A stretch of DNA of 52,770 nucleotides, from the sequence record MW508890.1, one strand, 5' to 3'. The notes beneath the pieces were generated by a model. The model was not told the DNA's origin, made no database searches, and saw only the letters and a list, made by a program, of their open reading frames with translations. The first letter of the stretch is position 1, and every line of letters begins with the position of its first letter. Made by a program: the position numbers and the translations under genes. This DNA comes from Phage PEA2-3. Of this stretch, positions 1 through 52,770 are shown piece by piece.

Positions 1-120
1 TTTTTTTTCGCCAGCGTAAATTTTTTTTTCATCCGGTTCTGATATTAATAAAGAGATAAACCGGATCATACATATAGACGCCTCTAAGTAGCTGTTTTTA
101 TTACTTCTAATATAATTAAT

Positions 121-143
121 AATATATAATAATAATAATAATA
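121..143. repeat. (AAT)n microsatellite within AT-rich left-end region 1..368
   Basis: Run aataataataataataataa read directly; surrounding 368 bp is non-coding and strongly AT-rich. Confidence 0.8.
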
Positions 144-320
144 ATAAAATAAATATATACCCCCTTTATCCGGTACTTGTATCCCCTTATTACCCCCTTA
201 ATCTTTTTATAGGGAGCCCATATATTATGATTTGTAAAAGAGTAATAAAATCATACTCTTAGGGTCCATATATTTAATTATAGTTTAAATATTAATCAGT
301 TTGTAAAATAAGCTTAAAAA

Positions 321-366
321 ATAAGGGCTTAGGATTTTTACAATTACCCAAGCCCTTGATTTACCT
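321..366 (-). terminator. Intrinsic-terminator-like hairpin 3' of the replication gene
   Basis: Imperfect inverted repeat agggcttagg / cccaagccct; on the minus strand the stem is followed by a T run (plus-strand A run 316-323) just after the stop of 369..2903. Confidence 0.4.
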
Positions 367-368
367 AC

Positions 369-2903
369 TTATTTTAACTTCTTAGCAGTGTCATATCCTC
401 GCTCTGTCAGGCAGTAAATGTTAGCAGATCGGCCTCTTGTGGGCTTATATATTTGGACTGCTAAATAGTCCTGGTCAATCATATCCTGCAGCATACCGTC
501 AATGACTTTGTTATTAGCTGTAATATTAAAACCGTAATTCGATTTAAACCAGCTCAAAGACTGACGAATAGCATATATGCTTAAACCATTCATCTGGAGG
601 TGTTCTTCCCGGATACTTCTCACGACACCCTCAGGATAATGCTTAACAATACCGTTCCATCCGCTTTTGGTGTAAAGGGCCAAAATGTCCCTGTAGACTT
701 TTAGGAAGCCGTCCACTACTTCGGCGTTGGTAGTTGGTGGTGCGACTATCCTGCTTGTGTTATTGACCCAGGCGGTTATACAACGAAGAACATATTTGTA
801 AGCCCATTCGATGTTGTCCCTGGTCATTACAGGAGCATCCCAGTTGTCGAGTAATCCAATAAGTGCTGCTATATTGAATACATACTCACCCATTCGGCCC
901 ACAAAGGCAGATGCTACTTCGTTATCCCTGTAATACTTGCGCATGTCATTAATATTGCACTGGTACTCGTACAGGAAGTCGTCATCGTCCGATTCGTCGT
1001 AAATAGGAATCGGGTCGTGCCTTAGTTTACCGTTAGGAGGGATAGCATTCACATAAGCGATTGCTTCCAGCTTCTCAATCAGCTCTTTGGAGAATTGAGT
1101 ACGGCGAATCTGCTGGCGACGTCCTACCTTCTCAGGTTTGGCAAACTCCGCTCGTTCATAGTTAGGGATGAACAGGAAGCGGGGCAAAAAGCCACTTGAG
1201 AAGTCTTGCTTCCGGGTGTTGTCAAGGATAAGCTCTTGAGTTGAGTCACCCAGGATAGAGTAACACGGTTCGCTTACTGTCTTGACATCATTGTCAGCAT
1301 TAGCACGTTTGATACCTGTCAGAATACCACCAACCTTACGCTTGGTTGAAGCGTCCATCAGAGCTTTCTGAAAGTTGTCCGGGTTGTTAGGATTCATGCG
1401 TAAGCCAGAACCTAAAGCCAGACCAAATTCAGGGTAGAACAACTGGACTGAATGGTATGACGGGTTGGACATCAGTTCAGCAAACGTCCTGGTTGCAAAA
1501 GTCTGTTCCCTTGGGATACGGTTAAGGCTGATAGGCGATGTATCAGGTAAGCTTGCCTGGATTTGTGGGAACATCTCAGTATACAACGATTTACCGATTG
1601 ATGAACCACCCACAAGAATGATGTTGGTTACCAGGAAGTTAGCATGACCGCCTACTGGACAAACATACTTGCGACCAGCGCAGTTGCTCAGGATGTTAAG
1701 AGCTGTGCCGATGGCATAGTCGTTAACCCTGTTAGCCGGAGATATGTTATCCTGTATCTCAGCAATAAGCCGTTTAAACCCGGACGGGGCCGTTCTGACG
1801 AATACATCAGAAGGCAGAATATCGTCGTTAACTTTAAACTCAACGTTCTCAGCCAGGGAGACACCTGAATTCTTGGCTAACTCTTTGTTGATGTCAAGAG
1901 CAAACTTGGTCTTGACGAATAAGCCGTCACGTTGCATTTCTTTCAGTACAGTCTTACCGACACGACTGAACCACTGGTGATACTTGTCAACAGACAAGTT
2001 GTGTCGACTTGGTCTGCGACCTTCGTATGCTGCAGCTTTGCTGGCCATGAAGATGCGTTGTGTAACTTCGTAGTTACGGGTTACACGAAGCAAGTCTTTG
2101 AGTATGCGGCTTAACCGTTCAGAACCGTCATTACTCACACCAACACCGTCTGGTGCATGCTCATTCAGGTAGTGCTCTAAAGCCCAGCGAGTATTATCGG
2201 CTAACTGTTCGTACAGCTCTTTGTCATACTCTTCGCCACGGTCTTCGTCTTGCTCAAACTCAACATCAATATCAGGTGCGCTTGCTTCAAGAAAGAACTT
2301 CTCAATTGCTGCATGCCATTCACGGGCTGAAACAGGATTAGCATTGAACTCGCTCAATACATTGCCTGTCATTACCAGGAACATCTCAGCCTTCTGGATT
2401 TTGATGTCCAGCTGTTCGTCTTTCTCTTTTGATGTTGCTGCAGTCCAGGGTAAAGGGATTGCAATGTGTTGCCCTTTGCCAGAGATTGACGTCTCAGCAT
2501 AAGCACCATGGGTACCCTCAATTATCGCTTTGTGGGTTGCTTCAATGTCTGGATTATCATCATGGTTGTCCAGGTCAACAAAGTACCACTGGCGAGGAAC
2601 AATCAAAGCCGGCACAAAGGTGATATTACCCTGTACAGCTTTAATCTTCATTTCACGATTGCGAATACAACGTGTCAGGGCGTCGTCGAAAGTCATCCAC
2701 TCTTCAGGCACAGTTGTGCTGAAGGAACGGCCTGATGGCGCTCTTGCAGGTTTCTTCGGTTTGGATTGAACTTCAAGAGTCTCGTCTTCGTACGTTAGCT
2801 CAAAGATAGCCCAGCGCTTCATATCTTTGAAGACTTGGGGAATCCCTTCTGGCTTAAAGTATTTCAGACCGAGAATATCACTCGGCTGACTCGTCATTGT
2901 CAT
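369..2903 (-). CDS. Large replication NTPase, primase-helicase-like (D5/P4-alpha-like)
   Basis: 844 aa; mid-protein Walker A GGSSIGKS (NFLVTNIILVGGSSIGKSLYTE); size and position typical of a phage primase-helicase; family by motif recall only. Confidence 0.55.
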   Translation of the reverse strand: MTMTSQPSDILGLKYFKPEGIPQVFKDMKRWAIFELTYEDETLEVQSKPKKPARAPSGRSFSTTVPEEWMTFDDALTRCIRNREMKIKAVQGNITFVPALIVPRQWYFVDLDNHDDNPDIEATHKAIIEGTHGAYAETSISGKGQHIAIPLPWTAATSKEKDEQLDIKIQKAEMFLVMTGNVLSEFNANPVSAREWHAAIEKFFLEASAPDIDVEFEQDEDRGEEYDKELYEQLADNTRWALEHYLNEHAPDGVGVSNDGSERLSRILKDLLRVTRNYEVTQRIFMASKAAAYEGRRPSRHNLSVDKYHQWFSRVGKTVLKEMQRDGLFVKTKFALDINKELAKNSGVSLAENVEFKVNDDILPSDVFVRTAPSGFKRLIAEIQDNISPANRVNDYAIGTALNILSNCAGRKYVCPVGGHANFLVTNIILVGGSSIGKSLYTEMFPQIQASLPDTSPISLNRIPREQTFATRTFAELMSNPSYHSVQLFYPEFGLALGSGLRMNPNNPDNFQKALMDASTKRKVGGILTGIKRANADNDVKTVSEPCYSILGDSTQELILDNTRKQDFSSGFLPRFLFIPNYERAEFAKPEKVGRRQQIRRTQFSKELIEKLEAIAYVNAIPPNGKLRHDPIPIYDESDDDDFLYEYQCNINDMRKYYRDNEVASAFVGRMGEYVFNIAALIGLLDNWDAPVMTRDNIEWAYKYVLRCITAWVNNTSRIVAPPTTNAEVVDGFLKVYRDILALYTKSGWNGIVKHYPEGVVRSIREEHLQMNGLSIYAIRQSLSWFKSNYGFNITANNKVIDGMLQDMIDQDYLAVQIYKPTRGRSANIYCLTERGYDTAKKLK

Positions 2904-3210
2904 TGCTGGTTACCTTAGAAGTTGGCTTGTAGTAATAAGATGATTCAGTGTGTTGACGTACTGTCAAATAGCCTTCCTCTACAAGTCGGTCAAGACCTTC
3001 CTTGATTTTAGCCCGAGCTGCTTCGGGGTCTTTATAATACTCCGCTGCAGGTACGAGTGTTAATGGTGATTTGGTAAAGTAGCGAGTCGGTAACTCTTTA
3101 TTAAACAGGCCGACTTTTGTAATACCGCGTTGCTTGCAGGCATATTCATTGCCTTCGGCGAGTAGCTTAATACCGTTGCGAATATGCCGCAACAGTTTTG
3201 GCTTTATCAT
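2878..3210 (-). CDS. Hypothetical protein
   Basis: 110-aa ORF overlapping the start of the replication gene by 26 nt; no motif recognised. Confidence 0.4.
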   Translation of the reverse strand: MIKPKLLRHIRNGIKLLAEGNEYACKQRGITKVGLFNKELPTRYFTKSPLTLVPAAEYYKDPEAARAKIKEGLDRLVEEGYLTVRQHTESSYYYKPTSKVTSNDNDESAE

Positions 3211-3363
3211 TGAGTCTCTCCTCTTGTTTGTGGGGCTCTCATTATATACACGTTATTAAACCAGAGTAAATAGACTTTTATGTATTTTATACATTTATAT
3301 CTATTTACTTTCCCCTCCTTTATATACATAATAGACTTACATTCTGCTAAGGAGATACAACCA
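3211..3363. promoter_or_regulatory. Divergent intergenic control region
   Basis: AT-rich spacer between minus-strand 2878..3210 and plus-strand 3364..3801; motif ttatataca occurs twice (about 3243 and 3320). Confidence 0.4.
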
Positions 3364-3801
3364 ATGTTTCACACACTCAAGACCTTTCAGGGCGTCAGTC
3401 CTAATACCGACGAACAAGTAATTGAAGAGCACTTTGTTACCTTTCGTACCAGCGACATCGTTGACATTAGCGTAATTGTACACAATGATACTGCCGAAAT
3501 TGTATATCTTACTTTGCGCGGTACCCAGGACGAAGACGGTGCACCGCCTTGCATGACCTTCAGACGTGAATGGCACGCTGAAGCTGTTGAATCACTGGTT
3601 GCATTGCGTGATGCGCTTCATGTTACACCGACTTACTTCACTGACAATGACGGTAGCTTGTTCCCGTACAGCAACGTCATGTATGTCAATATCAAAACAC
3701 GAACCATGCATCTGGTAAATGGTGTTGCTATTGCACTCACCAAAAACGAGTTTGACCGGTTTTATGACGAGTATCGTAACTGGATGGACTTATATAAATA
3801 G
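3364..3801 (+). CDS. Hypothetical protein
   Basis: Start moved inward from track ORF 3280..3801 to the ATG preceded by RBS aaggagatacaacc. Confidence 0.5.
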   Translation: MFHTLKTFQGVSPNTDEQVIEEHFVTFRTSDIVDISVIVHNDTAEIVYLTLRGTQDEDGAPPCMTFRREWHAEAVESLVALRDALHVTPTYFTDNDGSLFPYSNVMYVNIKTRTMHLVNGVAIALTKNEFDRFYDEYRNWMDLYK

Positions 3802-3811
3802 GAGTAATTAA

Positions 3812-4180
3812 GTGAGTAACCAACCGTCTATGTCGTTAGTGTACCAGGCACCAGCTAAGACTGGTGAGTTTGCAGGTACCATCCACGTAATTCATGCGGA
3901 AGAAATCATCAGCATTGCATTTGTGGAGAAAACAAAGAAAGAAAAAGCTTTACGCGTCACCACTAAAAGTGGTATAATAGACATAACGGATATTGTTGCG
4001 GGCCAGGCACTACGTACAATGTTCAATAACTATTGTCTACTAATTGGTGCAACTATGCACATGCAACCTGAGGAAACAACTGATGGCATTGAACCCACAA
4101 GAACTGGAATCGATGGATACGGAACAGCTGTACGACAAGCTGGCGAATCTGAACCGCTGGATGGCACAAGCGAAAGCTGA
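3812..4180 (+). CDS. Hypothetical protein
   Basis: 122-aa ORF with GTG start 5 nt after aggag; 3' end overlaps the next ORF out of frame. Confidence 0.4.
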   Translation: MSNQPSMSLVYQAPAKTGEFAGTIHVIHAEEIISIAFVEKTKKEKALRVTTKSGIIDITDIVAGQALRTMFNNYCLLIGATMHMQPEETTDGIEPTRTGIDGYGTAVRQAGESEPLDGTSES

Positions 4181-4532
4181 CCAGGAGACGTTGCGCCGGA
4201 CCATTAAAGCACGTCTTGAACGTGACATGATTATCAATCGTGGTAAAGAAGGTACACAAACGGTTGAGTTCAGCATGCATGGCGTACCTGGTAAACTCAA
4301 GGTTGAGCAGAAGGTTAACCGCTCACTAGACCAGAAGCTTGTGCCTGACGTAATGAAGAAGTTACCGAAGACTGTTGTTGCCAAGCTGTTTAAAACCAAG
4401 TATGAAATGTCAGTTACTGCATACCGTAACCTGACACCAGAACAGCTGGCTATCGTCGACCCTGTTGTGAAGACCTCGCCTGGTATTCCGACTGTAACAT
4501 TCACCCCGGCAGCTACGGAAGAAGCCGAGTAA
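4083..4532 (+). CDS. Hypothetical protein
   Basis: Start set at ATG 4083 preceded by gaggaaac; charged protein, no motif recognised. Confidence 0.45.
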   Translation: MALNPQELESMDTEQLYDKLANLNRWMAQAKADQETLRRTIKARLERDMIINRGKEGTQTVEFSMHGVPGKLKVEQKVNRSLDQKLVPDVMKKLPKTVVAKLFKTKYEMSVTAYRNLTPEQLAIVDPVVKTSPGIPTVTFTPAATEEAE

Positions 4533-4537
4533 TTAAA

Positions 4538-4566
4538 CGGGGCTTAGCACAAGCCCCTTGACTTTT
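4538..4566 (+). terminator. Intrinsic terminator
   Basis: Hairpin ggggctt-agcac-aagcccc followed by ttgactttt. Confidence 0.55.
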
Positions 4567-4576
4567 GGAGACTTAC

Positions 4577-4867
4577 ATGGCATCAGATAACAGCAAGAAG
4601 TATAATCTTGAAGACCGTTACAAGCATCATCTTGGCATTCTCAAGTCCGTCATGCGTACTGCAGGAATGGATGAGATGGAACCTCTTTGTAATATCCTTC
4701 CTCGCGTACGTCATATGGTACAGGATAATGTTGTGCTGAATAAAGCTATTGAGCAGGCACAGGCTGAGGGTGTTGCATTTATTCGTGTAACCCACAAAAA
4801 GGATGGCACCAGCCTGGAAGTGGTTAACAGCCGTAACGTATTAATCAAGGCCGGTGATCAATCGTGA
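4577..4867 (+). CDS. Hypothetical protein
   Basis: ATG 4577 follows ggag by about 6 nt; 96 aa. Confidence 0.45.
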   Translation: MASDNSKKYNLEDRYKHHLGILKSVMRTAGMDEMEPLCNILPRVRHMVQDNVVLNKAIEQAQAEGVAFIRVTHKKDGTSLEVVNSRNVLIKAGDQS

Positions 4868-4957
4868 AGATAGCTCATCTGATTCTTGATGCCATACTCG
4901 TTGGGTGTGTGGTATACGGTTTGTACCTGGCAACACAAATAACGGGGTATATCATCC

Positions 4958-5248
4958 ATGGACAATAAGCAGATGCGTGTTATGTTTATGGGCAATCCTG
5001 GTCCGCGTGACAAATGGCTATTTGACAAGCTCAAAGAAAGCCTGATAGGCAAAGAGCTGGTTATTGACTTTACTCCTGTTGAGAAAAGAGCGGCTGAAGT
5101 CTTTCGCAATATCAACCATGACTTAATCGTGATTGACGAGATTGTGGATAAGCCAACAAAGAAAGAAGTCGGTACATATGCGGCCATGTTTGGCGTGCCA
5201 AAGAAAACATATACTCCGCTACACAAACGTAAAGGTAAACGTAAATGA
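4958..5248 (+). CDS. Hypothetical protein
   Basis: 96-aa ORF, lysine-rich C-terminus. Confidence 0.4.
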   Translation: MDNKQMRVMFMGNPGPRDKWLFDKLKESLIGKELVIDFTPVEKRAAEVFRNINHDLIVIDEIVDKPTKKEVGTYAAMFGVPKKTYTPLHKRKGKRK

Positions 5249-5535
5249 GTACTCTAGATTCTCGTGCTAAACTGGCTAAGATTTGTAATGTGACCGTGAA
5301 GGAGTCAACCCTTCCGGAGCTCAAGGGATGTCTCCTTTGTGGGTCAGGCTTCCAGCTTATTTGGGACCCGTACAAGAACAAGGACCAGGCTATGGATGTG
5401 CTTCTGCATTCAGGTATTAGCCTGCAGGTCAACAGTAATGAAGTTGTCGCCAATGGCGAAGTGTTCTTGTTTGAAGACTACGACCGTGCTCATTATTGTT
5501 TGTGTGATGCTATTTGCACTTCTGCCTTAAAATAA
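5245..5535 (+). CDS. Hypothetical protein
   Basis: ATGA start/stop overlap with the upstream ORF (translational coupling). Confidence 0.4.
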   Translation: MSTLDSRAKLAKICNVTVKESTLPELKGCLLCGSGFQLIWDPYKNKDQAMDVLLHSGISLQVNSNEVVANGEVFLFEDYDRAHYCLCDAICTSALK

Positions 5536-5649
5536 ATGTGTACGTCACCACTCACTAATGATATAATGTCTTTAACGGTTAAGCAATAAAGCACATGCGC
5601 AGGGAATAACTCTGGCATACAATTAAACTGGTATACAAGGAAACAAGAA

Positions 5650-6555
5650 ATGACTACAGTATTTGACCGCAGCGGTAAAGCACACGAAGCTCTGGGTTTT
5701 GTTATCTGTGTTGACGAGGGAAACACTTCCCTGTTGACGCAGGGCAAAGTGTATGCCAACCTAGGTTCTTTCGGCGGGGCTTACGATAACTTATGGGTAA
5801 TCGACGACCGTGGTCTGAAGCAGAACTTCAGCGTTGACCGTTTCGCTAAGTACGAATCTGAAAAACACAACTGGGGTATCGCTCGCCGTTCTTACGCTAA
5901 CCTGAAAGAAGGTAAGCTGTATCGTGTTGAGAAGAATCGCCCTGGTGTTCGTTCACTGGATGGCACTAATCAGATTGCATGCGTGGATGAGACCGGTAAC
6001 TGGCTGACATACAATGAAGACGTCTTCCGTCTGTGCCGTCCGTCTCATTCCGAACAGTACATGGTTGCTAAGCTCAAAGCGGCTGCACCTGTCAAGAACA
6101 CTGCAATCAACTTCAAAGTTGAGGAAGAAGTTATTGCAGACGACAAACTGAAGTTTGTTGGTGTTAAGTTTGAACCGAATGGTCGTGTGTACACTTACAA
6201 GTACATCGGCAAAGTAAGTGTAGGGGACAAAGCGGTTGTTGACGTTCGCAATGTTAACTATCCGGAGCTGAACGGTACCAAGCTCGTTGATGTTGTGTCT
6301 GTAAGCGCCGCCAATACTTCTGGCTACAACACTGCAACTCTCAAATGGCTGGTTGATGTGCCTGACTTTAACAAGTATCAGCGTCGTCAGCAGGTTGAAG
6401 ACTTACTGCGTGAAGCGTCAGCACGCCTCGACCTGGAAGTTGAGAAAGAACTGGAACGTCGTCGTCAGACAGTTGTTGCTGACCTGGCAGCATCTAACCC
6501 GGACATCAAAGCACTGCTCGATGGTATCGCTGCATTGAAAGCAGAACTGCTGTAA
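5650..6555 (+). CDS. Hypothetical protein with C-terminal coiled-coil-like region
   Basis: 301 aa, RBS aagga upstream; C-terminal charged heptad-like stretch (EDLLREASARLDLEVEKELERRRQ). Confidence 0.5.
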   Translation: MTTVFDRSGKAHEALGFVICVDEGNTSLLTQGKVYANLGSFGGAYDNLWVIDDRGLKQNFSVDRFAKYESEKHNWGIARRSYANLKEGKLYRVEKNRPGVRSLDGTNQIACVDETGNWLTYNEDVFRLCRPSHSEQYMVAKLKAAAPVKNTAINFKVEEEVIADDKLKFVGVKFEPNGRVYTYKYIGKVSVGDKAVVDVRNVNYPELNGTKLVDVVSVSAANTSGYNTATLKWLVDVPDFNKYQRRQQVEDLLREASARLDLEVEKELERRRQTVVADLAASNPDIKALLDGIAALKAELL

Positions 6556-6603
6556 TAACTTAGGCGGGTGCAAGCCCGCCAGTCTTCCTCCCTGGAGAGT
6601 ACT

Positions 6604-7050
6604 ATGGACCTGTTCAAAACTAAATACATTGTTTATAAAGCACCAACTACTGAAGAGCATAACGTTGTGTATGCGGTTGATGTGATAAATGTCAATGCTT
6701 TCTTCTCTTGTCGTTTCTTTATCAGTACAAAGGCACGTGCTGACCTCAAAACAGAACTTACTGAGCGTGTTGTACACGGCATTGTTAATAGTGCTGAGTT
6801 CCGTAACTTCTGGAGCAAGAAAGGCGTTGAGCTTCCTCCTTACGAGGACGGTAACCTTACTGTTGTACGTGTTGACAAAGCACACAAACAGGTATATAGG
6901 TTCAACGTGTACAGCGACCACCTGAAGGGTGTCACCATCCCTTTGTGGGTAGAAGCATACAACGAAGAGCATGCAGGAGTATTACTCGATGGTGTCATAG
7001 CCAACCTCGGTTTGTCACGGCTATCGTGTCAAGCTGTTAGTGTAAAATAG
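6604..7050 (+). CDS. Hypothetical protein
   Basis: Start moved to ATG 6604 after ggagag; track ORF began at 6568 inside a hairpin. Confidence 0.45.
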   Translation: MDLFKTKYIVYKAPTTEEHNVVYAVDVINVNAFFSCRFFISTKARADLKTELTERVVHGIVNSAEFRNFWSKKGVELPPYEDGNLTVVRVDKAHKQVYRFNVYSDHLKGVTIPLWVEAYNEEHAGVLLDGVIANLGLSRLSCQAVSVK

Positions 7051-7055
7051 TAGTG

Positions 7056-7084
7056 TACTTACCCCATGTAAGTGGTGTATAATA
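7056..7084 (+). promoter_or_regulatory. Promoter-like element (AAGTGG-N-TATAAT family, copy 1)
   Basis: cttacc ... aagtggtgtataat immediately upstream of gene 7111. Confidence 0.45.
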
Positions 7085-7110
7085 CCTCTATACACATGAG
7101 GAGAGAGAAT

Positions 7111-7341
7111 ATGAGCATCAATACTCTAGCACAATTTCGTTCCACACGTAAGCTTGTTGCAAAAGATGACTGCGACTTGTGGACATACGGTATTCATCAT
7201 GACTGGCACATCGTCGAGTCATTCGATGAACCCACAAAATACTCCGTCTGTGGCGAGGAGTTTGACACCCTGGAAGAAGCCGAAGAAGCTCTTTATCGTA
7301 TGTACTGCGATGAAGAATCACTTTACGAGGACTATCATTAA
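7111..7341 (+). CDS. Hypothetical protein
   Basis: ATG 7111 after gaggagagagaat. Confidence 0.45.
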   Translation: MSINTLAQFRSTRKLVAKDDCDLWTYGIHHDWHIVESFDEPTKYSVCGEEFDTLEEAEEALYRMYCDEESLYEDYH

Positions 7342-8225
7342 TGGTTCAGATTGTATCTACTAAACAAGCCGTAGAAAATAAGCGACCTAAGGTCGCTATT
7401 TACGGCGCATCAGGTGTTGGTAAAACCAGCCTGGCTAAGACCTTGCCTCACGATAAGGTTCTTGTCATTAACGCTGAAGGCGGTTTGATGTCGATCGCAG
7501 ATGCTGACATCGACTCTACGCCAATCAATACGTTCAACGACATTTTGGCGCTGTACAAATGGCTTACCGAAAGTAAGGATGCGCAGAAGTATGAGCATCT
7601 GATTTTCGACTCGCTGTCAGATGTGGCTGAAGTTTGCCTGGACTATGAGAAGTCGCAAGTCAACGACAAACGACAGGCTTATGGTAATACCAACGACAAG
7701 ATGATGTATATCATGCGTCAGTTCCGTGACTTGCCTTTCAGCGTTGCATACCTGTGCAAGCTCGAGAAGAATAAGGACGAGGTTACTGGTGCAATGTTGT
7801 ATTCACCTCTCATGCCTGGCCAGCAGCTACCTAAACAACTGCCGTATCTTATGGATGCGGTACTTGCTTTACGTATGACTGCACCTGACGCCAATGGTAA
7901 TAGCGAGCGCTACATCCAGACACAACCCGACTACCAATGGGAAGCTAAGTGCCGTAACGCACCAGGCCGTGAACTGGATGCACGTGAGCCTGCTGACCTG
8001 GGCTGGATTTATGACAAGCTGCAAGGTTATCATCCTTACCAGCTGTGGTACTATCATCCGGAGTCAGATAGCTACCTGCTTCTGACAGGTCGAGCTGCAG
8101 AACAGATGCAGAACGACGACCCGAACGTGCAGCTCACTAAAATCGGTTCGGACGAATCGAAAGAGAAGCACCAAGCCTGGATGGCGAAGAAAGCCGCTCA
8201 AGCTGAGAAAGGAACCAGCGAATAA
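7341..8225 (+). CDS. Sak4-like RecA-fold ATPase (AAA_24-like)
   Basis: Walker A in KVAIYGASGVGKTSLAKTL followed by VLVINAEGG, matching the short RecA-core ATPase pattern as I recall it. Confidence 0.6.
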   Translation: MVQIVSTKQAVENKRPKVAIYGASGVGKTSLAKTLPHDKVLVINAEGGLMSIADADIDSTPINTFNDILALYKWLTESKDAQKYEHLIFDSLSDVAEVCLDYEKSQVNDKRQAYGNTNDKMMYIMRQFRDLPFSVAYLCKLEKNKDEVTGAMLYSPLMPGQQLPKQLPYLMDAVLALRMTAPDANGNSERYIQTQPDYQWEAKCRNAPGRELDAREPADLGWIYDKLQGYHPYQLWYYHPESDSYLLLTGRAAEQMQNDDPNVQLTKIGSDESKEKHQAWMAKKAAQAEKGTSE

Positions 8226-8228
8226 AAG

Positions 8229-8261
8229 TGTTTACGCCATGATAAAAAGTGGCGTATAATA
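8229..8261 (+). promoter_or_regulatory. Promoter-like element (AAGTGG-N-TATAAT family, copy 2)
   Basis: tttacgcc ... aaaagtggcgtataat upstream of gene 8333. Confidence 0.45.
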
Positions 8262-8332
8262 AGCATCACGGCCGAACGCTGCCGGTAAAGCGTTAAACGA
8301 AATTAAACTAAACTTAAACAGGATACCAAACA

Positions 8333-8878
8333 ATGGCTGAATTAAACTTCAACAGCTCTACCGTCGAACCGCAACAGTCTTTTGACCCGATCCCGAAAGG
8401 CTGGTACAACTTCATGATTGAAGAGGTTGAGCTGAAGCCGACTAAAGCAGGCACTGGTTCTTATCTGTCCCTGCGTCTGAAAGTGCAGGAAGGTGAGTTC
8501 GCTAACCGTGTTGTATTTGACATGATTACCTACTCCAACCCTAATGCGCAAGCTGTTGAAATCGGTCATCGCAAACTGTCTGCGTTGTGTCGTGCGCTGG
8601 GTATTGTTGAACTGACTTCTACCGACTTACTGGAAAACCGTATTGTAGCTGGTAAAGTTGGTGTTCGTATCGACAAGACCGGTGAGTACGACCCACAAAA
8701 CGATATTCGCGAATACAAAGCGTCAACTGAAGCAACTACTGCAGTAGGTGGTCATTCTCAAGCAACTGCATCGACGACGAAGAAAGTAGGTGCAGGTGCG
8801 AGTACTTCAACGAAGGCGAGTGCTACTGCAACGGCACCTGGTGCTGACGACGGTGCAGCAGCTCCTTGGGAAGAATAA
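8333..8878 (+). CDS. Putative ssDNA-binding protein
   Basis: 181 aa directly after the Sak4-like gene; Ala/Thr/Ser-rich linker ending in an acidic/aromatic tip (DDGAAAPWEE) reminiscent of SSB C-terminal tails; weak inference. Confidence 0.35.
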   Translation: MAELNFNSSTVEPQQSFDPIPKGWYNFMIEEVELKPTKAGTGSYLSLRLKVQEGEFANRVVFDMITYSNPNAQAVEIGHRKLSALCRALGIVELTSTDLLENRIVAGKVGVRIDKTGEYDPQNDIREYKASTEATTAVGGHSQATASTTKKVGAGASTSTKASATATAPGADDGAAAPWEE

Positions 8879-8900
8879 TCCCTGCCGAGTAAATATTCAA

Positions 8901-8924
8901 TAGGGGCTTCGGCCCCTATTTTCG
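8901..8924 (+). terminator. Intrinsic-terminator-like hairpin with UUCG loop
   Basis: aggggc-ttcg-gcccct followed by attttcg. Confidence 0.5.
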
Positions 8925-8939
8925 TATACGGAGACTACC

Positions 8940-9425
8940 ATGCAAAAGAAGAAGATGGACAAGTGGGACAGGCGGTTTATGCGCATAGCTTGTGAAGTTG
9001 CGAGCTGGTCGAAGGACCCGAAACGTCAAGTCGGTAGCGTTCTTGTGGACCAGAACAAGCGTATTATTTCCACTGGATATAATGGTCTACCTACGCAGTT
9101 AGACTCTATAAGAATAGTGCCTAATAGCCTTAAGAACGCTCTAACTATTCATAGCGAGATAAACACCTTAGCTAATATAAGGAGTGAGTTAGACACTCCT
9201 TCATTAGGCCCGGTTACCATCTACATAACATACCCGCCGTGCGAACATTGTGCAGACATGCTGATAGCCAACCTTAACCTGGTACGTGTAGTTGCATTGG
9301 CACATACAGCTTCTCAATCCAAATGGAAGGATAGCATGGCAAATGCCGTCGCCCACTTGTGGGCTCATAATATTGTGTACGATGAATTCAGCGTTGAGGA
9401 GTTTAACAATGCCAAGTCCGTTTGA
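8940..9425 (+). CDS. dCMP (deoxycytidylate) deaminase
   Basis: Zinc-binding deaminase signature HSEINTL ... PCEHCA; about 160 aa. Confidence 0.75.
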   Translation: MQKKKMDKWDRRFMRIACEVASWSKDPKRQVGSVLVDQNKRIISTGYNGLPTQLDSIRIVPNSLKNALTIHSEINTLANIRSELDTPSLGPVTIYITYPPCEHCADMLIANLNLVRVVALAHTASQSKWKDSMANAVAHLWAHNIVYDEFSVEEFNNAKSV

Positions 9426-10287
9426 CGACCTGCAGAAACGTATTGACATCAAGATAGTCGAAGCCCACGAAAGAGAAGAACGACGCGGGCATCTTGGAGC
9501 ATCTCAGATAGGACACAACTGTTATCGCTATCTTTGGCACGTTCTGCACTGGTCGTTCAAGGAGAAGTTTACCGCTAAGCAACTTCGTCTGTTTGAGCGT
9601 GGTAACCTTGAAGAAAGCAGAATTATAAAATGGCTTCGTTCCGTATGCGACGAAGTGCTGGACGTCAATCCCAAGACAGGTAAGCAATGGCGCATACACG
9701 AATTCAATGGCATCTTCTCTGGGTCTTGTGACTGTGTAATTAAATACAAAGGCGTATGGGCACTTGCTGAATTCAAGACGCATGGCGATAAGTCATTTAA
9801 AGAGTTAGTCAAGCTCAAGTCTGTTAAAGCAAGTAAGCCGGTACATTATGCCCAGATGCAGGTATACATGCGGAAGCTTAAGCTGAATCAAGCTGTGTAC
9901 ATTGCAATCAATAAGAACACTGACGAGATGTATTTTGAAGTGGTCGATATTGACTTACTGGAAAGCGACATACAACTGAGTAAAGCGGAGGCTGTTGTAT
10001 ATGCGGAATCTGGTTTGGATATGCCGAAGATTTCTGAATCGCCTATTTGGTGGGAGTGCAAACCAGGGATGTGCGAATACCATCACCTGTGCCACAAAGG
10101 GGCAATGCCAGACAGGAACTGCAGAACCTGCCATTACAGTAAACCGCTTCAGGGCAAAGTGTGGTATTGCAACAAGCACCAGAAAGAACTCGAAACAATC
10201 GAAGAGCAATTAGCAGCTTGTGATGATTATCGCCCTGCTGATGTCTTCCCGCAGGATGAGAAGCCCGTTAAACTTTCCTTAAAATAA
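9409..10287 (+). CDS. PD-(D/E)xK nuclease, Cas4/RecB-like
   Basis: Start set at ATG 9409 overlapping the deaminase stop; D...EFK and QMQVY motifs; C-terminal Cys cluster (CKPGMCEYHHLC ... CRTCHY) suggesting an Fe-S or Zn module. Confidence 0.5.
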   Translation: MPSPFDDLQKRIDIKIVEAHEREERRGHLGASQIGHNCYRYLWHVLHWSFKEKFTAKQLRLFERGNLEESRIIKWLRSVCDEVLDVNPKTGKQWRIHEFNGIFSGSCDCVIKYKGVWALAEFKTHGDKSFKELVKLKSVKASKPVHYAQMQVYMRKLKLNQAVYIAINKNTDEMYFEVVDIDLLESDIQLSKAEAVVYAESGLDMPKISESPIWWECKPGMCEYHHLCHKGAMPDRNCRTCHYSKPLQGKVWYCNKHQKELETIEEQLAACDDYRPADVFPQDEKPVKLSLK

Positions 10288-10293
10288 AAGTAT

Positions 10294-10320
10294 ACTTTAC
10301 CACAAGGAAGTGGTATAATA
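10294..10320 (+). promoter_or_regulatory. Promoter-like element (AAGTGG-N-TATAAT family, copy 3)
   Basis: tttaccac aaggaagtggtataat upstream of helicase gene. Confidence 0.45.
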
Positions 10321-10345
10321 TATAAAGTTAATGAGGAGACGTTAA

Positions 10346-12016
10346 ATGGCTTTTGAAGCTCGCTGGTATCAAAAAGAAGCGGTCACAGCCTGGTGGTCGT
10401 ACTTCAATTCTTATAGTGGTAATCCACTTATTGTCATGCCAACAGGTTCAGGTAAATCGCCTGTGCTTGGTATGCTGATGAAGGATATTCTTACCAGCTA
10501 TCCGCGTCAGCGTATTCTTATACTGACTCACGTCAAGGAGCTGGTTGAACAAGACGCCAAAGCGATTGTTCGTCACTGGCCGCAAGCACCAGTATCAATC
10601 TACTCTTCAGGTGCAGGACATAAGGACTTTTCAGGTCGTATCGTTGTAGCATCAGTACAGTCAATCATTAAGAACCTGGAAGAAGCAGGCAAGTTCAATC
10701 TTATATTCATTGACGAGGCGCATCTTGTTCCTGAGAAGTCTGAAACAACATACCGTAAGGTTATTGCTCACTTCAAAGAGCTTAATCCTAAGGTAAAGGT
10801 AACAGGACTCACAGCAACTCCGTATCGCCTGGCAGGTGGTCACTTGCTGGACTGTGGTATATTTACCGACATCTGCTATGACCTTACAACACCTGACGCA
10901 TTCACCCGACTGGTAAATGAAGGCTTCCTGTCGCGCCTGGTCAACAAGAAAGTGTTAACCAAGATTGACACCAGTAATGTTGGTGAAAGGATGGGTGACT
11001 ACATCCCGTCAGAGCTCGAGAAGGTAGCCAACCAACATAGTATAACAGTCGCGGCTATTCGTGAGATGATGCACTACGGTAAAGACAGGAACCACGTTCT
11101 TGTATTCGCCACAAGTGTTGAGCACGCCCACAACATAGCAGACGAATTTAATCTGCGAGGGTGGCAGACTGTAGTTGTGCATGGCGGTCTTACAAAGAAA
11201 GAACGTGAAGCCACACTGGAAGAGTTTACAAGCGGACGAGCACGGGTCTGTGTAAACGTAAACGTACTGACGACAGGATTTGACTATCCTGAGATTGATA
11301 TGCTCGGTATCTTGCGCCCGTCCACGTCTGTTGCTTTGTGGGTGCAGATACTTGGTCGAGGATTACGTACAGCGCCTGGCAAGCATGACTGTCTTGTTAT
11401 GGACTTTACATCTAACACCATTGACCTTGGGCCTATTGACGACCCGGCTGTTCCGCCTCGTCTTGGTAAGAAGAAAAAGAAACGGTCAGAGAAAACACCT
11501 GGCGGTAAAGAGTGCCCTATCTGTCACCAGGTAAGTGGCTATGCAGCCCGTACATGTAAGCATCCGGCTAAAGGAAGTACGCCAGACGAGAATGGTGTAT
11601 ATCCGATGTGCGGACATGAATTTGAGTTTACAGTTAACGGACCTGCCATTGCCTTCACTTCATCAGAAGAAGAGGTAATGACTAACGGTCAGCTTCGTGT
11701 TGTGGATAAAGATGTTACGCTGGTAAACTATTCTTTATTCCAGAAGCAGGGACGACCTGACAGTATAAAGGTTGTGTATTACTCAAACCTGGAAGTGTAT
11801 ACAACATGGGTAAATATAGAGGCCCATGGCAATGCTAAGCAAATGGCAGATGCCTGGTGGCGTAATGCTGCAGGAACAGAACCGCCTGAAACATGCGATG
11901 AGTTTATTCGCCGTAAGGGTGAGCTGGCTATTCCTAAGCGCATCAAGGTATGGATTAAACGACCCTACCCACAAATCATGAACTACGACTGGGGAAACGG
12001 TTATGGCGCTCGATGA
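10346..12016 (+). CDS. Superfamily II DEAH-type helicase
   Basis: Walker A MPTGSGKS, Walker B FIDEAH; C-terminal extension with Cys pairs (CPICH ... C). Confidence 0.8.
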   Translation: MAFEARWYQKEAVTAWWSYFNSYSGNPLIVMPTGSGKSPVLGMLMKDILTSYPRQRILILTHVKELVEQDAKAIVRHWPQAPVSIYSSGAGHKDFSGRIVVASVQSIIKNLEEAGKFNLIFIDEAHLVPEKSETTYRKVIAHFKELNPKVKVTGLTATPYRLAGGHLLDCGIFTDICYDLTTPDAFTRLVNEGFLSRLVNKKVLTKIDTSNVGERMGDYIPSELEKVANQHSITVAAIREMMHYGKDRNHVLVFATSVEHAHNIADEFNLRGWQTVVVHGGLTKKEREATLEEFTSGRARVCVNVNVLTTGFDYPEIDMLGILRPSTSVALWVQILGRGLRTAPGKHDCLVMDFTSNTIDLGPIDDPAVPPRLGKKKKKRSEKTPGGKECPICHQVSGYAARTCKHPAKGSTPDENGVYPMCGHEFEFTVNGPAIAFTSSEEEVMTNGQLRVVDKDVTLVNYSLFQKQGRPDSIKVVYYSNLEVYTTWVNIEAHGNAKQMADAWWRNAAGTEPPETCDEFIRRKGELAIPKRIKVWIKRPYPQIMNYDWGNGYGAR

Positions 12017-12224
12017 CAGAGAACTATTTGAACGGGTAGCAACCCAGGCTAAAGCTTTACCACGGCATGTTCGCCGACAGCTTATTATATACTTGCAGGA
12101 TATGAGCTGTGCAAACTGCCGTAGTTTTCAGGCAGGAGGTTGCCTGTTATCCGGAGGCAAAACACCACCGCCGGCAGTCCTGTCTTCCGGATGTAAACTT
12201 TTTGACTATGATGTGCCTTTCTAG
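12003..12224 (+). CDS. Hypothetical small Cys-containing protein
   Basis: 73-aa ORF overlapping the helicase stop; CANCRSFQAGGC. Confidence 0.35.
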   Translation: MALDDRELFERVATQAKALPRHVRRQLIIYLQDMSCANCRSFQAGGCLLSGGKTPPPAVLSSGCKLFDYDVPF

Positions 12225-12331
12225 GCACTAATGAAAAAAGTTTAAAAAAAGGTGTTTACACACTCTTTTAAATGACGTATATTAACTCACGTAACGAACA
12301 AACATTAAGCCCTGTAGACGAGGAAAAAATT

Positions 12332-12799
12332 ATGAGCGAGAAACTGACTTTTGTAACTGGTAAAGAAGAAGTTAACGGCGTACTGTATCCGGCAGCTGGT
12401 ACTGGCGCACGTTACGTATGGGACCTGGCTGATAAAGCCCATGAAGAAGGCAAGTCCAGCTCTGACGTTATGGACGAAGTTGTTGCCACTACCGAAATGT
12501 CCCGTGGTACTGTTTCTTCCCAGCTGACCTACTGGCGTAAAGCCACTGGTAAGGTTCTGGCTAAGCGTGTTGATACCGCTAAAGCAGAACGCGATGCTGC
12601 TAAAGCCGCTGAAAAACAGCGTAAAGCTGAAGAGCGTGCTCGCATCAAAGCTGAAAAAGCCGAAGCGAAAGCTGCTGAGCAGATTCGCAAAGCTGAAGAG
12701 AAAGCTGAAAAAGCTCGCCAGAAAGCAGAAGCTGCTAAAGCTGAAGCTGCTAAACTGGCTGGCGCGATCGAAGGCGACAACGAAGAAGTTGCTGAATAA
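12332..12799 (+). CDS. Hypothetical protein with Lys/Ala/Glu-rich low-complexity C-terminus
   Basis: Start at ATG 12332 after gaggaaaaaatt; C-terminal about 70 aa of AKAE-type repeats. Confidence 0.5.
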   Translation: MSEKLTFVTGKEEVNGVLYPAAGTGARYVWDLADKAHEEGKSSSDVMDEVVATTEMSRGTVSSQLTYWRKATGKVLAKRVDTAKAERDAAKAAEKQRKAEERARIKAEKAEAKAAEQIRKAEEKAEKARQKAEAAKAEAAKLAGAIEGDNEEVAE

Positions 12800-12815
12800 T
12801 AGCGCTGATCTGAAC

Positions 12816-12840
12816 GCACCTCTACGGAGGTGCATTCAAT
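12816..12840 (+). terminator. Terminator-like hairpin
   Basis: gcacctc-tacg-gaggtgc directly after the stop at 12799; weak downstream T run. Confidence 0.4.
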
Positions 12841-13365
12841 GGACATCCTTACATCTCTCTTCTTATCAACAATCAATTAAGCCTGGTGTGTTGAAACAGT
12901 GAGGGTGTCCAGTGAATGCAGTTCAATTCTGCTCGCTGACCGAGATTTGGTAAAAGCCGTGATGTGTGAGGTTCGATTCCTCCGACGCTGAAAAGGGTAT
13001 TGGCTCGCTACCTTGGCCCCAGGCGCCTGGTGTAGACGGCGGTCACAATTTTAGTTGTGGTGTTTTGGCGTATCTTTTTGACACCCGTCGGGTGCAGGTT
13101 ATCCACAATAACTCAGGTGCTAAGACACCACAACTAAGGTTGTACTTGCTGTGTGCTTTTGCCACTCCATCGGTGTAATAAGTGCAACGCTCTATACTTT
13201 CCGTGGTGAGAGCACACAGCAAGTAACGCATATGTGATTGGCTACTCGATAACACCTCCTTTCGTCTCGTCGCGGGGATTAAAATGGTAAGTCTTTTGGC
13301 CAATCTCATATGCGCTGCCTGGTTGCATAGTTACGATGCCTTGTATCTCCTTACGCCACCCTGCC
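12841..13365 (+). ncRNA. Candidate structured non-coding RNA or cis-acting structured element
   Basis: About 0.5 kb without a convincing ORF, flanked by hairpin terminators; long inverted repeats at 13047-13064/13123-13141 and 13141-13158/13209-13225; 12-bp palindrome ccaggcgcctgg at 13019-13030. Confidence 0.35.
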
Positions 13366-13400
13366 AAAAGGACCAGTTAACGCTGGTCCTTTTTATTTTT
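13366..13400 (+). terminator. Strong intrinsic terminator
   Basis: aaaa-ggaccag-ttaacg-ctggtcc-tttttattttt; A tract upstream and T tract downstream, so possibly bidirectional. Confidence 0.75.
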
Positions 13401-13418
13401 ACCAGAAGCGTAAAAAGT

Positions 13419-13450
13419 GCTTTACCACTAGAGAGTGATGTGGTATAATA
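13419..13450 (+). promoter_or_regulatory. Promoter-like element (AAGTGG-N-TATAAT family, copy 4)
   Basis: tttaccac - 17 nt - tataat with upstream tgg (extended -10-like), ahead of gene 13476. Confidence 0.5.
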
Positions 13451-13475
13451 AGTTATCTTTTAGAGGAGAGATACA

Positions 13476-13874
13476 ATGAACCTACAACGTGTTGCTGAAG
13501 CTTATTACAGGATTTGGATACTTCGGCTAGAGGGCCAAATCGACTACGTGAACACCGTCGGCCGCGAAGATTACTTGCCTGCATCTTCTTTCCAGGAAGT
13601 ATGCAACATTGCTCAAACTCTTGAACATGAATTTGATAAAGTCAAGTTTACACGCGATGTGCAAACAAACTTTATCAAGTTTGAAACAACCATGCGCTGT
13701 AAATTCCCGTTTATCAAGCGCATATCCCGTACCGGCCTTTTCATTGTTCCCTTTCCTGTGGGTAAAGAACGTTGGGACACTTTAGAACAGGCTCGTCATA
13801 TTATCTGGTCTACAGAAATTAAGCGTAAGTTTATCGAAACTGTTTGTAAGGAGTTACGAAATGCGATTCAGTAA
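13476..13874 (+). CDS. Hypothetical protein
   Basis: 132 aa, RBS agaggagagatacaatg. Confidence 0.5.
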   Translation: MNLQRVAEAYYRIWILRLEGQIDYVNTVGREDYLPASSFQEVCNIAQTLEHEFDKVKFTRDVQTNFIKFETTMRCKFPFIKRISRTGLFIVPFPVGKERWDTLEQARHIIWSTEIKRKFIETVCKELRNAIQ

Positions 13875-14454
13875 AATTGCTGCAGGCGTTACCGCTTTTC
13901 ATGAGAAGTTTGACCTCAAGCCTGTTAGTCAAGGCGGTAAACCTGAGTTCAAGCTTCGTTACGACCGTCTTATTGAGGAGATGGAAGAAATTAAACAAGC
14001 TAAGAAGGACGGCGACAAAGCTGGCTTCTTAGATGGTATTGTAGATTTAATTTACATTGCCGCAGGTACGTTATACTTGTATGACCAGACTGCATGGTTC
14101 ACCAACGAATTTGAGTATCCGATTCTGTTAACTACGCCATGCGGATTTATGGACCGCTTCGATGCTGACGGCCTTATTGTATATGTTAAGGATACTGAAG
14201 ACACTCATTGCGACCGTCTGGCCCAGTTAATTATCCACCTGATTACCTGGTGTGCAAACAACAACTGGCCACTTGACGCAGCATGGGATGCGGTACAGGC
14301 TGCTAACATGGCGAAAGAACGCGCTAAGCCTGATGCAAGCAACAGCAAGCATAAGTCTGGTCAGGATATTGTTAAGCCTGAAGGATGGAAAGCACCTGAC
14401 ATCCAGGCCATCATCGACGCACACGTTAACCCGGCTCAAAAGGAACTGTTTTAA
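13861..14454 (+). CDS. MazG-like all-alpha nucleoside triphosphate pyrophosphohydrolase
   Basis: R..LIEEMEEI ... DGIVDLIY and C-terminal AANMAKERAK resemble the MazG/HisE EExxE...D and K...R pattern; RBS taaggag. Confidence 0.55.
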   Translation: MRFSKIAAGVTAFHEKFDLKPVSQGGKPEFKLRYDRLIEEMEEIKQAKKDGDKAGFLDGIVDLIYIAAGTLYLYDQTAWFTNEFEYPILLTTPCGFMDRFDADGLIVYVKDTEDTHCDRLAQLIIHLITWCANNNWPLDAAWDAVQAANMAKERAKPDASNSKHKSGQDIVKPEGWKAPDIQAIIDAHVNPAQKELF

Positions 14455-15338
14455 TGAAAACATACAGCACTGTCGATTCTCTTTACAGCGACATCATTTC
14501 TTTTATCCTGCGTAAAGGTGAGGATGTTGTAGACCGTACAGGTGTTGGTACCCGCCGTTGTTTTGGTACAGCATTTAAGCTGGCTTTCAACGACAACAAA
14601 CTGATGGTGCCGGTGTTTAAGCCTGTTAACATCAAAGCTGTTGCTGCTGAGCTTTACTGCTTTATCAACGGTATTTCAAACGTCGACACGCTAAAAGGCT
14701 TTGGCTGCAACTGGTGGGAAGGTAACCTACAGGACGCAAACAAACGTTGGGGTACGCCAGACAACCGTGACTTAGGTCCTGTGTACGGCGTGCAATGGAT
14801 TAAGCCATTCTATAAGAATGGTGTTCTTACTAACCAGCTTAAAGATGTTATTGAAACGCTGAAGGTTAAGCCTACTGACCGCCGGGCGTACATTACGGCA
14901 TGGAACCCACAAGAGATGGACGCCATGGCCCTTCCGCCTTGTTACCATGGTTTTCAGCTGTTCATTAACAACCGTAATGAATTAGAGTTGATGTTCCACA
15001 TGCGTAGCGCGGATGTTATTCTTGGCCTGCCTCACGATATTCTGTTGCATCAGATGTTGCAGATTACCATTGCTGCTGAGCTGGGTACTGGGGTAGGTGA
15101 TATGACTGTTACGCTGGGTGATTATCACATCTACCAGAATCATATCGATGCGGCAAAGATTTTCCTGCAACGTATCGTAAGCAATTCTGATACTACACTG
15201 GACACTAACTTTGAAGGTCGTCCTGACATTAACGCAATTTATGACGTGTCAGTGTTTGACTTCACTCCTGCCGATGTTACGCCAATGGTTGAGAAGTACA
15301 AACCAATGCCAAACATCAAACTCCAAATGGCCGTATAA
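14454..15338 (+). CDS. Thymidylate synthase (ThyA) family enzyme, probably a dCMP C5-methylase or hydroxymethylase
   Basis: Aligns by eye to ThyA: DRTGVGT, DLGPVYGVQW, AWNP, catalytic Cys in ALPPCYH, MRSADVILGLPHD, GDYHIYQNH; the conserved PFNI Asn position is Asp (PHDI). Confidence 0.7.
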   Translation: MKTYSTVDSLYSDIISFILRKGEDVVDRTGVGTRRCFGTAFKLAFNDNKLMVPVFKPVNIKAVAAELYCFINGISNVDTLKGFGCNWWEGNLQDANKRWGTPDNRDLGPVYGVQWIKPFYKNGVLTNQLKDVIETLKVKPTDRRAYITAWNPQEMDAMALPPCYHGFQLFINNRNELELMFHMRSADVILGLPHDILLHQMLQITIAAELGTGVGDMTVTLGDYHIYQNHIDAAKIFLQRIVSNSDTTLDTNFEGRPDINAIYDVSVFDFTPADVTPMVEKYKPMPNIKLQMAV

Positions 15339-15344
15339 GATGGA

Positions 15345-15366
15345 GCGGGGCTTCGGCCCCGTTATA
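15345..15366 (+). terminator. Terminator-like hairpin with UUCG loop
   Basis: gcggggc-ttcg-gccccg; stem identical to the hairpin at 8901. Confidence 0.45.
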
Positions 15367-15368
15367 CT

Positions 15369-16364
15369 ATGAGCAAGTTTAACTATGACACCAAACAAAT
15401 ACAGACTGCCGTTCAACAAGCTCGTCCCATCAAGTATACTGATAGTGGTCTTATGGGCAAAATATGGATTGCAGACGGAACAATCCATTCATACTACAAG
15501 AACGTATTACTACGAGCGCCATGTAAAGGATTTCCAGACCTGCAAGTGGATGCTGAATCATTTCGTAAGGCCGTTAATGCGGCAAGAACTGAACAGATTA
15601 CTTTTAACATTACAGCCGCTGGAAACCTCACAGTCACAGCAGGTGTACTTAAAACAAGAATGCAAGCGCTTAATGAACCAATACCGCCGCTTGCTACAGT
15701 TAACAACTGGTATTCAGCGCATGGCGAATTGCTCCCGGTATTAACTGCCTTAGCCAAATGGGTACCTAACGAAGCACCGCAGGTATGGGCAACATCTTTA
15801 CTTCTGCGCGATGGTTATGCTTACGCCACCAACGGTAAGTATATGATACGTGAGAAGCTGAACGTAGATTTTGAATTTGAATGTGCCATAGCCAAACCAA
15901 TGCTTGAGGCTCTGGTTAAGCTGAAGATGGAACCCACAAGTGTAGGTTACGCCCGCGGCCAGATGTTCTTCGGCTTTGCGGATGGTGTACAGATGGATGC
16001 CCCGGTACTTGCAGCCAAATGGCCAGACGTATCGAAGTTCTTCAATATGGAAATGGATATGCAGGCCATCACTCCTGAGTTCCTGGAAGTCATGGACCAG
16101 CTTACTGGGTATGACGAAGGTCAAGCCATCCTGGAGATAACAGGCGAGTCAACTGCAAAGGCAGACTTACCAGATAAGATTATTCCAAAGATGTCCGTCG
16201 ACATTAAGTTCCAGTCGACTAAGTTTAGTAAACCGTTCAACTGTGTTATTAGTCAGATGAGTAAACTGGCTAAAGGCATGGAAAGAATAGGACTGGGTAG
16301 TCAGGCGCTCAAAATGGAAAACTCAACTCGTACAGTTGTAATTGCGTATGTTAGAGGGGACTGA
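15369..16364 (+). CDS. Hypothetical protein upstream of DNA polymerase
   Basis: 331 aa; stop overlaps the polymerase start; any processivity role is speculation. Confidence 0.45.
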   Translation: MSKFNYDTKQIQTAVQQARPIKYTDSGLMGKIWIADGTIHSYYKNVLLRAPCKGFPDLQVDAESFRKAVNAARTEQITFNITAAGNLTVTAGVLKTRMQALNEPIPPLATVNNWYSAHGELLPVLTALAKWVPNEAPQVWATSLLLRDGYAYATNGKYMIREKLNVDFEFECAIAKPMLEALVKLKMEPTSVGYARGQMFFGFADGVQMDAPVLAAKWPDVSKFFNMEMDMQAITPEFLEVMDQLTGYDEGQAILEITGESTAKADLPDKIIPKMSVDIKFQSTKFSKPFNCVISQMSKLAKGMERIGLGSQALKMENSTRTVVIAYVRGD

Positions 16365-18331
16365 TGAGCTTTTTATTCGATAGCTTCGAAGGTGCAAAGA
16401 ATGTTAAACCTATCAACCGTCCTATACCATACGTCAGGGATACTGGATGGAGGCCGCGCGCGCATTACCCGGACTTGTCTTCTGCAAAGATTATCGGTCT
16501 TGACTGTGAAACATACGACCCAGGGATGGATACAAATGGTAGTGGTTGGGCCAGGAGGGAGGGTCATATCGTTGGAGTTAGTATCGCTACGGACAACGGC
16601 TTCAAAGCTTACTACCCAATCAGACACGAGCTCGGCGAAGAGGATAACCTTCCAGCTGAGGAAGTACTTGGTTGGCTTCGGCTCGAACTCTCGCGACCTA
16701 ACCAAGTTAAAGTCGGTGCTAACATCACATATGACTTGGGCTGGCTTGCAGCAGAAGGCGTGGAAGTTAAAGGATTGTGCATGGATGTACAATTCGCGGA
16801 AGCATTACTTGACCCAGGCGCGCGTGTTGCACTTGAAGGACTTGGACGAAAATATGTAGGCGAAGGTAAAGACTCAGCCGAGATGTACCAATGGATTTCA
16901 GATGCTTATGGCTGTAAGCCAACAGGTGAAGCCAGAAAGTACATCTACAAAACGCCTCCTCGTCTTGTGGGTTACTATGCTGAATCTGACGCCGACTTAC
17001 CAATACACATTATCAAAGCCCAGTGGCCATTGTTAAGTCGCTGGTGTTTAACAGACGTATTCTATATGGAGTGCAAGCTCATTCCATTAATGCTTAAGAT
17101 GCGTTTTGCTGGTGTGCGTGTTGACCTTGACAAAGCCAAAGAGGCGGATGATACGCTTAGCGCTGAAATAAGGAAAATGCACCAGCAGATTAAAGACCAG
17201 ATTGGCTTTAACATTAACGTTAACTCAGGTCCGGACTTAGCTCTTGCATTTGACCATCTTGGTCTGGAGTACTTCAGAACAGCGGCGGGCAATCCGTCGT
17301 TTACGGCAGACTTCTTAGCAGGCTTACACCATCCGTTTGCGGAACTGGTGTCTGAGATTAAGTCTTATGAGAAAATCCAGTCCACGTTTATTCGTGGCTA
17401 TATATTGGGGATGAATACAAATGGCTTCCTTCACGGTCAATTCCATCAAATGCGCGGTGATGACGGTGGAACCGTTAGTGGTCGGTTTAGCTCATCTGAC
17501 CCTAATCTGCAGAATATACCGTCTAGACACAAAATACTGGGACCACTCCTTCGTGCTTGTTTCGTACCGGATGTCGGACACAGATGGGGATCAGCAGACT
17601 ACGCCCAAATTGAATATCGATTCATGGCGCATTTTGCAGTCGGCCCGGGCGCTGATGAGTTACGAGCAATTTTCGCGGCTAACCCGGAAGCAGATTACCA
17701 CAATGTTATGGTCGATATTATCAAGGAAGCCTCAGGTCACGTTATAGAACGTAAACCGGCTAAGACCATCAACTTTGGTTTGTTGTACGGCATGATGCTT
17801 AATGCTCTTGCCCGTAAGTTAGCAATGACGCCTGAAGAAGCAGAACCTGTTCTGAAGGCGTACCATCAGGGTGCACCATTCATTGGTGCTACCATGAAGC
17901 ATTATGAAGATTTATGTTATAGCCAGGGTTATGTAGAAACCTTTATGGGCCGGAAGACGTGGTTCAACAAATGGGTCCCAAAACGTGGTGGATTCGGGAA
18001 GATGCCTTTGCCATTTGAAGAAGCACGTCAGGAGTATGGTCCAAACATTAAACTGGCAGACACCCACAAAGCAATCAACCGAGTGCTGCAAGGGTCGTCA
18101 GCAGACCAGATGAAGTCTGCAATGCTGAAAGGGTATGAAGACGGTTACTTTGACGTGATTGGCGTACCTCGCCTGACGGTACACGATGAGCTTAACTTCT
18201 CTCTACCAACTGGTAAGCAAGCAGAAGATGGATTCTATGATTTCGTACGGGTCATGGAAACTGTGCTACCGCTTCGTGTACCTGTTCTTACTGATGCTAA
18301 GATAGAAAGTAACTGGGCAGAGGCACACTAA
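16364..18331 (+). CDS. DNA polymerase, family A (Pol I-like) with 3'-5' exonuclease-like N-terminal region
   Basis: Motif A DYAQIEYR, motif B RKPAKTINFGLLYGM, motif C VHDE; N-terminal DCETYD and YYAESDADL exo-like motifs. Confidence 0.9.
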   Translation: MSFLFDSFEGAKNVKPINRPIPYVRDTGWRPRAHYPDLSSAKIIGLDCETYDPGMDTNGSGWARREGHIVGVSIATDNGFKAYYPIRHELGEEDNLPAEEVLGWLRLELSRPNQVKVGANITYDLGWLAAEGVEVKGLCMDVQFAEALLDPGARVALEGLGRKYVGEGKDSAEMYQWISDAYGCKPTGEARKYIYKTPPRLVGYYAESDADLPIHIIKAQWPLLSRWCLTDVFYMECKLIPLMLKMRFAGVRVDLDKAKEADDTLSAEIRKMHQQIKDQIGFNINVNSGPDLALAFDHLGLEYFRTAAGNPSFTADFLAGLHHPFAELVSEIKSYEKIQSTFIRGYILGMNTNGFLHGQFHQMRGDDGGTVSGRFSSSDPNLQNIPSRHKILGPLLRACFVPDVGHRWGSADYAQIEYRFMAHFAVGPGADELRAIFAANPEADYHNVMVDIIKEASGHVIERKPAKTINFGLLYGMMLNALARKLAMTPEEAEPVLKAYHQGAPFIGATMKHYEDLCYSQGYVETFMGRKTWFNKWVPKRGGFGKMPLPFEEARQEYGPNIKLADTHKAINRVLQGSSADQMKSAMLKGYEDGYFDVIGVPRLTVHDELNFSLPTGKQAEDGFYDFVRVMETVLPLRVPVLTDAKIESNWAEAH

Positions 18332-18346
18332 TTAAAGGTCTATAAT

Positions 18347-18622
18347 ATGTCTAAGATAGGTTTAGAGTATGAAGTAGATGAAACGCTTAAGTTAAGGGCG
18401 AAGGAGATACTAGACGCCTCAGGCTGCACGTCAGGCCTGGACTGGTTTATGAAGATATTCCAGGAAGAACCAGAAGCTGTTGCCAAAAAGATTTACAAGA
18501 GTGATATTTTACGACAGGATATTCCTGTGCTGTGCTTCCAGATACGTGGCGAGGATGATTACTGGACGCAACAGCTATGCGATGAATTAGAAACCCTGTA
18601 TTGTGAAGAAGAGGGAAAATAA
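18347..18622 (+). CDS. Hypothetical protein
   Basis: 91-aa acidic ORF. Confidence 0.4.
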   Translation: MSKIGLEYEVDETLKLRAKEILDASGCTSGLDWFMKIFQEEPEAVAKKIYKSDILRQDIPVLCFQIRGEDDYWTQQLCDELETLYCEEEGK

Positions 18623-18846
18623 TGATTGAGACTATGCGCACATCGGACATTACTGATATGGCTTCTGAAGCTGAGCAAGTTGCCCGGGACGCAGCGCTGT
18701 CGAACCGTGTCAGATACACAGGCGTAAGCCCGCTGACGTGCTACCAGTGTGGGGAAGACATTGAAGAGAAACGACGTCAGCTCTTACCCGGTACAGTATT
18801 GTGTGCATCCTGCGCGCAGTATAACGAGAAGAAAGGAAAGCGATAA
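18622..18846 (+). CDS. TraR/DksA-family C4 zinc-finger protein
   Basis: CYQCGEDIEEKRRQLLPGTVLCASCAQYNE, the CxxC-N17-CxxC pattern of phage TraR-like proteins. Confidence 0.65.
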   Translation: MIETMRTSDITDMASEAEQVARDAALSNRVRYTGVSPLTCYQCGEDIEEKRRQLLPGTVLCASCAQYNEKKGKR

Positions 18847-19124
18847 TGAAAGTAGATTTTAAAGAAGTTAATGCTCTTGTTGATAAACTGGAGTATCATT
18901 TCTGGCAGGTACCGAATACAACTGTAACTGTATGTGTGGCAACACTGGATGGCTTCCAGTTAGGTGTAGGTACTTCTGGTTGTGTTGACCCTGCAGAGTT
19001 CAATGCAGACATCGGCAAACAAGTAGCTCAGGACAATGCGCTTGCACAGGCTAAAGACCAAATCTGGTTACTGAAGGGCGCTGCTTTACGCGCTGATATG
19101 TTCCCAGGCTTCCTGCAGGCTTAA
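18846..19124 (+). CDS. Hypothetical protein
   Basis: 92-aa ORF with RBS gaaaggaaagcgata; last gene of the plus-strand block. Confidence 0.45.
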   Translation: MKVDFKEVNALVDKLEYHFWQVPNTTVTVCVATLDGFQLGVGTSGCVDPAEFNADIGKQVAQDNALAQAKDQIWLLKGAALRADMFPGFLQA

Positions 19125-19130
19125 TCAAAT

Positions 19131-19158
19131 AAAGGGGCCATCACTCGGCCCCTTTGTT
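19131..19158. terminator. Bidirectional terminator between convergent blocks
   Basis: aaa-ggggcc-atcactc-ggcccc-tttgtt where the plus and minus blocks converge. Confidence 0.6.
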
Positions 19159-19416
19159 ACTCCAGTTAATTATGCTGTCCATCTTGTCCGCACAATCATC
19201 AAGAGCTGTTCCACGTTCAATAGCTAACTGACCTATTGCCTTCCAGGTGTTACCTGTTAATTCAGGCTTATGGCATTTAACCAGGTACGCACCAGGCGGA
19301 TAAACCTTGACTACCCTGTCAACATAAACAACTTCAGGCTTATCAGCGCATGAGTTCAAGAACGGCAGAAGGAGCAACGGTATTAGCGCACGAATCATAT
19401 TTTGTCGCTTCGTCAT
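19141..19416 (-). CDS. Outer-membrane spanin (o-spanin) lipoprotein
   Basis: Signal peptide MIRALIPLLLLPFLNSC with lipobox-like Cys, small Pro/Cys-containing mature part; starts inside the i-spanin ORF in another frame. Confidence 0.5.
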   Translation of the reverse strand: MTKRQNMIRALIPLLLLPFLNSCADKPEVVYVDRVVKVYPPGAYLVKCHKPELTGNTWKAIGQLAIERGTALDDCADKMDSIINWSNKGAE

Positions 19417-19672
19417 ATTTACCCTTCTTATCACGCAGTTGTTGTTCAAGTTCAGCTATCTTACTGGCGCGTTTGGCTGAGGCCTCACGTTCATCCTTTA
19501 CAGAATTAATCAGCGTTTGATTAGCAGCAGACAACTCGCCATTAGTCTTGTTAAGCTGTTTGATTATACCGTCGCGGTCGGTAATATCGCCTTTCAGCTC
19601 ACGTACCCACAAAGACAGGAACACAATGGCGATGCCAAGAATAACTGCAATTATTGCACCGGTTTTAGACAT
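19343..19672 (-). CDS. Inner-membrane spanin (i-spanin, Rz-like)
   Basis: N-terminal TM segment AIIAVILGIAIVFLSLWV then a coiled-coil-like charged periplasmic region; directly downstream of the endolysin. Confidence 0.55.
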   Translation of the reverse strand: MSKTGAIIAVILGIAIVFLSLWVRELKGDITDRDGIIKQLNKTNGELSAANQTLINSVKDEREASAKRASKIAELEQQLRDKKGKYDEATKYDSCANTVAPSAVLELMR

Positions 19673-20226
19673 AACGCCTTTTCCTTTTGCTTACGTATTG
19701 TCAAGCCCCTGTACTTACCACCCATATCCCAGTCCGTTATGCGGTTACACATTTCAGTCCAGTTTTGTTTACGAGCAGCAGTATATATTTTGGTAGGTGA
19801 ACCATCCTTGTTCTTACGGAGTCTAGTGCAACCATGGTTAAATACCATAGAGGTCATGGCGCTGAACTGGTTCGTGTTCATATCTTTACCGTGGAACCAG
19901 TCATTAACACATTTTTCGGCCTCTTGAATATTCTTGACCCAGCGGTCAGCAATCTCCTGGTCTGTCAGGCCTTCGCGCCGTACAGCGGGCTCATCGCTGT
20001 AGATGCGGCTACCAATGCCAACTGTTAAATAACCAGTAGGGCATACATACGGGTTACGCATACAACCTTCTGCATTACCGATTATTTCAAGACCTTCTTT
20101 ATTAGTACGGACATGCGTACTAGTCATCGACAATACAAGCCCGATGATAGCCAGCACGCTGCAACCTCCTTTAGTCGCTGCTGATTTCAGACTCACGCAA
20201 CACCTCTTCTTTCGATGCGACTTCAT
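19651..20226 (-). CDS. SAR endolysin, P1 Lyz-like lysozyme
   Basis: Weakly hydrophobic Gly/Ala-rich N-terminal segment with Cys; IGNAEGCMRNPYVCPTGYLTVGIG and FSAMTSMVFNHGC, RGLTIRKQKEKALCL match P1 Lyz as I recall it. Confidence 0.85.
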   Translation of the reverse strand: MKSHRKKRCCVSLKSAATKGGCSVLAIIGLVLSMTSTHVRTNKEGLEIIGNAEGCMRNPYVCPTGYLTVGIGSRIYSDEPAVRREGLTDQEIADRWVKNIQEAEKCVNDWFHGKDMNTNQFSAMTSMVFNHGCTRLRKNKDGSPTKIYTAARKQNWTEMCNRITDWDMGGKYRGLTIRKQKEKALCLKPVQ

Positions 20227-20431
20227 CCTCTATCGGCTTCTTACGATTGTAATAATCCGACATAATTTTGGTTCGCCGTGTTTGGTTATACGTAACAACA
20301 ATCAGCATCACCAAGGAACTGAGTATACCGATAAGAGTACCCCAATCACTTAGTGATAAAGTACTTACTGTTATTGTTACCCAAGCCACAAACTGGCCAA
20401 TAAGGGAAGACTTGTCGTTGTAGTCAAACAT
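20171..20431 (-). CDS. Holin (two-TMD, pinholin-like)
   Basis: Start set at ATG 20431 after ggagat; two hydrophobic segments and a charged C-terminal tail; directly upstream of the SAR endolysin. Confidence 0.5.
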   Translation of the reverse strand: MFDYNDKSSLIGQFVAWVTITVSTLSLSDWGTLIGILSSLVMLIVVTYNQTRRTKIMSDYYNRKKPIEDEVASKEEVLRESEISSD

Positions 20432-20533
20432 CCCATATCTCCGGTTTATTGTATACCCAGAGTGGATTATAGCACGACTCAAGCGTAAAAGAAACACTAC
20501 CAGCAACTGCACAAGCTTGCTGGTAGCAATTAG

Positions 20534-21037
20534 TTACGGTCGTACAGGCCAGTCGATATGCGGCGCATCTGACATAACAAGCAGCAACAAATCGGCACGG
20601 AATTTATGGAGAGCGATAATACGTTCCTCATCTTCTTCAGTGTCGAGTTGTCCTTCAACCCAAGCCTGTTCTTCCTGCAGGCGTTCTTCTGCAATCACCT
20701 TCTGCAGTTCAGAGTGCTTAACAAACTTGCCATTAACGTACGACCATTCGTAATAGCAATCCGCAAACTTAGCAACAGGGACAGACTCAACAATATGCAA
20801 ATCGCAATTAACAGGAAACAGTAGCGTAGGATCGTTAGCATACGCGGCAACAGCATTGTACTTGTCCACAACAATGTAATGAACCAGCTCTTTATTCTTA
20901 GCCAGCTCTTTAGCCAGCTTGCGCCAGTCATTACCATTGTTATCCTTGATGAATACAACGCCTTGCTTAATCAGCGGAAGTGTCTCCGCCGTCCTTTGTG
21001 GGTTGTATTCTGTAAAGTTGAAAAATGACAGTTGCAT
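20534..21037 (-). CDS. Tail fibre assembly protein-like (paralogue 2)
   Basis: 167 aa; paralogous to 21041..21583; ends in HIDWPVRP; downstream of the fibre gene. Confidence 0.5.
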   Translation of the reverse strand: MQLSFFNFTEYNPQRTAETLPLIKQGVVFIKDNNGNDWRKLAKELAKNKELVHYIVVDKYNAVAAYANDPTLLFPVNCDLHIVESVPVAKFADCYYEWSYVNGKFVKHSELQKVIAEERLQEEQAWVEGQLDTEEDEERIIALHKFRADLLLLVMSDAPHIDWPVRP

Positions 21038-21040
21038 GGT

Positions 21041-21583
21041 TTACTCCGGCATAGGTGGAACAACCATAGCGGAACCAAGGTTAATGTCAAGACGATTGAC
21101 AGCAATCCTGTAATCACGCCATTTAGCAAATAGCTCTTTTTCTTCATCGGTAGCATTGCCACTATCAACTGTGTCACGTAAAACACTGACCTTGGTCGAA
21201 GCGATGGACAGAGCTTGTTCTTTACGCTCACGAGCAATCTCCTTCATCATTGGTGCGTTAAGCGTAAACTCTTTACCGTCGAACAGCCATTCGCCAACAG
21301 TCTCGAAGATGTTGAAAGGCGGGTCATACGTTACAACCATATCGCAACCCACAGGATGGAACATAGTCGGGTCGGTATGTGCCGCAATTACAACTCCGTT
21401 CTTATCTACCTGCAAGAACGTTGCGCCTTCGTATTTGATAGCGAACTCTTTTGCGAGATTATACCAGTCGCGACCTTCCTCATCCTTGAGGAAGATTGCA
21501 CCAGCATTTACAATGTTCTCGTTCTCTTCTGTTACCTCAGGATGGTACATGGTAAAATTACGGAACACTTTATGCTTAGTCAT
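21041..21583 (-). CDS. Tail fibre assembly protein-like (paralogue 1)
   Basis: 180 aa; shares FLKDEEGRDWYNLAKEFA and AAHTDPTMFHPVGCDMV blocks with 20534..21037. Confidence 0.5.
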   Translation of the reverse strand: MTKHKVFRNFTMYHPEVTEENENIVNAGAIFLKDEEGRDWYNLAKEFAIKYEGATFLQVDKNGVVIAAHTDPTMFHPVGCDMVVTYDPPFNIFETVGEWLFDGKEFTLNAPMMKEIARERKEQALSIASTKVSVLRDTVDSGNATDEEKELFAKWRDYRIAVNRLDINLGSAMVVPPMPE

Positions 21584-21591
21584 AGTAACCT

Positions 21592-22932
21592 TTACGATAC
21601 GTTGCTTACGTTAATCCAAGTGCCGTTGATATAATACTGTAACGGCGCTGACCAGTATGTACCACCGCGCAGCTCTTTCTTATTGCCGAAGCGCCAGCCA
21701 GTCATTACATGCCCAGGGTAGAACGTTGACTCGGATACACCAGCAGCAATACGAGCGCCGAGTCGAATACCCCGAACGTTACCGGCTGAAGTATCGATAG
21801 GCTGCGGGTTGTTAGGTGAATATACTCTAACACCATTCTCGCATAAAATAAAGCTATTTGTGGTAGTTACTCGGCTGTTAAGACCATCCACCTGCAAAGC
21901 TACTGTACGGCGGTCGGCAATACCACCAGGGCGACATACCGCCATGTTAATCTGTGTAGCACCGCCAGCCACAAGGATGTGCTGGATGTGCGACATGGGT
22001 ACAGATCCCCAGCGAGCAGCAGTGACAACATTACTGTTAGCCGCGACAGAAACTGAAGTCAGCAACTCCTGAACAGCAGTACCACCTGCGATGTTACCAG
22101 AATACTCAACAGTACCTACGCCGGCGGAGTTAGCAGCACGTAGCAAGTCGGAAGTAGTACGTGCAATATGCAGCCAGCCAACAGTACCTAAGTTACCGCG
22201 GATTGAGTCAGAACCATCCATAGGGATGAAGTCCTGGTTAATACCCAGCTCAGCTGCCGTAGGTTTATTATCAGGCCCGTAAGAGTATGACCATCCGCCC
22301 CAGGTATTATTAACCTTCTCGCGCATGGCTATTACGCGCTTACCCTTGGTGCGTCCCCACTGTGAAGCGTTTTTCTCATCCCAGTTGATATGCAGAATCT
22401 CAGTCTCAACGCCGTTAGTAGGTCCGCCAGTACCTGTCGCTGGAAGCTGGTAGATACCGTCGTTTACAATGCTGTTAGCATTAGCAACTACCTCAGCGTT
22501 GCCACCTAAACCAAATGCACCGACCTGGATTACGTTACCAGAGGCTTTACCAACCTGTCGTGCTGCCGCAGTTGCTGCAGTCAGGTCAAGTACAGGGCGC
22601 CACTGTGTAGGGTTAGCAGACGGTGGCATATTAATGTTCTGCACCAGACAACGGTACAGCATATTGTCGGCGTTAACTTTAACCAGTGCACCAACCGGGT
22701 AGGTCTCAGTTTCTACCCATATATCAACACCCTGCTGAAGGATGTAGTGGATACCTTTGTCAGTACGGTTACCGATAAAGTTAAACCACTCCATCGGAGG
22801 AATACCTTCCGAGTAGCCAAGGGTTGCACCCCAGCCTCGAGCAAGGTCACCGAACGGCAGCAGTTCACCAGTACCCGCGGAGCTGGCGAAGATGTCGTTA
22901 TCGGGTCTTGTTTGTACATCAGCCATATACAT
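21592..22932 (-). CDS. Tail fibre protein
   Basis: 446 aa, Gly/Asn/Thr/Ser-rich, downstream of the baseplate genes and upstream of the assembly-protein paralogues. Confidence 0.55.
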   Translation of the reverse strand: MYMADVQTRPDNDIFASSAGTGELLPFGDLARGWGATLGYSEGIPPMEWFNFIGNRTDKGIHYILQQGVDIWVETETYPVGALVKVNADNMLYRCLVQNINMPPSANPTQWRPVLDLTAATAAARQVGKASGNVIQVGAFGLGGNAEVVANANSIVNDGIYQLPATGTGGPTNGVETEILHINWDEKNASQWGRTKGKRVIAMREKVNNTWGGWSYSYGPDNKPTAAELGINQDFIPMDGSDSIRGNLGTVGWLHIARTTSDLLRAANSAGVGTVEYSGNIAGGTAVQELLTSVSVAANSNVVTAARWGSVPMSHIQHILVAGGATQINMAVCRPGGIADRRTVALQVDGLNSRVTTTNSFILCENGVRVYSPNNPQPIDTSAGNVRGIRLGARIAAGVSESTFYPGHVMTGWRFGNKKELRGGTYWSAPLQYYINGTWINVSNVS

Positions 22933-23578
22933 TCACCTGTGCTGGTAAGTTTACAGTAGCGTAACGGTACAGACTATCCGTGACGTCAACGCTCGTGTTA
23001 AGTTCAATCTTCACCCCTGTGGGGCGCGGAAGTATATCGTAGTTCTGAATCAGCACTTGCTTAAGTGGTGTCAGAGTACTGTATATCTCCAGAGTCATTG
23101 TCATATCTTCGTTGTCAGTTATAACGAAGTTATTCATTCCGAAGAATTCAATCAGGAAGTCAATTAGATACGGCATAGTACCGTCTTGCATGTTCTTCCA
23201 GATTTTCATCTTGATGTAAGTACGCAGGTCAATGTCGTCAAGAATTACCGGGTCCCATACTGATGCGCCGTAGCGATAGAACGGGCCACCTTTATTGCCA
23301 GACGAACCACCGAAGCCAAGCACGTCTGGTACTTTGTTGGTAAAGCCGAAGAACTTACGGTCTACGCCTTTCTTGAGAACACGAGATGCGCCGACGCGGG
23401 CTGCAACATTATCAAGACCTTTACCAAAAGCTTTATCGATATTAAGGCTATCAACAACTTGTTGGGCGCCGTCCCAGATACCTTGGATTGCATCATCGAA
23501 GCCCTTAATAGTTGCAACAGCTTTTGGCTTATCAGCGTACTGTTGAATAAGTAGTTTATGATATTCAGCCATCAGCAT
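22919..23578 (-). CDS. Baseplate protein (gpI-like position)
   Basis: 219 aa between J-like and fibre genes; by position only. Confidence 0.35.
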   Translation of the reverse strand: MLMAEYHKLLIQQYADKPKAVATIKGFDDAIQGIWDGAQQVVDSLNIDKAFGKGLDNVAARVGASRVLKKGVDRKFFGFTNKVPDVLGFGGSSGNKGGPFYRYGASVWDPVILDDIDLRTYIKMKIWKNMQDGTMPYLIDFLIEFFGMNNFVITDNEDMTMTLEIYSTLTPLKQVLIQNYDILPRPTGVKIELNTSVDVTDSLYRYATVNLPAQVNVYG

Positions 23579-24737
23579 TCACCACTGCAATAGTGATACG
23601 GTCTGCAGCGAATATTGCACGCTCAAGAGCAGTGATACGCAGAATCGTATCTGTCGACGGATTAGCTGATTTACCCACAAAGAAAGTCTTGATGTAGAAG
23701 TTAGGGCTTACGCCATTCGCTTCTTGAATCAGCTGACCCAGTTCGTAGGTTGATACCTCTTCACCGATATTGTATACCTTGGACAGAATAGCATTCTTAA
23801 TAAGTTCCTCGGAAACGTCGGTAAACAGTTCCTTACGGGCTACAACGAGTGAAGCATAAGCCTCAACATAAGTAGGCTGACTCCATTTCATTGTGCGCTG
23901 TGTACCTGACTTATCCGTAATCTGATAAGACACAGTGCCAATCTGCTTACAGCCATTAGTCTTACGACGGAAGATACAGTCAGCAATAGCAGCAGGCGAA
24001 CCACCGTCCACAACAATCTGCATACTGTGAGGAGGTAAGCCAGTTAACGGGTCCCGAGTATCTTCTTCGTTCTCGTAACCGTTACACGCGATAACATCAG
24101 TCATCTGACGAATCTCAGCAACAATACCGTCTAAGCTGTTCGTGCCAGGTTTGCCGTAAGAATTATACGCCCGGTCTATTGCCTCAGAGTCGAGCTCAGT
24201 GGACGCACCGCCAGACGACACTTGCATGTTGGTAACTTTACGTACACCAGAAACGATGGTCTGTGGCTTAAGCTCATCGTTTGCAAGTACGACAAAGCGG
24301 CCAGTCTTAACAGAACTGAAGCTTGTTTCGACTACACCGTTATCATCCAGCGCAACAGTGGAGTTAAGCTGGTACACGTTATTCGAGCTGTCAGTTACAT
24401 AGTAAGGAGTACGTATAATAGTGTTACGGTCACCTTCAATCTTAACCCTGGTCAACAGCGTTGACATCTCGCCTTTACGCTGAAGCGCTACGTAGGCAAG
24501 GAACTGGTCTACGTATACACCAGATGCCTGGTTAGGGTCAAGCATAGAAAACAGAATTGCAACTTGCTCGTCCTGGTCTGCAAACATCTGCGCCAGAATA
24601 CCAACCATTTGTCCGTCAGCAGACTTAGCTGACAAATCAATATCCGCGCCGTACACACGACGGAAGAGCGTTTCGAATCTGCTGATCCAGTCGTCGAGCT
24701 TGACGGGAACATAGCCTGTGCTAGTTACAGAGCCCAT
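23565..24737 (-). CDS. Baseplate J-like protein
   Basis: 390 aa downstream of the W/gp25-like gene; by size and order. Confidence 0.4.
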   Translation of the reverse strand: MGSVTSTGYVPVKLDDWISRFETLFRRVYGADIDLSAKSADGQMVGILAQMFADQDEQVAILFSMLDPNQASGVYVDQFLAYVALQRKGEMSTLLTRVKIEGDRNTIIRTPYYVTDSSNNVYQLNSTVALDDNGVVETSFSSVKTGRFVVLANDELKPQTIVSGVRKVTNMQVSSGGASTELDSEAIDRAYNSYGKPGTNSLDGIVAEIRQMTDVIACNGYENEEDTRDPLTGLPPHSMQIVVDGGSPAAIADCIFRRKTNGCKQIGTVSYQITDKSGTQRTMKWSQPTYVEAYASLVVARKELFTDVSEELIKNAILSKVYNIGEEVSTYELGQLIQEANGVSPNFYIKTFFVGKSANPSTDTILRITALERAIFAADRITIAVVNADG

Positions 24738-25108
24738 CAGTTTTCTCCGGTTAAATTAATACTTCTGTTAATAGAGGTTGTGTTGTGGTAAATATCATTA
24801 ACCTCAACCGAATAAACAGCGTGACGTGAGTCAGGGTCGAAGCTTAGGGTAAAGCTCTCGATAGAACTAACTCCATACTCCGCAAGTATTGCTGTCTTGA
24901 TTGCAGCCTCCAGGTCAGCCCATCGAACAGGCTTCTCCATTAGTCCGAACCAGTCAATGCCATAGTCCAGGTCATGTACCCAGTCCATAGTATAACAGCG
25001 GAGTATCTGCACGATGCGTTGTTCAATGGACTCAGACGTATCGGCGTAGTCAAGTCGGCCACGCCCAAAATTCCAGTCCCAGTTTGAATCGAGTCGTCTA
25101 GTTCGCAT
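24737..25108 (-). CDS. Baseplate wedge protein (gp25/W-like)
   Basis: 123 aa; IEQRIVQILRCYTMDWVHDLDYGIDWFG loosely fits the gp25-like pattern; position between spike and J. Confidence 0.4.
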   Translation of the reverse strand: MRTRRLDSNWDWNFGRGRLDYADTSESIEQRIVQILRCYTMDWVHDLDYGIDWFGLMEKPVRWADLEAAIKTAILAEYGVSSIESFTLSFDPDSRHAVYSVEVNDIYHNTTSINRSINLTGEN

Positions 25109-25118
25109 TGTGGGTTAC

Positions 25119-25766
25119 CTAGTTTTGCGGGCCATTAGTAATACCACCACCATCACCGTTTTCTTGGTGTCTGTGTTTGGACATCTTAACGCCGCCAATG
25201 TCAACTTCTTTAAACTTGGCCACTGTGTTTGGTGCATTAAGTGTTGGTGTATCAAGCAAGTCCACTGCTGTAGCCTTTATCGATACCTTGCCAGCATTAT
25301 TAATATTGATATAGTGACTGCCGTCAACCTTACGGATAGTTACACCTTCCATCCAGTTTGTTATCTTCAGAGGCTTAGGTCTGAAGCCCACAAGACAGAA
25401 GCAGTCAGACAGGTCATTCTGGCGGAAGTCACCTGGTATAGCGTTTTCAGCCAGCTCATACCATACGTCAATACATCTGTCGGCAACAAGAAGTAAGCAC
25501 GGGTCGCCTTTCTTTGGTTCAAGCGTTATAACAAAATCACCACCGCCTAGCTGGAACAAAGGAACATCAGCTGCTGGTGGTAGCGGTCTCATTGAACCAT
25601 CTTCGTTTTCGGCACTAACCATAGGTTCAACAACAACAGTCTGTAGGTTGCTGTTAAACGATACTATGCGGCCAGGTAAACAGTGGCGCTTACCAATCAT
25701 TGCAGCAAACAGTGCAGCCTCAATGGCCTCGTCAAGTGTTGCTGTGTTATAGTCAATAGCTGACAT
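25119..25766 (-). CDS. Baseplate central spike (gpV/gp45-like)
   Basis: 215 aa; GRIVSFN...VPLFQLGGGDFVITLEPKKGD OB-fold-like N-terminus; C-terminal KHRHQENGDGGG His-containing tip. Confidence 0.5.
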   Translation of the reverse strand: MSAIDYNTATLDEAIEAALFAAMIGKRHCLPGRIVSFNSNLQTVVVEPMVSAENEDGSMRPLPPAADVPLFQLGGGDFVITLEPKKGDPCLLLVADRCIDVWYELAENAIPGDFRQNDLSDCFCLVGFRPKPLKITNWMEGVTIRKVDGSHYININNAGKVSIKATAVDLLDTPTLNAPNTVAKFKEVDIGGVKMSKHRHQENGDGGGITNGPQN

Positions 25767-34759: not shown

Positions 34760-37717
34760 TTACGGGCCTAAATCATAAATATCTGCTTTAGCCCCTTTGT
34801 TTTTGTACAGCAGGTATAAGCCCAACCCTCGCAATATTTCGCCAGAGTAAAAACCATAGTACATGGCGTTGCTTTCAGGTCCTGTACCAGTTTCAAGTCG
34901 TAACGCTGGCGACCAACCACCATCCATTACGTGTCCAGGAATACCAGTTATGTCATAGTGGTCTTCCAGCTCATTGACAAGCATGTCCATCAGCTTATCC
35001 AGTCCTGATACTGTTGACCCACAAAGGGCAGACATAGCTGCACCAGCAAGCCATAGTCCGCACATGTGACCTGTGAAGTCTGAAGGGACTGGCAGAGCAA
35101 CACCTTCTTGCGGGAAGTTAGAAGGTGACACACCTCCTGACCTTTCCATGAAGTCAAGCAACCATTTTGACCAGTTATCCACATAAGCAATAAGCTTACT
35201 AGGAACTGGCTTGCCACGGTTTACTAGCTCATACCATCCACGTGCTGCGGAGAAATAAGCACGAGGCTGGTAACCTGACCATGCACTACCATTACCCCAG
35301 TGGTACATAGTAAACGTATCAGGTACACCGTATTTAAAGTTATCCCAACGGTTCCAGATAAAAGCAGACGCACCAGGACCTAGTTGACCAAACTTCTTAA
35401 AGTACCATTGCTGAGAATCGTATAAAAAGTTAACCATGTTGTTCAGCCTGATTGTACCTGCTGCAGTATCGTCATGCGTAAAAACAAACGGATACTGATA
35501 GCCTGGGTAAGGTATACCATGCCAACCATCGAACTGCTTAGAATCAGGGTTATAAATGTTGGAGAACGGAATAACACCTGGCGTGTAAGCAAGGTTATCA
35601 TTCTCATAGTCCAGCACAGTACAGTCGCCTAGCTTAGCTGTGTACGGGTTATCAGCCGAGAAAGTAAGACGATACTTAATCGTATAGCCGATTGGCCAGT
35701 TATAGCGAGGCGGAACATCATTCACACAGTACCAGCTAATACTTGTCGACGTATTAACACCGTCAGGCAGTACAAACGCGAACTGCTTAATCTCACCGAA
35801 TTGTGGGCTGGTAGGTGGTGTACCTGTGTTTTCCTGGTATGACGCCAGCCTGAACTCCCAGGTGCGAATCTGCTGAGTTACCCATCCTGGCGCGGCAGGT
35901 AAATCACGTACCCAACTCCAGCCTTGCGCATCAGTTACTTTTATGCACAACGGACCTGTAGAAGTATACGTCAGCGAGTTTAAAGGTGCCTGGGAAGATT
36001 CCAGTAGCCAAAAGCCTATAATGGCACCTGACGAACTATCCGGTATTGTCATACGGACAGTGTTGCCACGTCTGTTGTCAAGTATGTCAGTACGGTAAGA
36101 CACTGCAATAGTGGCATTGCCATAATCAGTGGATGAACGAATATCAGCTAAGATATACTCAGAACCATCTGGCTTAGTACCTGCGACAAAATCGCTTAAC
36201 GGAATGTCGTAGTTAGCAGGTGAAGCACCAAGAGCAGGTAGCTGTGTGACAAAACGATAGATGTTTTGCTCAACGTCAACCTTTTCACGGTTCATGTACA
36301 TTTCCACCTTGACACTAATATTCTGACCAGCATCATCTTTGCCACCAACCTCTGTACGTATCTTAGCTGTTGGCTTACACTTAAACCATACAGCCTGTTG
36401 CTCCAGAGATGATTGAGCTTTTTGGTTCTGGCGTAGAACTATATAACCATTTTCATCACGTGAATATATAGCTTGTGCCAGTTCAGGATAAGACCAATCA
36501 TAAGAGATACCATCAGTAAACGGAGATGACGCGTGAGAGTCTTGACGGAAGAACTGGTCTTGTTTATCAATATCAATATACTCCTCCAGCGTAAACAGGA
36601 CAGCTTGCCAAGCGTTGTAATACTTTTGCTCGTTAGTAATTCGCCACAGCATATAGCAGCAGTCACAGAACCACAACTCAGCATCAGCAGCATTACCGCG
36701 TTGAAGCTCGCCGTACAATGGAACGTTTACCGGTCTGTTGTGCCATACTTCATTTCGCTTAAGCAAATAACCACCGTGTTCAACAGGAAGCTTAACGGCA
36801 TAGTTAAGCAGATACACACCGTTAACAGTGTGGTCACGGAGTTGAATCTCACCTCTGCGAGAGTCAGGCAGTCCAGTCTCAAGAATCTCGCCTCCCCATA
36901 GCTCATCGTTTTTGCCAGGCAGAACACCAATCTTGTTATTGGTCCATGCAACAATATACTCGATGAGATGTACAGGAGGTTCAGCCGCTGACCAGTCCAC
37001 AGTGTAGCTTGGTTCACCCAGATACCTCGGCCAGTCAATCCAGGCTAACTGATTCCACGGGTCAGCTGGCATGGTAGTGATGCGATAATTGTTGTAAATA
37101 TCGTCCCAGTCAACTTTATTTTTAATAACACGGACACCACCATTAATAGCAGGCCAAGCCATGTGTCCCCTGTGGGCCCAAGTAGCAACATCCAGGTACT
37201 CGCCCCAGAAAGGAGAACCATGAGGGATTTGTGCTTTGCCGTTAACAAATTTAACTGGCACATTTTTATAGCCGCCTTGTGTTGGTGAATCAGGGTTGAT
37301 TGGGAAGCTGGCCAACACAGGCTCTTTGCCATTACAAAGCCAGTTAGCGATCCAGCGACGAGGAGTATCAGGTATTGGGTCCCCCTCGTAATAGTACTTG
37401 ACGTAAGCATTGAAGTATTCAATTGCTTTGTCAAGGTACCGCTGTTCCTTAGTAGCAAGGTACGCATGAATTTCGCCGAGTATTAGCAGCGACTGACTTT
37501 CAGACGGAGCATCACCGTTAGGTTGATACTCCATCATGGTGTGTGCAATAAAATGGCGGTTGTTCGACACTACTCCTTCTGGGTTGAAGATATAATGCTG
37601 ACGCGTAGCGTCGTCAGTTCTGCCAGTATTGCGCTCAAGAAAATGGTGGTGACCTTCGATAAGGCTTTCGACATTAGCTCGATGGTCTGATCCGTCTTTA
37701 AGCAACATCGTGTGCAT
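34760..37717 (-). CDS. Large virion-associated protein, function unknown (possible tailspike or polysaccharide-degrading enzyme)
   Basis: 985 aa, Trp/Tyr/Gly/Asn-rich, inside the structural block; no catalytic motif recognised. Confidence 0.3.
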   Translation of the reverse strand: MHTMLLKDGSDHRANVESLIEGHHHFLERNTGRTDDATRQHYIFNPEGVVSNNRHFIAHTMMEYQPNGDAPSESQSLLILGEIHAYLATKEQRYLDKAIEYFNAYVKYYYEGDPIPDTPRRWIANWLCNGKEPVLASFPINPDSPTQGGYKNVPVKFVNGKAQIPHGSPFWGEYLDVATWAHRGHMAWPAINGGVRVIKNKVDWDDIYNNYRITTMPADPWNQLAWIDWPRYLGEPSYTVDWSAAEPPVHLIEYIVAWTNNKIGVLPGKNDELWGGEILETGLPDSRRGEIQLRDHTVNGVYLLNYAVKLPVEHGGYLLKRNEVWHNRPVNVPLYGELQRGNAADAELWFCDCCYMLWRITNEQKYYNAWQAVLFTLEEYIDIDKQDQFFRQDSHASSPFTDGISYDWSYPELAQAIYSRDENGYIVLRQNQKAQSSLEQQAVWFKCKPTAKIRTEVGGKDDAGQNISVKVEMYMNREKVDVEQNIYRFVTQLPALGASPANYDIPLSDFVAGTKPDGSEYILADIRSSTDYGNATIAVSYRTDILDNRRGNTVRMTIPDSSSGAIIGFWLLESSQAPLNSLTYTSTGPLCIKVTDAQGWSWVRDLPAAPGWVTQQIRTWEFRLASYQENTGTPPTSPQFGEIKQFAFVLPDGVNTSTSISWYCVNDVPPRYNWPIGYTIKYRLTFSADNPYTAKLGDCTVLDYENDNLAYTPGVIPFSNIYNPDSKQFDGWHGIPYPGYQYPFVFTHDDTAAGTIRLNNMVNFLYDSQQWYFKKFGQLGPGASAFIWNRWDNFKYGVPDTFTMYHWGNGSAWSGYQPRAYFSAARGWYELVNRGKPVPSKLIAYVDNWSKWLLDFMERSGGVSPSNFPQEGVALPVPSDFTGHMCGLWLAGAAMSALCGSTVSGLDKLMDMLVNELEDHYDITGIPGHVMDGGWSPALRLETGTGPESNAMYYGFYSGEILRGLGLYLLYKNKGAKADIYDLGP

Positions 37718-38340
37718 TATTTAATCCATCCACCGTTAAAGAAACCCATCCAAGTTGCGCCTGAGTCAAAGGTCAGCAACGTAACAACATCTGTGTAACC
37801 CACAAGGAATGACAGAACGGGCTTCCTGTTGTTGGCCCATTTTATTCTGGGATCCCAAGCAGTCACTTTGTTAGAACCAGTGCCTTGCTTAATAGCAATA
37901 GTAATCTGACGCGCAACAGTAGACGGGTCAGATACACCACCGATATTAATTACGGTGTTTGGCTGGTTAAGAGTAAGGCTGACAATTGTTTTAGATGCAG
38001 CTGGTATAGTCACTGTAGCTGCACTTGCAACGTTGCCATACTCATAGATTGCCGACGTCGAAGCTACTGTGGCCTGTTCAGCTGCCGTTTCTGCAGCTTC
38101 TTTGGCTGCAATAGCCGCGTCACGAGCAGCACGCGCCTGGATAGCAGCTTCGTTAGCGTTTTCAAAGTTTGGTATAGCTTCGTTGATTGCAGCGTTAATG
38201 CCTTCGAGTGTGCGTATGACACCGCCTTCCGGGTTAGGGATGTTTGGGTTGTCTGACATACCGAAGTCATGAATGAGCTGGACAGCAGTTGTTAGCTTAT
38301 CCAGCTGCGCTTGCAGTTCCGGGTCTACTCCAGTTGCCAT
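37717..38340 (-). CDS. Hypothetical structural protein
   Basis: 207 aa; Ala-rich helical segment then Thr/Val-rich region; stop overlaps the start of the 985-aa gene. Confidence 0.35.
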   Translation of the reverse strand: MATGVDPELQAQLDKLTTAVQLIHDFGMSDNPNIPNPEGGVIRTLEGINAAINEAIPNFENANEAAIQARAARDAAIAAKEAAETAAEQATVASTSAIYEYGNVASAATVTIPAASKTIVSLTLNQPNTVINIGGVSDPSTVARQITIAIKQGTGSNKVTAWDPRIKWANNRKPVLSFLVGYTDVVTLLTFDSGATWMGFFNGGWIK

Positions 38341-38867
38341 TACGGTTCCTCTACTGTACCAGTCGCTTTGTTACCGTTGTCATCCATACAAGTGATGTCA
38401 ACCTTGTAGATGTACGGTTGCTCAATTTTAACTTTATGCACATAGCTAATGTCAACAGTCATCATTGACTTCTGCGCATAGCCTGCACCAATAGCACCAC
38501 CGACATTATCAATCTTCGATATTTTGGTTATTGCATAATGTCGTAAACGGTTAAACTGCTTAGCTGGTGAGCTACCCAGCGCTATGTGTAGCTTACGCAT
38601 TAGCTCAGCAGCATTCTTACCGACAGCTGTAATACGTACAGCCGTTATCATTGGCTTGCTGACGTACTCAAAGCCGTCAGAGCCTTGTCTGGTTCTAGGT
38701 GGTCCGAAGTCATAAGCATCACCAGGACGCAGATAAACATACGGTGTACCATCAACTGTACCAGACTCTTCACCAATAATACATGAACCGTCAGGTAATG
38801 TTAAAAGCTTCTGAACGAGCTCCCTGAGGTCCTTTATGGAGAATTGCTGTAACGTAGTAGTGGCCAT
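38340..38867 (-). CDS. Hypothetical virion protein
   Basis: Start moved to the internal ATG preceded by ggagtcgtc (track ORF 38340..38897). Confidence 0.4.
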   Translation of the reverse strand: MATTTLQQFSIKDLRELVQKLLTLPDGSCIIGEESGTVDGTPYVYLRPGDAYDFGPPRTRQGSDGFEYVSKPMITAVRITAVGKNAAELMRKLHIALGSSPAKQFNRLRHYAITKISKIDNVGGAIGAGYAQKSMMTVDISYVHKVKIEQPYIYKVDITCMDDNGNKATGTVEEP

Positions 38868-39168
38868 GACGACTCCATGGGTCGATACGGAATACACGGT
38901 ATGGCTGGTCTTCGTATATAACGAAGTCTCCGAGCTTCAGCTCTTGTCCACAGTATATCGCAATACGTGGGAACTCATGCTCGCCATCGTCTTTAGTCAA
39001 CAGGTTAGGCTGGTTAGTAGCTGCACCAGGTTGAATGTTACACAGATACTTTGCAGCTGTATATTCGTCTTCGAAGTCACCGTTTGGTAAGCGCGAATCA
39101 TTTCGGAGAAGAACATCTGTTAATGCTACAAAGGTTTTATCCTTCATTAGCGAAGTTATCTTGAGCAT
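38791..39168 (-). CDS. Hypothetical head-tail joining protein
   Basis: 125 aa within the connector gene run; overlaps the downstream gene by about 77 nt. Confidence 0.35.
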   Translation of the reverse strand: MLKITSLMKDKTFVALTDVLLRNDSRLPNGDFEDEYTAAKYLCNIQPGAATNQPNLLTKDDGEHEFPRIAIYCGQELKLGDFVIYEDQPYRVFRIDPWSRHGHYYVTAILHKGPQGARSEAFNIT

Positions 39169-39656
39169 TATAGCCTCCAGTTTCTGCCAACTTTGTACCC
39201 TATCGAATCATACAACTGCATAGATTCTCTAAGTGTACCAGGCCCGCGTTTGCGTTCTTCTGTCAGCTCGGTGTTAGGAGGTGGCACGTCACTGTCCATT
39301 CTGTCGTGAACAGCATCAACAAGCATACGACCTATTTTGTCGTTAAGCTCATGCGCAGTCATGCTTCCTCTGAGAACAACAGGTACATTATCACGGAAAG
39401 CTTTGTTTATTGCCTGTCGGCCTTTACCCCTGCCACCAACAGCACTACGAAGAAAGCTTCGTTCTGGCAGACCGTTAAGACCGTACTCATGCACCATTGC
39501 TAGCTCGGCGTTTGTTATACGGTCCCTGGGATTTATACGTCTGTTGTGCTCTGGATGAACACCTACTGATACGCCTTGACCTTCAAACGACTTAAAGGCA
39601 CGGTAGGTGAACTCGAACTTTTGTTTGTCGCGACGTTCAAGGCGTATACGAATCAT
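39168..39656 (-). CDS. Hypothetical head completion / neck protein
   Basis: Start at MIRIRLERR ATG so that start and upstream stop overlap (track ORF 39168..39725). Confidence 0.35.
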   Translation of the reverse strand: MIRIRLERRDKQKFEFTYRAFKSFEGQGVSVGVHPEHNRRINPRDRITNAELAMVHEYGLNGLPERSFLRSAVGGRGKGRQAINKAFRDNVPVVLRGSMTAHELNDKIGRMLVDAVHDRMDSDVPPPNTELTEERKRGPGTLRESMQLYDSIGYKVGRNWRL

Positions 39657-40156
39657 TATACTCTCCGCGTTCTCAGTGATGCACCCACAAGGTGCTTGAG
39701 CATGACCTTGACGTCTGACGTCCAAAGGTCAGTTGCACCGGTAACACCTGATTTGGAGTCGAAGTATTCAATCTCCAGGTTACCAACTTTCTTACGGCGC
39801 AAAGCCTGGTCGCTACGCACACCTTCTTCACCGTCGTAGCTCAATACACTGGCCATCATATAAAGCTGTGCCAGCTTAACTTCTCGCGGAATTACAGACT
39901 CCGCGATGTCAACATTGCATGCACCGAGACCAGTACGGGGCCAAGCCATACTCTGTGTTTTGCTGACCTTACGACCTAGCCAGTTAAACTGGTTATCAAG
40001 TCGGATAGCTGCTTTGGCAGCCTGGTAATACGGGTCAGTTCCTGGTTGAATGAGAATACCTTCGTTAGTGATAAACTCATCAACTTCTGCGGCGCTAACA
40101 TACGAGTTAGCACCAGGAACAATTGAACCGTCTTCCACAACAAGTGTGTATGCCAT
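39656..40156 (-). CDS. Head-tail adaptor (putative)
   Basis: 166 aa immediately after the capsid gene terminator; by position. Confidence 0.35.
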   Translation of the reverse strand: MAYTLVVEDGSIVPGANSYVSAAEVDEFITNEGILIQPGTDPYYQAAKAAIRLDNQFNWLGRKVSKTQSMAWPRTGLGACNVDIAESVIPREVKLAQLYMMASVLSYDGEEGVRSDQALRRKKVGNLEIEYFDSKSGVTGATDLWTSDVKVMLKHLVGASLRTRRV

Positions 40157-40210
40157 AGAAAGCCTCCAGCAAGTTTAGTCCGATTATATACCAGAACTTT
40201 ATACGTGTAA

Positions 40211-40246
40211 ATAAAAAAGACGAGCTCGTCAGCTCGTCTTTTGTTA
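40211..40246. terminator. Palindromic terminator downstream of the major capsid gene
   Basis: aaaaaa-agacgagct-cgtc-agctcgtct-tttgtt; A/T tracts on both sides. Confidence 0.65.
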
Positions 40247-40260
40247 GTCCCGTTTGTGGG

Positions 40261-41238
40261 TTAGATTGCAGACTTAGCCAGCAACATAACACCAGCGGTG
40301 TCTTTGTTGGAAGTCGCAACTTTAGACCAGGAAGCCTGAGCAGCCAGGTCTTCATCAGTCGGAGACTGACCAGCTTTGTGACCGACCCAGCTGTAGCCTT
40401 TCAGCGACACGTTGAAGTCGTATTCACCCTGCATCTGACGCAGGATGTTTTCACCACCGGTTTGCTCGGAGGTAACCATGTCGTACAGGCCGCCGACCTG
40501 AACGATTGCAGCAGACGGGGTCAGACCCAGAGTGCGGTACTTAGCGGAAGCACCGGCGCCATCAACCAGAGCCGGGATGTCAGAAACGACATAACGACGA
40601 CCCAGGAAGTCTTTGTACACGTTCAGGTCACCAATCTGGAACAGGTGTTCCGTGTTGTTGATAGCCTGATCGATTAGGGAGTGGAACGCAGTAGAGTGCA
40701 TGATGTACGCACGAATCTGCTGAGAACGGTCACCCATCTTCGCGTTGACTTTGTTCAGGTTCTGCATGGTGATGTTTGCAGCAGCACCGGAGCCTGAAGT
40801 TACGTCCAGAACAACATCAGCGTTTGCGCCGATAGCAGCTACCAGACATGCAGCAGTGGTATTCAGGTAATCCTGGAACATTGCAGCAGAAGCCTGTGCA
40901 GCAACAACAGCTGCTGGTTCAGTGTCACCTGCACCGATGCGACGCATCATAGTACCGGTAATGTTCAGAGGACCAACACGGCCGTCGATTTTAACAGAGC
41001 GGTCCAGAATCTGGCCCAGAGTCTGCGCATCAACTTTGTTGGTGCCAGCGTAAGCATTACGGCGGGTAGCGATGCCGTCAACCAGCTGCCACATTGCCTG
41101 CTCAACGTAATCACCAATTACGTACTGGTTACCCAGGATAAGGGTACCTGCAGAAGCTTCGTTGAACTTCTGTACGTCCTGGTCGACCAGTTCGGTGGCG
41201 GTAGAACGTACTTGTTCGTTAAAAATATACAGTGACAT
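40261..41238 (-). CDS. Major capsid protein
   Basis: 325 aa directly after the scaffold-like gene and before a strong terminator; GC-rich codon usage; by position and size. Confidence 0.6.
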   Translation of the reverse strand: MSLYIFNEQVRSTATELVDQDVQKFNEASAGTLILGNQYVIGDYVEQAMWQLVDGIATRRNAYAGTNKVDAQTLGQILDRSVKIDGRVGPLNITGTMMRRIGAGDTEPAAVVAAQASAAMFQDYLNTTAACLVAAIGANADVVLDVTSGSGAAANITMQNLNKVNAKMGDRSQQIRAYIMHSTAFHSLIDQAINNTEHLFQIGDLNVYKDFLGRRYVVSDIPALVDGAGASAKYRTLGLTPSAAIVQVGGLYDMVTSEQTGGENILRQMQGEYDFNVSLKGYSWVGHKAGQSPTDEDLAAQASWSKVATSNKDTAGVMLLAKSAI

Positions 41239-41241
41239 AAC

Positions 41242-41955
41242 TTATTTGCCCCATTGTGTGTTTTGGATTTTAGCACGAGCACGTGCTATGCGGTCATCCC
41301 CGCCCCCGAAAGTGTGCTGTTCGCCACCGCCGTTCCCACCAGGATTAGCTCCGCCGCCGTTGGCACCGCCACCGCCAGCCTTGGTTCCACGCACAAGAGG
41401 TGCAAACTGCTTATCAGCGCGCATATGCTCCACTAGCTCATCTGGCGTTGTAGCAGTCGGGTTACCCATAACATCCACGACGATAGTACGCCACTTACCA
41501 TCAATTTCCTGAGCGCGCAGTCGGGCCTTGATGTGTGGCATAATTAATGCCGGGGTGTCAGAGAGTTGGTTAGCCAGGTTCAACGCGATGTTATCAACCA
41601 TCTGCGCTTCCAGCTGTGCTTGCAGCTGTGCCTGACGACTGGTATACTGTTCAAGTTCAGCCTGATGCTTCTCTTTGATTGAACGCTCAAGAGATTCAAC
41701 ATCACGCTCACGACGTGCGCGTTCTTCTTCAGCGAGGCGAGCACGTTCAGCTTCTTTTTTCTTCTCTTCGAGAAGTTTTTTGGTGTGCTGCTCCATACGC
41801 TGTTTTTCTTTGCGCAGGTCTTCTAATTCTTTCAGCGTTTTTTCGTCTGGTTCAACATCCAAACGAAACGCACCGGACGCGTCGTCTTTGATATACAGGC
41901 CGCGGAAGCCTTCATCAACTTCGTTAAGGTCAGTTACAACTGTTTTAAGTGCCAT
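41242..41955 (-). CDS. Scaffolding protein
   Basis: 237 aa, charged coiled-coil-like middle (EEKKKEAERARLAEEERARRERD), Gly-rich C-terminus; between portal and capsid. Confidence 0.55.
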   Translation of the reverse strand: MALKTVVTDLNEVDEGFRGLYIKDDASGAFRLDVEPDEKTLKELEDLRKEKQRMEQHTKKLLEEKKKEAERARLAEEERARRERDVESLERSIKEKHQAELEQYTSRQAQLQAQLEAQMVDNIALNLANQLSDTPALIMPHIKARLRAQEIDGKWRTIVVDVMGNPTATTPDELVEHMRADKQFAPLVRGTKAGGGGANGGGANPGGNGGGEQHTFGGGDDRIARARAKIQNTQWGK

Positions 41956-42132
41956 AATTTTACAATCCTATATGAGAGGGGCTCAATCCACTCAAGTGGG
42001 CTCCGAACAGGTTTGGGTCAAACCGCGCAGCCAGCCATCCGAAATCCACTGAGCCCTGCAGACTCTCGTGGCCGGCTGTTGCGCGGTTGACATGAAGGAT
42101 TATATAGCCAGGTAAACCGAAAGTAAATAGCT

Positions 42133-43695
42133 TTATTCAGTTTTTTCTGGATTATTTTCCTGCCCATCGCTGTTCTTAGCTGCTTGAGCGTTCTTTTCTG
42201 CTTCTTTTGCTACCTCACGCGCATCGCGTTCAGCCAGCTCTTCATCAATTAGCTTCTTGGCTTCTTCGTCGGTGAGCTTAGCAATGCCAGCTTGTTTAAG
42301 ATTGCTACGCATTTCACTAAACGTGATAGCACCGGCAATCCATTCATTAACCAGCTGCTGACGTTCTTGATAAGTCAACTGGCTATAGATGAAGTTGTAG
42401 CTGAGGTTAATCGTAATTTCTTCTTTAGGGTGTCCGTAGAACAGGCCACACCATTCGATTGCCTTACGATAAGCAGCTTCAACGTTCTGCGCAACAGTTA
42501 CGATAAGCGAAGCTTCAGACGCCGCTTCATTCTTAATCTCAACTTCGCGTCGTTCTACCTTACCATTCTCACGAATCAGACGAGCACCGATTGCAATCAT
42601 CTGTGCTTCTTTTTGCTTCATCGCTTCAAACGGCTGGGTGTTAGGGTTGGTCTGGATAATACCTACAGCGGCGTTAGCCGGCAGCGGAATACCACCAAAC
42701 GAACCGAGTCGCAGTTCACCCTTCAGAACATCTTCAACCCATGCCTCAGTAAGACCAGACGCCCATACTGTGGGTTGACCTGTTACGAAGCATGACTCTT
42801 CGTAGTCAGCAGAGTTACGGTAGTGTGCAATATTAAGCACAGCTAAGTCGTACATCGGCGGAGGGTCAATCTCAGCGCTGTTTGTTTCAGAACCAATAAA
42901 CTGGAACGGAATAAACTTCAGCGGTAAGCCGTTGGAGTCGCGTAAGACAACATTTTCTTGCGTGACATACAACGCACCACCGGAGACGTTCTGCGCATTC
43001 TTGTCGCCCTTATTGACCCACAAAGACTGGTTGCAATTGCCTTCTTCATCCAGGTAAAGGTGACGCCACACGGGTGTGTAGTCTTGCTGAAAGCCATCAG
43101 TAACCCCCGGTATCTGTTCGCAAATGACAACCTGAGTGAGCATCACTTTACCGTTGCGATACTCTTCTCGCCAGTTTATAATCTGCCATGGCATATACAA
43201 CGTTACTGTCGGCTGTACATCTCCATCCATCAGCTCTTTACGGGTAAAGCCAATGGACTCGCCAAATTCACCGATACGTGCTTTAGGGAAGTCAGTCAGC
43301 AGACCTGCGCGACCAAAAGCCAGAACAGACTTGAAGCACTTACGCATTTGCTGAATAGCGCCAATGCCTGCACCGTCGATATTTACTTTCAGCACTTCCA
43401 TATCGTCAGGCATCAACATCTCAGGCTGCTGCTGGAATACCAGACCAGTCATACCCGAAAGAGTTCGCTGTAGTACGTTATAGAACACAGCGCGACGCAG
43501 GTACGAATTGTACCGCATCAGGTTTTCTTCTGTGCAGTTTGTAGGGTCAGGACGGGGCAAGTAGAAATCACCGCGTGCTTTAACAGCTTCCTGACCCTCT
43601 ATGCAGTCCTTAATCATTCGGTACTTACCAGCGTTCTTAGTCAGCTCAGGACGCTGGTATCCGACGTTCGGCGTGCTGCTTGGGGTTATCGACAT
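42133..43695 (-). CDS. Portal protein
   Basis: 520 aa immediately downstream of the large terminase, acidic C-terminus; by position and size. Confidence 0.55.
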   Translation of the reverse strand: MSITPSSTPNVGYQRPELTKNAGKYRMIKDCIEGQEAVKARGDFYLPRPDPTNCTEENLMRYNSYLRRAVFYNVLQRTLSGMTGLVFQQQPEMLMPDDMEVLKVNIDGAGIGAIQQMRKCFKSVLAFGRAGLLTDFPKARIGEFGESIGFTRKELMDGDVQPTVTLYMPWQIINWREEYRNGKVMLTQVVICEQIPGVTDGFQQDYTPVWRHLYLDEEGNCNQSLWVNKGDKNAQNVSGGALYVTQENVVLRDSNGLPLKFIPFQFIGSETNSAEIDPPPMYDLAVLNIAHYRNSADYEESCFVTGQPTVWASGLTEAWVEDVLKGELRLGSFGGIPLPANAAVGIIQTNPNTQPFEAMKQKEAQMIAIGARLIRENGKVERREVEIKNEAASEASLIVTVAQNVEAAYRKAIEWCGLFYGHPKEEITINLSYNFIYSQLTYQERQQLVNEWIAGAITFSEMRSNLKQAGIAKLTDEEAKKLIDEELAERDAREVAKEAEKNAQAAKNSDGQENNPEKTE

Positions 43696-43696
43696 T

Positions 43697-45145
43697 TTAC
43701 CGTCCCATATTTATTTTGAGCTTGGTAGTATAACGGTTGATGCCACGCAACACCATGTAACGACAATCATCGTATACGTGGTCTTCAGAGTTCGTGTCGA
43801 CATCTTCCGTGTTGTTCTTGTCACGCGGCAGAACCGGCAACGTGTTTATGGCTGCTGGACAGTTTTCCATGAAATAAATGCCCGGCTTTTCCGTTTCGTC
43901 CATCTTAACATTTTTCAGAAGCTGACGGAATAGCTCTAAGCCATTTATTCTCGAACCTTGTGACTTGTCGGCCTTGACCCAGGTTACGCCTTCGTCTTCC
44001 ATTTTCTTCGCGATAGTCTCAACGTCTTTTTCCTTGCACGCATAAATCTGACTATCAGCCGGACCAGGATTAACGTTGCTTTGAATCCAGCCACCAGCCT
44101 GCAGATTTTCCTGTAGACGAATAATACCTTGAGCGACTTCGGCAGCAGATAATTTAATACCCCTGTTAGCTTCTTTTTCAGAGCACCCATACCATTCAGC
44201 TATACGTATAATTGAACCACGCGGAATAAAGTACTCATTGCCTTCGTCGTCTGTAAGCGAGGCACCATTTGCGATAGCCCAGATACCAACAGAGAACGGG
44301 TGAGTAGAACCCCAGTCAAGAGAACGTTCGATAGTCCAGCCTTTCGGAATACGCATACGCGGTAGAATACACTTGGTTGACCATACGTCGTCAAGCGCAC
44401 CACCAGCAACAATATCCCAGTCGCCTTCCTTCATAGCAGCAACAAGAGCCGGGTCACCAAGACCTTCAAGACGGTCGCCGTAGTCAGGGTCGTTTTCCAT
44501 CAGTGTAGGGTTATCAGTCATTTTAGCCGGAATGTACTGACGCGCCATACCACCTTCGCGTTTTTCCTGCTTAACGATTTTCATCGGAGGAGCAGCAGTT
44601 ACGAAAGTACGCTTAACCCAGTTGTGACCAACACCACCGGGGTTTGACCCACAAAAGATGAGTGGCAGTGGCCGGAAAAAGTTCTCAGGGACTTTGAGAG
44701 CACCGAGTCGGACACGGTTACGCAAGAAGCGGTACATCGTTTCTGTGAAGTGAGTAAGCTCATCCATCAGCAGAACGTGAATCTCCGCACCCTGGTATGT
44801 ATAAATATCTTTTTCATACTGGAGGTGGCAGAGCTTGATGTTCGCACCGTTCCAGAATTTAATCGTGTTGCTCGAGTAGTTAATCTTGCACTTGCCAGCT
44901 TTGCACATACCGTCCAGCAAGGCAGGATAACTTGTGGGACCAACCATGTGGTTAGCCGTAAGGTCGTTATAGTTTCGGCGGAAAAGGTAAATCTGCAAGT
45001 CAGGTATCATGCAGCACATGATAATTGACATTACACGCATAAGGTGAGACTTACCACCACCAGCAGCACCACCGTACAGAATCTCAGTTGCCTGAGACTG
45101 CAGAGCGGCACCTTGTCTGTCATGCAGGTGAAAGTCAAGATTCAT
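43697..45145 (-). CDS. Terminase large subunit
   Basis: N-terminal Walker A ILYGGAAGGGKSHLM; 482 aa; acidic residues in the C-terminal half consistent with a nuclease domain. Confidence 0.85.
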   Translation of the reverse strand: MNLDFHLHDRQGAALQSQATEILYGGAAGGGKSHLMRVMSIIMCCMIPDLQIYLFRRNYNDLTANHMVGPTSYPALLDGMCKAGKCKINYSSNTIKFWNGANIKLCHLQYEKDIYTYQGAEIHVLLMDELTHFTETMYRFLRNRVRLGALKVPENFFRPLPLIFCGSNPGGVGHNWVKRTFVTAAPPMKIVKQEKREGGMARQYIPAKMTDNPTLMENDPDYGDRLEGLGDPALVAAMKEGDWDIVAGGALDDVWSTKCILPRMRIPKGWTIERSLDWGSTHPFSVGIWAIANGASLTDDEGNEYFIPRGSIIRIAEWYGCSEKEANRGIKLSAAEVAQGIIRLQENLQAGGWIQSNVNPGPADSQIYACKEKDVETIAKKMEDEGVTWVKADKSQGSRINGLELFRQLLKNVKMDETEKPGIYFMENCPAAINTLPVLPRDKNNTEDVDTNSEDHVYDDCRYMVLRGINRYTTKLKINMGR

Positions 45146-45148
45146 TTA

Positions 45149-45439
45149 TTACTCTTCCCCAGTAGTATCTACCACTTTCTGGTCGCCTATTGTAATGTTC
45201 AGGTTGACACCATTACCAGACAGGTTCTGGTCGATGTCTGCTTTGACAACGGATTCTTTCAGTTTAGGATACATGTACGGCATAACGCCCAGTGCACCAT
45301 CCATCATCGCTTTGTAGTCATCTTCACGTTCAGCAAGGATAATAGCTCGTTGCATAACTTCCAACGGGTCCAGTTGGATACGTCGCATCGTGGCCAACAG
45401 CTCTTCTGTTGCCTCACGGGTTTTTTTCGGTTTTGCCAT
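45149..45439 (-). CDS. Terminase small subunit (putative)
   Basis: 96-aa ORF immediately upstream of the large terminase; by position. Confidence 0.35.
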   Translation of the reverse strand: MAKPKKTREATEELLATMRRIQLDPLEVMQRAIILAEREDDYKAMMDGALGVMPYMYPKLKESVVKADIDQNLSGNGVNLNITIGDQKVVDTTGEE

Positions 45440-45616
45440 TGGTATCGTCCTCGTTAATCCGGATAGTCGGGATTATAACGAGTTACGCGAAGTAAGTAAA
45501 CAGAATATAAAAATGGAGTGTCTAGAGAGATGATGAGAAAGTCTACAGTAGAAAGGCGAATAAGTAGCTTATATAGATGAAGAACTAGCTTAGACGCCTT
45601 TATATTTATCCGGTTT

Positions 45617-45907
45617 TTAGGCCATTTCTACCAGAAACGGGAACCATTTACCTTCGAAGTAACCGCGTTCATCTACAAGAAAAGGCATTACTTCTTTTCC
45701 GTATTTAATAACGTTTTCGTCGGCTATGGTTGTGATAGCGTTGTACAGGTGAGTGCACATCGGATGTTCGCTATGGCCTCCGTAATATGCAATCTGCCCG
45801 TTGTGGGTTACAGCAGGTTTGCCTGCTACGAATTCATCCCAGCTAAAAGGCTTAGCTTCCGCCAAGCCGTTTACTTCAGGATGTTCGACCATATCGAACA
45901 GGTCCAT
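45617..45907 (-). CDS. Hypothetical protein
   Basis: 96-aa ORF; stop/start overlap with the upstream gene. Confidence 0.4.
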   Translation of the reverse strand: MDLFDMVEHPEVNGLAEAKPFSWDEFVAGKPAVTHNGQIAYYGGHSEHPMCTHLYNAITTIADENVIKYGKEVMPFLVDERGYFEGKWFPFLVEMA

Positions 45908-46608
45908 CAGATTACCCCTTCCATAGCATCCATATGCTTACGGATAAAGTTAAGACGATCTGCCAGGTCGTCTGCACGACGTTTTTCAGCGTCACGCTGG
46001 GCAATAAGCGCTTTACGCTCTTCGCTGAAAGCACGGTTATTAGCAATAGCTGTACCATTAAGGCTACGAATCTCAGCCTCATACTCTTCAGCACGTTTGC
46101 CCATCAGTTGCTGCAGGTCGTTAATCTGTCGCTTATAGGCAGTGATAAGCTCAGACGCATCTTTATTGCAGCTTTCCAGTTTGCAGATATGCTCCTGCAG
46201 CATCTGTACATGTGCCCAGCCTTTAGCAATTTCGCGAGCTGACATATCAGCTAACATACGGTCTGACATAGGAGCGCCAGCGTAGTTTGAGGCCTTGCAC
46301 AAGTACCAGTTTAGAGCACTACTGAACATCTCACCAGTACGATATTCCAGCTCATCGTTGAACTTTTCAATTTCATCGCCAGAAGTCGCAATACTGATGC
46401 TGTGTGGACATCCTTCGACGTTAATTTCAATGCTGACGCCTTCAGTACCAGTCACTTCGTTATCTTCAAGAGCACGTTTGGCCAGGCGCAGCAGGTCTTC
46501 ACCTGACAGGTTCGGGTTAGTTGAACCCACAGTAACAGTTTTGTTGACGTCTCCTACGGTTGCTGACAGTGTGATTGAGGTATTGTATACTGGGCTCATT
46601 TGTTCCAC
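45907..46608 (-). CDS. Hypothetical protein with C-terminal coiled-coil-like region
   Basis: 233 aa; C-terminal charged helical segment. Confidence 0.4.
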   Translation of the reverse strand: MEQMSPVYNTSITLSATVGDVNKTVTVGSTNPNLSGEDLLRLAKRALEDNEVTGTEGVSIEINVEGCPHSISIATSGDEIEKFNDELEYRTGEMFSSALNWYLCKASNYAGAPMSDRMLADMSAREIAKGWAHVQMLQEHICKLESCNKDASELITAYKRQINDLQQLMGKRAEEYEAEIRSLNGTAIANNRAFSEERKALIAQRDAEKRRADDLADRLNFIRKHMDAMEGVI

Positions 46609-47102
46609 TCCTTATTAATACGTTCGTTGATGTATTCGAGAACTGCTTCAGGACCGTCTTCTTCAACAGTCCAGTCGTAAATGAAGAACTGCTTACTCAT
46701 CATAACCAGTTCGTCAATGAGGTTGTCATACTGATTGTATAACGCCTCAAGATTTTCCACAACACCAGGCATTTCGTCTTTTGTAGTTGCCAGTACCTTT
46801 TCAACAGGCGGCATACAAAAGATAACGATAGCGTTGCCACACATATCTGCTACATGTGATACATTAATATTGATGACAGGCGTACGTTGAAGAACCAGGC
46901 AATAGATATACTCAGATATAACAGCGCTACGGTCATAAATGCAATTGCCTTCCAACGCGTTTTCTTTGGCCTGTTTAGCCATGACCGATTCGGGGTCCTT
47001 ATCAACAGTATTATGAATAACGCTGCGGCCAGTACGAGATTTAAGGAACTCAATAAGTGTAGATTTACCAGCATTGTCGGGCCCCTCGATTATGATGTTC
47101 AT
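46596..47102 (-). CDS. dNMP / thymidylate kinase-like P-loop kinase
   Basis: N-terminal MNIIIEGPDNAGKSTLIEFL matches the Tmk P-loop pattern; 168 aa. Confidence 0.65.
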   Translation of the reverse strand: MNIIIEGPDNAGKSTLIEFLKSRTGRSVIHNTVDKDPESVMAKQAKENALEGNCIYDRSAVISEYIYCLVLQRTPVININVSHVADMCGNAIVIFCMPPVEKVLATTKDEMPGVVENLEALYNQYDNLIDELVMMSKQFFIYDWTVEEDGPEAVLEYINERINKEWNK

Positions 47103-47773
47103 TTGTGTAAACTCCTGTACCGTTGTATCAGAACTTGTTTGTTATCAACATATTCATCATTATAAGTGAAGTCGCTATCAATGTACATCATTAATTTGCT
47201 ACGATCCATTAAAATATCACTTGGACCTGATTGCTTGATTGTACTGATAAACATGTTGTCGATACGGAGTAAGTCTTTTGCGTGTTCTTCAAGGGCCGAA
47301 AGTATCAACTCGGCACCACCTACAATCCAGACGTCAGTACCTCTGGATTCAAGGTCTGCTGCCATCTCACCCAGATTATTGTAGCCTTCTGAAGCCATAA
47401 TCTGGCGAGATACCGGCAGCAGTATTCTGTGGGCTGACATAGGCAGACTCATAGTCATATACGTATTACGACCGGCTAACAATACGCTATGCCCGACCAT
47501 TTTTACCGTTACATCTGCTATCATATTTCGCAACTGGTCATTTGGGAATTGTCCACGTAGTTGCTGATATGCATTATAGCCTGGTTCTGTCGCAATTGAA
47601 TTAGTCATAGTCCTGAAAAAGAGCATGTCTGACGGACATTTCCATGGTAGACCCGATTTAGGAAGCGCACGAACCTCTTCCATGGTCTTGCACGAGTCAA
47701 CCTGATGCTTCATAAACTCCGGAGACAACCCGAATTCCCCATTTTGGCCCATTGCGAAGATTATATTAATCAC
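47099..47773 (-). CDS. folA: Dihydrofolate reductase
   Basis: Aligns by eye to DHFR: MINIIFAMGQNGEFG, LPWKCPSDMLFFRTMT, VLLAGRNTY, VWIVGGAELI; longer than bacterial DHFR (an insertion). Confidence 0.7.
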   Translation of the reverse strand: MINIIFAMGQNGEFGLSPEFMKHQVDSCKTMEEVRALPKSGLPWKCPSDMLFFRTMTNSIATEPGYNAYQQLRGQFPNDQLRNMIADVTVKMVGHSVLLAGRNTYMTMSLPMSAHRILLPVSRQIMASEGYNNLGEMAADLESRGTDVWIVGGAELILSALEEHAKDLLRIDNMFISTIKQSGPSDILMDRSKLMMYIDSDFTYNDEYVDNKQVLIQRYRSLHK

Positions 47774-48263
47774 CTAAAAAGTCCCCAGTAGTGTCGGTCA
47801 AAAGCGAGTTCATAACGTCTTGTGGCAGTATAGCAGGATGGTTACCTGTTTCGATTTTTGGCTTAGTTTTTGGCGCTTTTTGGCGCTCTATATACTCGTC
47901 ATGGGCCTTACAAATGGCATTTACGATGAAATCATGCTGATATGCGTACCATTCATCGTTTTCTGGGTCGTATTTAAGGCCAACATAGTTCATCAACGAC
48001 GACATTACGTGAATGCCTTCGTGGGAAATGGTGTTGTACTTCAGGTCGTCCGGGTGGTACAGTTCGACGACGATTAACAGGTACGGATAGCTAACGCGAG
48101 AGAACGTAAAGGTAGATGCATTACGCGTTTCTCGGTCATTCCAGTTGCCAAAATCAGGCAAATCCATCAGTTTTTGGAGCTCTTCGTGCTCTTTTTCGCT
48201 ACAAACGATAGCCAATTGAGGCGGATATGGCTCTAATTGAACAATTTTCATAATGTTACCCAC
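47766..48263 (-). CDS. Hypothetical protein with HExxH motif
   Basis: 165 aa with HEGIH; first minus-strand gene leaving the control region. Confidence 0.35.
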   Translation of the reverse strand: MGNIMKIVQLEPYPPQLAIVCSEKEHEELQKLMDLPDFGNWNDRETRNASTFTFSRVSYPYLLIVVELYHPDDLKYNTISHEGIHVMSSLMNYVGLKYDPENDEWYAYQHDFIVNAICKAHDEYIERQKAPKTKPKIETGNHPAILPQDVMNSLLTDTTGDFLGD

Positions 48264-48486
48264 AAGTAGGAGACCGTGAGGCCGTTTGATGATTCACATT
48301 AATGATAGCGCGTGGAGGAGAGAAAGTACACCACTTTTTAGTGAGTGTCTACACAATTTCCGAAAAATATAAAAAAATTTTAGAGGGGCTTCACTTATTA
48401 TTGTGTTAAGCAAAAGGTTAGCTCCTGTCGTATCACTCTGATGATGATTGGTCCTGATAAGGAGAAAATACCAAAAAATAAAAAAA

Positions 48487-48560
48487 TTCCGCTGGCTCCT
48501 GGCGGATAGCACCCCTGCGAAATTACCCCCCGCCGCACCTATTTCAATTGAAATGATTAC
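48487..48560 (+). repeat. Direct repeat unit, copy 1
   Basis: ttccgctggctcct ... gcacccct ... ccccccgccg ... atttcaattgaaatgattac. Confidence 0.6.
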
Positions 48561-48662
48561 TCTGGTAACTATTATGATTGGTACAATTACCGTGTGAACT
48601 ACTTCGGCCGTTATAGCACAAAGCGTCTATAATTCAGATTGAAATTATATTTTTAGAAATAA

Positions 48663-48735
48663 TTTCGCCGGCTCCTTTAAGTGGCACCCCTATGTTATTA
48701 TAACCCCTGCCGACCATTTTGGATTGAATAATTAC
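48663..48735 (+). repeat. Direct repeat unit, copy 2
   Basis: tttcgccggctcct ... gcacccct ... cccctgccg ... ttttggattgaataattac; same block order as copy 1, about 176 bp downstream. Confidence 0.6.
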
Positions 48736-49101
48736 ATGTGAAACTATATCAATTGCATATGAGAACCACTCTCAATTGCAAGTGATTATCATTTCTAAAA
48801 ACTTGCATAAACTTACAAATAAAAGGTGTACAATCAAGAGTGATTGGACTATTATATATTTATTGAATGTGATGACCAAGTGACCAGTCAACTGGTCTGG
48901 AGGGTATTAGTATGGTTTAATTTGGGTAGGTAGTACTTAACCAGTCAACAGGTACATCTGGTAGATGTCAATGGTACCTTTTGCTCTTTAACAATCTGGT
49001 AACATGTTTCTTGTTGATAGTAACACTAGTAATAGTTTCAACCAGTGACTATTGGTAACAGTAGTCACAACTGGAAACTAGTACAAGAGGTGACTATTAA
49101 G

Positions 49102-49248
49102 ATGGACAACTACACACTTTGGTATGATACCAATGAAGGGCTTTGGTGTGTCAATATAAACAATGGTCCAGTACCAGACTTTGAGTCAATGGATGTGGAA
49201 GATTGTGTTGACTTTATCCAATCCCAAGTTATTAAATATCAGGAGTAA
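49102..49248 (+). CDS. Hypothetical small early protein
   Basis: Start set at ATG 49102 after agaggtgac; track ORF began at 49045 inside an operator-like inverted repeat. Confidence 0.4.
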   Translation: MDNYTLWYDTNEGLWCVNINNGPVPDFESMDVEDCVDFIQSQVIKYQE

Positions 49249-49252
49249 TAAG

Positions 49253-49426
49253 ATGAAAGTTTTAGAATTGTCCCAAGAAGAACTGGAATTATTGGTTGAC
49301 CAACTGGACACAACCTTATTTATGGAAAGTGAACTACTGGAAGTGGATAAGGAGTATGGAAGGGATGTCAAAGACCTGGAAGTGAGGGTCAAGTTACTCC
49401 AATCAATTCTGGATAAGTTGAAGTAA
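49253..49426 (+). CDS. Hypothetical small acidic early protein
   Basis: ATG 49253 after aggagtaataag; 57 aa. Confidence 0.45.
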   Translation: MKVLELSQEELELLVDQLDTTLFMESELLEVDKEYGRDVKDLEVRVKLLQSILDKLK

Positions 49427-49521
49427 TTTCCAACAATGGGGACTTGGTAAAAGTCCTCATGATTGGATTTACTTGTCAAGGATTGACACCTATCAAAAAT
49501 TCTATCAATGAGGATACATCA

Positions 49522-50076
49522 ATGACTAACTATGTTTACCTGACTTCCGCTTTTTCTGTTGAGTCTGTAAAATCTGGTCTGACTACTGAAAGTCTTGGGA
49601 CTATTGTAGTGCAGATGGATAGTCTTCAGTACTTTGCCAATAACCAGATCATTAAGATGATTAAGTCCCTTAATGATGAAAGTTCTGTAAGTGTCAAGGA
49701 CTCAAAAGAAGTGTTGGTCAAGGCATTGTTTGATGAACTGAACCAACTGGAAGTGGAAGAGGTCAAAGTTGTGGCATCAAAATCTTCCAATGGCGGGGCC
49801 CGGAAGTCATCTGGTCCATCAACCAAGGACACTTGTTATCTGGTGTTTAAGGATTATAACCTGATGGATAAGGAAGATTCCAAATTGGCACTAGTTGATG
49901 CCATGAAAGCCTGTGGGATGGAGGCGGATGACATCAAAGCCAAAAGAGTTATCCAGTCATATATGTCATACTACCGGAATGATGTAAAATCTGGTAAAGT
50001 GACTGAGGGCAAGTCAGTAACTGGCAAAAAACCTGATACTGAAGTAAAACCTGAAACCCAAGAAACTGAAGAGTAA
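49522..50076 (+). CDS. Hypothetical early protein
   Basis: ATG 49522 after gaggatacatca; 184 aa with Lys/Glu-rich C-terminal tail. Confidence 0.45.
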   Translation: MTNYVYLTSAFSVESVKSGLTTESLGTIVVQMDSLQYFANNQIIKMIKSLNDESSVSVKDSKEVLVKALFDELNQLEVEEVKVVASKSSNGGARKSSGPSTKDTCYLVFKDYNLMDKEDSKLALVDAMKACGMEADDIKAKRVIQSYMSYYRNDVKSGKVTEGKSVTGKKPDTEVKPETQETEE

Positions 50077-50140
50077 TTTTTGAGATGGCACTCAAGTAGT
50101 GCCATCAATTGAAATTATTCACAATCAACAGGAGAGAAAC

Positions 50141-50299
50141 ATGCTTAAAATTAAACTGACCAAAGACCAGGCAATGGCTTTACGGGATATGATGATTGAG
50201 CTGGAGAAGATGGGCACTTTTTCTGATAGTTCTCACACTTCAACTCTTGATTATATTGTTGAGTCCATTGATGACAAATTTTCAGGTTCTGAGGAGTAA
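50141..50299 (+). CDS. Hypothetical small early protein
   Basis: ATG 50141 preceded by the conserved leader attgaaattat...tcaacaggagagaaac; 52 aa. Confidence 0.45.
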   Translation: MLKIKLTKDQAMALRDMMIELEKMGTFSDSSHTSTLDYIVESIDDKFSGSEE

Positions 50300-50304
50300 T
50301 CAAA

Positions 50305-50562
50305 ATGACTGACATTGAGATGAAAAAAGAGCTGGACTTTTATGCTGAGCAGTATTGGGCTGAGTGGGATGAAGGTTCACAAGAATTTGCGGAACTGGTG
50401 ATAGATTCAGGAATTGATGAAGTGCGCCAACACGCCTACATCATCAACATGAATCTGGCGTCAATTATGGGTATCATCGCCAGCGAATTTTCTGATGGCG
50501 AGCGGGACCATGAAGACGTTGTAAGACTGGCAAAAGTTATGGCTTGGGTGGATGCATTATGA
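50305..50562 (+). CDS. Hypothetical small acidic early protein
   Basis: ATG 50305 after gaggagtaatcaaa; 85 aa. Confidence 0.45.
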   Translation: MTDIEMKKELDFYAEQYWAEWDEGSQEFAELVIDSGIDEVRQHAYIINMNLASIMGIIASEFSDGERDHEDVVRLAKVMAWVDAL

Positions 50563-50732
50563 AAGATCTGAAATTGACTGAAGACGAATTGGCGCACCTG
50601 ATTGAATTACTGGAATCAAATGCCCAAATTGTGAAAGATCAAATTTCTGACACTGTTGGCGGTTCCAAAGAGTTTGACAACTTGATGGAAGACTTCCGGC
50701 TGACAATTCAGATCGCAACAAAGTTAGTATAG
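50559..50732 (+). CDS. Hypothetical small early protein
   Basis: ATG 50559 overlaps the upstream stop (ATGA); 57 aa. Confidence 0.4.
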   Translation: MKDLKLTEDELAHLIELLESNAQIVKDQISDTVGGSKEFDNLMEDFRLTIQIATKLV

Positions 50733-50800
50733 TTTCAACAATGAACTATCCAAAGTTGTGATAGTTCATGATTGAAATTATATCAACAGGAGAGAGAAAC

Positions 50801-51190
50801 ATGTACAGTGCAAAATGCGAAGATGGTATCTATACCGTATATTGTGACGGTAAAGTACTCAAAGTTCTGCCAAACGCCTTCAAGTTTGAGCAATTCATGA
50901 CGGTGTTGTGGGAGAACCAGGAGATTAGTCGGGAAGACATTATCGACCTGATGAATCCCTTGATGGGGTACCATCCAATTCGTGAGTTTGACAGTCGTCC
51001 AACTTGGTACAAGCTGGAAGATGGCAAAGTCTGGGAACAAGCCTGGGACAGATTTGAAGGTGGTTACGGCCACTGGACGGTTTACGTCGATGGTGATGAC
51101 GCCCAACGCTACTGGGAAGCAATCAAAAATTGTGCGACCCGGGATGTGACTGATCCGGAATACGACGAGTCAAAATTTGAGGTCAAGTGA
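50801..51190 (+). CDS. Hypothetical early protein
   Basis: ATG 50801 preceded by a second copy of the conserved leader; 129 aa, Trp/Tyr-rich. Confidence 0.45.
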   Translation: MYSAKCEDGIYTVYCDGKVLKVLPNAFKFEQFMTVLWENQEISREDIIDLMNPLMGYHPIREFDSRPTWYKLEDGKVWEQAWDRFEGGYGHWTVYVDGDDAQRYWEAIKNCATRDVTDPEYDESKFEVK

Positions 51191-51390
51191 TGCCACTAGT
51201 CAAATTTACGACGGTAGACCTTGCCCATGGATTGCCACCCAAAGCTGAACAAAAATTCTTGACAGTTGAGGAGTGGCATATCTGGTGCCAGTCAGCTCTA
51301 AAATCTGGGGCTAAACGCACTAATGGTGGAAAAGTGTTTACTCGCTTCAATAAAGAGTGTATAATAGTAGTTCAGGTAATGATAGAGTGA
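51190..51390 (+). CDS. Hypothetical small early protein
   Basis: ATG 51190 overlaps the upstream stop by one nucleotide (track ORF starts at the GTG 3 nt earlier). Confidence 0.35.
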   Translation: MPLVKFTTVDLAHGLPPKAEQKFLTVEEWHIWCQSALKSGAKRTNGGKVFTRFNKECIIVVQVMIE

Positions 51391-51617
51391 TATTAGTCAA
51401 GTCCTGGCGCTGACAGGGCTTGATTAAAAGCTGGTAATTAATTCAATCCTGAGTATTTGATGAAAGTCCTCATGCTTGAATTAACCCACAAGTGGAGGCC
51501 TTATGGTCCGCTGTAAACATGTTGTTGAGTATTCTGTTGTGAATCCTGCATATGCTGAAGGTCGGGCGATGAGGAAGCTGGTTGGGGTCTTTATGATAAT
51601 TCTTATGGTATTGGCTT

Positions 51618-51863
51618 ATGTTTTCTAAGGATGATTTATATGACATTGCTCGACGTGTTAATCAACGCGATTTATCTGGTGTTACCGATCTTTTTTCTGC
51701 CGGCACTTCTGACGATGCGGTATTACGCGAAGCGGAGCGGCGCCAAGCAGAAATACAAAGAACTGCAAGCTGCTGGGATTATCAACCCCCGAAAACTGTA
51801 CCGTTAACCTGGGTTGACATGACAATTTGGTTATTGAATAAACTTGGAATAAGGAGCAAATAA
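51618..51863 (+). CDS. Hypothetical protein
   Basis: 81-aa track ORF with no obvious RBS; an alternative-frame small ORF with an RBS overlaps it. Confidence 0.3.
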   Translation: MFSKDDLYDIARRVNQRDLSGVTDLFSAGTSDDAVLREAERRQAEIQRTASCWDYQPPKTVPLTWVDMTIWLLNKLGIRSK

Positions 51864-52042
51864 TGTTTAAATTCTTACAACGTAACCCTGTCAAAGGTGG
51901 CATGCAATACTGGGTGGACATCCATGGCGGTGAGTATATGATGATTGTCCGCGATGGTAAACCTGCTGAAAGCTCTTTCGCTAAAGGTTGCAACGTTTAC
52001 AACCAATTGTTTGAGTTCCTGGTTGAAGGTGATTACTTGTGA
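51863..52042 (+). CDS. Hypothetical small protein (59 aa, below the ORF-track cut-off)
   Basis: ATG 51863 after aaggagcaaata, overlapping the upstream stop (TAATG); read MFKFLQRNPVKGGMQYW ... EGDYL by hand. Confidence 0.45.
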   Translation: MFKFLQRNPVKGGMQYWVDIHGGEYMMIVRDGKPAESSFAKGCNVYNQLFEFLVEGDYL

Positions 52043-52224
52043 TTGGCTTAATCCTGGCAACATGTGTGGCTACTCATGATTGTAGTTACAAAATTGTTGA
52101 ATACAAACCTGAATGGACTACCGTTGAACAATGTGTCGCTGATAGTCCATACACCCTGCTAAATCTTGGTATTATCCCTGCCAAAAATCAGCGTGTCATT
52201 TGTGACGAGCTGAAACAAGATTAA
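52039..52224 (+). CDS. Hypothetical small protein
   Basis: 61-aa ORF with GTG start overlapping the upstream stop. Confidence 0.3.
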   Translation: MIGLILATCVATHDCSYKIVEYKPEWTTVEQCVADSPYTLLNLGIIPAKNQRVICDELKQD

Positions 52225-52652
52225 TTAACGTGATATTGAGTGCCGGGCGCAACGTAATAGTTGTAGACCCGGCAAAATTGTTCCCATGTTAATTCTACTA
52301 GACCCACAAAGAGGCGGTTCGATGCCTCGCTAAAAGTCGTGCCACTTGGAAAACAGTCAATCACATCAGCCTTATTCATCACCACGGTAGGCTGTTTTCT
52401 TGGTAGTTCGTATATCAGTACCGGCATCTTGTTTTGAGCCTTTGCCGATGCCGCACACTGTCTCCACCATGTTCCGATAGACTTGGTATTGTGCTTCTTC
52501 AGTTCAACGCTGAAAAACGGTACACCCAGCAAGTCATCCCCGCCATTAATAGACTGTTGAAGATTGCGCTCAACAGTTAATCCGAACGAGCTATTGAACT
52601 TCTTAGCCATTTTGCGCTCAAAGTTCTGTCCTTTCTGCCGAATATTAACCAT
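52221..52652 (-). CDS. Hypothetical protein, possible PD-(D/E)xK-type nuclease
   Basis: 143 aa; GGDDLLGVPFFSVELKK gives a D ... ExK arrangement; weak motif-level inference. Confidence 0.3.
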   Translation of the reverse strand: MVNIRQKGQNFERKMAKKFNSSFGLTVERNLQQSINGGDDLLGVPFFSVELKKHNTKSIGTWWRQCAASAKAQNKMPVLIYELPRKQPTVVMNKADVIDCFPSGTTFSEASNRLFVGLVELTWEQFCRVYNYYVAPGTQYHVN

Positions 52653-52770
52653 TTATTTAGCCTCGTATACAATTCAAAGATTTGGTAACCTGCAACATTG
52701 ATAAATATTGTAACACATCTTTTTTATAGTGTAAACGTCTACAGATTTATTTATCAATCCGGCTTTTTTA

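Follow-up and report, generated by a model that had tools for sequence, protein, structure and literature searches.

Predicted promoters carrying a GTGG segment

The window analysed here, the whole 52,770-nucleotide stretch of Phage PEA2-3 (MW508890.1), is a Rosemountvirus genome, to which Salmonella phage 8-19 is a relative at 98.5% identity. The motif GTGG-N0-2-TATAAT occurs five times in the window, on the plus strand only, against 0.45 ± 0.66 expected from dinucleotide shuffles (11-fold enrichment; five matches were reached in 0 of 100 shuffles). Four sites had been listed in an earlier sequence-only reading and were all recovered: aagtggtgtataat (7070-7083), aagtggcgtataat (8247-8260), aagtggtataat (10308-10319) and gatgtggtataat (13437-13449). 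They precede genes, as that reading held, with ATG codons at 7111, 8333, 10346 and 13476 lying 27, 72, 26 and 26 nt downstream. The fifth site, GTGGTATAAT (3969-3978), was missing from the list and is intragenic. The features of the five elements, and of other promoters of the same family, are reported in Table 1. The gene-free stretch between 12800 and 13400 corresponds to a conserved RNA region with a very high degree of structure.

GTGG-TATAAT had been regarded as the conserved element, instead of a -35/-10 pair, and the spacing of upstream TTTAC[CG] boxes as variable. Boxes at 12, 17 and 18 nt are literally present, but the one 12 nt upstream (10296-10301) is not a conserved -35. In relatives, T[GA]TAC is found exactly 17 nt 5' of TATAAT, a position occupied in the window by TATACT (10291-10296), which is orthologous to their TGTAC[GCT]. 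The wrong box had been taken at two sites; after correction, all five have T[TGA]TAC at 17-18 nt. Across 13 related genomes or contigs, representing at least six lineages, conservation covers the -35, the -10 and the distance between them but does not extend to GTGG: GTGG is replaced in orthologs, while T[TG]TAC at 17-18 bp is kept in all relatives examined.

The GTGG sites are part of a family of about 17 predicted promoters spread over the genome, with the consensus T[TG]TAC-N17/18-TATAAT. Allowing at most one mismatch, T[TGA]TAC-N16-18-TATAAT has 24 matches in the window, as opposed to 3.6 ± 2.0 (maximum 9) in simulated sequences. About half of the -35 boxes are TGTAC, not TTTAC. Orthologous sites carry a promoter annotation, as host-like promoters, in the GenBank records of BP63, S144 and AEV23, and 18 host-type promoters have been predicted in S144 (PMC7432712).

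The view that the elements are promoter-like and suited to the host polymerase is supported. The canonical extended -10 (TGnTATAAT) of E. coli, with TG at -15/-14, is present in P3973, P10314 and P13444. P7078 and P8255 differ in that TG is 2 bp off register, and several orthologs lose TG (GTAG, GCGCGT). A phage-modified polymerase reading GTGG, which had also been proposed, is unsupported, no phage RNA polymerase being reported for the group (S144 paper, PMC7432712). Only one polymerase-binding candidate was found, a zinc-finger protein of the DksA/TraR type with 74 aa (18622-18846). Factors of this class target the RNAP secondary channel and read no DNA motif.

Table 1 Predicted promoters of the T[TG]TAC-N17/18-TATAAT family and associated stem-loops
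Element	Coordinates	Strand	-35, spacer, -10	Stem-loop	Context
P3973	3949..3978	+	TTTACG (3949-3954), 18 nt, TATAAT (3973-3978); TGg extended -10	ACCACT (3959-3964)/AGTGGT (3968-3973), loop AAA; 6 bp, p=0.011; -6.3 kcal/mol, p=0.04	Within ORF 3812-4180; gene 4083-4532 starts 105 nt downstream
P7078	7054..7083	+	TGTACT (7054-7059), 18 nt, TATAAT (7078-7083)	7060-7079, TAC.CCAT/GTAA loop/GTGG.GTA; weak by MFE (-5.3 kcal/mol, p=0.24). Alternative perfect inverted repeat ACTTAC (7057-7062)/GTAAGT (7068-7073); 6 bp, p=0.02	Upstream ORF stop 7050; ATG 7111
P8255	8231..8260	+	TTTACG (8231-8236), 18 nt, TATAAT (8255-8260)	TACGCCAT (8233-8240)/GTGGCGTA (8249-8256), loop 8241-8248; 7 bp perfect, p=0.001; -11.8 kcal/mol, matched by 0/400 spacer shuffles	A-rich ATAAAAGTG (8222-8230) adjoins -35 and includes upstream stop TAA (8223-8225); ATG 8333 of DUF669 SSB-like gene; annotated promoter in BP63 and AEV23
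P10314	10291..10319	+	TATACT (10291-10296), 17 nt, TATAAT (10314-10319); TGg extended -10	TACCAC (10298-10303)/GTGGTA (10310-10315), loop AAGGAA (10304-10309); p=0.02; -7.5 kcal/mol, p=0.03	Between upstream stop 10285-10287 and helicase ATG 10346; annotated promoter in BP63, S144 and AEV23
P13444	13421..13449	+	TTTACC (13421-13426), 17 nt, TATAAT (13444-13449); TGg extended -10	TACCAC (13423-13428)/GTGGTA (13440-13445), 11-nt loop; p=0.02; -6.9 kcal/mol, p=0.02	Canonical terminator 13366-13393 upstream; ATG 13476
Family member	3304..3332	+	TTTACT-17-CATAAT	None; best spacer stem 2 bp	First plus-strand promoter, divergent region by primase operon
Family member	5539..5567	+	TGTACG-17-TATAAT	Left-arm consensus TCACCACT kept, right arm degenerate (TAATGA)	Orthologs: TAGTGC in BP63; weak hairpins in S144 (tAGTGA) and L006
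Family member	12255..12283	+	TTTACA-17-TATATT	No spacer hairpin	Precedes gene 12332-12799 and structured noncoding region; annotated promoter in BP63
Family member	51337..51365	+	AAAAGTG-TTTACT-17-TATAAT	Weak spacer repeat (ACTC/GAGT)	
Family member	45472..45500	-	TTTACT-17-TATAAT	No spacer hairpin, no GTGG	Structural-gene side
Family member	42099..42127	-	TTTACT-17-TATAAT		
Family member	40183..40211	-	TTTACA-17-TATAAT	12-bp terminator-like hairpin (-17.2 kcal/mol) directly 5'	
Family member	34725..34753	-	TTTACT-17-TATAAT	-10 within loop of 8-bp stem GCGCCAGC/GCTGGCGC (-14.7 kcal/mol)	
Family member	31859..31887	-	TTTACT-17-TATAAT	8-bp spacer hairpin TACUUGGU/ACUGAGUA if G.U allowed (-5.3 to -6.1 kcal/mol, p=0.04)	
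Family member	3241..3270	-	TTTACT-18-TATAAT		Precedes 110-aa gene and primase operon

Stem-loops in the promoter spacers

Perfect spacer inverted repeats of 6-7 bp are found in exactly the five GTGG promoters (each p = 0.001-0.02). When spacers were shuffled keeping both hexamers, the summed best stems of the plus-strand promoters (43) exceeded expectation (29.1 ± 2.3), and those of the minus-strand promoters did not (27 vs 26.0). Summed folding energies behave similarly (plus strand, -41.3 vs -16.4 ± 4.8, z = -5.2; minus strand, z = -1.0). The shared GTGG is accounted for better by the 3' arm of a stem-loop embedded in the spacer than by a recognition core.

Stems are short overall (5-9 bp, -5 to -13.6 kcal/mol, orthologs included), and the TAC...GTA pairs that anchor them are already given by T[TG]TAC and G+TATAAT. 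Both features would suit a repeat arisen by chance or inherited from duplicated promoter copies, with no function of its own, as would the single consensus common to all plus-strand promoters, which fits common descent or conversion. At P13444, the repeat arose in the window lineage through one substitution, A to G: hairpin and GTGG are restricted to this lineage, and relatives feature GTAG or ATAG, with folds no stronger than -3.0 kcal/mol. This explanation is already disfavoured, and we hold it to be highly improbable, as the hexamer-keeping shuffles give z values of about -5 to +6 for the plus-strand set and nothing for the minus strand, and inheritance leaves compensatory double changes across lineages unexplained.

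Covariation of the stem arms

In diverged orthologs, GTGG is changed to GTGA, GGGG, GGGT, GGGA, GCGCG(T), GCGT(GA) or GTAG. Three of the five sites retain the ability to pair with a CCA[CT]-type segment located just 3' of the -35. In the helicase promoter (P10314), 92.6% of cells are paired and three of six pairs are changed on both sides; one pair occurs as C-G, U-A, G-C and A-U, while the loop, A[AT]GGAA, is conserved. The covariation score of this stem (0.444 vs 0.127) was reached by 0 of 500 shuffles and collapses in slid controls. In the SSB promoter (P8255), every cell (100%) is paired; one pair differs on both sides (GC<->AU), and three single changes leave G.U pairs. The P7078 hairpin is strong in S144 and SE4 (-13.6 and -13.2 kcal/mol; 9 bp, GUAA loop) and in KE26 (-10.3 kcal/mol; TACCCC/GGGGTA), and has an ATAACC/GGTTAT stem in SOI901; ortholog folding gave no convincing hairpin for the L009 lineage. 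The P3973 promoter and its TGg are kept in S144 and KE26, although the protein encoded by the host ORF is only ~35% identical, and in S144 the stem is different (ATACCA-ctaa-TGGTAT). Since arm changes are compensatory across orthologs, they point to base pairing, not to base-specific recognition by a protein.

These data bear on two explanations based on protein contacts. GTGG-TATAAT might itself be the element recognised, an enlarged extended -10 or '-16 region' with which sigma-70 region 3 (or a variant holoenzyme) makes contact, leaving the -35 dispensable. The enrichment of the motif, TGgTATAAT at three sites and the conservation of TGg/TGa in P3973 orthologs and most P10314 orthologs are in keeping with this possibility. 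We nevertheless regard it as unlikely. TG is out of register at 7078 and 8255, orthologs swap GTGG (GGGG, GGGT, GGGA, GCGCGT, GTAG) and always keep T[TG]TAC at 17-18 bp, and protein-DNA contact does not predict that bases 5' of TATAAT covary with bases beside the -35. The 12-nt spacing was a mis-assignment; since every site still has its -35 at the canonical distance, none is -35-independent.

Alternatively, the inverted repeat could serve as an operator, bound by a dimeric protein of phage or host origin, or be read by a phage-modified polymerase, and so switch this gene class on or off. The palindromic repeats do overlap core promoter elements and are confined to one gene class and strand, and the phage encodes many uncharacterised early proteins in addition to the DksA/TraR-type RNAP-binding protein. 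Such factors, however, contact the polymerase secondary channel rather than DNA, the arms differ among promoters of one genome (TACGCCA, TACCAC, ACCACT, ACTTAC) with gaps ranging from 3 to 11 nt, and both arms change compensatorily in orthologs (CCAC/GTGG, TCAC/GTGA, CGCGC/GCGCG, ACGC/GCGT). An operator is therefore very improbable.

Comparison with known promoter systems

The elements match the promoter-early stem-loop (PeSL) cassettes of the T4-type phages RB49/phi1, T4/PST and KVP40/nt-1 (Arbiol et al. 2010, PMC2839356; Comeau et al. 2014, PMC4122927). PeSLs comprise a sigma-70-like promoter, an AT-rich upstream region with an upstream stop codon, and a stem-loop that mostly lies between -35 and -10. 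G-T pairs have been noted in the stems, transcription termination in vivo has been demonstrated for one stem-loop, upstream transcription is attenuated, and the T4/PST consensus is TTTACW-N17-TAYWAT (PMC2839356, PMC4122927).

The two groups share the layout (stop codon in an AT-rich tract, -35, stem-loop, -10, Shine-Dalgarno, ATG) and G-T pairs in the stems, and the TTTAC-like -35 is that of the T4/PST pair. Each phage has its own stem, CCA[CT]-loop-GTGG here and GN-loop-CN, A3-4G3-loop-C3T3-4 or AGNA-loop-TCNT there. Other stem-loop positions also occur in both; here, they lie over the -10 (34725-34753) and 5' of the -35 (40183-40211). In contrast, the phage analysed here belongs to Rosemountvirus (~53 kb) rather than to the T4-type phages, its cassettes lie among conserved replication/recombination genes, whereas PeSLs lie in ORFan-rich hyperplastic regions, and its stems are shorter and less GC-rich. 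No report of PeSLs outside T4-like phages was found in the searchable literature.

T4 early promoters and strong phage sigma-70 promoters with UP elements also feature a (G)TTTAC-type -35, a 17-bp spacer, TATAAT and an A-rich upstream tract. The proximal UP-element subsite reportedly reads AAAAAARNR, which the A-rich tract beside the P8255 -35 (ATAAAAGTG) fits. The family differs from T4 early promoters in its frequent TGTAC boxes, and the genome has no evident ADP-ribosylation or Mot/Asi-type takeover system. Promoters of the phage N4 virion RNA polymerase similarly contain a small DNA hairpin with a 5-7 bp stem. N4 hairpin promoters are recognised by the phage-encoded virion RNAP and have no -35/-10 elements, whereas the predicted promoters described here match the sigma-70 consensus completely, and the group has no known phage RNAP.

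Strand preference and putative function of the stem-loops

In all five lineages folded, the sense strand gives a more stable P8255 hairpin than the antisense strand (-10.1 to -13.6 vs -0.2 to -9.2 kcal/mol), and mismatch events counted by hand include about six of G.U type and one of A.C type. The P10314 stem, all Watson-Crick, is about equally stable on both strands, slightly more so in antisense. Given this and the thin strand evidence, there is some room for a structure acting in DNA, either as a cruciform or single-strand hairpin making promoter strength dependent on supercoiling or replication, or as a site at which cassettes preferentially recombine, as has been proposed for PeSL mini-circles. 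Both arms lie 5' of the predicted start and are anchored on the -35 TAC and the -10 GTA, a geometric tie to the promoter. Moreover, formation in single-stranded DNA and a role as crossover points have been demonstrated for PeSL stem-loops, and a 49-aa ORF is inserted beside the helicase cassette in ZCSE2, PK3 and AEV23 and absent in S144. Yet for cruciform extrusion 5-8 bp is a short arm length, sense-strand G.U mismatches (P8255, P7078 orthologs) are A.C on the opposite strand, and the ZCSE2 insertion features no duplicated flanking cassette. We consider a DNA-level role improbable.

The predicted arrangement, a nascent-RNA hairpin and then a weak A/U RNA:DNA hybrid, is shared with intrinsic (Rho-independent) terminators. 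Erwinia phage SOI901 has AAUUUUUU, a U6 run, after its P8255-equivalent hairpin. The hairpins of the window differ in being followed by UAAUA..., with no U-tract, and none was called by a standard terminator scan of the window. Canonical terminators occur elsewhere in the same operon, at 13366-13393 (scan call) and near 8905-8930 (a GGGGCttcgGCCCC + U hairpin, read by eye). Conserved hairpins are located 7-11 nt past the stop codons of upstream genes lacking a canonical terminator. In contrast, P13444 has a canonical terminator upstream, and its hairpin is not conserved.

The sites are probably sigma-70-type promoters for the unmodified host RNAP with a PeSL-type stem-loop in the spacer. In each, an A-rich, UP-like tract holding the stop codon of the upstream gene precedes T[TG]TAC, a 17-18 bp spacer and TATAAT. 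The 5' arm of the stem, in most cases TACCAC or TACGCCAT, begins with the TAC of the -35, and the 3' arm, the GTGG segment, extends into the first bases of TATAAT. RNAP coming from the upstream gene of the long plus-strand operon would transcribe the stem-loop, and the hairpin, together with the weak A/U hybrid that the -10 region forms after it, may attenuate or pause transcription or stabilise the 3' end of the upstream transcript; the overlapping promoter would re-initiate transcription for the next gene. Host-like promoters had already been annotated at orthologous sites, and PeSL-type stem-loops were known in T4-type phages. The Rosemountvirus elements match the latter, and may likewise serve an attenuating function.

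Predicted sigma-70-type promoters at the GTGG sites

The sequence-only reading described four plus-strand strings in which GTGG precedes TATAAT by zero to two nucleotides, ahead of genes 7111, 8333, 10346 and 13476, and all four are present at exactly the coordinates claimed. Their recurrence is non-random: GTGG-N0-2-TATAAT occurs five times in the window, always on the plus strand, compared with 0.45 ± 0.66 times in shuffled sequences, none of 100 of which reached five. The fifth copy, GTGGTATAAT, lies at 3969-3978. The five promoters are named by the first base of TATAAT (P3973, P7078, P8255, P10314 and P13444).

Listing every TATAAT with its flanks, followed by a scan for T[TGA]TAC-N16-18-TATAAT that allowed up to one mismatch, revealed a larger family. 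The pattern is found 24 times; simulated sequences have 3.6 ± 2.0 matches and no more than 9. About 17 of the 24 directly precede genes, on both strands (see table). The family is visible only with the phage's own -35 box, T[TG]TAC; a generic sigma-70 scan of positions 1-20000 gave 33 hits versus 32.3 expected, that is, no enrichment. In plus-strand members, an A-rich tract with (A)AAAGTG at its 3' end lies immediately 5' of the -35 box; we take this tract to fit the proximal UP-element subsite AAAAAARNR. Alignment of eight plus-strand elements yields the consensus AAAAAAAnTGTnTACnTCACCACTnAnAAGTGGTGTATAAT.

All five GTGG sites have the sigma-70 layout T[TGA]TAC-17/18-TATAAT, located 26-105 nt 5' of start codons, and the promoter position is conserved in 13 related genomes or contigs. 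The variable -35 spacing proposed earlier is not borne out. The 12-nt value at P10314, the helicase promoter, came from TTTACC at 10296-10301, a box absent in relatives (the position reads ATCACC in BP63 and GTTATC in S144). All relatives feature T[GA]TAC 16-18 nt 5' of TATAAT at this promoter, and the window counterpart is TATACT (10291-10296). At P7078, the conserved -35 box is TGTAC[TA], with a spacing of 17-18 nt. Given these corrected assignments, the -35/-10 geometry is standard at every site.

In the GenBank record of BP63, the orthologs of P8255, P10314, 12278 and P13444 are annotated as promoters "similar to TTGACA(N15-18)TATAAT", and the S144 and AEV23 records have promoter annotations likewise. 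According to the S144 paper, the phage encodes no RNA polymerase, and 18 host-type promoters were predicted (PMC7432712). These sites were therefore already known in silico as host-type promoters. A literature search on Rosemountvirus and Loughboroughvirus returned in silico promoter predictions only and no transcription start mapping. From their sequence, the family sites are predicted to be active as promoters of the host type.

Coordinates of promoters, stem-loops and neighbouring features, with counterparts in related genomes or contigs (L006, L007, L009 and L011 to L013)
Feature	Strand	Position	Sequence or content	Counterparts
P3973	+	-10 at 3973	stem-loop ACCACT-aaa-AGTGGT	S144, KE26: TGG-TATAAT retained, GTGG lost
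P7078	+	-10 at 7078	stem-loop TAC.CCAU-guaa-GUGG.GUA, or ACTTAC-cccat-GTAAGT	GTGGTG in the window; GTGGGG in S144, SE4, L006; CAGGGG in KE26; AAGGGG in fHy-Eco03; CAGGGT in SOI901; AAGGGA in L009
P8255	+	-10 at 8255	stem-loop TACGCCAU-gauaaaaa-GUGGCGUA	GTGGCG or GTGGTG in all
P10314	+	-10 at 10314	stem-loop TACCAC-aaggaa-GTGGTA	GTGG in the window lineage; GTGA in S144, SE4, KE26, fHy-Eco03, L009; GCGCGT in SOI901; GCGTGA in L011
P13444	+	-10 at 13444	stem-loop TACCAC-(11 nt)-GTGGTA	GTGG only in the window, BP63, yarpen; elsewhere GTAG or ATAG, including L006 (91% protein identity)
Other family members	+	-10 at 3327, 5562, 12278, 51360
Family members ahead of structural genes	-	45477, 42104, 40188, 34730, 31864, 3246	mostly TTTACT-17-TATAAT
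Stem enclosing a -10 box	-	34716-34740	8-bp GC-rich stem GCGCCAGC/GCTGGCGC
Hairpin in 5' UTR of SSB-like gene	+	8275-8294	AACGCT-gccggtaa-AGCGTT	AACGCA...TGCGTT in KE26, fHy-Eco03, SOI901
49-aa ORF		equivalent slot ~10320-10346		L013 (AEV23) 4811-4960, also L007, L012
Lysine/alanine-rich protein gene	+	12332-12799	155 aa
Structured stretch	+	12800-13400	~600 nt without genes
DksA/TraR-type protein gene	+	18622-18846	74 aa
AT-rich tract	+	100-170	(TAA)n-like repeats (taatataattaataatatataataataataataataataaaataaatat)

Variation of the GTGG motif among relatives

The 6.5-kb region holding the four GTGG sites first noted is 98.5% identical to Salmonella phage 8-19 and shares 95-98% identity with some 40 further Rosemountvirus genomes (~52-53 kb), among them BP63, swi3, LPSEYT and UPF_BP2. 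The Loughboroughvirus group (ZCSE2, S144, SE4, PK3 and Klebsiella AEV23) and the KE26/fHy-Eco03 lineage are more distant (72-76% DNA identity), and Erwinia phage SOI901 and two metagenomic contigs show 81% helicase identity. The plus-strand genes from ~3300 to 19100 form a single long replication, recombination and nucleotide-metabolism cluster, whose products include an AAA_24/Sak4-like ATPase, a DUF669 SSB-like protein, dCMP deaminase, a Cas4-like exonuclease, helicase, thymidylate synthase and DNA polymerase. The very AT-rich, low-complexity tract at positions 100-170, which precedes the end of the primase operon, may mark a genome end or an origin-like region.

GTGG varies among the orthologous promoters of the 13 related genomes or contigs, and hence the view of GTGG-TATAAT as a conserved core is not supported, while the suggestion of host-type promoters, some with an extended -10, holds as a prediction. 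An extended -10 (TGnTATAAT) occurs at 3973, 10314 and 13444; it is lacking at 7078, where the TG is shifted (GTG-TATAAT), and at 8255 (GCG-TATAAT). Among orthologs, TGn is conserved at 3973 and mostly at 10314, and at no other sites. The extended -10 accounts for part of the GTGG motif and not for the two N2 sites.

Nothing in the data requires a phage-modified polymerase that reads GTGG. The sole polymerase-directed candidate found is a DksA/TraR-type C4 zinc-finger protein (Pfam PF01258, E = 3.5e-10), which could be a secondary-channel factor of RNA polymerase and shift host versus phage promoter use. Factors of this type bind the secondary channel and read no DNA motif. The S144 counterpart has been remarked on (PMC7432712).

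Two sequence-specific readings of the repeated strings were rejected. AAAGTG, which occurs 5' of the -35 box and again 5' of the -10 box, could be a direct-repeat protein site; the copies are a variable 18-23 bp apart and the second is not conserved in orthologs, and the first fits the A-rich, UP-like tract. A CAC-N6-GTG site would have to accommodate CGC-N6-GCG, which SOI901 and L011 carry in the same position.

Covarying stem-loops in the promoter spacers

In the window, each GTGG is paired with a complementary CCA[CT] located just 3' of the -35 box. When the spacer alone was shuffled and both hexamers were kept, the only promoters with perfect inverted repeats of significant length (6-7 bp; p = 0.001-0.02 for each) were the five with GTGG. 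The best-stem sum is 43 on the plus strand versus 29.1 ± 2.3 in spacer shuffles, and 27 versus 26.0 for eight minus-strand promoters. RNA folding energies sum to -41.3 versus -16.4 ± 4.8 kcal/mol on the plus strand (z = -5.2), and the minus-strand z is -1.0.

Conservation or covariation in relatives backs three of the five stem-loops (7078, 8255 and 10314). The covariation statistics draw on 7-9 distinct sequences per promoter, since helicase-profile scans of IMG/VR and metagenomes gained just six loci. The P10314 stem encloses a conserved A[AT]GGAA loop and reads CCAC/GTGG, TCAC/GTGA, CGCGC/GCGCG or ACGC/GCGT; pairing extends to 92.6% of cells, both sides change in three of six pairs, and one pair is found as C-G, U-A, G-C and A-U. 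Its covariation score is matched by none of 500 shuffles, and slid-register controls collapse. In P8255, the SSB promoter, all cells pair (100%), with one double GC<->AU substitution, seen in L011 and SOI901, and three single changes after which pairing persists only via G.U. Column-wise pair counts are unreliable at P7078 because of indels and register shifts in the alignment, and this stem-loop was judged by per-sequence folds: S144 gave -13.6 kcal/mol (9 bp, GUAA loop), KE26 -10.3 (TACCCC/GGGGTA) and SOI901 -5.4 (ATAACC/GGTTAT), and folding of L009 gave no convincing hairpin. The P13444 hairpin is restricted to the window lineage and originated by one A-to-G change, which also made its TGn. 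At P5562, the left arm TCACCACT is kept and the right arm is degenerate in the window. Judged from these comparisons, the proposed GTGG-TATAAT "core" is best read as the 3' side of a hairpin that covaries in the spacer, within promoter/stem-loop cassettes that resemble PeSLs (promoter-early stem-loops).

Resemblance to PeSL cassettes

PeSLs were described in the T4-type phages RB49 and phi1 by Arbiol et al. 2010 (PMC2839356). In these cassettes, the upstream gene ends with its stop codon inside an AT-rich tract, the promoter boxes are sigma-70-like, G-T pairs are highlighted in the stems, and a Shine-Dalgarno sequence and start codon lie 3' (PMC2839356). One stem-loop cut lacZ expression as strongly as rrnB T1, and one cassette gave ~13,000 Miller units (PMC2839356). 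Comeau et al. 2014 defined the T4/PST form, with promoter TTTACW-N17-TAYWAT and stem AGNA-loop-TCNT, and extended PeSLs also to KVP40/nt-1 (PMC4122927).

For features that can be checked in silico, the window elements match this anatomy one by one. Stop codons at 7048-7050, 8223-8225 and 10285-10287 fall within aaaatag, gaataaaag and aaaataaaag, just 5' of the -35 boxes. As in PeSLs, where the stem-loop is in or by the promoter and typically between -35 and -10, the five stem-loops that are significant against spacer shuffles occupy the spacer, and the repeated motif has a phage-specific stem, here CCA[CT]-loop-GTGG. Positions also vary in a PeSL-like manner. Terminator-like hairpins occur directly 5' of -35 boxes at 40183-40211 and near 20471, and the late-side minus-strand promoter TTTACT-17-TATAAT at 34725-34753 differs from the spacer hairpins in that a stem (-14.7 kcal/mol) encloses its -10 box in a 9-nt loop.

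In contrast to PeSL hosts, Rosemountvirus is not T4-like, and whereas PeSLs reside preferentially in ORFan-rich hyperplastic regions, the window elements sit among conserved replication genes. The likeness is one of sequence. A literature search found PeSLs reported in T4-type phages only; where it covered promoter-terminator stem-loops of other phages, the PeSL papers were again all that it returned. The only hint of cassette-linked gene shuffling comes from ZCSE2, PK3 and AEV23, where a 49-aa ORF separates the helicase cassette from the start of the helicase gene; it is absent from S144, which is assigned to the same species. The indel abuts the helicase cassette, and two flanking cassettes were not seen.

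Strand preference and proposed action of the hairpins

Folding of the P8255 hairpin from five lineages gave -10.1 to -13.6 for sense RNA versus -0.2 to -9.2 for antisense, the sense form being more stable in all five. A hand count of non-Watson-Crick cells gave ~6 independent G.U-type (sense) cases versus one A.C-type, which is the P10314 terminal pair as found in BP63 and L006. Together these observations are suggestive of sense RNA, not decisive; the P10314 stem is all Watson-Crick, and its antisense form is slightly more stable. Both arms are 5' of the predicted start site, and a sense-RNA hairpin would consequently form only in transcripts reading through from the upstream gene.

The genes upstream of 7078, 8255 and 10314 lack a canonical terminator, and the hairpins at these promoters lie 7-11 nt past their stop codons. 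P13444, where the hairpin is not conserved, has a canonical terminator upstream (13366-13393). No hairpin occurs at 3327, the first promoter of the cluster, which no same-strand transcription reaches from upstream. AAUUUUUU, which includes a U6 run, comes after the P8255-type hairpin of SOI901. These contrasts favour a PeSL-type model, in which the stem-loop would attenuate, pause or 3'-stabilise transcripts arriving from upstream, and transcription would start anew at the strong promoter that overlaps it, insulating the tandem promoters of a long operon. What the sequences show is the promoter consensus, the family, the inverted repeats and their covariation, from which promoter activity, an RNA-level role and attenuation are inferred. 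Against the model, a terminator scan called none of the five hairpins, because the stems are short and followed by UAAUA..., without a U-tract; in the window, they are not the GC-rich hairpins with a directly following U-tract that define intrinsic terminators.

The T-run complementary to the A-tract might instead make the hairpin a terminator of antisense transcription. This candidate was rejected: the gap from stem to T-run is 5 nt, the region has no minus-strand genes, and antisense folding of the P8255 hairpin is the less stable.

Other structured elements

A further hairpin (-6.5 kcal/mol) follows P8255 in the 5' UTR of the DUF669 SSB-like gene (8333-8878). It is kept in all relatives, with compensatory changes in three, and could serve this gene as a translational operator or a stability element.

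The structured stretch lies between the terminator at 13366-13393 and the upstream gene for a protein with a lysine/alanine/glutamate-rich C-terminal half. That protein has no Pfam match, and its gene is ~71% identical over 174 nt to 'transcriptional activator' genes of Vibrio phages, e.g. vB_VpS_CA8. The stretch has a minimum free energy of -241.9 versus -172.9 ± 5.2 kcal/mol in shuffles (z = -13.2) and holds four hairpins of 22-25 bp with 83-87% complementarity as DNA; one was checked by hand, and all its mismatches are G.U-compatible on the plus strand. In every lineage folded, the sense strand is the more stable by 20-50 kcal/mol. The stretch is conserved in all relatives, and its 5' domain shows compensatory changes in 8 of 25 pairs (seven lineages). 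BP63 and S144 annotations place tiny ORFs in this slot. Neither an Rfam family nor an ARAGORN tRNA call was obtained for it, and the whole window gave no Rfam match at gathering thresholds and no ARAGORN match. The equivalent slot in SOI901 and L011 holds tRNA-Pro(UGG) and tRNA-Gln(UUG), to which parts of the window sequence align. A decayed or remodelled tRNA cluster is thus one possible identity of the stretch, and a new structured ncRNA another.

Implications

We consider it improbable that the spacer hairpins are a mechanistically uncharacterised coupling device, in which ~30 bp end or pause a transcript and restart it, with the cassettes also serving as portable recombination modules. If so, the hairpin would be anchored on the TAC of the -35 box and the first bases of the -10 box, output would depend on read-through, single-strandedness or supercoiling, and recombination-module cassettes would exist outside T4-type phages.

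A supposed new promoter motif is resolved into two ordinary parts, predicted host sigma-70 promoters and an embedded stem-loop. For annotation, the promoter consensus of the group is (A-rich)-T[TG]TAC-N17/18-TATAAT, with the caution that motif finders will list stem arms as "promoter motifs". The composite PeSL-type design, with covariation support, appears not to be limited to T4-type phages and to occur in the Rosemountvirus/Loughboroughvirus group, members of which are in use as Salmonella and E. coli biocontrol phages. It would offer a small, testable system for the insulation of tandem promoters in long phage operons.

Follow-up and report, generated by a model that had tools for sequence, protein, structure and literature searches.

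A conserved Sak4, SSB, Cas4-type nuclease and RadD-like helicase cassette in a Rosemountvirus phage, probably serving recombination-dependent replication

Clusters of genes for a Sak4 protein, a single-strand DNA-binding protein (SSB), a Cas4-type exonuclease and an SF2 helicase are known from the phages PA73 and KL1 (Lopes et al. 2010, PMC2896510; Lynch et al. 2012, PMC3483164), and sak4 genes are mostly located upstream of genes for SSBs, DUF669 proteins included, and for ResIII/Helicase_C helicases (PMC8093625). The Sak4 of PA73 promotes single-strand annealing in vivo, with an activity in E. coli that is a few-fold over background and about 2000-fold under that of Red-beta (PMC2896510). 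In HK620, Sak4 anneals SSB-coated DNA in a reaction that requires both ATP and the tail of the SSB, and does not catalyse strand exchange (PMC5928155). Replication of the staphylococcal phage phi11 depends on Sak4 and its cognate SSB, which also help to form concatemers (PMC5499656). E. coli RadD speeds up strand exchange by RecA and binds the SSB tip (PMC8887467; PMC10238739); it also processes branched intermediates. Functional analogues are Lambda Red (Exo/Beta/Gam), RecET and T4 UvsX/UvsY/gp32/UvsW, each of which includes an exonuclease and an annealing or pairing protein; the T4 set is completed by an SSB and by a branch-processing helicase of SF2.

The window analysed here, 52,770 nucleotides of Phage PEA2-3 (MW508890.1), is ~98% identical to deposited Rosemountvirus genomes, and the region described is an ordinary recombination/replication gene cluster of these BP63-like phages of Salmonella and E. 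coli. The finding is a known one, since RefSeq carries exactly the same names for the cassette genes; among the points added to the annotation is that the helicase is a full-length RadD homologue. A sequence-only reading had placed a Sak4-type recombination module at 7341-12016. All five ORFs were found exactly there, on the + strand (Table 1), and profile searches assigned them to the families guessed, with matches to AAA_24, DUF669 and Cas4-type exonuclease families; in particular, the ATPase and the nuclease fall within Sak4/AAA_24 and Cas4-type PD-(D/E)xK exonucleases and not in unrelated families.

Table 1. Genes and putative regulatory sites in the cassette region of the window
Feature	Position	Strand	Remarks
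Promoter-like site	7054..7083	+	T.TAC, about 18 nt, AGTGG..TATAAT; precedes small ORF and Sak4 gene
Small acidic ORF, 76 aa	7111..7341	+	stop overlaps Sak4 start (TAATG); lineage-specific
Sak4-type RecA-core ATPase (single-strand annealing protein), 294 aa	7341..8225	+	AAA_24, phrog_124
Promoter-like site	8231..8260	+	ahead of SSB gene; TTTACG, 18 nt, TATAAT, 10/12 positions; AGTGG..TATAAT motif
DUF669 single-strand DNA-binding protein, 181 aa	8333..8878	+	low-complexity linker; ...APWEE tip
Intrinsic-terminator-like hairpin	8899..8924	+	after SSB gene; 9-bp GC-rich stem, UUCG loop, U tract
dCMP deaminase, 161 aa	8940..9425	+	PF00383, phrog_174; between SSB and nuclease genes
Cas4-type PD-(D/E)xK exonuclease, 292 aa from ATG	9409..10287	+	Cas4-like 4-Cys signature and second C-terminal 4-Cys domain
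Promoter-like site	10291..10319	+	ahead of helicase gene; AGTGGTATAAT at 10309-10319
RadD-like SF2 ATPase/helicase, 556 aa	10346..12016	+	two RecA-like domains, 4-Cys zinc finger, RadD-like C-terminal domain
Small 4-Cys protein, 73 aa	12003..12224	+	overlaps helicase stop by 14 nt; ends ...LFDYDVPF

The ATPase matches AAA_24 (E 2.6e-28, 99.6 bits against a cut-off of 27) and the 'Sak4-like' phrog_124 (2.6e-51), and among the residues shared by 85% or more of 64 homologues are Walker A G22, G25, G27 and K28, E46, Walker B D90, R190 and R205. It is 27% identical (E 1e-23) to KL1 gp33, which is in turn 91% identical to the experimentally tested Sak4 of PA73, a member of the same PHROG. In comparison with PA73/KL1, the window protein carries a C-terminal extension of roughly 60-90 residues that is not conserved in relatives. 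The fold is that of RecA, in contrast to the Rad52-like fold of Red-beta/RecT, and the extra DNA-binding domain found in UvsX/RecA is absent. Pfam and PHROG searches gave no match for the small ORF ahead of this gene, and none of the 80 related loci encodes a homologue; an equivalent CDS is annotated by RefSeq in phage birk.

The SSB gene product matches PF05037 (DUF669; E 8.8e-14, 52.2 bits against a cut-off of 21), phrog_2300 and phrog_6015 'single strand DNA binding protein'. An SSB-like acidic tail had been read from the sequence and the protein does end in ...GADDGAAAPWEE, but the conserved element in its relatives is PW, after which basic and not acidic residues usually follow. Among 67 non-redundant relatives, all from the same cassette, a Trp is present in the last 10 residues of every one and 'PW' in 63; the tip of the KL1 protein is likewise PW, and the residues after it are acidic in the window rather than basic as in PA73/KL1. 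The SSB tip is thus Pro-Trp rather than the canonical acidic IPF.

HK620 resembles the window in having a gene for a RecA-core-only ATPase beside one for a non-canonical SSB (Hutinet et al. 2018, PMC5928155), the C-terminal tip of which is needed for Sak4 stimulation, and its ATP-dependent annealing is the mechanism that would be expected for the window. The link is at family level only, because neither Sak4 (E 0.74) nor SSB (E 0.38) is significantly similar in pairwise comparison; in fact, the HK620 proteins belong to other PHROGs (phrog_2872 and phrog_743, respectively), the SSB did not reach Pfam DUF669 in hmmscan, and its tip is NDYPPF instead of APWEE. Moreover, the HK620 genes are paired with Abc2 (anti-RecBCD) and lack a nuclease and helicase of their own, both of which the window possesses.

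The PD-(D/E)xK nuclease with a C-terminal Cys cluster recognized by the sequence-only reading matches the 'Cas4-domain exonuclease' phrog_1990 (E 1.8e-101), although a Pfam search returned no Cas4/PDDEXK_1 match for the window protein. D108, E121 and K123 of the PD-(D/E)xK motif and Q149 and Y153 of QxxxY, elements shared with Cas4 (SSO0001, PDB 4ic1) and with lambda-type exonucleases (lambda Exo, LHK-Exo), are invariant in the alignment, and the predicted structure, a confident one of Cas4/lambda-Exo fold, has 5'-3' exonucleases and Cas4 as top matches. A first set of invariant cysteines (C38, C217, C222, C228) reproduces the arrangement of one N-terminal and three C-terminal Cys of the Cas4/AddB/Dna2 iron-sulfur nucleases, with a spacing of CX4CX5C against CX2CX5C in most relatives, and the enzyme is probably an iron-sulfur protein; a second set comprises C238, C241, C254 and C271. 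Unlike for Cas4, a CRISPR context is absent.

The mechanical ORF of the nuclease begins at a TTG at 9292, whereas the RefSeq start is the ATG at 9409, which lies within the deaminase gene, 17 nt from its end (stop codon at 9423-9425). This overlap, together with a GAGGAG Shine-Dalgarno sequence at 9397-9402, makes translational coupling plausible. The dCMP deaminase (PF00383, dCMP_cyt_deam_1, 3.3e-21; phrog_174, 6.1e-37), rightly seen as an insertion, has homologues in none of the 80 related metagenomic loci nor in KL1, and to judge from this distribution it is a nucleotide-metabolism gene outside the conserved cassette.

The proposed SF2 helicase is borne out by ResIII and Helicase_C matches and can be refined to a RadD-like protein. 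It matches the PDB entry 6jde of RadD (YejH; also 7r7j) with E 4.4e-62; BLASTP finds 33% identity to E. coli RadD over residues 1-428, namely the two RecA-like domains and the beginning of the zinc finger, and hhalign aligns the two end to end, the zinc-finger region being shorter in the window and the C-terminal domain beyond BLAST detection. The best eight Foldseek matches in the PDB are all RadD (E about 1e-37), with XPB, the next family, about 20 orders of magnitude weaker, and C390, C393, C404 and C422 are invariant. The match to the NCBIfam model heli_RadD_YejH (2.8e-86) scores 290 bits, far under the 720-bit equivalog cut-off, and in the SSB-tip pocket the hydrophobic residues are kept in kind while R21, R49 and R145 correspond to N21, R54 and K151, so that one Arg is kept and one is a Lys; the score and the partly kept arginines were counted against the recombination reading. 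The window protein is phage-encoded beside Sak4, whereas E. coli RadD works with full-length RecA.

The 73-aa protein matches phrog_23504 (1.9e-34), a PHROG with no assigned function, and its end resembles the bacterial SSB tip. The homologues known from 9 related loci terminate in (V/I)PF, one of them in PL, and remote relatives in FDYKVPF and WDYDHIPF; SSB-like tails are enriched directly downstream of the helicase gene. KL1 has no such small DVPF-tailed protein.

The motif AGTGG(N0-3)TATAAT occurs four times in the window, always on the + strand (3968, 7071, 8248, 10309), against 0.13 expected, and promoters in the cassette region are also annotated in the GenBank record of BP63. The hairpin after the SSB gene has a predicted RNA folding energy of -19 kcal/mol (z = -2.3). 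With promoter-like sites before 7111, 8333 and 10346 and this candidate terminator, the cassette appears to be more than one operon, and its genes need not be co-regulated.

Of 80 divergent viral loci from IMG/VR, in which the nuclease is just ~40% identical, about 56 share the order Sak4, SSB, nuclease, RadD-like helicase on one strand; most of the others are interrupted by contig ends. The same families, order and strand are found in KL1 and PA73, siphoviruses of Burkholderia and Pseudomonas, in contrast to the window phage, a myovirus of enterobacteria; PHROGs 124, 6015, 1990 and 16 are common to both, and only the window has the deaminase between the SSB and nuclease genes. This conserved gene order strongly supports the idea of a module, and the family matches support the proposal of a Sak4-type single-strand annealing system. 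The gene order also contradicts an accidental adjacency of unrelated DNA-metabolism genes in an early-gene region, which is scarcely credible in spite of the unrelated deaminase mid-cluster and the own promoter-like site of each gene or gene pair.

The resemblance extends to the surroundings, with a processivity factor, PolA, a MazG-like gene and a divergent primase adjoining in PA73/KL1 as well. In the window the cassette is flanked by the primase (369-2903, - strand) on one side and by the processivity factor and PolA (15369-18331) on the other. The PolA comprises 3'-5' exonuclease and polymerase domains only, the RefSeq annotation of the genus holds no further SSB or 5'-3' exonuclease, viruses with DUF669 have no other SSBs (PMC4889955), and replication of phi11 needs Sak4 and SSB (PMC5499656). 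The four proteins could therefore be mainly replisome parts, with DUF669 as replicative SSB, the Cas4/Dna2-like nuclease clearing away RNA primers or flaps in place of the 5' nuclease domain that PolA lacks, the RadD-like ATPase restarting or remodelling forks and Sak4 as loader or mediator. This explanation is rather unlikely: Sak4, the lambda-Exo/Cas4-type exonuclease and RadD, the nearest families for three members, are recombination families, and a primase/helicase-type match of the primase, with a weak DUF3987 match, suggests that a replicative helicase may already be present. The two readings overlap, both being satisfied by recombination-dependent replication, and some members may act mainly at the fork, given the replication genes around them and the lack of another annotated SSB or 5'-3' exonuclease. 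A counter-defence or host-takeover set, in which the nuclease would serve to destroy DNA of the host or of competitors and the SSB-like tails to capture or block partners of host SSB instead of aiding phage recombination, is very improbable. The tail of ORF 12003-12224 could compete for SSB-interacting proteins, and defence systems are known to target phage recombinases (PMC11846896), which would put the region under arms-race pressure; against this, the four genes stay in strict order beside replication genes across very different hosts, the catalytic motifs are all conserved, and no match to known anti-defence families was seen in a search outside the PADLOC library. A Gam-like inhibitor, as in Lambda Red, was not identified.

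The conserved cassette thus probably serves the phage in recombination-dependent replication of its DNA and in the repair of double-strand breaks, and its position inside the replication module fits the former better than repair. By homology, the 5' strands of DNA ends would be resected by the nuclease and the exposed single strand coated by the DUF669 SSB; Sak4 would be brought to the coated DNA, probably via the SSB C-terminal tip, and would anneal complementary strands in an ATP-dependent manner, as HK620 Sak4 does with its SSB. The dCMP deaminase would be an unrelated nucleotide-supply gene to which nuclease translation is probably coupled. The branched joint may be remodelled or extended by the RadD-like ATPase, by analogy with E. 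coli RadD, after which a resolvase from another part of the genome (52221-52652, - strand), together with the PolA, clamp and primase set, would finish repair or prime new forks, yielding the concatemers needed for packaging.

The genes for a Sak4-type ATPase, a DUF669 single-strand binding protein (SSB), a dCMP deaminase, a Cas4-like exonuclease and a RadD-like SF2 ATPase follow one another in the window, and the ORF positions of the sequence-only reading, which proposed a Sak4-type recombination and repair module, are exact; its family calls match both the existing database annotation and profile searches (AAA_24, DUF669, dCMP_cyt_deam_1, phrog_1990, ResIII + Helicase_C). By nucleotide comparison, the 4.7-kb region has matches in 59 deposited phage genomes, including Salmonella phage 8-19 (98.2% identity, full length) and BP63, birk, swi3 and others of the genus Rosemountvirus (96-98%). 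RefSeq phage birk carries the same five genes with identical boundaries, under the names reported in the table. The cassette finding is correct but already known, from the RefSeq annotation of the same genus and from the published Sak4-SSB-helicase and Sak4-exonuclease associations, and as first posed it is of little consequence. What the sequences appear to add is modest: the RadD assignment, the Pro-Trp (PW) tip of the SSB, an SSB-like tail on a small downstream protein and a second cysteine cluster in the nuclease.

Features of the cassette and of the surrounding replication genes, with family matches and RefSeq names in phage birk
Feature	Coordinates	Strand	Family match or description	RefSeq name in birk
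Sak4-type ATPase	7341-8225	+	AAA_24 (PF13479) 99.6 bits vs cut-off 27; phrog_124 'Sak4-like' 2.6e-51	Sak4-like ssDNA annealing protein
DUF669 SSB	8333-8878	+	PF05037 52.2 bits vs cut-off (gathering score) 21; phrog_6015 'single strand DNA binding protein' 1.4e-36	single strand DNA binding protein
dCMP deaminase	8940-9425	+	dCMP_cyt_deam_1 3.3e-21	deoxycytidylate deaminase
Cas4-like exonuclease	9409-10287	+	phrog_1990 'Cas4-domain exonuclease' 1.8e-101	Cas4-domain exonuclease
RadD-like SF2 ATPase	10346-12016	+	ResIII + Helicase_C	DEAD/DEAH box helicase
orf73	12003-12224	+	4-Cys protein, phrog_23504 (function unannotated), ends ...LFDYDVPF	
Primase	369-2903	-		
MazG-like	13861-14454			
Thymidylate synthase	14454-15338			
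Processivity factor	15369-16364			
PolA	16364-18331			

The conservation of the module was followed in 80 IMG/VR loci, viral contigs encoding a nuclease about 40% identical to that of the window, whose six-frame ORFs were searched with the window proteins by jackhmmer. The Sak4, DUF669, nuclease and RadD-like genes occur in that order and on one strand in 56 of the 80, and in most of the remaining loci the contig breaks off on the side where genes are missing. Likewise, Burkholderia phage KL1, mirroring Pseudomonas phage PA73, has the four genes in the window's order, with a MazG-like gene, a processivity factor, PolA and a divergent primase around them, and this broader arrangement recurs in the window (table). 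The proposal of a module is therefore well supported, and chance adjacency is excluded by the kept order and strand. The same jackhmmer searches returned no dCMP deaminase in the 80 loci, and among the genomes examined this gene was found only in those of Rosemountvirus type. Genes for dTTP supply are scattered around the replication module (8940-9425, 13861-15338, 46596-47773) and comprise the dCMP deaminase, the MazG-like pyrophosphohydrolase, the thymidylate synthase (TIGR03284, 172 bits vs cut-off 108), a thymidylate kinase (RefSeq name) and a dihydrofolate-reductase-like gene. The gene at 52221-52652 (-), a 'RusA-like Holliday junction resolvase' in PHROG and RefSeq, matches Pfam PDDEXK_15 (phage putative PD-(D/E)xK endonuclease, 5.3e-18) and not the RusA family.

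The Sak4-like nature of the ATPase is borne out by its AAA_24 and phrog_124 scores and by the alignment of 64 homologues, in which G22, G25, G27 and K28 of the Walker A motif, the catalytic E46 and D90 of Walker B are each at least 95% conserved and R190 and R205 are invariant. Core-only Sak4 proteins are short (<290 aa) and lack the RecA C-terminal or DnaB domain (Lopes et al. 2010, PMC2896510); the window protein has 294 aa, AAA_24 spans its residues 15-205 and profile searches detected no RecA or DnaB domain in it. Its C-terminal extension of about 60 aa (residues ~235-294) is absent from most cassette relatives and is without a family match. The DUF669 gene starts 108 nt downstream, and an SSB gene has been described immediately downstream in up to 80% of sak4 genes (PMC5928155); in a survey of Firmicutes phages, sak4 is usually upstream of genes for SSBs (including DUF669) and for ResIII/Helicase_C helicases (PMC8093625).

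Functional data are available for other members of the Sak4 group. In E. coli, PA73 ORF032 promotes single-strand annealing at a weak but significant level (PMC2896510). Sak4 and SSB of coliphage HK620, the most thoroughly studied system, carry out ATP-dependent annealing of SSB-coated DNA, which needs the last six SSB residues, with no strand exchange (PMC5928155). Replication of S. aureus phage phi11 depends on its Sak4 and the cognate SSB, which also have a part in the formation of concatemers (PMC5499656). The window pair was considered as a close copy of the HK620 system, an idea that was dropped: pairwise BLASTP of Sak4 and SSB against the HK620 pair gave no significant similarity, HK620 SSB is below the reach of Pfam DUF669 in hmmscan, and the HK620 proteins belong to different PHROGs, so that the relation is at family level only. 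The window pair is therefore anchored on PA73 and KL1; its Sak4 is 27% identical to KL1 gp33, with a common PHROG, and gp33 is 91% identical to PA73 ORF032. A PDB sequence search with Sak4 returned only a borderline match, the Sak4 of phage 52A (8rc5, E 0.079).

The assignment of the second protein as an SSB is supported by its DUF669 and phrog_6015 matches; a PDB sequence search with it gave nothing meaningful, and the OB fold of DUF669 is only inferred in the literature (PMC4889955). The protein has a low-complexity linker and its C-terminal end is ...GADDGAAAPWEE. In the non-redundant relatives a tryptophan, whose overall frequency in the cassette SSBs is 1%, is found among the last ten residues in 67 of 67, as PW in 63 of 67, and KL1 SSB likewise ends in ...AAPWGQR; thus the conserved tip is Pro-Trp, unlike the bacterial DDDIPF and the HK620 NDYPPF. 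The PW of related SSBs is usually followed by two basic residues, while those of the window are acidic (APWEE, the last five codons, at 8861-8875). The SSB-like acidic tail of the sequence-only reading thus calls for qualification: the window protein ends in ...DDGAAAPWEE, but the conserved element in relatives is PW and then basic residues instead of an acidic IPF.

The nuclease was predicted as a PD-(D/E)xK enzyme with a C-terminal Cys cluster, and both features are found in an alignment of the window protein with 29 homologues (38-83% identical to it). In these 30 sequences D108, E121 and K123 of the PD-(D/E)xK motif, Q149 and Y153 of QxxxY, and C38, C217, C222 and C228 are invariant, the cysteines following the one-plus-three pattern of the Cas4/AddB/Dna2 iron-sulfur nucleases with a CX4CX5C spacing in the window vs CX2CX5C in most relatives. 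A second invariant set, C238, C241, C254 and C271, lies in an 'NCRTC...C...C' C-terminal domain. The Cas4/lambda-Exo fold is present, and the AlphaFold2 model is confident (pLDDT 94); a PDB sequence search gave nothing meaningful. Among curated Pfam and NCBIfam profiles no Cas4 or PDDEXK_1 match was obtained, only a sub-threshold PDDEXK_3 (17.2 bits vs 22), and no cas genes are near the nuclease; its identification as a CRISPR Cas4 is therefore rejected, and the protein is a Cas4-like enzyme of the 5'-3' exonuclease fold. The family is represented in 413 deposited genomes, of phages with many different hosts. Long C-terminal extensions, with EDIPF or TLPF as the last residues, are present in some aligned homologues (P0091, P0017). 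The annotation of Salmonella phage UPF_BP2 splits the nuclease gene into two pieces, the region containing ~0.6 kb of additional DNA, and in phage fHy-Eco03 an HNH homing endonuclease adjoins the nuclease gene.

The helicase is related to RadD as a phage paralogue or homologue and not as an equivalog. E. coli RadD is its best PDB sequence match (E 4.4e-62, next match 8e-19), and the NCBIfam family heli_RadD_YejH (NF053632) scores 2.8e-86 vs 7e-20 for the next family; its 290.1 bits are far under the 720-bit equivalog cut-off and cover profile positions 2-387 of 573. In BLASTP, identity with MG1655 RadD is 33% over residues 1-428 (E 2e-72), across both RecA-like domains and the zinc finger, whose cysteines C390, C393, C404 and C422 are invariant in the family. 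No BLAST similarity to the RadD C-terminal domain was detected in the window helicase, whereas the hhalign alignment of RadD with a profile built from 30 members of the phage family runs over the full length, through RadD residue 578. The eight best Foldseek matches in the PDB of its AlphaFold2 model (pLDDT 83) are RadD chains (E ~1e-37 over ~600 columns, with a TM of only 0.54), XPB coming next at ~1e-15 to 1e-16, and metagenomic relatives are labelled 'DNA repair protein RadD' by the JGI pipeline. A restriction-type (EcoAI/ResIII) or XPB enzyme is rejected on the NCBIfam scores (7e-20 and 8e-12 vs 2.8e-86 for RadD). The basic residues of the RadD pocket for the SSB tip, R21, R49 and R145, correspond to N21, R54 and K151 in the window; of the 30 phage proteins, 27 have Lys at the R145 position and 11 have R/K at that of R49, there is no basic residue at that of R21, and the hydrophobic residues of the pocket keep their chemical character.

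Downstream, the helicase gene overlaps by 14 nt orf73, a 73-aa ORF whose tail resembles the bacterial SSB tip DDDIPF. Its homologues, from nine loci, terminate in (V/I)PF, except one with PL; FDYKVPF and WDYDHIPF are the ends of two remote relatives. Other loci have, at this position, a small ORF of an unrelated family with the end ...DDPPF. The picture of the orf73 family comes mainly from jackhmmer matches within the fetched loci, searches for relatives having given only 3 to 5 proteins. ORFs with an [IVPL]PF end, 0.3% of all ORFs in these loci, start within 150 nt of the helicase stop in 15 of 56 loci. The KL1 ORF downstream of the helicase is without a PF tail, so the feature is not universal. 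Taken together, the tails and the RadD-like pocket are suggestive of peptide-tip docking, although the idea of a tail made only for the phage helicase is weakened by three loci in which an orf73-type gene directly follows the nuclease and no RadD-like gene is present.

As regards expression, the window has four copies of the motif AGTGG(N0-3)TATAAT with T.TAC ~18 nt upstream (3968, 7071, 8248 and 10309, all +) vs 0.13 expected, always within the rightward early/middle gene block, while in a generic sigma-70/terminator scan the sites were not enriched (15 vs 14 expected). Three of these promoter-like sites are directly ahead of a 76-aa ORF with Sak4, of the SSB gene and of the helicase gene, and a strong hairpin with a U tract (8899-8924) lies 3' of the SSB gene; the cassette, compact as it is, would thus comprise at least three transcription units. 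The 76-aa ORF, 7111-7341 (+), is very acidic, matches neither a Pfam nor a PHROG family and lacks a homologue in the 80 related loci; it is placed like the small accessory genes ahead of recombinases in lambdoid phages, and its TAA overlaps the Sak4 ATG. The overlap of the nuclease start with the deaminase stop, from which translational coupling had been suggested, is exact, the ATG being 17 nt within the deaminase gene and preceded by GAGGAG at 9397-9402. Coupling is likely, as judged from these arrangements, for two pairs, 76-aa ORF/Sak4 (TAATG) and deaminase/nuclease.

The best-supported reading of the cassette is one of recombination-dependent replication and repair, in which the nuclease would perform resection, the SSB would coat the single strand, Sak4 would promote ATP-dependent annealing and the RadD-like ATPase would process branched joints. 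A serious rival has some members working chiefly at the replication fork: the DUF669 SSB is probably the sole phage SSB, and as PolA is without a 5' nuclease domain, the removal of primers or flaps could be a further task of the nuclease. This rival and the first reading overlap. A bolder proposal, which we consider rather unlikely, is a self-contained five-protein recombination machine wired by C-terminal tips: the SSB Pro-Trp would recruit its own partners, the orf73 VPF would dock on the RadD-like pocket or on host SSB-partner proteins, the RadD homologue would give branch extension and the nuclease would carry an unusual two-cluster iron-sulfur arrangement. In such a machine orf73 may be a small protein that binds zinc and is coupled in translation to the RadD homologue.

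If this five-protein proposal were true, the RadD homologue would add the branch extension missing from core-only Sak4, turning an annealase into a strand-exchange system. The tail motifs, PW on the SSB and VPF on the small downstream protein, lend themselves to simple experiments on the way these proteins locate one another or the machinery of the host, and such cassettes are possible recombineering tools where Red/RecT works poorly in the host. More generally, RadD-type proteins could be tested as generic partners of RecA-fold recombinases in this widespread phage cassette, which has both a RecA-core annealase and a RadD homologue.

What the first reader, a model, noticed from the sequence alone, without database searches (positions are those of the whole stretch)
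12841..13400. About 0.5 kb structured non-coding island between two terminators
No convincing ORF lies between the hairpin at 12816-12833 and the strong terminator at 13366-13400, and the next gene has its own promoter. The region carries long inverted repeats: 13047-13064 pairs with 13123-13141 (about 19-21 bp including positions that would be G-U pairs only in RNA), and 13141-13158 pairs with 13209-13225 (about 15 bp), plus a 12-bp palindrome at 13019-13030. It could be a phage ncRNA, a replication origin or another cis-acting element.
Basis: seen in the sequence. Interest (0 to 1): 0.6.

Follow-up and report, generated by a model that had tools for sequence, protein, structure and literature searches.

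The report
Phage tRNA-like structured RNA island
The gene-free 0.57 kb stretch is a conserved, highly folded non-coding RNA locus of a Salmonella/E. coli phage, and its core belongs to an apparently undescribed family of tRNA-like RNAs that many unrelated phages carry next to their tRNA genes.

Summary
Window 12800-13475 (a BP63-like Rosemountvirus) has no conserved ORF. It carries abutting hairpins, a strong terminator (13366-13400) and the next gene's own promoter (13421-13449). The + strand folds far better than shuffles (z -8.9) and needs G-U pairs. Stems 12834-12917 and 13045-13143 keep 97-98% pairing across diverged relatives, with seven compensatory pairs each.

The main result is a 135-nt core at 12915-13049. 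It has two T-loop hairpins, a D-loop-like GGUAAA segment and a long-range closing stem (UGACCG/CGGUCA). A covariance model built only from 11 unrelated metagenomic phage contigs finds it at 72.9 bits. In 53 matches, 91% of pairs hold and 11 of 15 pairs covary.

In other phages the element often lies 0-9 nt from a same-strand tRNA. Two relatives carry tRNA-Pro and tRNA-Gln at this very locus instead. No Rfam 15 family, ARAGORN call or T4 rnaC/rnaD matches it.

Best reading: a co-transcribed ncRNA with a tRNA-mimic core, flanked by lineage-specific hairpins that may serve processing or stability. Its function is unknown, and part of it is dispensable (natural 145-nt deletion in phage rivia). A replication origin is not supported.

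The parts
12816..12833 (+). Post-stop hairpin GCACCUC-UACG-GAGGUGC with a UNCG-type tetraloop and no U-run; probable stable 3' cap for the upstream mRNA
   Evidence: UUCG in S144/KE25, and different but complementary stems in SOI901 (CCCCUC/GAGGGG) and contig L014.
12834..12917 (+). Long hairpin (19-22 pairs). Its apex carries the conserved GCCUGGUGYGUUG motif (12881-12893)
   Evidence: In 8 lineages 97% of cells pair, 7 pairs have compensatory changes, and U-G wobbles are conserved.
12915..13049 (+). Core: member of a phage 'double T-loop' tRNA-like RNA family
   Evidence: Model R1, built without any relative of this phage, scores 72.9 bits, E about 1e-15, and this is the only match in the window at E<=1. 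Covariation.
12918..12932 (+). T-loop hairpin 1: GCAG-UUCAAUU-CUGC
   Evidence: The stem covaries in 51 distinct sequences (pair types GC/AU/CG/UA) while the loop UUCRANU is conserved.
12933..12956 (+). Nearly invariant segment UCGC-UGACCG-AGAUUUGGUAAAAG. It holds the P1 5' strand (12937-12942) and a D-loop-like GGUAAA
   Evidence: It is conserved between phages whose flanking 132-aa protein is only 42% identical.
12968..12982 (+). T-loop hairpin 2: GAGG-UUCGAUU-CCUC
   Evidence: Stems differ in relatives: CUGGG/CCCAG (S144), GCCUG/CAGGC (KE25), ACCGG/CCGGU (L015). All five pairs covary in A5.
12995..13019 (+). Hairpin GGG...CCC enclosing the conserved loop GCUCGCUACCUUGG. Found only in this phage group
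   Evidence: The stem becomes ACCGG/CCGGU in KE25 and GGCAGU/ACUGCC in L015 (read directly from the sequences).
13025..13045 (+). Short hairpin GCC-UGGUGUAGAC-GGC with a GG loop, followed by the P1 3' strand CGGUCA (13040-13045)
   Evidence: P1 pair 12939-13043 is A-U in 27, G-C in 20 and G-U in 1 of the sequences, never mismatched. RNAalifold and the single-sequence fold both recover P1. The hairpin before P1 is seen in most family members.
13045..13143 (+). Module X: a 25-pair stem closing a junction with two small hairpins and invariant loops (UUUUUGACA, GCAGGUUAUCCACAAUAAC)
   Evidence: 98% paired, 7 compensatory pairs, one invariant G-U. It lies before the core in the KE25 clade. It is found only in this phage group.
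13143..13225 (+). Long hairpin (23 pairs with G-U), shared with Loughboroughviruses only
   Evidence: Some distal mismatches occur in close relatives.
13220..13321 (+). Long hairpin (20 of 23 pairs), specific to Rosemountviruses. The stem is nearly invariant and the interior is highly variable
   Evidence: Absent from S144/SE4 and KE25.
13366..13400 (+). Intrinsic terminator that ends the non-coding transcript
   Evidence: Conserved in all clades, with CCAG/CUGG changing to CCUG/CAGG.
13421..13449 (+). Promoter of the next gene (not part of the RNA)

Best explanation
The island is the non-coding 3' part of the transcript that starts at the promoter of the upstream 155-aa gene (12255-12283) and ends at the terminator 13366-13400.

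Shown here:
- It is a + strand RNA whose helices are kept by selection.
- Its core (12915-13049) belongs to a widespread phage RNA family. The family has two T-loop hairpins, a D-loop-like GG segment and a closing stem, which makes it a tRNA-elbow mimic.
- That family commonly sits inside phage tRNA operons, directly abutting tRNAs.
- In this phage lineage the core occupies the place where sister lineages carry tRNA-Pro(UGG) and tRNA-Gln(UUG).

Inferred:
- The long, near-perfect 20-25 bp hairpins around the core act as double-strand-specific (RNase III-type) processing or stabilising modules that release or protect a stable core RNA.
- The core is handled by the host's tRNA-recognising machinery (RNase P/Z, TrmA/TruB-type enzymes).
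- It works by occupying a factor that recognises the tRNA elbow. This would be an accessory, host-dependent function rather than an essential one.
For: - Strand and structure: z -8.9 on + versus -5.5 on -. All four substitutions in the 25-pair stem among close relatives are C-G to U-G or U-A to U-G.
- Covariation: stem 12834-12917; stem 13045-13143; core helices T1, P1 and T2 in 53 matches, 91.3% paired against 73% in shuffles, with 11 of 15 pairs changed on both sides. RNAalifold finds the same three helices.
- Family membership: 72.9 bits with a model built from unrelated contigs. True tRNAs score only 12-14 bits.
- tRNA association: the element lies 0-9 nt from a same-strand tRNA in L025, L048, L059, L065, L068, L069, L074, L075/L100, Cellulophaga phage phi19:3 and Rhizobium phage RHph_N38, and inside a 20-tRNA array in L110.
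- Synteny: tRNA-Pro and tRNA-Gln occupy the same locus in Erwinia phage SOI901 and contig L014, which lack the element.
- Co-transcription: there is no internal promoter and no terminator after the upstream gene.
- Accessory nature: phage rivia lacks 12952-13096.
Against: - No expression data exist for any member.
- The core alone is not more stable than shuffles (z +1.0), so its support is purely comparative.
- The A5 alignment is fitted to the model, which inflates pairing counts.
- P1 competes with a possible local hairpin CUCG-CUGAC-CGAG made of invariant bases, which cannot be tested by covariation.
- No conserved protein partner points to a target.
- Rivia shows that hairpin T2, the P1 3' strand and half of module X are dispensable in the laboratory.
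- The 3' half (13144-13362) is only 17-38% identical to relatives, so it may be little more than spacer hairpins.
- RNase III cleavage and tRNA-enzyme recognition are inferred from shape only.
Confidence: 0.6

Rival explanations
1. Cis-acting processing or termination device only. The hairpins and the core punctuate the polycistronic transcript: they cap the upstream mRNA, provide RNase III/P sites, and in other phages P1 plus a U-run terminates the tRNA operon. There is no trans-acting RNA product.
For: In many family members the P1 3' strand is followed directly by a U-run (GGUCAUUUUUU in L026, L048, L063, L064). The element abuts tRNAs, which need processing. The flanking stems are 20-25 bp. 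A terminator closes the island.
Against: In the window P1 is followed by CAAUUUUAG and by more structure, not by a terminator. Two T-loops, a D-loop-like segment and about 20 invariant unpaired bases are far more than a processing site or terminator needs. This phage has no tRNAs to process.
Confidence: 0.2
2. Decaying remnant of a tRNA-Pro/tRNA-Gln cluster. The T-arm-like hairpins are pseudogene fragments and the rest is neutral spacer.
For: Sister lineages have tRNA-Pro and tRNA-Gln at this position. T1 (GCAG/CUGC) resembles the SOI901 tRNA-Pro T-arm. Rivia tolerates a 145-nt deletion.
Against: The same architecture and the same roughly 20-nt unpaired motif recur in unrelated phages with GC content from 0.39 to 0.72, with compensatory changes in three helices. 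The core persists in four lineages whose neighbouring protein has diverged to 42% identity. In RHph_N38 it coexists with intact tRNA-Pro and tRNA-Gln.
Confidence: 0.1
3. DNA-level element, either a replication origin or a recombination/attachment site, in which the inverted repeats act as cruciforms or protein-binding sites.
For: The location is inside the replication/nucleotide-metabolism module (helicase, thymidylate synthase, polymerase). tRNA-like 3' ends are classic attachment sites.
Against: There are no iterons, no AT-rich block and no skew change. The stems need G-U pairs on one strand, and substitutions create G-U rather than keeping Watson-Crick pairs. Stem sequences change while pairing is kept, which is the opposite of a protein-binding site. 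The phage group is described as lytic.
Confidence: 0.04
4. The island encodes one or more small proteins, as several GenBank records annotate.
For: ORFs of 26-88 aa exist, and some records annotate 1-4 of them.
Against: Annotations disagree in strand and position between records. Frames are broken by 1-2 nt indels in near-identical isolates. One annotated ORF (13284-13448) runs through the terminator and the next promoter.
Confidence: 0.03

Closest known systems
tRNA (Rfam RF00005) and the tRNA genes of phage tRNA clusters
   Same: T-loop hairpins with the UUCRANU loop, a D-loop-like GGUAAA segment and a closing 'acceptor-like' stem. The element lies within tRNA operons, 0-9 nt from real tRNAs. 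tRNA-Pro/Gln occupy the same locus in sister phages.
   Different: There is no anticodon arm in most members, no CCA or acceptor end, two T-loops instead of one, and the first T-hairpin lies outside and 5' of the closing stem. ARAGORN and the Rfam tRNA model do not call it.
Phage T4 stable RNAs species 1 and 2 (rnaC, rnaD)
   Same: Small non-coding RNAs encoded at the end of a phage tRNA cluster. rnaC ends in a T-arm-like hairpin CCGGGUUCGAAUCCCGG. That their function is still unknown is from my own knowledge.
   Different: There is no sequence or structure match to model R1 beyond the generic T-hairpin: best 14.4 bits, which falls on tRNA genes rather than on rnaC/rnaD; the rnaC T-hairpin scores 12.3 bits.
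tRNA-like domains of tmRNA and bacterial Y RNA (YrlA); tRNA-like structures of plant RNA viruses; MALAT1 mascRNA
   Same: RNAs that copy the tRNA elbow (T-loop with a D-loop analogue) and are handled by tRNA-recognising enzymes. This comparison rests on my own knowledge, not on a test.
   Different: No Rfam match to tmRNA or any other family, Y-RNA families included if Rfam holds them, and no ARAGORN tmRNA call. There is no aminoacylatable end. No recurrent neighbouring protein of any kind was found; Ro60-type proteins were not searched for specifically.
Large ornate phage-associated RNAs ROOL and GOLLD
   Same: Structured non-coding RNAs of several hundred nucleotides in phage genomes, often near tRNA genes (own knowledge). 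The window's whole island is about 570 nt.
   Different: No Rfam match at E<=10. The island looks like a chain of separable modules whose order differs between clades, with only the 135-nt core shared outside the phage group.
RNase III processing hairpins of phage T7 early and late transcripts
   Same: Intergenic 20-25 bp RNA hairpins between genes of a polycistronic phage transcript (own knowledge).
   Different: Cleavage is untested. Here several such hairpins are stacked around a conserved tRNA-like core rather than one per gene junction.

Membership tests
Phage double T-loop tRNA-like element (defined here by model R1) | 5' T-loop hairpin followed by UCGCUGRCCGAGAU and a GG-containing segment | tested here: met
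   12918-12956 matches the consensus almost base for base. The whole element scores 72.9 bits.
Phage double T-loop tRNA-like element (defined here by model R1) | Long-range stem P1 (UGRCC with GGYCA) closing a domain that holds a second T-loop hairpin | tested here: met
   12937-12942 pairs with 13040-13045, and T2 lies at 12968-12982. Both are recovered by the single-sequence fold and by RNAalifold, and both covary.
Phage double T-loop tRNA-like element (defined here by model R1) | Location next to tRNA genes | tested here: not met
   The window has no tRNA. However, the locus is the tRNA-Pro/Gln locus of sister phages. Only about a third of family members abut a tRNA, so this is a tendency rather than a strict criterion.
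tRNA | Cloverleaf with anticodon arm and acceptor end, detectable by ARAGORN or Rfam RF00005 | tested here: not met
   There are 0 genes in the window and no RF00005 match even at E<=10.
tmRNA | tRNA-like domain plus a tag reading frame, detectable by ARAGORN or the Rfam tmRNA models | tested here: not met
   In L048 and L065 only 15-17 nt hairpin-sized fragments match, at 6-12 bits.
Any Rfam 15 family (including ROOL, GOLLD, Y RNA, C4, ribozymes) | Score at or above the family's gathering threshold | tested here: not met
   No match in the window. The best sub-threshold hits are generic hairpins such as mir-957 at 23 bits. The same holds for 12 other loci with the element.
Intrinsic terminator | GC-rich hairpin followed by a U-run | tested here: met
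   13366-13393 plus TATTTTT. Not met by the hairpin at 12816-12833.
Replication origin | Iterons or initiator boxes, an AT-rich unwinding region, a skew inflection | tested here: not met
   Only short two-copy direct repeats. GC 0.44-0.47 and no skew change at 13 kb.
RNase III substrate | About two turns (20 bp or more) of RNA duplex | tested here: met
   Stems of 22, 25, 23 and 23 positions, of which 18-19, 25, 23 and 20 pair when G-U is counted.
RNase III substrate | Cleavage by the enzyme | not testable with these tools
   Needs an in vitro or in vivo assay.
Bacterial Y RNA (YrlA) | Ro60 (Rsr) gene nearby and a Ro-binding stem | not tested
   No recurrent neighbouring protein family was found, but TROVE domains were not searched for specifically.

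The most novel reading that the evidence does not exclude
The core is a trans-acting tRNA-elbow decoy. It would be a phage counter-measure that sequesters or misdirects a host factor recognising the tRNA elbow, for example a tRNA-cleaving defence nuclease or a tRNA-processing or translation factor. On this reading it is functionally interchangeable with carrying extra tRNAs, which would explain why sister phages hold either tRNA-Pro/Gln or this element at the same locus. It would also define a new widespread class of phage anti-host RNAs.
Probability: 0.15. Interest if true: 0.85.

Novelty: new variant of a known kind. Interest (0 to 1): 0.62.

Why it matters
Phage tRNA clusters are currently interpreted mainly as codon-usage aids or as replacements for tRNAs destroyed by host defences. 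A conserved, unannotated tRNA-mimic RNA sits in those clusters in many unrelated phages. In one lineage it stands where relatives have tRNAs. It is therefore a candidate new player in phage-host conflict over the tRNA pool or the tRNA-processing machinery.

Practically, the element is missed by tRNA finders, by Rfam and by NCBI's annotation pipeline. It is sometimes mis-called as an odd tRNA or as small ORFs. A covariance model would correct annotation of Rosemountvirus and Loughboroughvirus genomes, which are used in Salmonella and E. coli biocontrol.

The system is also tractable. The host is culturable, the genome is 52 kb, and a natural deletion mutant (phage rivia) already exists.

Tried and rejected
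- ARAGORN on the window and relatives: no tRNA or tmRNA in the element-bearing lineages.
- Rfam at gathering and at E<=10 on the window and 12 other loci: nothing.
- T4 rnaC/rnaD as possible homologues: no match to R1.
- A conserved protein partner, sought by all-against-all BLAST of ORFs within 3 kb of 52 elements: only within-lineage clusters.
- Pfam and PHROGs on the flanking genes: uninformative, apart from a MazG-like pyrophosphatase downstream.
- Module X outside this phage group: the pattern GCAGGTTATCCACAATAAC is found only in relatives.
- Literature: papers that mention Rosemountvirus state 'no tRNA' and do not mention the island. Searches for the motif sequence returned only unrelated papers (mouse obesity and neuroscience studies).
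- The long-range helix in the 598-nt MFE (about 12958-12970 with 13340-13355) was rejected because it conflicts with the covarying T2 hairpin.
- The 12-bp palindrome as a hairpin was rejected because it is not conserved.
- The 16S-like CACCUCCUU at 13253-13261: one match against 0.33 expected in the window, so not significant.
- A search for an acceptor 5' strand complementary to UCGCUGA, which would make a split or permuted tRNA: none found by eye.
- The genome-contig scan gave one true hit, itself a Rosemountvirus contig in a MAG, plus seven chance matches in coding DNA.

Full report
**What the window is.** The region is 94-99.5% identical to more than 40 Salmonella and Escherichia phages of the genus Rosemountvirus (type BP63, about 52 kb). 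It is about 80-83% identical to Loughboroughvirus (ZCSE2, S144, SE4). A third clade (KE25, fHy-Eco03, SE1_KM) matches only in part. The island lies between a 155-aa K/A/E-rich gene (12332-12799) and a 132-aa gene (13476-13874). Both are of unknown function and sit in the replication/nucleotide-metabolism module. Every relative keeps a gene-free gap of 0.52-0.68 kb here.

**Check of the observation.** All the features described exist.
- The two inverted repeats are longer than reported: 25 pairs at 13045-13069/13119-13143 and 23 pairs at 13143-13165/13203-13225, counting G-U.
- Two further long hairpins were missed: 12831-12852/12899-12920 and 13220-13242/13299-13321.
- The + strand RNA of 12805-13402 folds to -237.9 kcal/mol (z -8.9). 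The - strand gives -200.3 (z -5.5).
- The first hairpin (12816-12833) has a UNCG-type tetraloop and no U-run, and it is not called as a terminator. No promoter-like site lies inside the island. The island is therefore best read as the 3' continuation of the upstream gene's transcript, ending at the strong terminator 13366-13400.
- Small ORFs are annotated inconsistently across records. They are broken by 1-2 nt indels in near-identical isolates.

**RNA-level selection in the flanking hairpins.**
- The stem at 12834-12917 pairs in 97% of cells across eight lineages. Seven pairs have compensatory changes, and several U-G wobbles are conserved; these would be C-A mismatches on the other strand.
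- The 25-pair stem at 13045-13143 ('module X') pairs in 98% of cells. It has seven compensatory pairs and one invariant G-U.
- Among close relatives, all four substitutions in that stem convert C-G or U-A into U-G.
- Module X also has invariant internal loops.
- In the KE25 clade, module X lies before the core rather than after it. It therefore behaves as a separable unit.
- It is restricted to this phage group.
- The remaining 3' part (13144-13362) is only 17-38% identical to relatives. Its two hairpins are specific to Rosemountvirus, or to Rosemountvirus plus Loughboroughvirus.

**The locus is a tRNA locus in sister phages.** More distant relatives were found through the downstream protein.
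- Erwinia phage SOI901 and a 53.9-kb metagenomic contig (L014) have the same flanking genes, the same first two hairpins and the same terminator. In between they carry tRNA-Pro(UGG) and tRNA-Gln(UUG).
- A fifth lineage (L015) resembles the window.
- The window and its close relatives have no tRNA.
- They do contain two hairpins with T-loop sequence (GCAG-UUCAAUU-CUGC and GAGG-UUCGAUU-CCUC). The stem of the second differs in every clade while pairing is kept.

**The core belongs to a widespread family.** Exact-pattern scans of viral contigs with the invariant stretch after the first T-hairpin (UCGCUGRCCGAGA) returned dozens of unrelated phage contigs with the same layout.
- The layout is: T-loop hairpin 1, then UCGC, UGRCC and GAGAU(U/C), a GG-containing segment (GGUAAA or GGUGAA), usually a second T-loop hairpin, variable hairpins, a short hairpin with a GG loop, and GGYCA. 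In many members a U-run follows.
- I built a covariance model (R1) from 11 of these contigs, none related to this phage.
- R1 matches the window at 12915-13049 with 72.9 bits (E about 1e-15). This is its only match in the window at E<=1. Real tRNAs in the searched loci reach only 12-14 bits.
- On 53 matches, 91.3% of cells pair against 73% in shuffles and 33-56% in slid controls. Eleven of 15 pairs change on both sides.
- The central pair of the closing stem P1 is A-U in 27 sequences, G-C in 20 and G-U in 1, and is never mismatched.
- RNAalifold and single-sequence folding of the window core both recover T1, P1 and T2.
- Caveats: the alignment is fitted to the model. The core alone is not unusually stable (z +1.0).

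**Genomic context of the family.**
- The element lies 0-9 nt from a same-strand tRNA in ten distinct contigs or phages and inside a 20-tRNA array in another. tRNA-Gln is often the upstream neighbour.
- Cultured examples are Cellulophaga phage phi19:3 (after tRNA-Cys) and Rhizobium phage RHph_N38 (after tRNA-Pro ... tRNA-Gln). It is unannotated in both.
- About two thirds of members have no tRNA nearby.
- No protein family recurs next to the element.
- Members span GC contents of 0.39-0.72 and contig lengths of 5-412 kb.
- ARAGORN occasionally mis-calls overlapping odd 'tRNAs' on it.

**Comparison with known RNAs.**
- No Rfam 15 family matches in the window or in 12 other loci.
- T4 rnaC and rnaD, the classic unexplained stable RNAs of a phage tRNA cluster, do not match R1.
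- NCBI's pipeline annotates nothing under the element in two E. coli assemblies that contain this phage.
- Full-text searches found no description.

I therefore treat the core as a member of an undescribed family of tRNA-like RNAs. That makes it a new variant of a known kind, the tRNA mimic.

**How it probably works.**
- Shown: a + strand structured RNA, membership of the core in a covarying family that copies tRNA elbow elements, the association with tRNA operons, and replacement of tRNA genes at this locus.
- Inferred: the long duplexes serve as processing or stability modules, the core is handled by tRNA-recognising enzymes, and it acts by engaging a factor that reads the tRNA elbow.
- The natural 145-nt deletion in phage rivia (12952-13096) removes T2, the P1 3' strand and half of module X. 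The function is therefore accessory, as expected for a host-interaction element. The deletion is also compatible with a purely cis role or with partial decay.
- A replication origin is not supported, and protein coding is not supported.

Noticed in passing
whole window: The window (52,770 bp) is probably the record NZ_JBVNBN010000003.1 (52,771 bp), filed as a plasmid of E. coli strain YZ_2_1. A second E. coli assembly (NZ_CP067310.1, 53,474 bp) also lists a Rosemountvirus-like genome as a plasmid. Possible causes are a pseudolysogen, a carrier state or contamination.
   Followed up: no
L050 (JAEWER010000021.1, 'MAG: Bacillota bacterium'): A 34-kb contig binned into a Bacillota MAG carries sequence nearly identical (one mismatch in about 200 nt) to the window's island. 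This looks like mis-binned phage DNA.
   Followed up: no
hit H9/H53, PP583539.1: A record named 'Listeria phage 220426122051' is 99% identical to this Salmonella/E. coli phage over the region. The host label looks doubtful.
   Followed up: no
window 12952-13096 (L017, phage rivia): The isolate rivia has a clean 145-nt deletion that removes T-hairpin 2, the P1 3' strand and the left arm of the 25-pair stem. This is a ready-made natural mutant.
   Followed up: partly
window 12332-12799: The upstream gene product has a K/A/E-rich repetitive C-terminal half, annotated as a repeat_region in several records. Its homologue was reported as virion-associated in phage fHy-Eco03. It is always followed by the non-coding island.
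   Followed up: partly
window 13253-13261 and 13346-13353; also 12856-12866: There are CU-rich, anti-Shine-Dalgarno-like tracts. CACCUCCUU is identical to the 16S rRNA 3' end (identity asserted from my own knowledge), and UCUCCUUA is similar. A CUCCUUG-type motif about 25 nt before the terminator recurs in all clades and could pair with the terminator's AAAAGGA arm. The 9-mer itself is not statistically unusual (1 match against 0.33 expected).
   Followed up: partly
window 12881-12893 and 13025-13040: The motif GCCUGGUG occurs twice, at the apex of the first long hairpin and in the short hairpin before the P1 3' strand. In the tRNA-bearing relatives SOI901 and L014 the apex motif sits in a different hairpin, after the tRNAs.
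   Followed up: partly
L031, L074, L085, L090, L101, L105, L107 (GC-rich family members): A subgroup has a conserved 3' extension after P1, CUGRCA-GCCGG-GAAAGA-CCGGC. Another subgroup (L079, L081, L099, L110) lacks the second T-hairpin.
   Followed up: no
L075 931-1022, L100 4375-4466, L085 3453-3548, L080 4717-4797: ARAGORN calls overlapping or odd tRNAs (tRNA-Leu, tRNA-Ser, a four-base anticodon) that use parts of the element. These are likely false tRNA annotations caused by its T-hairpins.
   Followed up: partly
L112 2909-3047 (phage T4 rnaC): T4 species 1 RNA ends in a perfect T-arm-like hairpin, CCGGGUUCGAAUCCCGG. It is another tRNA-cluster RNA with tRNA-like features, though unrelated to the family described here.
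   Followed up: partly
L023 (Salmonella phage SPHG1, MW413353.1): The island matches in three separate places of a 47-kb record, with different neighbours. This suggests a rearranged or mis-assembled genome.
   Followed up: no
window 13405-13449 and relatives: The promoter region AAAAAGTGCTTTACC..TAGAGAGTG.TGT.GTATAAT is nearly invariant across lineages whose downstream protein is only about 42% identical. This suggests a conserved phage promoter type with an upstream element.
   Followed up: no

Follow-up and report, generated by a model that had tools for sequence, protein, structure and literature searches.

The window analysed here, that is the whole 52,770-nucleotide stretch of Phage PEA2-3 (MW508890.1), carries a single homologue of thymidylate synthase (TS), the only one of the genome, and the question that this locus raises is which nucleotide the encoded enzyme takes as its substrate and what it makes of it. 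The answer turns on the gene and a few of its codons:

14454-15338, plus strand: ThyA-family enzyme, predicted dCMP C5-methylase (5-methyl-dCMP synthase), 294 amino acids, ATG start.
14931-14945, plus strand: codons for Leu160-Pro-Pro-Cys163-Tyr164, corresponding to Leu143 (kept), the catalytic Cys146, and His147 changed to Tyr (alignments; signature rules in PMC6400193 and PMC13326640).
15000-15014, plus strand: codons for Met183-Arg-Ser-Ala-Asp187, corresponding to Gln165 changed to Met, the phosphate-binding Arg166 and Ser167, and Asp169 (kept) (alignment; PMC13326640).
15036-15038, plus strand: GAT codon of Asp195, the equivalent of E. coli Asn177 and the substrate-specificity position (alignments).
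15312-15335, plus strand: TS-type C-terminal tail (...PNIKLQMAV), which closes off the active site so that hydride transfer can occur (alignments; PMC6400193).

The assignment to the ThyA family, already proposed in an earlier note on this DNA, was confirmed over the full length of the protein: the Pfam profile PF00303 (Thymidylat_synt) matched residues 11-294 across nearly its whole extent (positions 3-266 of 266; E = 2.3e-62; 211 bits against a cut-off of 24.3), and solved thymidylate synthases in the PDB were matched with E values of about 1e-40. The AF2 model (pLDDT 92.1, pTM 0.90) adopts the TS fold, with TM scores of 0.82-0.85 against human and mouse TS in Foldseek. The catalytic Cys that had been read in ALPPCYH is Cys163 ('ALPPCYHGFQ'), which aligns with Cys146, and equivalents of the phosphate-binding Arg21, Arg126', Arg127', Arg166 and Ser167 are present, as are those of Glu58, Tyr94, His207 and Tyr209. 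The Tyr following this Cys had been described as an extra residue (PCYH versus PCH), which did not hold: the two sequences align without a gap at this point ('PPCYHGFQLF' over 'PPCHAFFQFY'), so that the difference consists of two substitutions, His147 to Tyr and Ala148 to His, and not of an insertion. Overall, the closest proteins are canonical ThyA (34-39% identity, with a TS-like tail), and NCBIfam TIGR03284 is passed with 172 bits against a cut-off of 108, from which it follows that profile-based annotation cannot tell this predicted dCMP methylase from a true ThyA. In all annotated database records inspected, the gene is labelled thymidylate synthase or hypothetical protein.

In canonical TS, Asn177, oriented by Gln165, reads O4 and N3-H of uracil, and both residues occur in E. 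coli ThyA and in all nine canonical ThyA relatives that we aligned. The query has Asp195 and Met183 instead. HMMER places the query segment 'RSADVILGLPHDILLH' over ThyA 'RSADLFLGVPFNIASY' in a local alignment that is ungapped, so Asp195 falls exactly at Asn177, and MAFFT alignments with E. coli ThyA put it in the same column, giving three independent alignments in agreement. The earlier note had read this Asp in the motif PHDI, and had named an alignment with Asn at the specificity position as what would overturn it; the alignments give Asp. Six pocket residues are altered together (147, 165, 176, 177, 181 and 182), the five besides Asp177 being H147Y, Q165M, F176H, Y181H and A182Q, and eight residues are inserted between the equivalents of Trp80 and Trp83. 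Tyr164 thus stands where canonical TS has His147, and this is one of the two positions whose conservation differs most when TS homologues from C-modified contigs are compared with those from unmodified ones (PMC8670742). At position 165, T4 gp42 and RB69 gp48 have the Met of the query, and Xp12 and PaMx74 have Leu, while the change of Tyr181 to His is common to the query, Xp12 and PaMx74. As summarised in PMC8670742 and PMC13326640, a single replacement is enough to turn TS towards dCMP methylation, N177D in the E. coli enzyme and N229D in that of L. casei, and such mutants lose their preference for dUMP.

Asp177 occurs in 29 of the 31 protein clusters of the clade, which span 50-99% identity, and Asp195 is neither a chance nor a strain-specific variant; a single G to A change would turn its codon into one for Asn. 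The two clade members that have Asn177 both have Met165, and may perhaps still accept dCMP, because Asn would be free to flip without Gln165. Among the 150 nearest representatives at 50% identity, Asp177 was found in 36, all 36 of which have Leu143 and Asp169. The gene is present in 55 phage records at 60% identity or more, including ZCSE2 (Loughboroughvirus), where the enzyme is 73% identical, with identical motifs and with the Asp checked directly. The genome itself is that of a Rosemountvirus, about 98% identical to phage BP63.

The surroundings of the gene and two more distant loci of the window encode the following proteins of nucleotide metabolism and replication:

8940-9425, plus strand: dCMP/dCTP-deaminase-family protein, 161 amino acids (Pfam PF00383, E = 3e-21; PDB matches).
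13861-14454, plus strand: all-alpha nucleotide pyrophosphohydrolase of the MazG/PRA-PH type, predicted dCTPase, 197 amino acids (Pfam PRA-PH, E = 1.9e-7; PHROG 671, E = 1e-24).
15369-16364, plus strand: DNA polymerase accessory subunit (annotation of near-identical phages).
16364-18331, plus strand: family A DNA polymerase (annotation of near-identical phages; DNA_pol_A Pfam matches of relatives).
46596-47102, minus strand: P-loop dNMP (thymidylate-kinase-like) kinase, predicted 5-methyl-dCMP kinase, 168 amino acids (PHROG 761 thymidylate kinase, E = 4e-26; weak Pfam dNK and Thymidylate_kin matches).
47099-47773, minus strand: dihydrofolate-reductase-like (DHFR) protein, 224 amino acids (Pfam DHFR_1, 29.7 bits against a cut-off of 25; PHROG 316, E = 1e-25; PDB DHFR, E = 1.3e-4).

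The stop codon of the pyrophosphohydrolase gene overlaps the start of the TS homologue (TAATG), an arrangement of translational coupling, and its product is 38% identical (E = 3e-11) to the Xp12 'hydrolase' that adjoins the Xp12 TS. A pyrophosphohydrolase directly precedes the TS homologue in distant relatives too, at 41% identity. The accessory subunit and the family A polymerase (15369-18331) follow immediately downstream in the same string of genes, and the order pyrophosphohydrolase, TS homologue, polymerase is kept in relatives at only 55% identity; the polymerase matches that of PaMx74 at only 25% identity over 259 amino acids, which is uninformative. The deaminase-family protein is 33% identical to the Xp12 deaminase (E = 7e-23) and, by analogy with the pathway described in bioRxiv 10.1101/2024.12.05.627091, may convert 5-methyl-dC nucleotides into thymidine nucleotides. 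A DHFR in a genome with a lone TS homologue fits a reductive methylation, since there is no need for DHFR unless that homologue oxidises folate. The association of PRA-PH/MazG, deaminase-family and DHFR genes typical of Xp12 is found here as it is in Xp12 and PaMx74, and a set of the pyrophosphohydrolase/TS/deaminase/DHFR type is the neighbourhood of C-modified contigs (bioRxiv 10.1101/2024.12.05.627091). Among the scanned non-structural ORFs of at least about 90 amino acids, neither Pfam nor PHROGs revealed a DNA methyltransferase, a glycosyltransferase, a TET/JBP oxygenase or a DpdA/queuosine pathway. A 233-amino-acid ORF shares the operon of the DHFR and the kinase, and is annotated in phage SE4 as 'UDP-glucose 4-epimerase'; the protein lacks a Rossmann motif, has a coiled-coil C-terminus and evolves fast, and we judged the label spurious and no support for glycosylation.

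The earlier note had left the product open between 5-methyl- and 5-hydroxymethyl-dCMP, and the residues around the reaction centre favour the former. The hydride-transfer apparatus is kept, with Leu160 (143), Trp88 (80), Trp99 (83), Asp187 (169) and the C-terminal tail, which is conserved throughout the clade; the query thereby has the hydrophobic residue 143, Trp80, Asp169 and tail of an Xp12-type methylase. Hydroxymethylases are marked by Asp or Glu three residues before the catalytic Cys, by Ser/Thr-x-Tyr before the catalytic-base Tyr and by a missing tail (PMC6400193; the first of these rules also in PMC13326640), and 5-hydroxy-dCMP synthases by D169N (PMC13326640). The query has Leu160 at the first of these positions and the TS-like Pro109-Val110-Tyr111 at the second, it keeps the tail, the loss of which leaves hydroxymethylases with an open, water-rich active site, and it has Asp187 in place of the Asn of the 5-hydroxy-dCMP synthases. 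With the residues for hydride transfer kept and the hydroxymethylase and 5-hydroxylation marks absent, the predicted product is 5-methyl-dCMP and not 5hm-dCMP. The rule for position 143 is an imperfect one, as Xp12 and PaMx74 have Asn, Gln or Leu there depending on the alignment.

A phenotype is on record for S144, a Loughboroughvirus like ZCSE2 and hence of the sister genus: of the enzymes tried on its DNA, only SspI and PacI, with AT-only sites, were able to cut, and all seven GC-containing ones were blocked, with no gene found by the authors to be responsible (PMC7432712). All seven have both G and C in their sites, and the pattern names neither the base nor the modification. The S144 authors' ORF63 ('BAH, putative methyltransferase') was also considered as a DNA methyltransferase; its homologue in the window (5650-6555) has no Pfam or PADLOC match and was rejected because its predicted structure, small Tudor/KOW-like beta-barrels and a long helix, lacks a methyltransferase fold. 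Restriction-site statistics do not discriminate, since 6-mer palindromes are depleted only mildly, and to the same degree whether GC-containing or AT-only (557 observed for 620 expected and 121 for 128, respectively). Among restriction-site counts, only GATC and GATATC stand out. The papers on BP63, swi3, the SPLA phages, vB_SenM-1, ZCSE2 and CF2 hold no restriction or modification data.

Asp177, the changes of His147 to Tyr and of Gln165 to Met, the coupling to a MazG/PRA-PH gene, the gene set resembling that of Xp12 and PaMx74 and the restriction resistance of S144 all support the earlier proposal of a dCMP-specific C5-modifying enzyme, and the use of dCMP instead of dUMP is a well-supported prediction. 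We consider it likely that the gene encodes a TS-fold dCMP methylase that performs the full TS reaction and stands at the centre of a phage 5-methylcytosine (5mC) pathway, with 5mC taking the place of most or all cytosine in the virion. Cys163 would attack C6 of dCMP, the methylene group of CH2-THF would pass to C5, and a hydride from the folate would follow, yielding 5-methyl-dCMP and dihydrofolate, from which the phage DHFR would regenerate tetrahydrofolate. The MazG/PRA-PH pyrophosphohydrolase would hydrolyse dCTP to dCMP, at once removing the canonical nucleotide and supplying the methylase; the phage kinase and the host NDP kinase would raise 5mdCMP to 5mdCTP, which the family A polymerase would incorporate into DNA, and the deaminase-family protein would probably turn part of the 5-methyl-dC nucleotide pool into thymidine nucleotides. 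Enzymes with C in their sites would be blocked on such DNA. From these sequence marks of dCMP methylation, the phage probably replaces its cytosine with 5mC and so escapes host restriction enzymes.

An enzyme that still works as a thymidylate synthase on dUMP, or with dual specificity, in a phage with ordinary cytosine and a merely tolerated Asp, appears unlikely to us. The overall proximity to canonical ThyA, the TS-like tail, the TIGR03284 score, the absence of another TS homologue from the genome, the two clade members with Asn177 and the growth of related phages on E. coli K-12 would all suit it. It is at odds with an Asp held in all but two of the clusters down to 50% identity when one base change restores Asn, with the joint alteration of six pocket residues, and with the loss of dUMP preference in the N to D mutants as the later papers describe them; the pyrophosphohydrolase coupling and Xp12-like gene set are moreover a signature of C-replacing phages, and DNA of the sister genus is refractory to GC-containing enzymes. 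We hold it somewhat less likely still that the resistance of the group has another cause, for instance modified guanine or a post-replicative enzyme that has escaped recognition. The TS homologue would in that case yield some other, perhaps novel, C5 product, or serve thymidylate synthesis alone through the deamination of 5mdC nucleotides, with no 5mC entering the DNA. The seven enzymes blocked on S144 DNA all having G as well as C, many small ORFs being without annotation, a deaminase that could in principle use up the 5mdC nucleotide pool and one unexpected chemistry, 5-hydroxylation, already obtained from TS homologues speak for such a cause. Against it stand the ORF63 homologue without a methyltransferase fold, the Pfam and PHROGs scan without DpdA/queuosine-pathway, methyltransferase, TET or transferase domains, and Xp12, in which the same gene set yields full 5mC replacement and thymidylate simultaneously (bioRxiv 10.1101/2024.12.05.627091).

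A dCMP hydroxymethylase of the T4 gp42 type, with 5-hydroxymethylcytosine (5hmC), possibly further decorated, in the DNA, we regard as very unlikely. It would share Asp177 and Met165 with the query, the S144 resistance fits 5hmC equally well, and several ORFs are without an assigned function. The Leu three residues before the Cys nevertheless weighs against it, as even the conservative D145N abolishes T4 dCH activity (PMC6400193), and so do Pro-Val-Tyr in place of Ser/Thr-x-Tyr, the retained Trp83, the full TS tail (none in gp42 or RB69 gp48), an encoded DHFR that such an enzyme does not need, the lack of a glycosyltransferase or other hydroxyl-using transferase in the Pfam and PHROGs scan, and an identity to gp42 of only 21%.

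If the 5mC reading is true, it would account for the unexplained restriction resistance of S144, call for correction of the labels in all inspected records, and qualify the published view that nucleotide-modifying enzymes are missing from these genera (PMC11946847). Consequences would follow for host range, for the response to Type IV (modification-dependent) restriction, for CRISPR and cloning work, and for base-calling and methylation analysis. Phages of this genus serve, or have been put forward, as biocontrol agents against Salmonella and E. coli, and a commercial product contains BP63 (PMC6783827). The 5mC reading would also offer a model tractable in E. coli for 5mC-replacing phages, so far drawn from Xanthomonas and Pseudomonas phages and metagenomes. 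Phage CF2, 97.6% identical, has E. coli K-12 MG1655 as its recorded host. This strain has McrA, McrBC and Mrr, all of which attack 5mC DNA, so the 5mC reading would require a function evading them. A bolder proposal can be made only tentatively, and we think it rather doubtful as a whole: that Rosemountvirus and Loughboroughvirus are the first cultured E. coli/Salmonella phages with full 5mC replacement, through a ThyA lineage that became dCMP-specific independently of Xp12, and with escape from McrA, McrBC and Mrr. In such an independent origin the pocket set would be Tyr147/Met165/His176/Asp177/His181/Gln182.

Judged by its residues, the query would be a further phage enzyme of the known dCMP-methylase type, in a clade apart from that of Xp12, whose enzyme makes 5mdC in vivo and whose DNA is fully 5mC; in the same in vivo assay, two of seven TS homologues predicted likewise gave no 5mdC (bioRxiv 10.1101/2024.12.05.627091). 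With the Xp12 and PaMx74 enzymes it shares Asp177, a hydrophobic residue for Gln165, His for Tyr181, Asp169 and a C-terminal extension, and the phages share genes for a pyrophosphohydrolase (38% identity), a deaminase (33%) and a DHFR. Identity to the two enzymes is only 28-29%, however, and in the NJ tree they branch separately from the query clade, which lies beside canonical ThyA; because identity to the verified Xp12 enzyme is 29% and the branches are separate, we infer function from residues and not from orthology. Position 147 is Tyr in the query and Pro in Xp12 and PaMx74, position 176 His and Tyr, respectively; the canonical ...MAV tail persists in the query, as does Trp83, where Xp12 has Phe. 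The deaminase gene is 5 kb from the TS homologue here and adjacent in Xp12 and PaMx74, siphoviruses of Xanthomonas or Pseudomonas, whereas the query phage is a 53-kb enterobacterial myovirus. In its TS scaffold with an Asn to Asp change, the query can be likened to a natural and optimised form of the engineered E. coli N177D and L. casei N229D enzymes (Hardy & Nalivaika 1992; Liu & Santi 1992, as recounted in later papers), from which it differs by its five further pocket substitutions and the insertion. T4 gp42 has in common with it the Asp at the specificity position, Met165, the catalytic Cys, Glu58, Tyr94 and the phosphate-binding arginines, and the T4 pathway has the same logic of a dCTPase and a dNMP kinase, but gp42 has Asp145 for Leu, Ser94 for Pro/Val and Val85 for Trp, and is without the tail. 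The 5-hydroxy-dCMP synthases RB69 gp48 and DLP3 gp80 (PMC13326640) share Asp177 and the His-Met-Arg-Ser motif, and differ by D169N, L143E and the absence of a tail. The MetaGPA 'predicted 5mdC' TS homologues (PMC8670742, bioRxiv 10.1101/2024.12.05.627091) likewise have Asp177 and occur together with PRA-PH, dCMP_cyt_deam_1 and DNA_pol_A, but come from uncultured contigs.

The window spans essentially the whole genome, 52.8 kb, of a myovirus in the genus Rosemountvirus. Over positions 13400-18400 it shares 97-99% identity with phages of Salmonella (BP63, UPF_BP2 and brunost) and of E. coli (swi3, JEP7 and SD350). The same positions are 97.7% identical to 'Listeria phage 220426122051' (PP583539.1), whose host label is probably wrong, given the match to Salmonella and E. 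coli phages; phage CF2 (KY608966.1) is filed as Tequatrovirus, yet has a 53-kb Rosemountvirus-like genome. The ORF under study and its specificity codon are:

14454-15338, + strand: thymidylate synthase (TS) homologue, 294 aa
15036-15038, + strand: GAT codon of Asp195, equivalent to E. coli ThyA Asn177

The earlier note had recognised a ThyA-family protein with the catalytic Cys, and the ORF indeed gives a full-length match to Pfam Thymidylat_synt (E = 2.3e-62), with Cys163 at E. coli Cys146, and further matches to PHROG 160 (E = 2e-80) and solved thymidylate synthases (E about 1e-40). The best PDB matches of its AlphaFold2 model (mean pLDDT 92.1, pTM 0.90; 27 sequences in the input alignment) are human and mouse TS (TM 0.82-0.85). 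It scores 172 bits against the NCBIfam equivalog TIGR03284, above the cut-off of 108, which is probably why all annotated records inspected label its homologue thymidylate synthase or hypothetical protein.

HMMER aligned the query 'HMRSADVILGLPHDILLH' to bacterial ThyA 'YQRSADLFLGVPFNIASY' without gaps, and MAFFT alignments including E. coli ThyA placed Asp195 in the identical column; this agreement equates Asp195 with Asn177 and Cys163 with Cys146, and upholds the Asp proposed at this position. The Tyr described as an extra residue before His is not an insertion: 'PPCYHGFQ' pairs residue by residue with 'PPCHAFFQ', and the ungapped alignment makes 'PCYH' a His147 to Tyr substitution, with His now at 148. 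In a metagenomic genotype-phenotype study, no positions differed more in conservation than 177 and 147 when TS homologues from cytosine-modified contigs were compared with those from unmodified ones (PMC8670742), so that both oddities of the first reading are known marks of cytosine-directed TS homologues. Compared with canonical ThyA, the query and its close relatives, a clade of 31 protein clusters, have six pocket changes (H147Y, Q165M, F176H, N177D, Y181H and A182Q, E. coli numbering), and a stretch of eight residues, GNLQDANK, specific to the clade, is inserted between folate-site Trp80 and Trp83 (window 14700-14760; residues about 90-97). They keep Arg21, Glu58, Trp80, Trp83, Tyr94, Arg126, Arg127, Leu143, Cys146, Arg166, Ser167, Asp169, His207, Tyr209 and the C-terminal Met-Ala-Val. 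A second insertion, after residue about 120, varies from 0 to 23 residues among relatives. We consider it very likely that dCMP is the substrate of the enzyme.

Database searches set the clade off sharply (31 clusters, E < 1e-87, identity at least 50%), and below it a gap precedes the next matches, canonical ThyA at about 37% identity. LGLPHDI is read in 29 of the 31 clusters, and Asp195 is no private variant of the query. The two clade members P0013 and P0020, on contigs of 1.6 and 1.0 kb and nested within the Asp-bearing part of the clade, have Asn177 and also Lys at 127, but keep the other five pocket substitutions (Tyr147, Met165, His176, His181 and Gln182). Their Asn177 could mean that they have gone back to using dUMP; alternatively, it could have been freed to read cytosine by the loss of Gln165. 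When 1.84 billion representatives were searched exhaustively, the whole clade collapsed to one 50%-identity representative. Asp177 occurs in 36 of the 150 nearest representatives, all 36 with Leu143 and Asp169, which indicates that TS-like Asp177 enzymes are common in metagenomes. A residue other than Gln at 165 accompanies Asp177 in 22 of 36 cases, as against 27 of 113 (Fisher p = 7e-5, not corrected for phylogeny). The query clade is thus a cultured, enterobacterial example of this type and no new kind.

The residues also bear on the product. In the hydroxymethylases T4 gp42 and MilA, Leu143 of TS, three positions ahead of the catalytic Cys, is replaced by Asp or Glu and Trp83 by Val; these enzymes also have Ser or Thr two residues before the catalytic-base Tyr and lack the C-terminal tail, which in TS closes the site for hydride transfer (PMC6400193; PMC13326640); D145N abolishes activity of the T4 enzyme (PMC6400193; PMC13326640). 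The 5-hydroxy-dCMP synthases RB69 gp48 and DLP3 gp80 carry D169N (PMC13326640). The query has Leu160 (Leu143), Pro-Val-Tyr, Trp99 (Trp83), Asp187 (Asp169) and a conserved ...KLQMAV tail. The Leu143 rule is imperfect, as the enzymes of the reference 5mC phages Xp12 and PaMx74 show Asn, Gln or Leu there, varying with the alignment. Met165 of the query is shared with T4 gp42 and RB69 gp48. Further evidence comes from the gene set:

8940-9425, + strand: dCMP-deaminase-family gene, 161 aa
13861-14454, + strand: PRA-PH/MazG-type nucleotide pyrophosphohydrolase, directly upstream of the TS homologue
46596-47102, - strand: thymidylate-kinase-like P-loop kinase, in an operon with the DHFR-like gene
47099-47773, - strand: DHFR-like protein, in an operon with the kinase gene

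Only TS-type reductive methylation forms dihydrofolate, and hence only this route needs DHFR (PMC6400193); a DHFR-like protein is encoded here though the query is the sole TS homologue of the genome. Every testable feature favours methyl transfer, which makes the query a predicted 5-methyl-dCMP synthase; the earlier choice between dCMP methylase and hydroxymethylase narrows by residues and gene set to the former. We regard 5mdCMP as the probable product, with 5mC entering DNA.

In the sequence TAATG, the TAA of the pyrophosphohydrolase gene overlaps the ATG of the predicted methylase. Among solved structures, the deaminase matches 7fh4 best, a CMP/dCMP-type deaminase of 142 aa (E = 6e-11); the human and T4 dCMP deaminases rank behind it. 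The string of overlapping genes that holds the DHFR and kinase genes also includes one for a 233-aa protein (45907-46608, - strand) that evolves fast within the genus. This protein combines a conserved N-terminal domain and a variable insert with an invariant KGWAHVQMLQE motif and a coiled-coil tail; the 'UDP-glucose 4-epimerase' label of its phage SE4 homologue looks spurious. The gene order deaminase, exonuclease, helicase, pyrophosphohydrolase homologue (41% identity), TS homologue, polymerase subunit and PolA is conserved in metagenomic relatives at only 54-56% identity. In two distant relatives, L008 (11902-12090) and L009 (11869-12057), a KilR-domain gene of 62 aa separates the polymerase accessory subunit from PolA; it is absent at the matching place in the window (around 16364).

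A selection of non-structural ORFs, each at least about 90 aa long, was scanned with Pfam and PHROGs. The hits included a primase, a DUF669 protein, an AAA_24 ATPase and a PDDEXK nuclease, but no gene for a DNA methyltransferase, glycosyltransferase or TET/JBP oxygenase and no deazaguanine gene; the exonuclease and helicase assignments come from the annotation of near-identical phages. One further ORF had a candidate label:

5650-6555, + strand: homologue of the 'BAH/putative methyltransferase' of the phage S144 authors, 301 aa

It had no family or defence-system match, and its predicted structure, in which a long helix of 60 residues comes after repeated small beta-barrels (Tudor/KOW/SH3-like), had no significant structural match. 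Relatives span 300-439 aa, with apparently N-terminal length differences.

DNA of S144, of the sister genus Loughboroughvirus, is cut by SspI and PacI only and resists XhoI, EheI, Bsp120I, Cfr42I, NotI, MauBI and SspDI on every growth host, a result that does not in itself single out a base (PMC7432712). Its authors proposed a cytosine modification and did not find the responsible gene, annotating the TS homologue as ordinary thymidylate synthase (PMC7432712). ZCSE2, of the same genus as S144, has an enzyme 73% identical to the query, with identical CYHG, HMRSAD and PHDI motifs. The window's gene set qualifies a 2025 statement that the nucleotide-modifying repertoire seen in the Xp12 family is missing from Rosemountvirus and Loughboroughvirus (PMC11946847). 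GATC is strongly avoided across all of the window (1-52770): 26 sites are observed where a maximal-order Markov model predicts 157 (z = -13). GATATC is absent (12.3 expected), and other palindromes are only mildly depleted; the GATC avoidance may reflect Dam/MutH or GATC-cutting restriction unblocked by 5mC. Type IV systems of E. coli K-12 MG1655 should attack 5mC DNA. This strain is the recorded host of the near-identical phage CF2; the CF2 paper gives CP9 as propagation host.

The query shares 34% identity with E. coli ThyA, 29% with the Xp12 enzyme, 23% with RB69 gp48 and 21% with T4 gp42. In a rough, not bootstrapped neighbour-joining tree its clade adjoins canonical ThyA and Xp12/PaMx74 branch outside, and we infer its function from residues, not orthology. 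A preprint reports that cytosine-modified contigs are marked by Thymidylat_synt with Asp177, PRA-PH, dCMP_cyt_deam_1 and DNA_pol_A; in its in vivo assay, the Xp12 TS homologue and five of seven metagenomic ones made 5mdC, the other two, similarly predicted, gave none, and 5mdCTP is turned into dTTP by one linked deaminase (10.1101/2024.12.05.627091). The Xp12 and PaMx74 enzymes share His181 with the query and have Leu at 165 where it has Met. The Xp12 locus runs hydrolase, TS, dCMP deaminase, DHFR, and that of PaMx74 pyrophosphohydrolase, thyA, cd, frd; the window pyrophosphohydrolase (38% identity, E = 3e-11) and deaminase (33%, E = 7e-23) are homologous to those of Xp12.

Follow-up and report, generated by a model that had tools for sequence, protein, structure and literature searches.

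Does the lysis region of phage PEA2-3 encode an endolysin that would be held inactive by a disulfide in the manner of phage P1 Lyz, and at which codon does that protein begin? The window considered here is the whole 52,770-nucleotide stretch of DNA deposited as MW508890.1, which is a Rosemountvirus. Its 1.6-kb lysis-cassette region is 99.8% identical to that of Salmonella phage brunost and ~99% identical to that of BP63 and of numerous further Salmonella and E. coli phages ~52–53 kb in size. From the letters of the sequence, the first-pass annotation assigned a P1 Lyz-type SAR (signal-arrest-release) endolysin to an open reading frame of this region. That frame exists exactly as delimited, on the minus strand, but the ATG that opens it is probably not the start. 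The likely product of this Rosemountvirus gene is a SAR endolysin of class I (P1 Lyz-type) with 181 residues, beginning at GTG 20196. Residue numbers below refer to this form unless another is named, and the features of the locus are collected in Table 1.

Table 1. Features of the endolysin gene and the surrounding lysis cassette, in window coordinates. Residue columns refer to the 97-sequence family alignment.
Feature	Position	Strand	Description
Open reading frame of 191 codons	19651..20226	-	From ATG 20226; first 10 codons (MKSHRKKRCC) probably untranslated
Endolysin CDS, most likely form	19651..20196	-	181 aa from GTG 20196; GH24 muramidase, P1 Lyz type
Predicted SAR segment GGCSVLAIIGLVLSMTST	20116..20169	-	Residues 10-27 of the 181-aa protein
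SAR Cys C12, codon	20161..20163	-	Cys in 96/97; Cys22 in 191-aa numbering; P1 C13 column
Internal strong SD and GTG	20155..20171	-	SD AAGGAGGT at 20164-20171; GTG at 20155-20157, directly past the holin stop
Catalytic/caging motif E43-G-C45-MRNPYV-C52-PTGYL-T58	20023..20070	-	E-8X-C-5X-T triad plus predicted caging Cys at +2
Catalytic Glu E43			Glu in 97/97; P1 E42 column
Cys at Glu+2, C45			Cys in 97/97; P1 C44 column
Triad Cys at Glu+9, C52			Cys in 97/97; P1 C51 column
Triad Thr T58			Thr in 96/97; P1 T57 column
Holin, 86 aa	20171..20431	-	phrog_1350 holin, E=2e-15; last 26 nt overlap the endolysin start
i-spanin	19343..19672	-	Rz-like, N-terminal TMD, DUF2570; PF10828, E=3.9e-7; phrog_214 Rz-like spanin
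o-spanin	19141..19416	-	Rz1/LysC-like lipoprotein, signal peptide, lipobox LNSC; PF23793 LysC, E=8.7e-20; phrog_456
Extended -10 element TGcTATAAT	20466..20474	-	Upstream of the holin gene; single exact copy in the window
Intrinsic-terminator-like hairpin	19131..19155	-	Cassette end; common to the convergent + strand gene; bidirectional terminator in the BP63 annotation

The family and fold of the protein are readily recognized. Among solved structures, phage P1 Lyz (1xjt, E=1.6e-42) is its best relative, and the two are ~47% identical across 173 aligned columns. A GH24 or T4-lysozyme-type domain is identified by the Pfam profile Phage_lysozyme (PF00959, E=7.7e-20), and the protein belongs with phrog_7, labeled 'endolysin'. 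The endolysin stretch IGNAEGCMRNPYVCPTG aligns column for column with IGNAEGCRRDPYMCPAG of P1 Lyz, and 13 of the 17 residues are identical. Judged at the level of sequence, the matches to P1 Lyz and to PF00959 are not due to chance. An NCBIfam search returned no specific SAR-endolysin model; the sole match was sub-threshold and to a GTA endolysin. An AlphaFold2 (AF2) model of the endolysin, built from 62 sequences, has a pLDDT of 89.5 and a pTM of 0.86. The model superposes on full-length P1 Lyz 1xjt with a TM of 0.81 and an rmsd of 2.5 Å over 175 columns, and much more poorly on secreted P1 Lyz 1xju (TM 0.58); the PDB titles identify 1XJT as the active and 1XJU as the inactive enzyme. Structures of T4 lysozyme likewise match the model in Foldseek. 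The assignment to the P1 Lyz type is thus supported in silico by the match to 1xjt, by the structural superposition, and by the cysteine columns that the two proteins share.

Those columns were established with a family alignment of 97 sequences, which comprises the 181-aa endolysin, P1 Lyz, and 95 homologs drawn from a search of 5.8 billion proteins. Alignment with P1 Lyz had been proposed as a check on the annotation, and the outcome is clear: the SAR Cys, the catalytic Glu, and the cysteines two and nine residues after it occupy the columns of P1 C13, E42, C44, and C51. The claim that all three regulatory cysteines are conserved therefore holds (96/97, 97/97, and 97/97), and the lone sequence that lacks the SAR Cys is an N-terminally truncated gene call. 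The catalytic triad is defined as E-8X-C-5X-T, and the triad Cys of P1 Lyz is disulfide-bound until activation (PMC3556154). In the endolysin this triad is intact as E43-8X-C52-5X-T58, with Cys replacing the usual Asp. C45 is the caging partner of triad C52 by its position in the alignment, and the disulfide between them is predicted.

Correspondence between the two proteins extends to the remaining cysteines. P1 Lyz cysteines 13, 44, 51, 91, 118, 150, and 178 match endolysin cysteines 12, 45, 52, 96, 123, 150, and 176, respectively; each of the seven is kept in at least 95 of the 97 family members, and 96 of the 97 have exactly one Cys upstream of the Glu. The SAR Cys is encoded by TGC or TGT according to lineage, and the codon of the neighboring Ser runs through AGC, TCC, and TCA. 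At 31 residues, the spacing from the SAR Cys to the Glu is the mode of the family (48 of 96 homologs); in P1 Lyz it is 29. A pairwise HMMER alignment shifts the SAR Cys by three residues, and its equivalence with P1 C13 is visible only in the family alignment. Indels in the low-complexity N-terminus produce this three-residue offset, which is an artefact. One part of the earlier description does not survive: the catalytic Glu is not flanked by two cysteines. Both caging cysteines come after it (A-E-G-C...C), and this is so in P1 Lyz too.

Upstream of the catalytic body lies the segment that would tether the enzyme to the membrane. GGCSVLAIIGLVLSMTST consists of 18 uncharged residues with one Cys and a G/A/S/T fraction of 0.42, and the tail that precedes it carries a charge of +2 (two Lys). 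N-terminal tails range from +2 to +4 in all 96 homologs, and P1 Lyz and RrrD/R21 have the same +2 as the endolysin. The Hessa sum of the endolysin SAR segment is +3.2, compared with +0.46 for P1 Lyz, +0.78 for RrrD/R21, and -2.95 for the TMD of the adjoining i-spanin. The N-terminus had been characterized as weakly hydrophobic, Gly/Ala-rich, and containing Cys; the weak hydrophobicity and the Cys are both borne out, but the segment is Ser/Thr/Gly-rich instead. Reading this Cys as part of a lipobox was rejected: the Cys comes before the hydrophobic core, and the -3 position is a Lys. Comparison of the window with Loughboroughvirus phages S1 and ZCSE2 over codons 9–29 reveals 13 synonymous and no non-synonymous codon changes, so purifying selection on the SAR region is strong.

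In the AF2 model, residues 14–24 form a helix (pLDDT 86–91) packed on the catalytic body as in 1xjt. The conservation of the Cys in 96 of 97 sequences and this confident packing argue that the SAR segment is retained, uncleaved, in the mature enzyme. Stable tethering is predicted with less assurance and is not guaranteed, because the SAR stretch, at 18 residues, falls short of the P1 Lyz one in both length and hydrophobicity.

Whether the endolysin possesses its conserved SAR Cys depends on a start upstream of position 20163, and the databases disagree on the start. An identical endolysin protein is present many times in GenBank, deposited with four different starts that yield 168 aa (75 contigs), 191 aa (14 contigs), 181 aa (one, LPSEYT), and 158 aa (one). 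GTG 20196 is served by the SD AAGAGGT at 20202–20208 (-7.1 kcal/mol), with a spacer of 5 nt as counted or 4 nt in the duplex fold. In S1 and ZCSE2, whose proteins are 93% identical to that of the window, no start remains except the counterpart of GTG 20196, which has an AAGAGGT SD just as in the window. In vB_SE1_KM (87%), an ATG stands at the 20196-equivalent codon, and a stop lies four codons upstream. The metagenomic homologs P0001–P0004 (82–87% identity) start with MSLKSTATK. Since the comparison of sister lineages leaves that start, the endolysin most likely begins at GTG 20196, with 181 predicted residues, one N-terminal Cys, and a +2 tail.

The commonest deposited form begins instead at GTG 20157, the call used for BP63 gp48, brunost_48, and SE13, and omits the N-terminal SAR Cys. 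Were it the only product, the 168-aa protein would be a cytoplasmic enzyme with neither a functional export signal nor the regulatory Cys, and a canonical holin would have to release it. Its initiation site has the strongest ribosome-binding site in the region, with an SD duplex of -12.3 kcal/mol and a 5-nt spacer, but both the GTG and the strong SD are missing from the Loughboroughvirus ortholog (GTA and GGTGG in S1/ZCSE2) and from vB_SE1_KM. Five codons separate the holin stop from GTG 20157, and three of them differ from S1/ZCSE2, all synonymously, including the Ser change from AGC to TCC; over codons 14–29 there are 10 synonymous and no non-synonymous changes. Because only synonymous changes occur upstream of GTG 20157, the stretch is translated in the endolysin frame. 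The residues upstream also align with the SAR domains of 95 homologs and of P1 Lyz itself, and a protein initiated at 20157 would open with half a hydrophobic helix and no charged tail. Exclusive use of this site is very unlikely. The same site is possibly a second initiation site, as its SD suggests, in which case Rosemountviruses would produce both the 181-aa SAR form and a 168-aa form devoid of Cys12, and the mixture would tune the timing or activity of lysis. Each of the two sites has a usable SD, and the internal one is kept in the window, BP63, and SE13. It is nevertheless lineage-specific, its Gly-Gly codons (GGA GGT) easily mimic an SD, and the sister lineages manage without it, which makes a pair of products improbable. 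There is some small chance that Rosemountviruses, and not their sister lineages, acquired in this strong internal site a dual-start endolysin with isoforms of 181 and 168 aa; if so, the shorter isoform could form a cytoplasmic or locked reserve that adjusts the timing of lysis, and the gene would be analogous to those of dual-start holins.

Initiation at ATG 20226 would place 10 further residues before the 181-aa protein as a highly basic Cys-Cys cytoplasmic tail. Nothing interrupts the frame after this ATG in Rosemountviruses, and the 14 public contigs that give 191 aa carry such a call, yet the SD-like GAGG abuts the ATG at a 0-nt spacer, and in S1 and ZCSE2 a TAG two codons on closes the frame from its counterpart. 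In SE13, Cys10 of the 191-aa reading is replaced by Tyr through a base change that leaves the holin protein unaltered. The extension would contribute two cysteines and five positive charges and is present in no homolog; the resulting +7 tail and three N-terminal cysteines would be unique against the 96 homologs, which have a single N-terminal Cys and tail charges between +2 and +4. Added N-terminal positive charge blocks SAR release in the phage 21 pinholin, and the extra charge speaks against the 191-aa protein as well. That the longer protein is made is extremely improbable. There is scarcely any likelihood, either, that the N-terminal segment of the 181-aa protein serves as a signal peptide of the usual cleavable kind, or as an anchor that is never released, with cysteines that have a purely structural role. 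The segment is short, the TST past its hydrophobic core could be a poor signal-peptidase site, and four further conserved cysteines are presumably structural. A Cys in a discarded segment, however, would not persist in 96 of 97 sequences, the segment is modeled with high confidence on the catalytic body as in the crystal structure of active P1 Lyz, and a triad in which Cys stands for Asp occurs only in class I.

The reading of the gene as a class I SAR endolysin starting at GTG 20196 fits within a recognizable cassette. The order holin, endolysin, i-spanin, and o-spanin, as assigned by sequence, is that of a complete lysis cassette. The 3' end of the endolysin gene and the i-spanin gene share 22 nt, and the o-spanin gene overlaps the 3' end of the i-spanin gene in the overlapped architecture. 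For the o-spanin, the SD at ATG 19416 is better than that at 19398 (-5.8 vs -1.6 kcal/mol). Overlapping + strand ORFs (e.g., 19517–19927) were rejected as genes; the homology and the synonymous-substitution signal all lie in the minus-strand frame.

Upstream of the holin gene, the element TGcTATAAT is the probable promoter of the lysis cassette. The sequence GTGCTATAATCCA is kept in five phages of three lineages, and its flanks diverge. A generic promoter scan missed the element because it has no -35 element. This conserved promoter-like motif was also considered as a recurrent phage promoter consensus, which was ruled out, with four matches in the window at up to two mismatches and 3.9 expected.

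The holin itself was described in the first-pass annotation as a small protein with two TMDs. Its hydropathy profile reveals a weak TMD1 at residues 8–28 (mean KD 1.49) and a strong TMD2 at residues 30–51 (mean KD 1.96), both uncharged, followed by a charged, basic C-terminal tail. A Pfam search with the holin gave nothing significant, even at E<10, and its homologs are 60 phage records, all in this clade. Published topologies disagree: the BP63 annotation and the LPSEYT paper (PMC7142823) give one TMD, whereas the S144 paper gives two. The description is therefore only partly sustained, with a strong second TMD and a first that is weak; a two-TMD holin is plausible from the profile. A weak TMD1 together with a strong TMD2 is what would be expected if the holin were pinholin-like and its TMD1 releasable. 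The direct support for this is a weak pairwise match to S21 (20.8 bits, E=7e-4).

If the homology with P1 Lyz extends to function, a sequence of events can be proposed for lysis. The residue-level disulfide isomerisation of P1 Lyz was reportedly described by Xu and colleagues in 2005. By analogy, Sec would export the catalytic domain, and residues 10–27 would stay uncleaved and anchor the protein in the inner membrane. In the periplasm, a Cys45-Cys52 disulfide would lock triad Cys52 and keep the tethered enzyme inactive. Depolarisation of the membrane by the holin would then let the SAR segment slip out of the bilayer. The thiol of Cys12 would attack the Cys45-Cys52 disulfide, forming Cys12-Cys45 and freeing Cys52, and the protein would refold to an active muramidase. 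The muramidase would degrade the wall, after which the i-spanin and o-spanin pair would disrupt the outer membrane. Export, tethering, membrane release, and disulfide isomerisation of the endolysin are all inferred in this scheme from the behavior of P1 Lyz.

The endolysin adds one well-supported candidate member to the P1 Lyz class, and the biological weight of this addition is small. The class is large and uniform, with ~95 homologs that keep the seven cysteines, mostly from Pasteurellaceae, Vibrio, and enterobacterial phages and prophages. Of more practical consequence is the state of the public records. The commonest version of the protein, including the RefSeq entries of BP63 and SE13, begins midway through the SAR helix and lacks the regulatory Cys. 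Cloning the database 'endolysin' of these widely used Salmonella biocontrol phages would yield a truncated, partly hydrophobic, and possibly mis-regulated protein. In the literature on these phages, no paper was found that sets out the cysteine arrangement or the start-codon conflict, and both can be derived directly from homology. What is new is confined to the gene start and the loss of the regulatory segment in most database records.

Among described proteins, the nearest is that of the Rosemountvirus LPSEYT (AWW14736.1), which is the identical 181-aa protein in a phage 98.7% identical across the cassette. UniProt Q37875 is the entry for P1 Lyz. In the 2021 paper and record on phage S1 (Loughboroughvirus), the 181-aa ortholog is named 'SAR-endolysin' on the basis of a match to Q37875, and the 2020 LPSEYT paper (PMC7142823) predicts the N-terminal TM helix of the endolysin as a SAR domain. 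The SAR endolysin identity of the near-identical LPSEYT protein and of the orthologous S1 protein is thus already described; discussion of the cysteine arrangement and of the start-codon conflict was not found in the passages of the two papers that were searched.

Two other groups of SAR endolysins resemble the protein less closely. R21 of phage 21 and RrrD of DLP12 (3HDE, 4ZPU) are class II enzymes that share with it a SAR N-terminus, the GH24 fold (Foldseek TM 0.66–0.68), and a small-holin partner; a sequence search of solved structures with the endolysin did not detect R21/RrrD at E<0.001. Class II SAR endolysins have an E-D-T triad, lack a SAR Cys, and rely on conformational repositioning alone for their regulation (bioRxiv 10.64898/2026.09.09.750462). 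Lyz103 of Erwinia phage ERA103 and phi-Ea1h Lyz are regulated by disulfide caging of the catalytic Glu. Like the endolysin, they have a GH24 domain and a SAR-type N-terminus that contains a single Cys; their regulation depends on thiols, as is predicted for the endolysin, and phi-Ea1h Lyz is 29% identical to the endolysin. The phi-Ea1h motif is D-C-E-G-C with Asp in the triad, whereas that of the endolysin is A-E-G-C with Cys in the triad. Membership of the Lyz103 type is ruled out by the Ala that precedes the Glu and by the Cys at the triad position; the flanking cysteines mentioned in the first-pass annotation fit the pattern of Lyz103 and phi-Ea1h Lyz, not that of P1.

P1 Lyz, the prototype class I SAR endolysin, has the same GH24 fold, E-8X-C-5X-T triad, and Glu+2 Cys as the endolysin; both also have all seven cysteines, a +2 tail, and an N-terminal segment of weak hydrophobicity that holds just one Cys. 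The two differ in the SAR stretch, which spans 18 uncharged residues in the endolysin and 20–24 in P1 Lyz and is the less hydrophobic in the endolysin, and in the offset of the SAR Cys within it, which is 2 in the endolysin, nearer the cytoplasmic end, and 8 in P1 Lyz. They differ also in genomic setting: the endolysin gene lies in a contiguous holin-endolysin-spanin cassette with its GTG 26 nt inside the holin gene, whereas no holin gene precedes lyz in P1. The Rosemountvirus endolysin is an ordinary member of the well-studied and already known P1 Lyz class.

The start of the endolysin is annotated inconsistently. Four starts are on deposit in public databases for the identical protein, giving forms of 168 amino acids (75 contigs), 191 amino acids (14 contigs), 181 amino acids (1 contig), and 158 amino acids (1 contig). 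The 168-amino-acid form is the commonest and is used in the RefSeq records of BP63 and SE13; its N-terminus falls in the middle of the signal-arrest-release (SAR) helix, and the regulatory cysteine, Cys12 in the 181-amino-acid numbering, is lost. Start calls also vary for P1 lyz, which in the Punavirus P1 record MH422554.1 (565-1164) is annotated from an upstream GTG, yielding 199 amino acids versus the canonical 185. This call is a further example of start-codon over-extension among the relatives of this endolysin.

The GTG at 20157, from which the 168-amino-acid form is read, lies in a distinctive setting. The holin stop codon TAA is followed directly by AAGGAGGT, a 6-nt gap, and then the GTG in the endolysin frame, an arrangement (-12.3 kcal/mol) that resembles a textbook start. 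This GTG could be a second initiation site for the endolysin. Alternatively, AAGGAGGT and the GTG could be merely a by-product of Gly-Gly codons. The site is found in the Rosemountviruses (the window, BP63, and SE13) and is missing from Loughboroughvirus and the further sister lineage vB_SE1_KM.

Annotations also differ in where the o-spanin begins. RefSeq BP63 gp50 (219 nt) uses a TTG equivalent to window position 19359, just three codons ahead of the lipobox cysteine, so that the lipoprotein signal peptide is lost. The best Shine-Dalgarno sequence among the o-spanin starts belongs to the ATG at 19416, from which the protein has a normal signal peptide (MTKRQNMIRALIPLLLLPFLNSC).

Features of the lysis region and its neighbors in the window
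Feature	Position	Strand	Basis
92-aa ORF, N4 gp49 / Sf6 gp66 family	18846-19124	+	PF13876, E=9.5e-16
o-spanin with its alternative starts	19141-19449	minus	
Internal SD-like site and GTG behind holin stop	20155-20173	minus	read from window sequence
Region of conflicting endolysin starts	20155-20226	minus	public database records
Holin	20171-20431	minus	
Extended -10 element GTGCTATAATCC	20464-20475	minus	kept across phages while flanks diverge
Tail-fiber assembly paralog 1 (Caudo_TAP, lambda gpK-like)	20534-21037	minus	weak Pfam match, E=0.004
Tail-fiber assembly paralog 2 (Caudo_TAP, lambda gpK-like)	21041-21583	minus	good Pfam match, E=2.5e-13

The lysis cassette is probably transcribed from a promoter at GTGCTATAATCC, an extended -10 element conserved, between diverging flanks, in five phages from three lineages. 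The element occurs as a single exact copy within the window, and no recognizable -35 element accompanies it. Immediately upstream of the cassette, two Caudo_TAP paralogs stand in tandem. At the other end, the 92-aa ORF sits between a DksA-like zinc-finger gene and the cassette terminator. Some Rosemountviruses carry this ORF (brunost, swi3, SD350, LPSEYT, and SE13); in many others, including BP63 and yarpen, the alignment starts ~122 nt into the query, and the gene therefore appears to be absent there and variable.

Several records of this phage clade carry unexpected labels. One genome, with a 100% identical holin, is filed as "Listeria phage 220426122051", another as a Klebsiella phage, and another, 53,474 bp long, as an E. 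coli "plasmid". "Chromosomal" protein records of Salmonella, E. coli, and Enterobacter also belong to the clade. These are probably phage contigs within bacterial assemblies or host mislabels.

A tblastn search finds homologs of the holin only in 60 phage records, all within this clade, and the published topology of the protein is disputed. The BP63 and LPSEYT descriptions give one transmembrane domain (TMD) or "class III", that of S144 gives two or "type II", and the ZCSE2 paper names the counterpart a "dsDNA binding protein". The first hydrophobic segment of the window holin is weak, as in the phage 21 pinholin, whose TMD1 is releasable.

Follow-up and report, generated by a model that had tools for sequence, protein, structure and literature searches.

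The 52,770-nt window analysed here, the whole stretch from Phage PEA2-3 (MW508890.1), is a near-complete Rosemountvirus genome with the gene order of BP63. Its minus-strand tail fibre locus would be an ordinary Rosemountvirus fibre module, in which one Mu-gpS-like fibre gene is followed by two intact and probably co-transcribed tail fibre assembly (TFA) genes of the Mu gpU type, T1 and T2. We put roughly even confidence in the reading that T1 is the chaperone matched to the fibre tip, and that T2 is an auxiliary, tip-independent co-chaperone of the same fibre. Gene integrity, family, fold, selection, phylogeny and swap boundaries are the observed basis of this proposal, and from them we infer the division of labour and the target of T2. 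The features of the locus are as follows:

21592–22932, minus strand: tail fibre gene, 446 aa from the ATG at 22932; matches phrog_30316 ('tail fiber protein') end to end; orthologue of BP63 gp44
21592–21816, minus strand: tip-coding segment of the fibre gene, the exchangeable receptor-binding end (C-terminal ~70 aa), marked by a drop in nucleotide identity
21041–21583, minus strand: T1, tail fibre assembly protein 1, Mu gpU type, 180 aa
~21260–21583, minus strand: N-terminal alpha/beta domain of T1
21041–21259, minus strand: C-terminal helical hairpin of T1
20534–21037, minus strand: T2, tail fibre assembly protein 2, 167 aa, with C-terminal APHIDWPxRP
21044–21047, minus strand: Shine–Dalgarno motif GGAG of T2, read from the sequence, within the last T1 codons and 6 nt upstream of the T2 ATG
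20486–20527, minus strand: terminator-like hairpin (20496–20527) plus U-rich tract (20486–20495), directly after the T2 stop

The window is 98% identical to Rosemountviruses in nucleotide sequence, and the 2.7 kb around T1 and T2 share 96–99% nucleotide identity with about 40 sequenced Rosemountvirus genomes, including BP63, swi3, LSE7621, KE24 and SD350; these relatives are myoviruses of ~52–53 kb with Salmonella and E. coli as hosts. In the RefSeq record of BP63, gp44 carries the label 'tail fiber protein', the next two products (gp45, gp46) are each called 'tail fiber assembly protein', and holin, endolysin and spanins come after them; 'tail fiber assembly protein (x2)' appears in many Rosemountvirus records. 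In the sister genus Loughboroughvirus, 'two chaperones', both homologues of Mu GpU, were described behind the Mu-like fibre gene of phage S144 (Gambino et al. 2020, PMC7432712), where an analogy with T4 gp38/gp57A was drawn and the roles were left for further work. Given the RefSeq annotation of the trio and this earlier paper, the arrangement of one fibre and two TFAs was already known. What is new here is incremental, namely the placement of T1 and T2 in different TFA subfamilies, the shortened hairpin of T2 and the exchange of T1 alone together with the tip. Our literature search found no paper in which T1 or T2 had been tested individually. Two host labels among the matching records look doubtful: PP583539.1, 'Listeria phage 220426122051', is 97.9% identical to the Rosemountvirus module, and the TFA of MG065645.1, 'Campylobacter phage A145' (146 kb), resembles those of ~146-kb Escherichia phages.

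An initial annotation, made from the sequence alone, had placed two adjacent minus-strand TFA genes at 20534–21583, downstream of a single fibre gene. Both ORFs are found there with the peptide motifs that it quoted, and the one fibre gene lies directly upstream, at 21592 to 22926 or 22932. The start of the fibre gene is ambiguous, as the longest ORF begins at 22932 (MYMADV...) and the RefSeq relatives use the ATG at 22926 (MADV..., 444 aa); a study of the Rosemountvirus SD286 (2026; PMC12946066) cloned the longer form with primers encoding MYMADV, matching the ORF in the window. Three nucleotides separate the T1 stop from the T2 start, a spacing that suggests translational coupling. The hairpin behind T2 has an RNA folding energy of −18.9 kcal/mol (z = −2.5). 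It was missed by a simple terminator pattern scan, whose loop rule probably does not fit it, and BP63 has no terminator annotated at the matching position, so the terminator is a prediction; its location directly after T2 suggests that the tail/fibre transcription unit ends with T2. The holin gene comes next. Between the hairpin and the holin gene, the minus-strand segment 20432–20495 (...CTTGAGTCGTGCTATAATCC...) carries a perfect TATAAT, not reported by the consensus scan, which may serve the lysis cassette as a promoter of its own.

No trace of an invertible segment was seen, in agreement with the initial annotation. Between 19000 and 24000, imperfect inverted repeats of 15–27 nt occurred at chance level only and no DNA-level repeat linked the T1 and T2 genes. 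The ORFs of the locus included no second tip-coding sequence, T1 and T2 share one strand, and the complete annotation of the sister genome BP63 contains no invertase. We therefore rejected an invertible host-range cassette of the Mu G segment or P1 C segment kind. The suggestion that the two chaperones serve alternative fibre tips finds no counterpart in the sequence either, as T2 is followed by the terminator-like hairpin and the holin gene, and not by another tip.

Sequence and fold comparisons place both proteins in the TFA family, as had been proposed. BLASTP aligned T1 and T2 over 121 aa at 38% identity (E = 1e-24), within the N-terminal two thirds only; by domain, identity was 36–37% in the N-domain and 20% in the C-domain. 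Each protein matched phrog_136 ('tail fiber assembly protein') end to end, T1 at 2e-43 and T2 at 5e-31. Against PF02413 (Caudo_TAP), T1 scored 50.7 bits and T2 17.7 bits, under the gathering score of 22.1, and an orthologue of T2 (P0002) has a precomputed PF02413 match. The Pfam and PHROG scans of T1 and T2 returned TFA-type families only, with no homology to gp38 or gp57A. A profile built from homologues of T1 and T2 matched Mu Tfa (gpU; 5yvq_B) over its full length (E = 1.3e-20). AF2 models of T1 and T2 (pLDDT 95.3 and 94.3, respectively) both consist of an N-terminal alpha/beta domain and a C-terminal helical hairpin, and a Foldseek search of the PDB returned 5yvq_B as the sole significant match to either model (N-domain TM 0.83 for T1 and 0.79 for T2). 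The hairpin helices span residues 110–140 and 146–163 in T1, and 108–133 and 137–151 in T2, so that the T2 hairpin is ~13 residues shorter around the turn; in the 50-sequence alignment, this deletion is confined to T2 orthologues. The fibre gene is followed immediately, on one and the same strand, by T1 and then T2. On sequence and modelled structure, we assign T1 and T2 alike as full-length Mu gpU-type TFAs. Published work on this family assigns binding of the fibre tip to the variable N-domain and oligomerisation to the conserved helical C-domain (PMC9608196).

Across eight Rosemountviruses, the T1 and T2 ORFs were all intact and of identical lengths, with mean pairwise dN/dS values of 0.12 for T1, 0.09 for T2 and 0.05 for the fibre. 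Low dN/dS and intactness in all eight genomes argue that neither T1 nor T2 is a pseudogene. One copy being a pseudogene had been named in the initial annotation as an outcome that would refute it; both ORFs are intact and under purifying selection.

Two database records of the locus look odd. Salmonella phage LPSEYT (MH181876.1) carries a perfect 127-bp tandem duplication over the end of T1 and the start of T2 (L001:2153-2406), which creates an extra 65-aa ORF, listed in GenBank as a third 'tail fiber assembly protein', and leaves T1 and T2 intact; the duplication is either a very recent event or an assembly artefact. Salmonella phage SPHG1 (MW413353.1, 47 kb) has the trio of fibre, T1 and T2 at 89% nucleotide identity between different flanking genes (L005:1953-4422). 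Short in-frame insertions in its fibre and in its T1 are pieces of T1 and T2 themselves (QRTAETLS, AVNRLDVN, LLVMSDAPH), and its T2 has a matching deletion. This record looks chimeric or misassembled, and the idea that it captures the trio moving as a cassette into an unrelated phage was set aside.

The trees separate the two TFAs. In neighbour-joining analyses with 200 bootstraps, the T1 clade (support 0.97) grouped with the single TFAs of sister phages (0.73), and the T2 clade (1.0) joined the TFAs encoded by Phapecoctavirus, Av-05 and jumbo Salmonella phages (0.90); T1 and T2 formed one group with a support of just 0.005. A recent tandem duplication is ruled out by these trees, and no DNA repeat joins the two genes. 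Of the 'clear paralogues with diverged C-termini' of the initial annotation, homology and the greater divergence of the C-domain hold, and recent tandem duplication as their origin falls. By the tree topology, T2 is assigned to a different TFA subfamily, closest to the TFAs of large myoviruses. Since T1 and T2 are not each other's closest relatives, T2 may be of foreign origin, acquired in an old exchange of cassettes. When 1.84 billion cluster representatives were scanned in full with HMMER, T2 matched just 46 clusters at E ≤ 1e-3, only two of which fell below 1e-30 (T2 itself and the Loughboroughvirus T2), and scans of IMG/VR and metagenomes recovered known isolates only, with no new T2 lineage. 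A word-indexed protein search gave 2 matches with T2 alone and 12 with the family profile. Two long T2 matches of the HMMER scan, P0030 and P0034, are repeat proteins and were discarded as spurious.

The boundaries of sequence exchange are clearest in the comparison with L007, a metagenomic third lineage with two TFAs. With a 90-nt sliding nucleotide comparison, identity was ~80% up to ~21800, dropped to 32–52% across the tip, the T1 N-domain and the first helix to ~21170, and beyond that point returned to ~70% through T2 and 80% further on. The proteins follow the same pattern, with 38% identity in the tip, 32% in the T1 N-domain and 51% in the T1 C-domain, against 75% in the T2 N-domain and 70% over T2 as a whole. 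The low-identity block likewise leaves out the conserved C-terminal helix of T1. As judged from these alignments, the exchanged cassette consists of the tip and most of T1, with T2 left in place between the window and L007. The N-terminal alpha/beta domain of T1, encoded directly after the tip, would thereby be exchanged with it by recombination, and the C-terminal hairpin would represent the conserved Caudo_TAP part.

Comparison with the Loughboroughvirus ZCSE2 limits how far this can be generalised. Almost all proteins of the window are 72–96% identical to their ZCSE2 counterparts, and the outliers are T1 (43%), T2 (44–45%), the fibre tip (40%) and an Ig-rich protein of 710 aa (49%). At the nucleotide level T2 is intermediate (50–60%). 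As T2 has here diverged like T1 and nearly as far as the tip, its independence of the tip rests on one lineage pair, the window and L007. The Ig-rich protein (31913–34045, minus strand), annotated as 'major tail protein', has ~8 Big_2 Ig-like repeats; it differs in length from its ZCSE2 counterpart (710 vs 624 aa), is the sole other structural protein as diverged as the tip and the TFAs, and may be a second surface-exposed determinant of specificity or decoration. Between the head–tail connector and sheath genes (34760–38340, minus strand) lie a 207-aa 'tail fiber protein' (phrog_27998) and a 985-aa 'tail protein' (phrog_2871). Neither has a Pfam match, and both are conserved in one-TFA and two-TFA phages alike.

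The comparison with related phages that the initial annotation had proposed uncovered variants of the tip and of T1, and lineages with one and with two TFAs. Among relatives, the fibre combines a conserved shaft (61–87% identity) with variable last ~70 codons (tip identity 36–46%), and nucleotide identity to L007 and ZCSE2 falls from ~80% to 32–42% in the tip segment. Two TFAs are found in the Loughboroughviruses ZCSE2 and S144 and in L007; a sister clade with the same module (fHy-Eco03, L009, L010 and L011) has one. Fibre shafts divide into a two-TFA and a one-TFA clade, and the tips are mosaic across this divide, the tip of the two-TFA Loughboroughvirus being 69–70% identical to those of the one-TFA fHy-Eco03, L009 and L010. 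It follows that the number of TFAs tracks the phage backbone and not the tip type. A 'TFA x2' annotation in Hafnia phage yong1 proved to be a mis-annotated fibre plus one true TFA.

Tips also cross wider distances. The last 61 aa of the PEA2-3 fibre (21595–21777) are 77% identical to the tip of bas60_0032, a 327-aa short tail fibre of the 150-kb Justusliebigvirus PaulScherrer (L020:4990-5973), which is followed by a single TFA, bas60_0033. The remainder of the two fibres is unrelated, which points to an exchange of tips between myoviruses that otherwise differ greatly. Between phages with tips 73–77% identical, the TFA N-domains are just 37% identical; these domains evolve fast in general, which softens arguments from co-variation. 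When the SD286 fibre was expressed alone, it formed inclusion bodies, and the refolded protein gave no block of adsorption (PMC12946066); both outcomes are consistent with a need for chaperones.

Because T2 is not swapped with the tip and sister phages with the same tip types have a single TFA, an auxiliary co-chaperone is the role that these comparisons suggest for T2. It would have been gained by, or retained solely in, the ancestor shared by Rosemountvirus and Loughboroughvirus, with purifying selection since then, and its task would be to recognise what is conserved in the tip fold or to help T1, rather than to act as chaperone for an alternative tip. A more specific version, which we regard as speculative, makes T2 a 'universal', backbone-resident and tip-independent co-chaperone that works through a heteromeric helical bundle with the C-terminal helix of T1, giving a two-tier system.

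The one-TFA relatives imply that T2 is dispensable in principle, and this is also compatible with simple redundancy, in which T1 or T2 alone can fold the fibre and two copies raise yield or robustness across hosts or temperatures. The shared fold and architecture and the 36–37% identity of the N-domains fit such interchangeability, as does the fact that related phages manage with one TFA. At the same time, both genes are under strong purifying selection in three diverged lineages, their C-domains come from different subfamilies, T2 has a conserved deletion in the hairpin, and T1 alone was swapped with the tip, which suggests that the specificities are not equivalent. We consider redundancy unlikely on this evidence, yet more probable than the other rivals of an auxiliary role.

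It is less probable still that T2 serves another trimeric virion protein, for which the 207-aa protein (37717–38340), the 985-aa protein (34760–37717) and the Ig-rich 710-aa protein (31913–34045) are the candidates. T2 does not follow the fibre tip between the window and L007, the genome encodes further proteins annotated as fibres, and the Ig-rich protein, which shares 49% identity with its ZCSE2 counterpart, is the one further structural protein that is hypervariable. However, fHy-Eco03 is without T2 yet has homologues of all three candidates (55%, 76% and 66% identity), and the 207-aa and 985-aa proteins are 77–82% conserved relative to ZCSE2, compared with 44% for T2. TFA genes normally adjoin the gene of their client, and Ig-domain decoration proteins are not known to be clients of TFAs.

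We think it slightly more doubtful again that T2, or both TFAs, stay on the mature tip, where they would modulate host range as a cap or adhesin, for example between Salmonella and E. coli. Members of the genus do infect both hosts, Mu Tfa remains on the virion (PMC9608196, PMC7432712), and LC-MS/MS flagged the single TFA of fHy-Eco03 as particle-associated. The fHy-Eco03 proteome, however, places 48 of 81 proteins in the particle-associated set, DNA polymerase, holin and lysozyme among them, and with so many proteins flagged it is unspecific, so we discount the virion association of its TFA; in S144, of the sister genus, neither chaperone was found in virions by ESI-MS/MS (PMC7432712).

That T2 is a pseudogene or a decaying remnant of an earlier host-range cassette, as its foreign subfamily, its score below the Pfam threshold and the loss of ~13 hairpin residues might suggest, is very improbable, given that T2 is intact in every genome examined (dN/dS 0.09, on a par with the fibre module), has a good ribosome-binding site and a confident AF2 model (pLDDT 94), and shares its deletion, which is thus old and tolerated, between lineages just 45% identical. 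The cassette remnant of the initial annotation, taken as decay, is not supported by two genes intact in eight Rosemountviruses at dN/dS 0.12 and 0.09; the old cassette exchange considered above may have occurred.

These distinctions bear on the re-engineering of phage host range, where tail fibres and their chaperones must move together. Rosemountvirus and Loughboroughvirus phages are in use in biocontrol cocktails against Salmonella and E. coli. If T2 is tip-independent, fibre swaps into the backbones of these two genera would need only the tip and the N-domain of T1, and T2 would provide a first example of same-family TFAs that divide their roles. Were the two-tier reading true, a compact cassette of fibre tip and T1 N-domain could be exchanged freely with assembly still competent, promoting modular evolution of host range.

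The closest known systems include that of phage Mu (fibre gpS; PDB 5YVQ, PF02413), whose Tfa (gpU) shows the same two-domain plan and is encoded by the gene that immediately follows that of the fibre. In Mu, each fibre variant comes with a single TFA, and the second pair, S'/U', is oppositely oriented inside the Gin-invertible G segment. Unlike Mu, PEA2-3 has two TFAs in the same orientation behind a single fibre, with no meaningful inverted repeats and no invertase in its annotated sister BP63. ORF31–33 of S144 and gp44–gp46 of BP63 are orthologous trios that differ in nothing of kind; relative to the Loughboroughvirus trio, that of PEA2-3 has a different kind of tip (40% identity), and its T1 and T2 have diverged as well (43–44%). 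Homologous fibres or tips with the same TFA family and one TFA only are seen in fHy-Eco03 (gp43/gp44) and PaulScherrer (bas60_0032/bas60_0033), which shows that these tip types do not generally require T2.

T4 provides a precedent for two chaperones acting on one fibre, as gp38 and gp57A both act in trans on the tip of the gp37 fibre and are absent from the virion (PMC9608196, PMC7432712). Those two proteins are, however, unrelated to each other and to Caudo_TAP, whereas T1 and T2 belong to one family with one fold. In Pam3, the fibre and chaperone gp24/gp25 assemble at 3:3, with the N-domain of the chaperone binding the fibre and its C-terminal helices trimerising (PMC9608196). Pam3 has a single chaperone, distant in sequence and with no heteromeric TFA described, and its helical trimer offers a model for how the hairpins of T1 and T2 could oligomerise.
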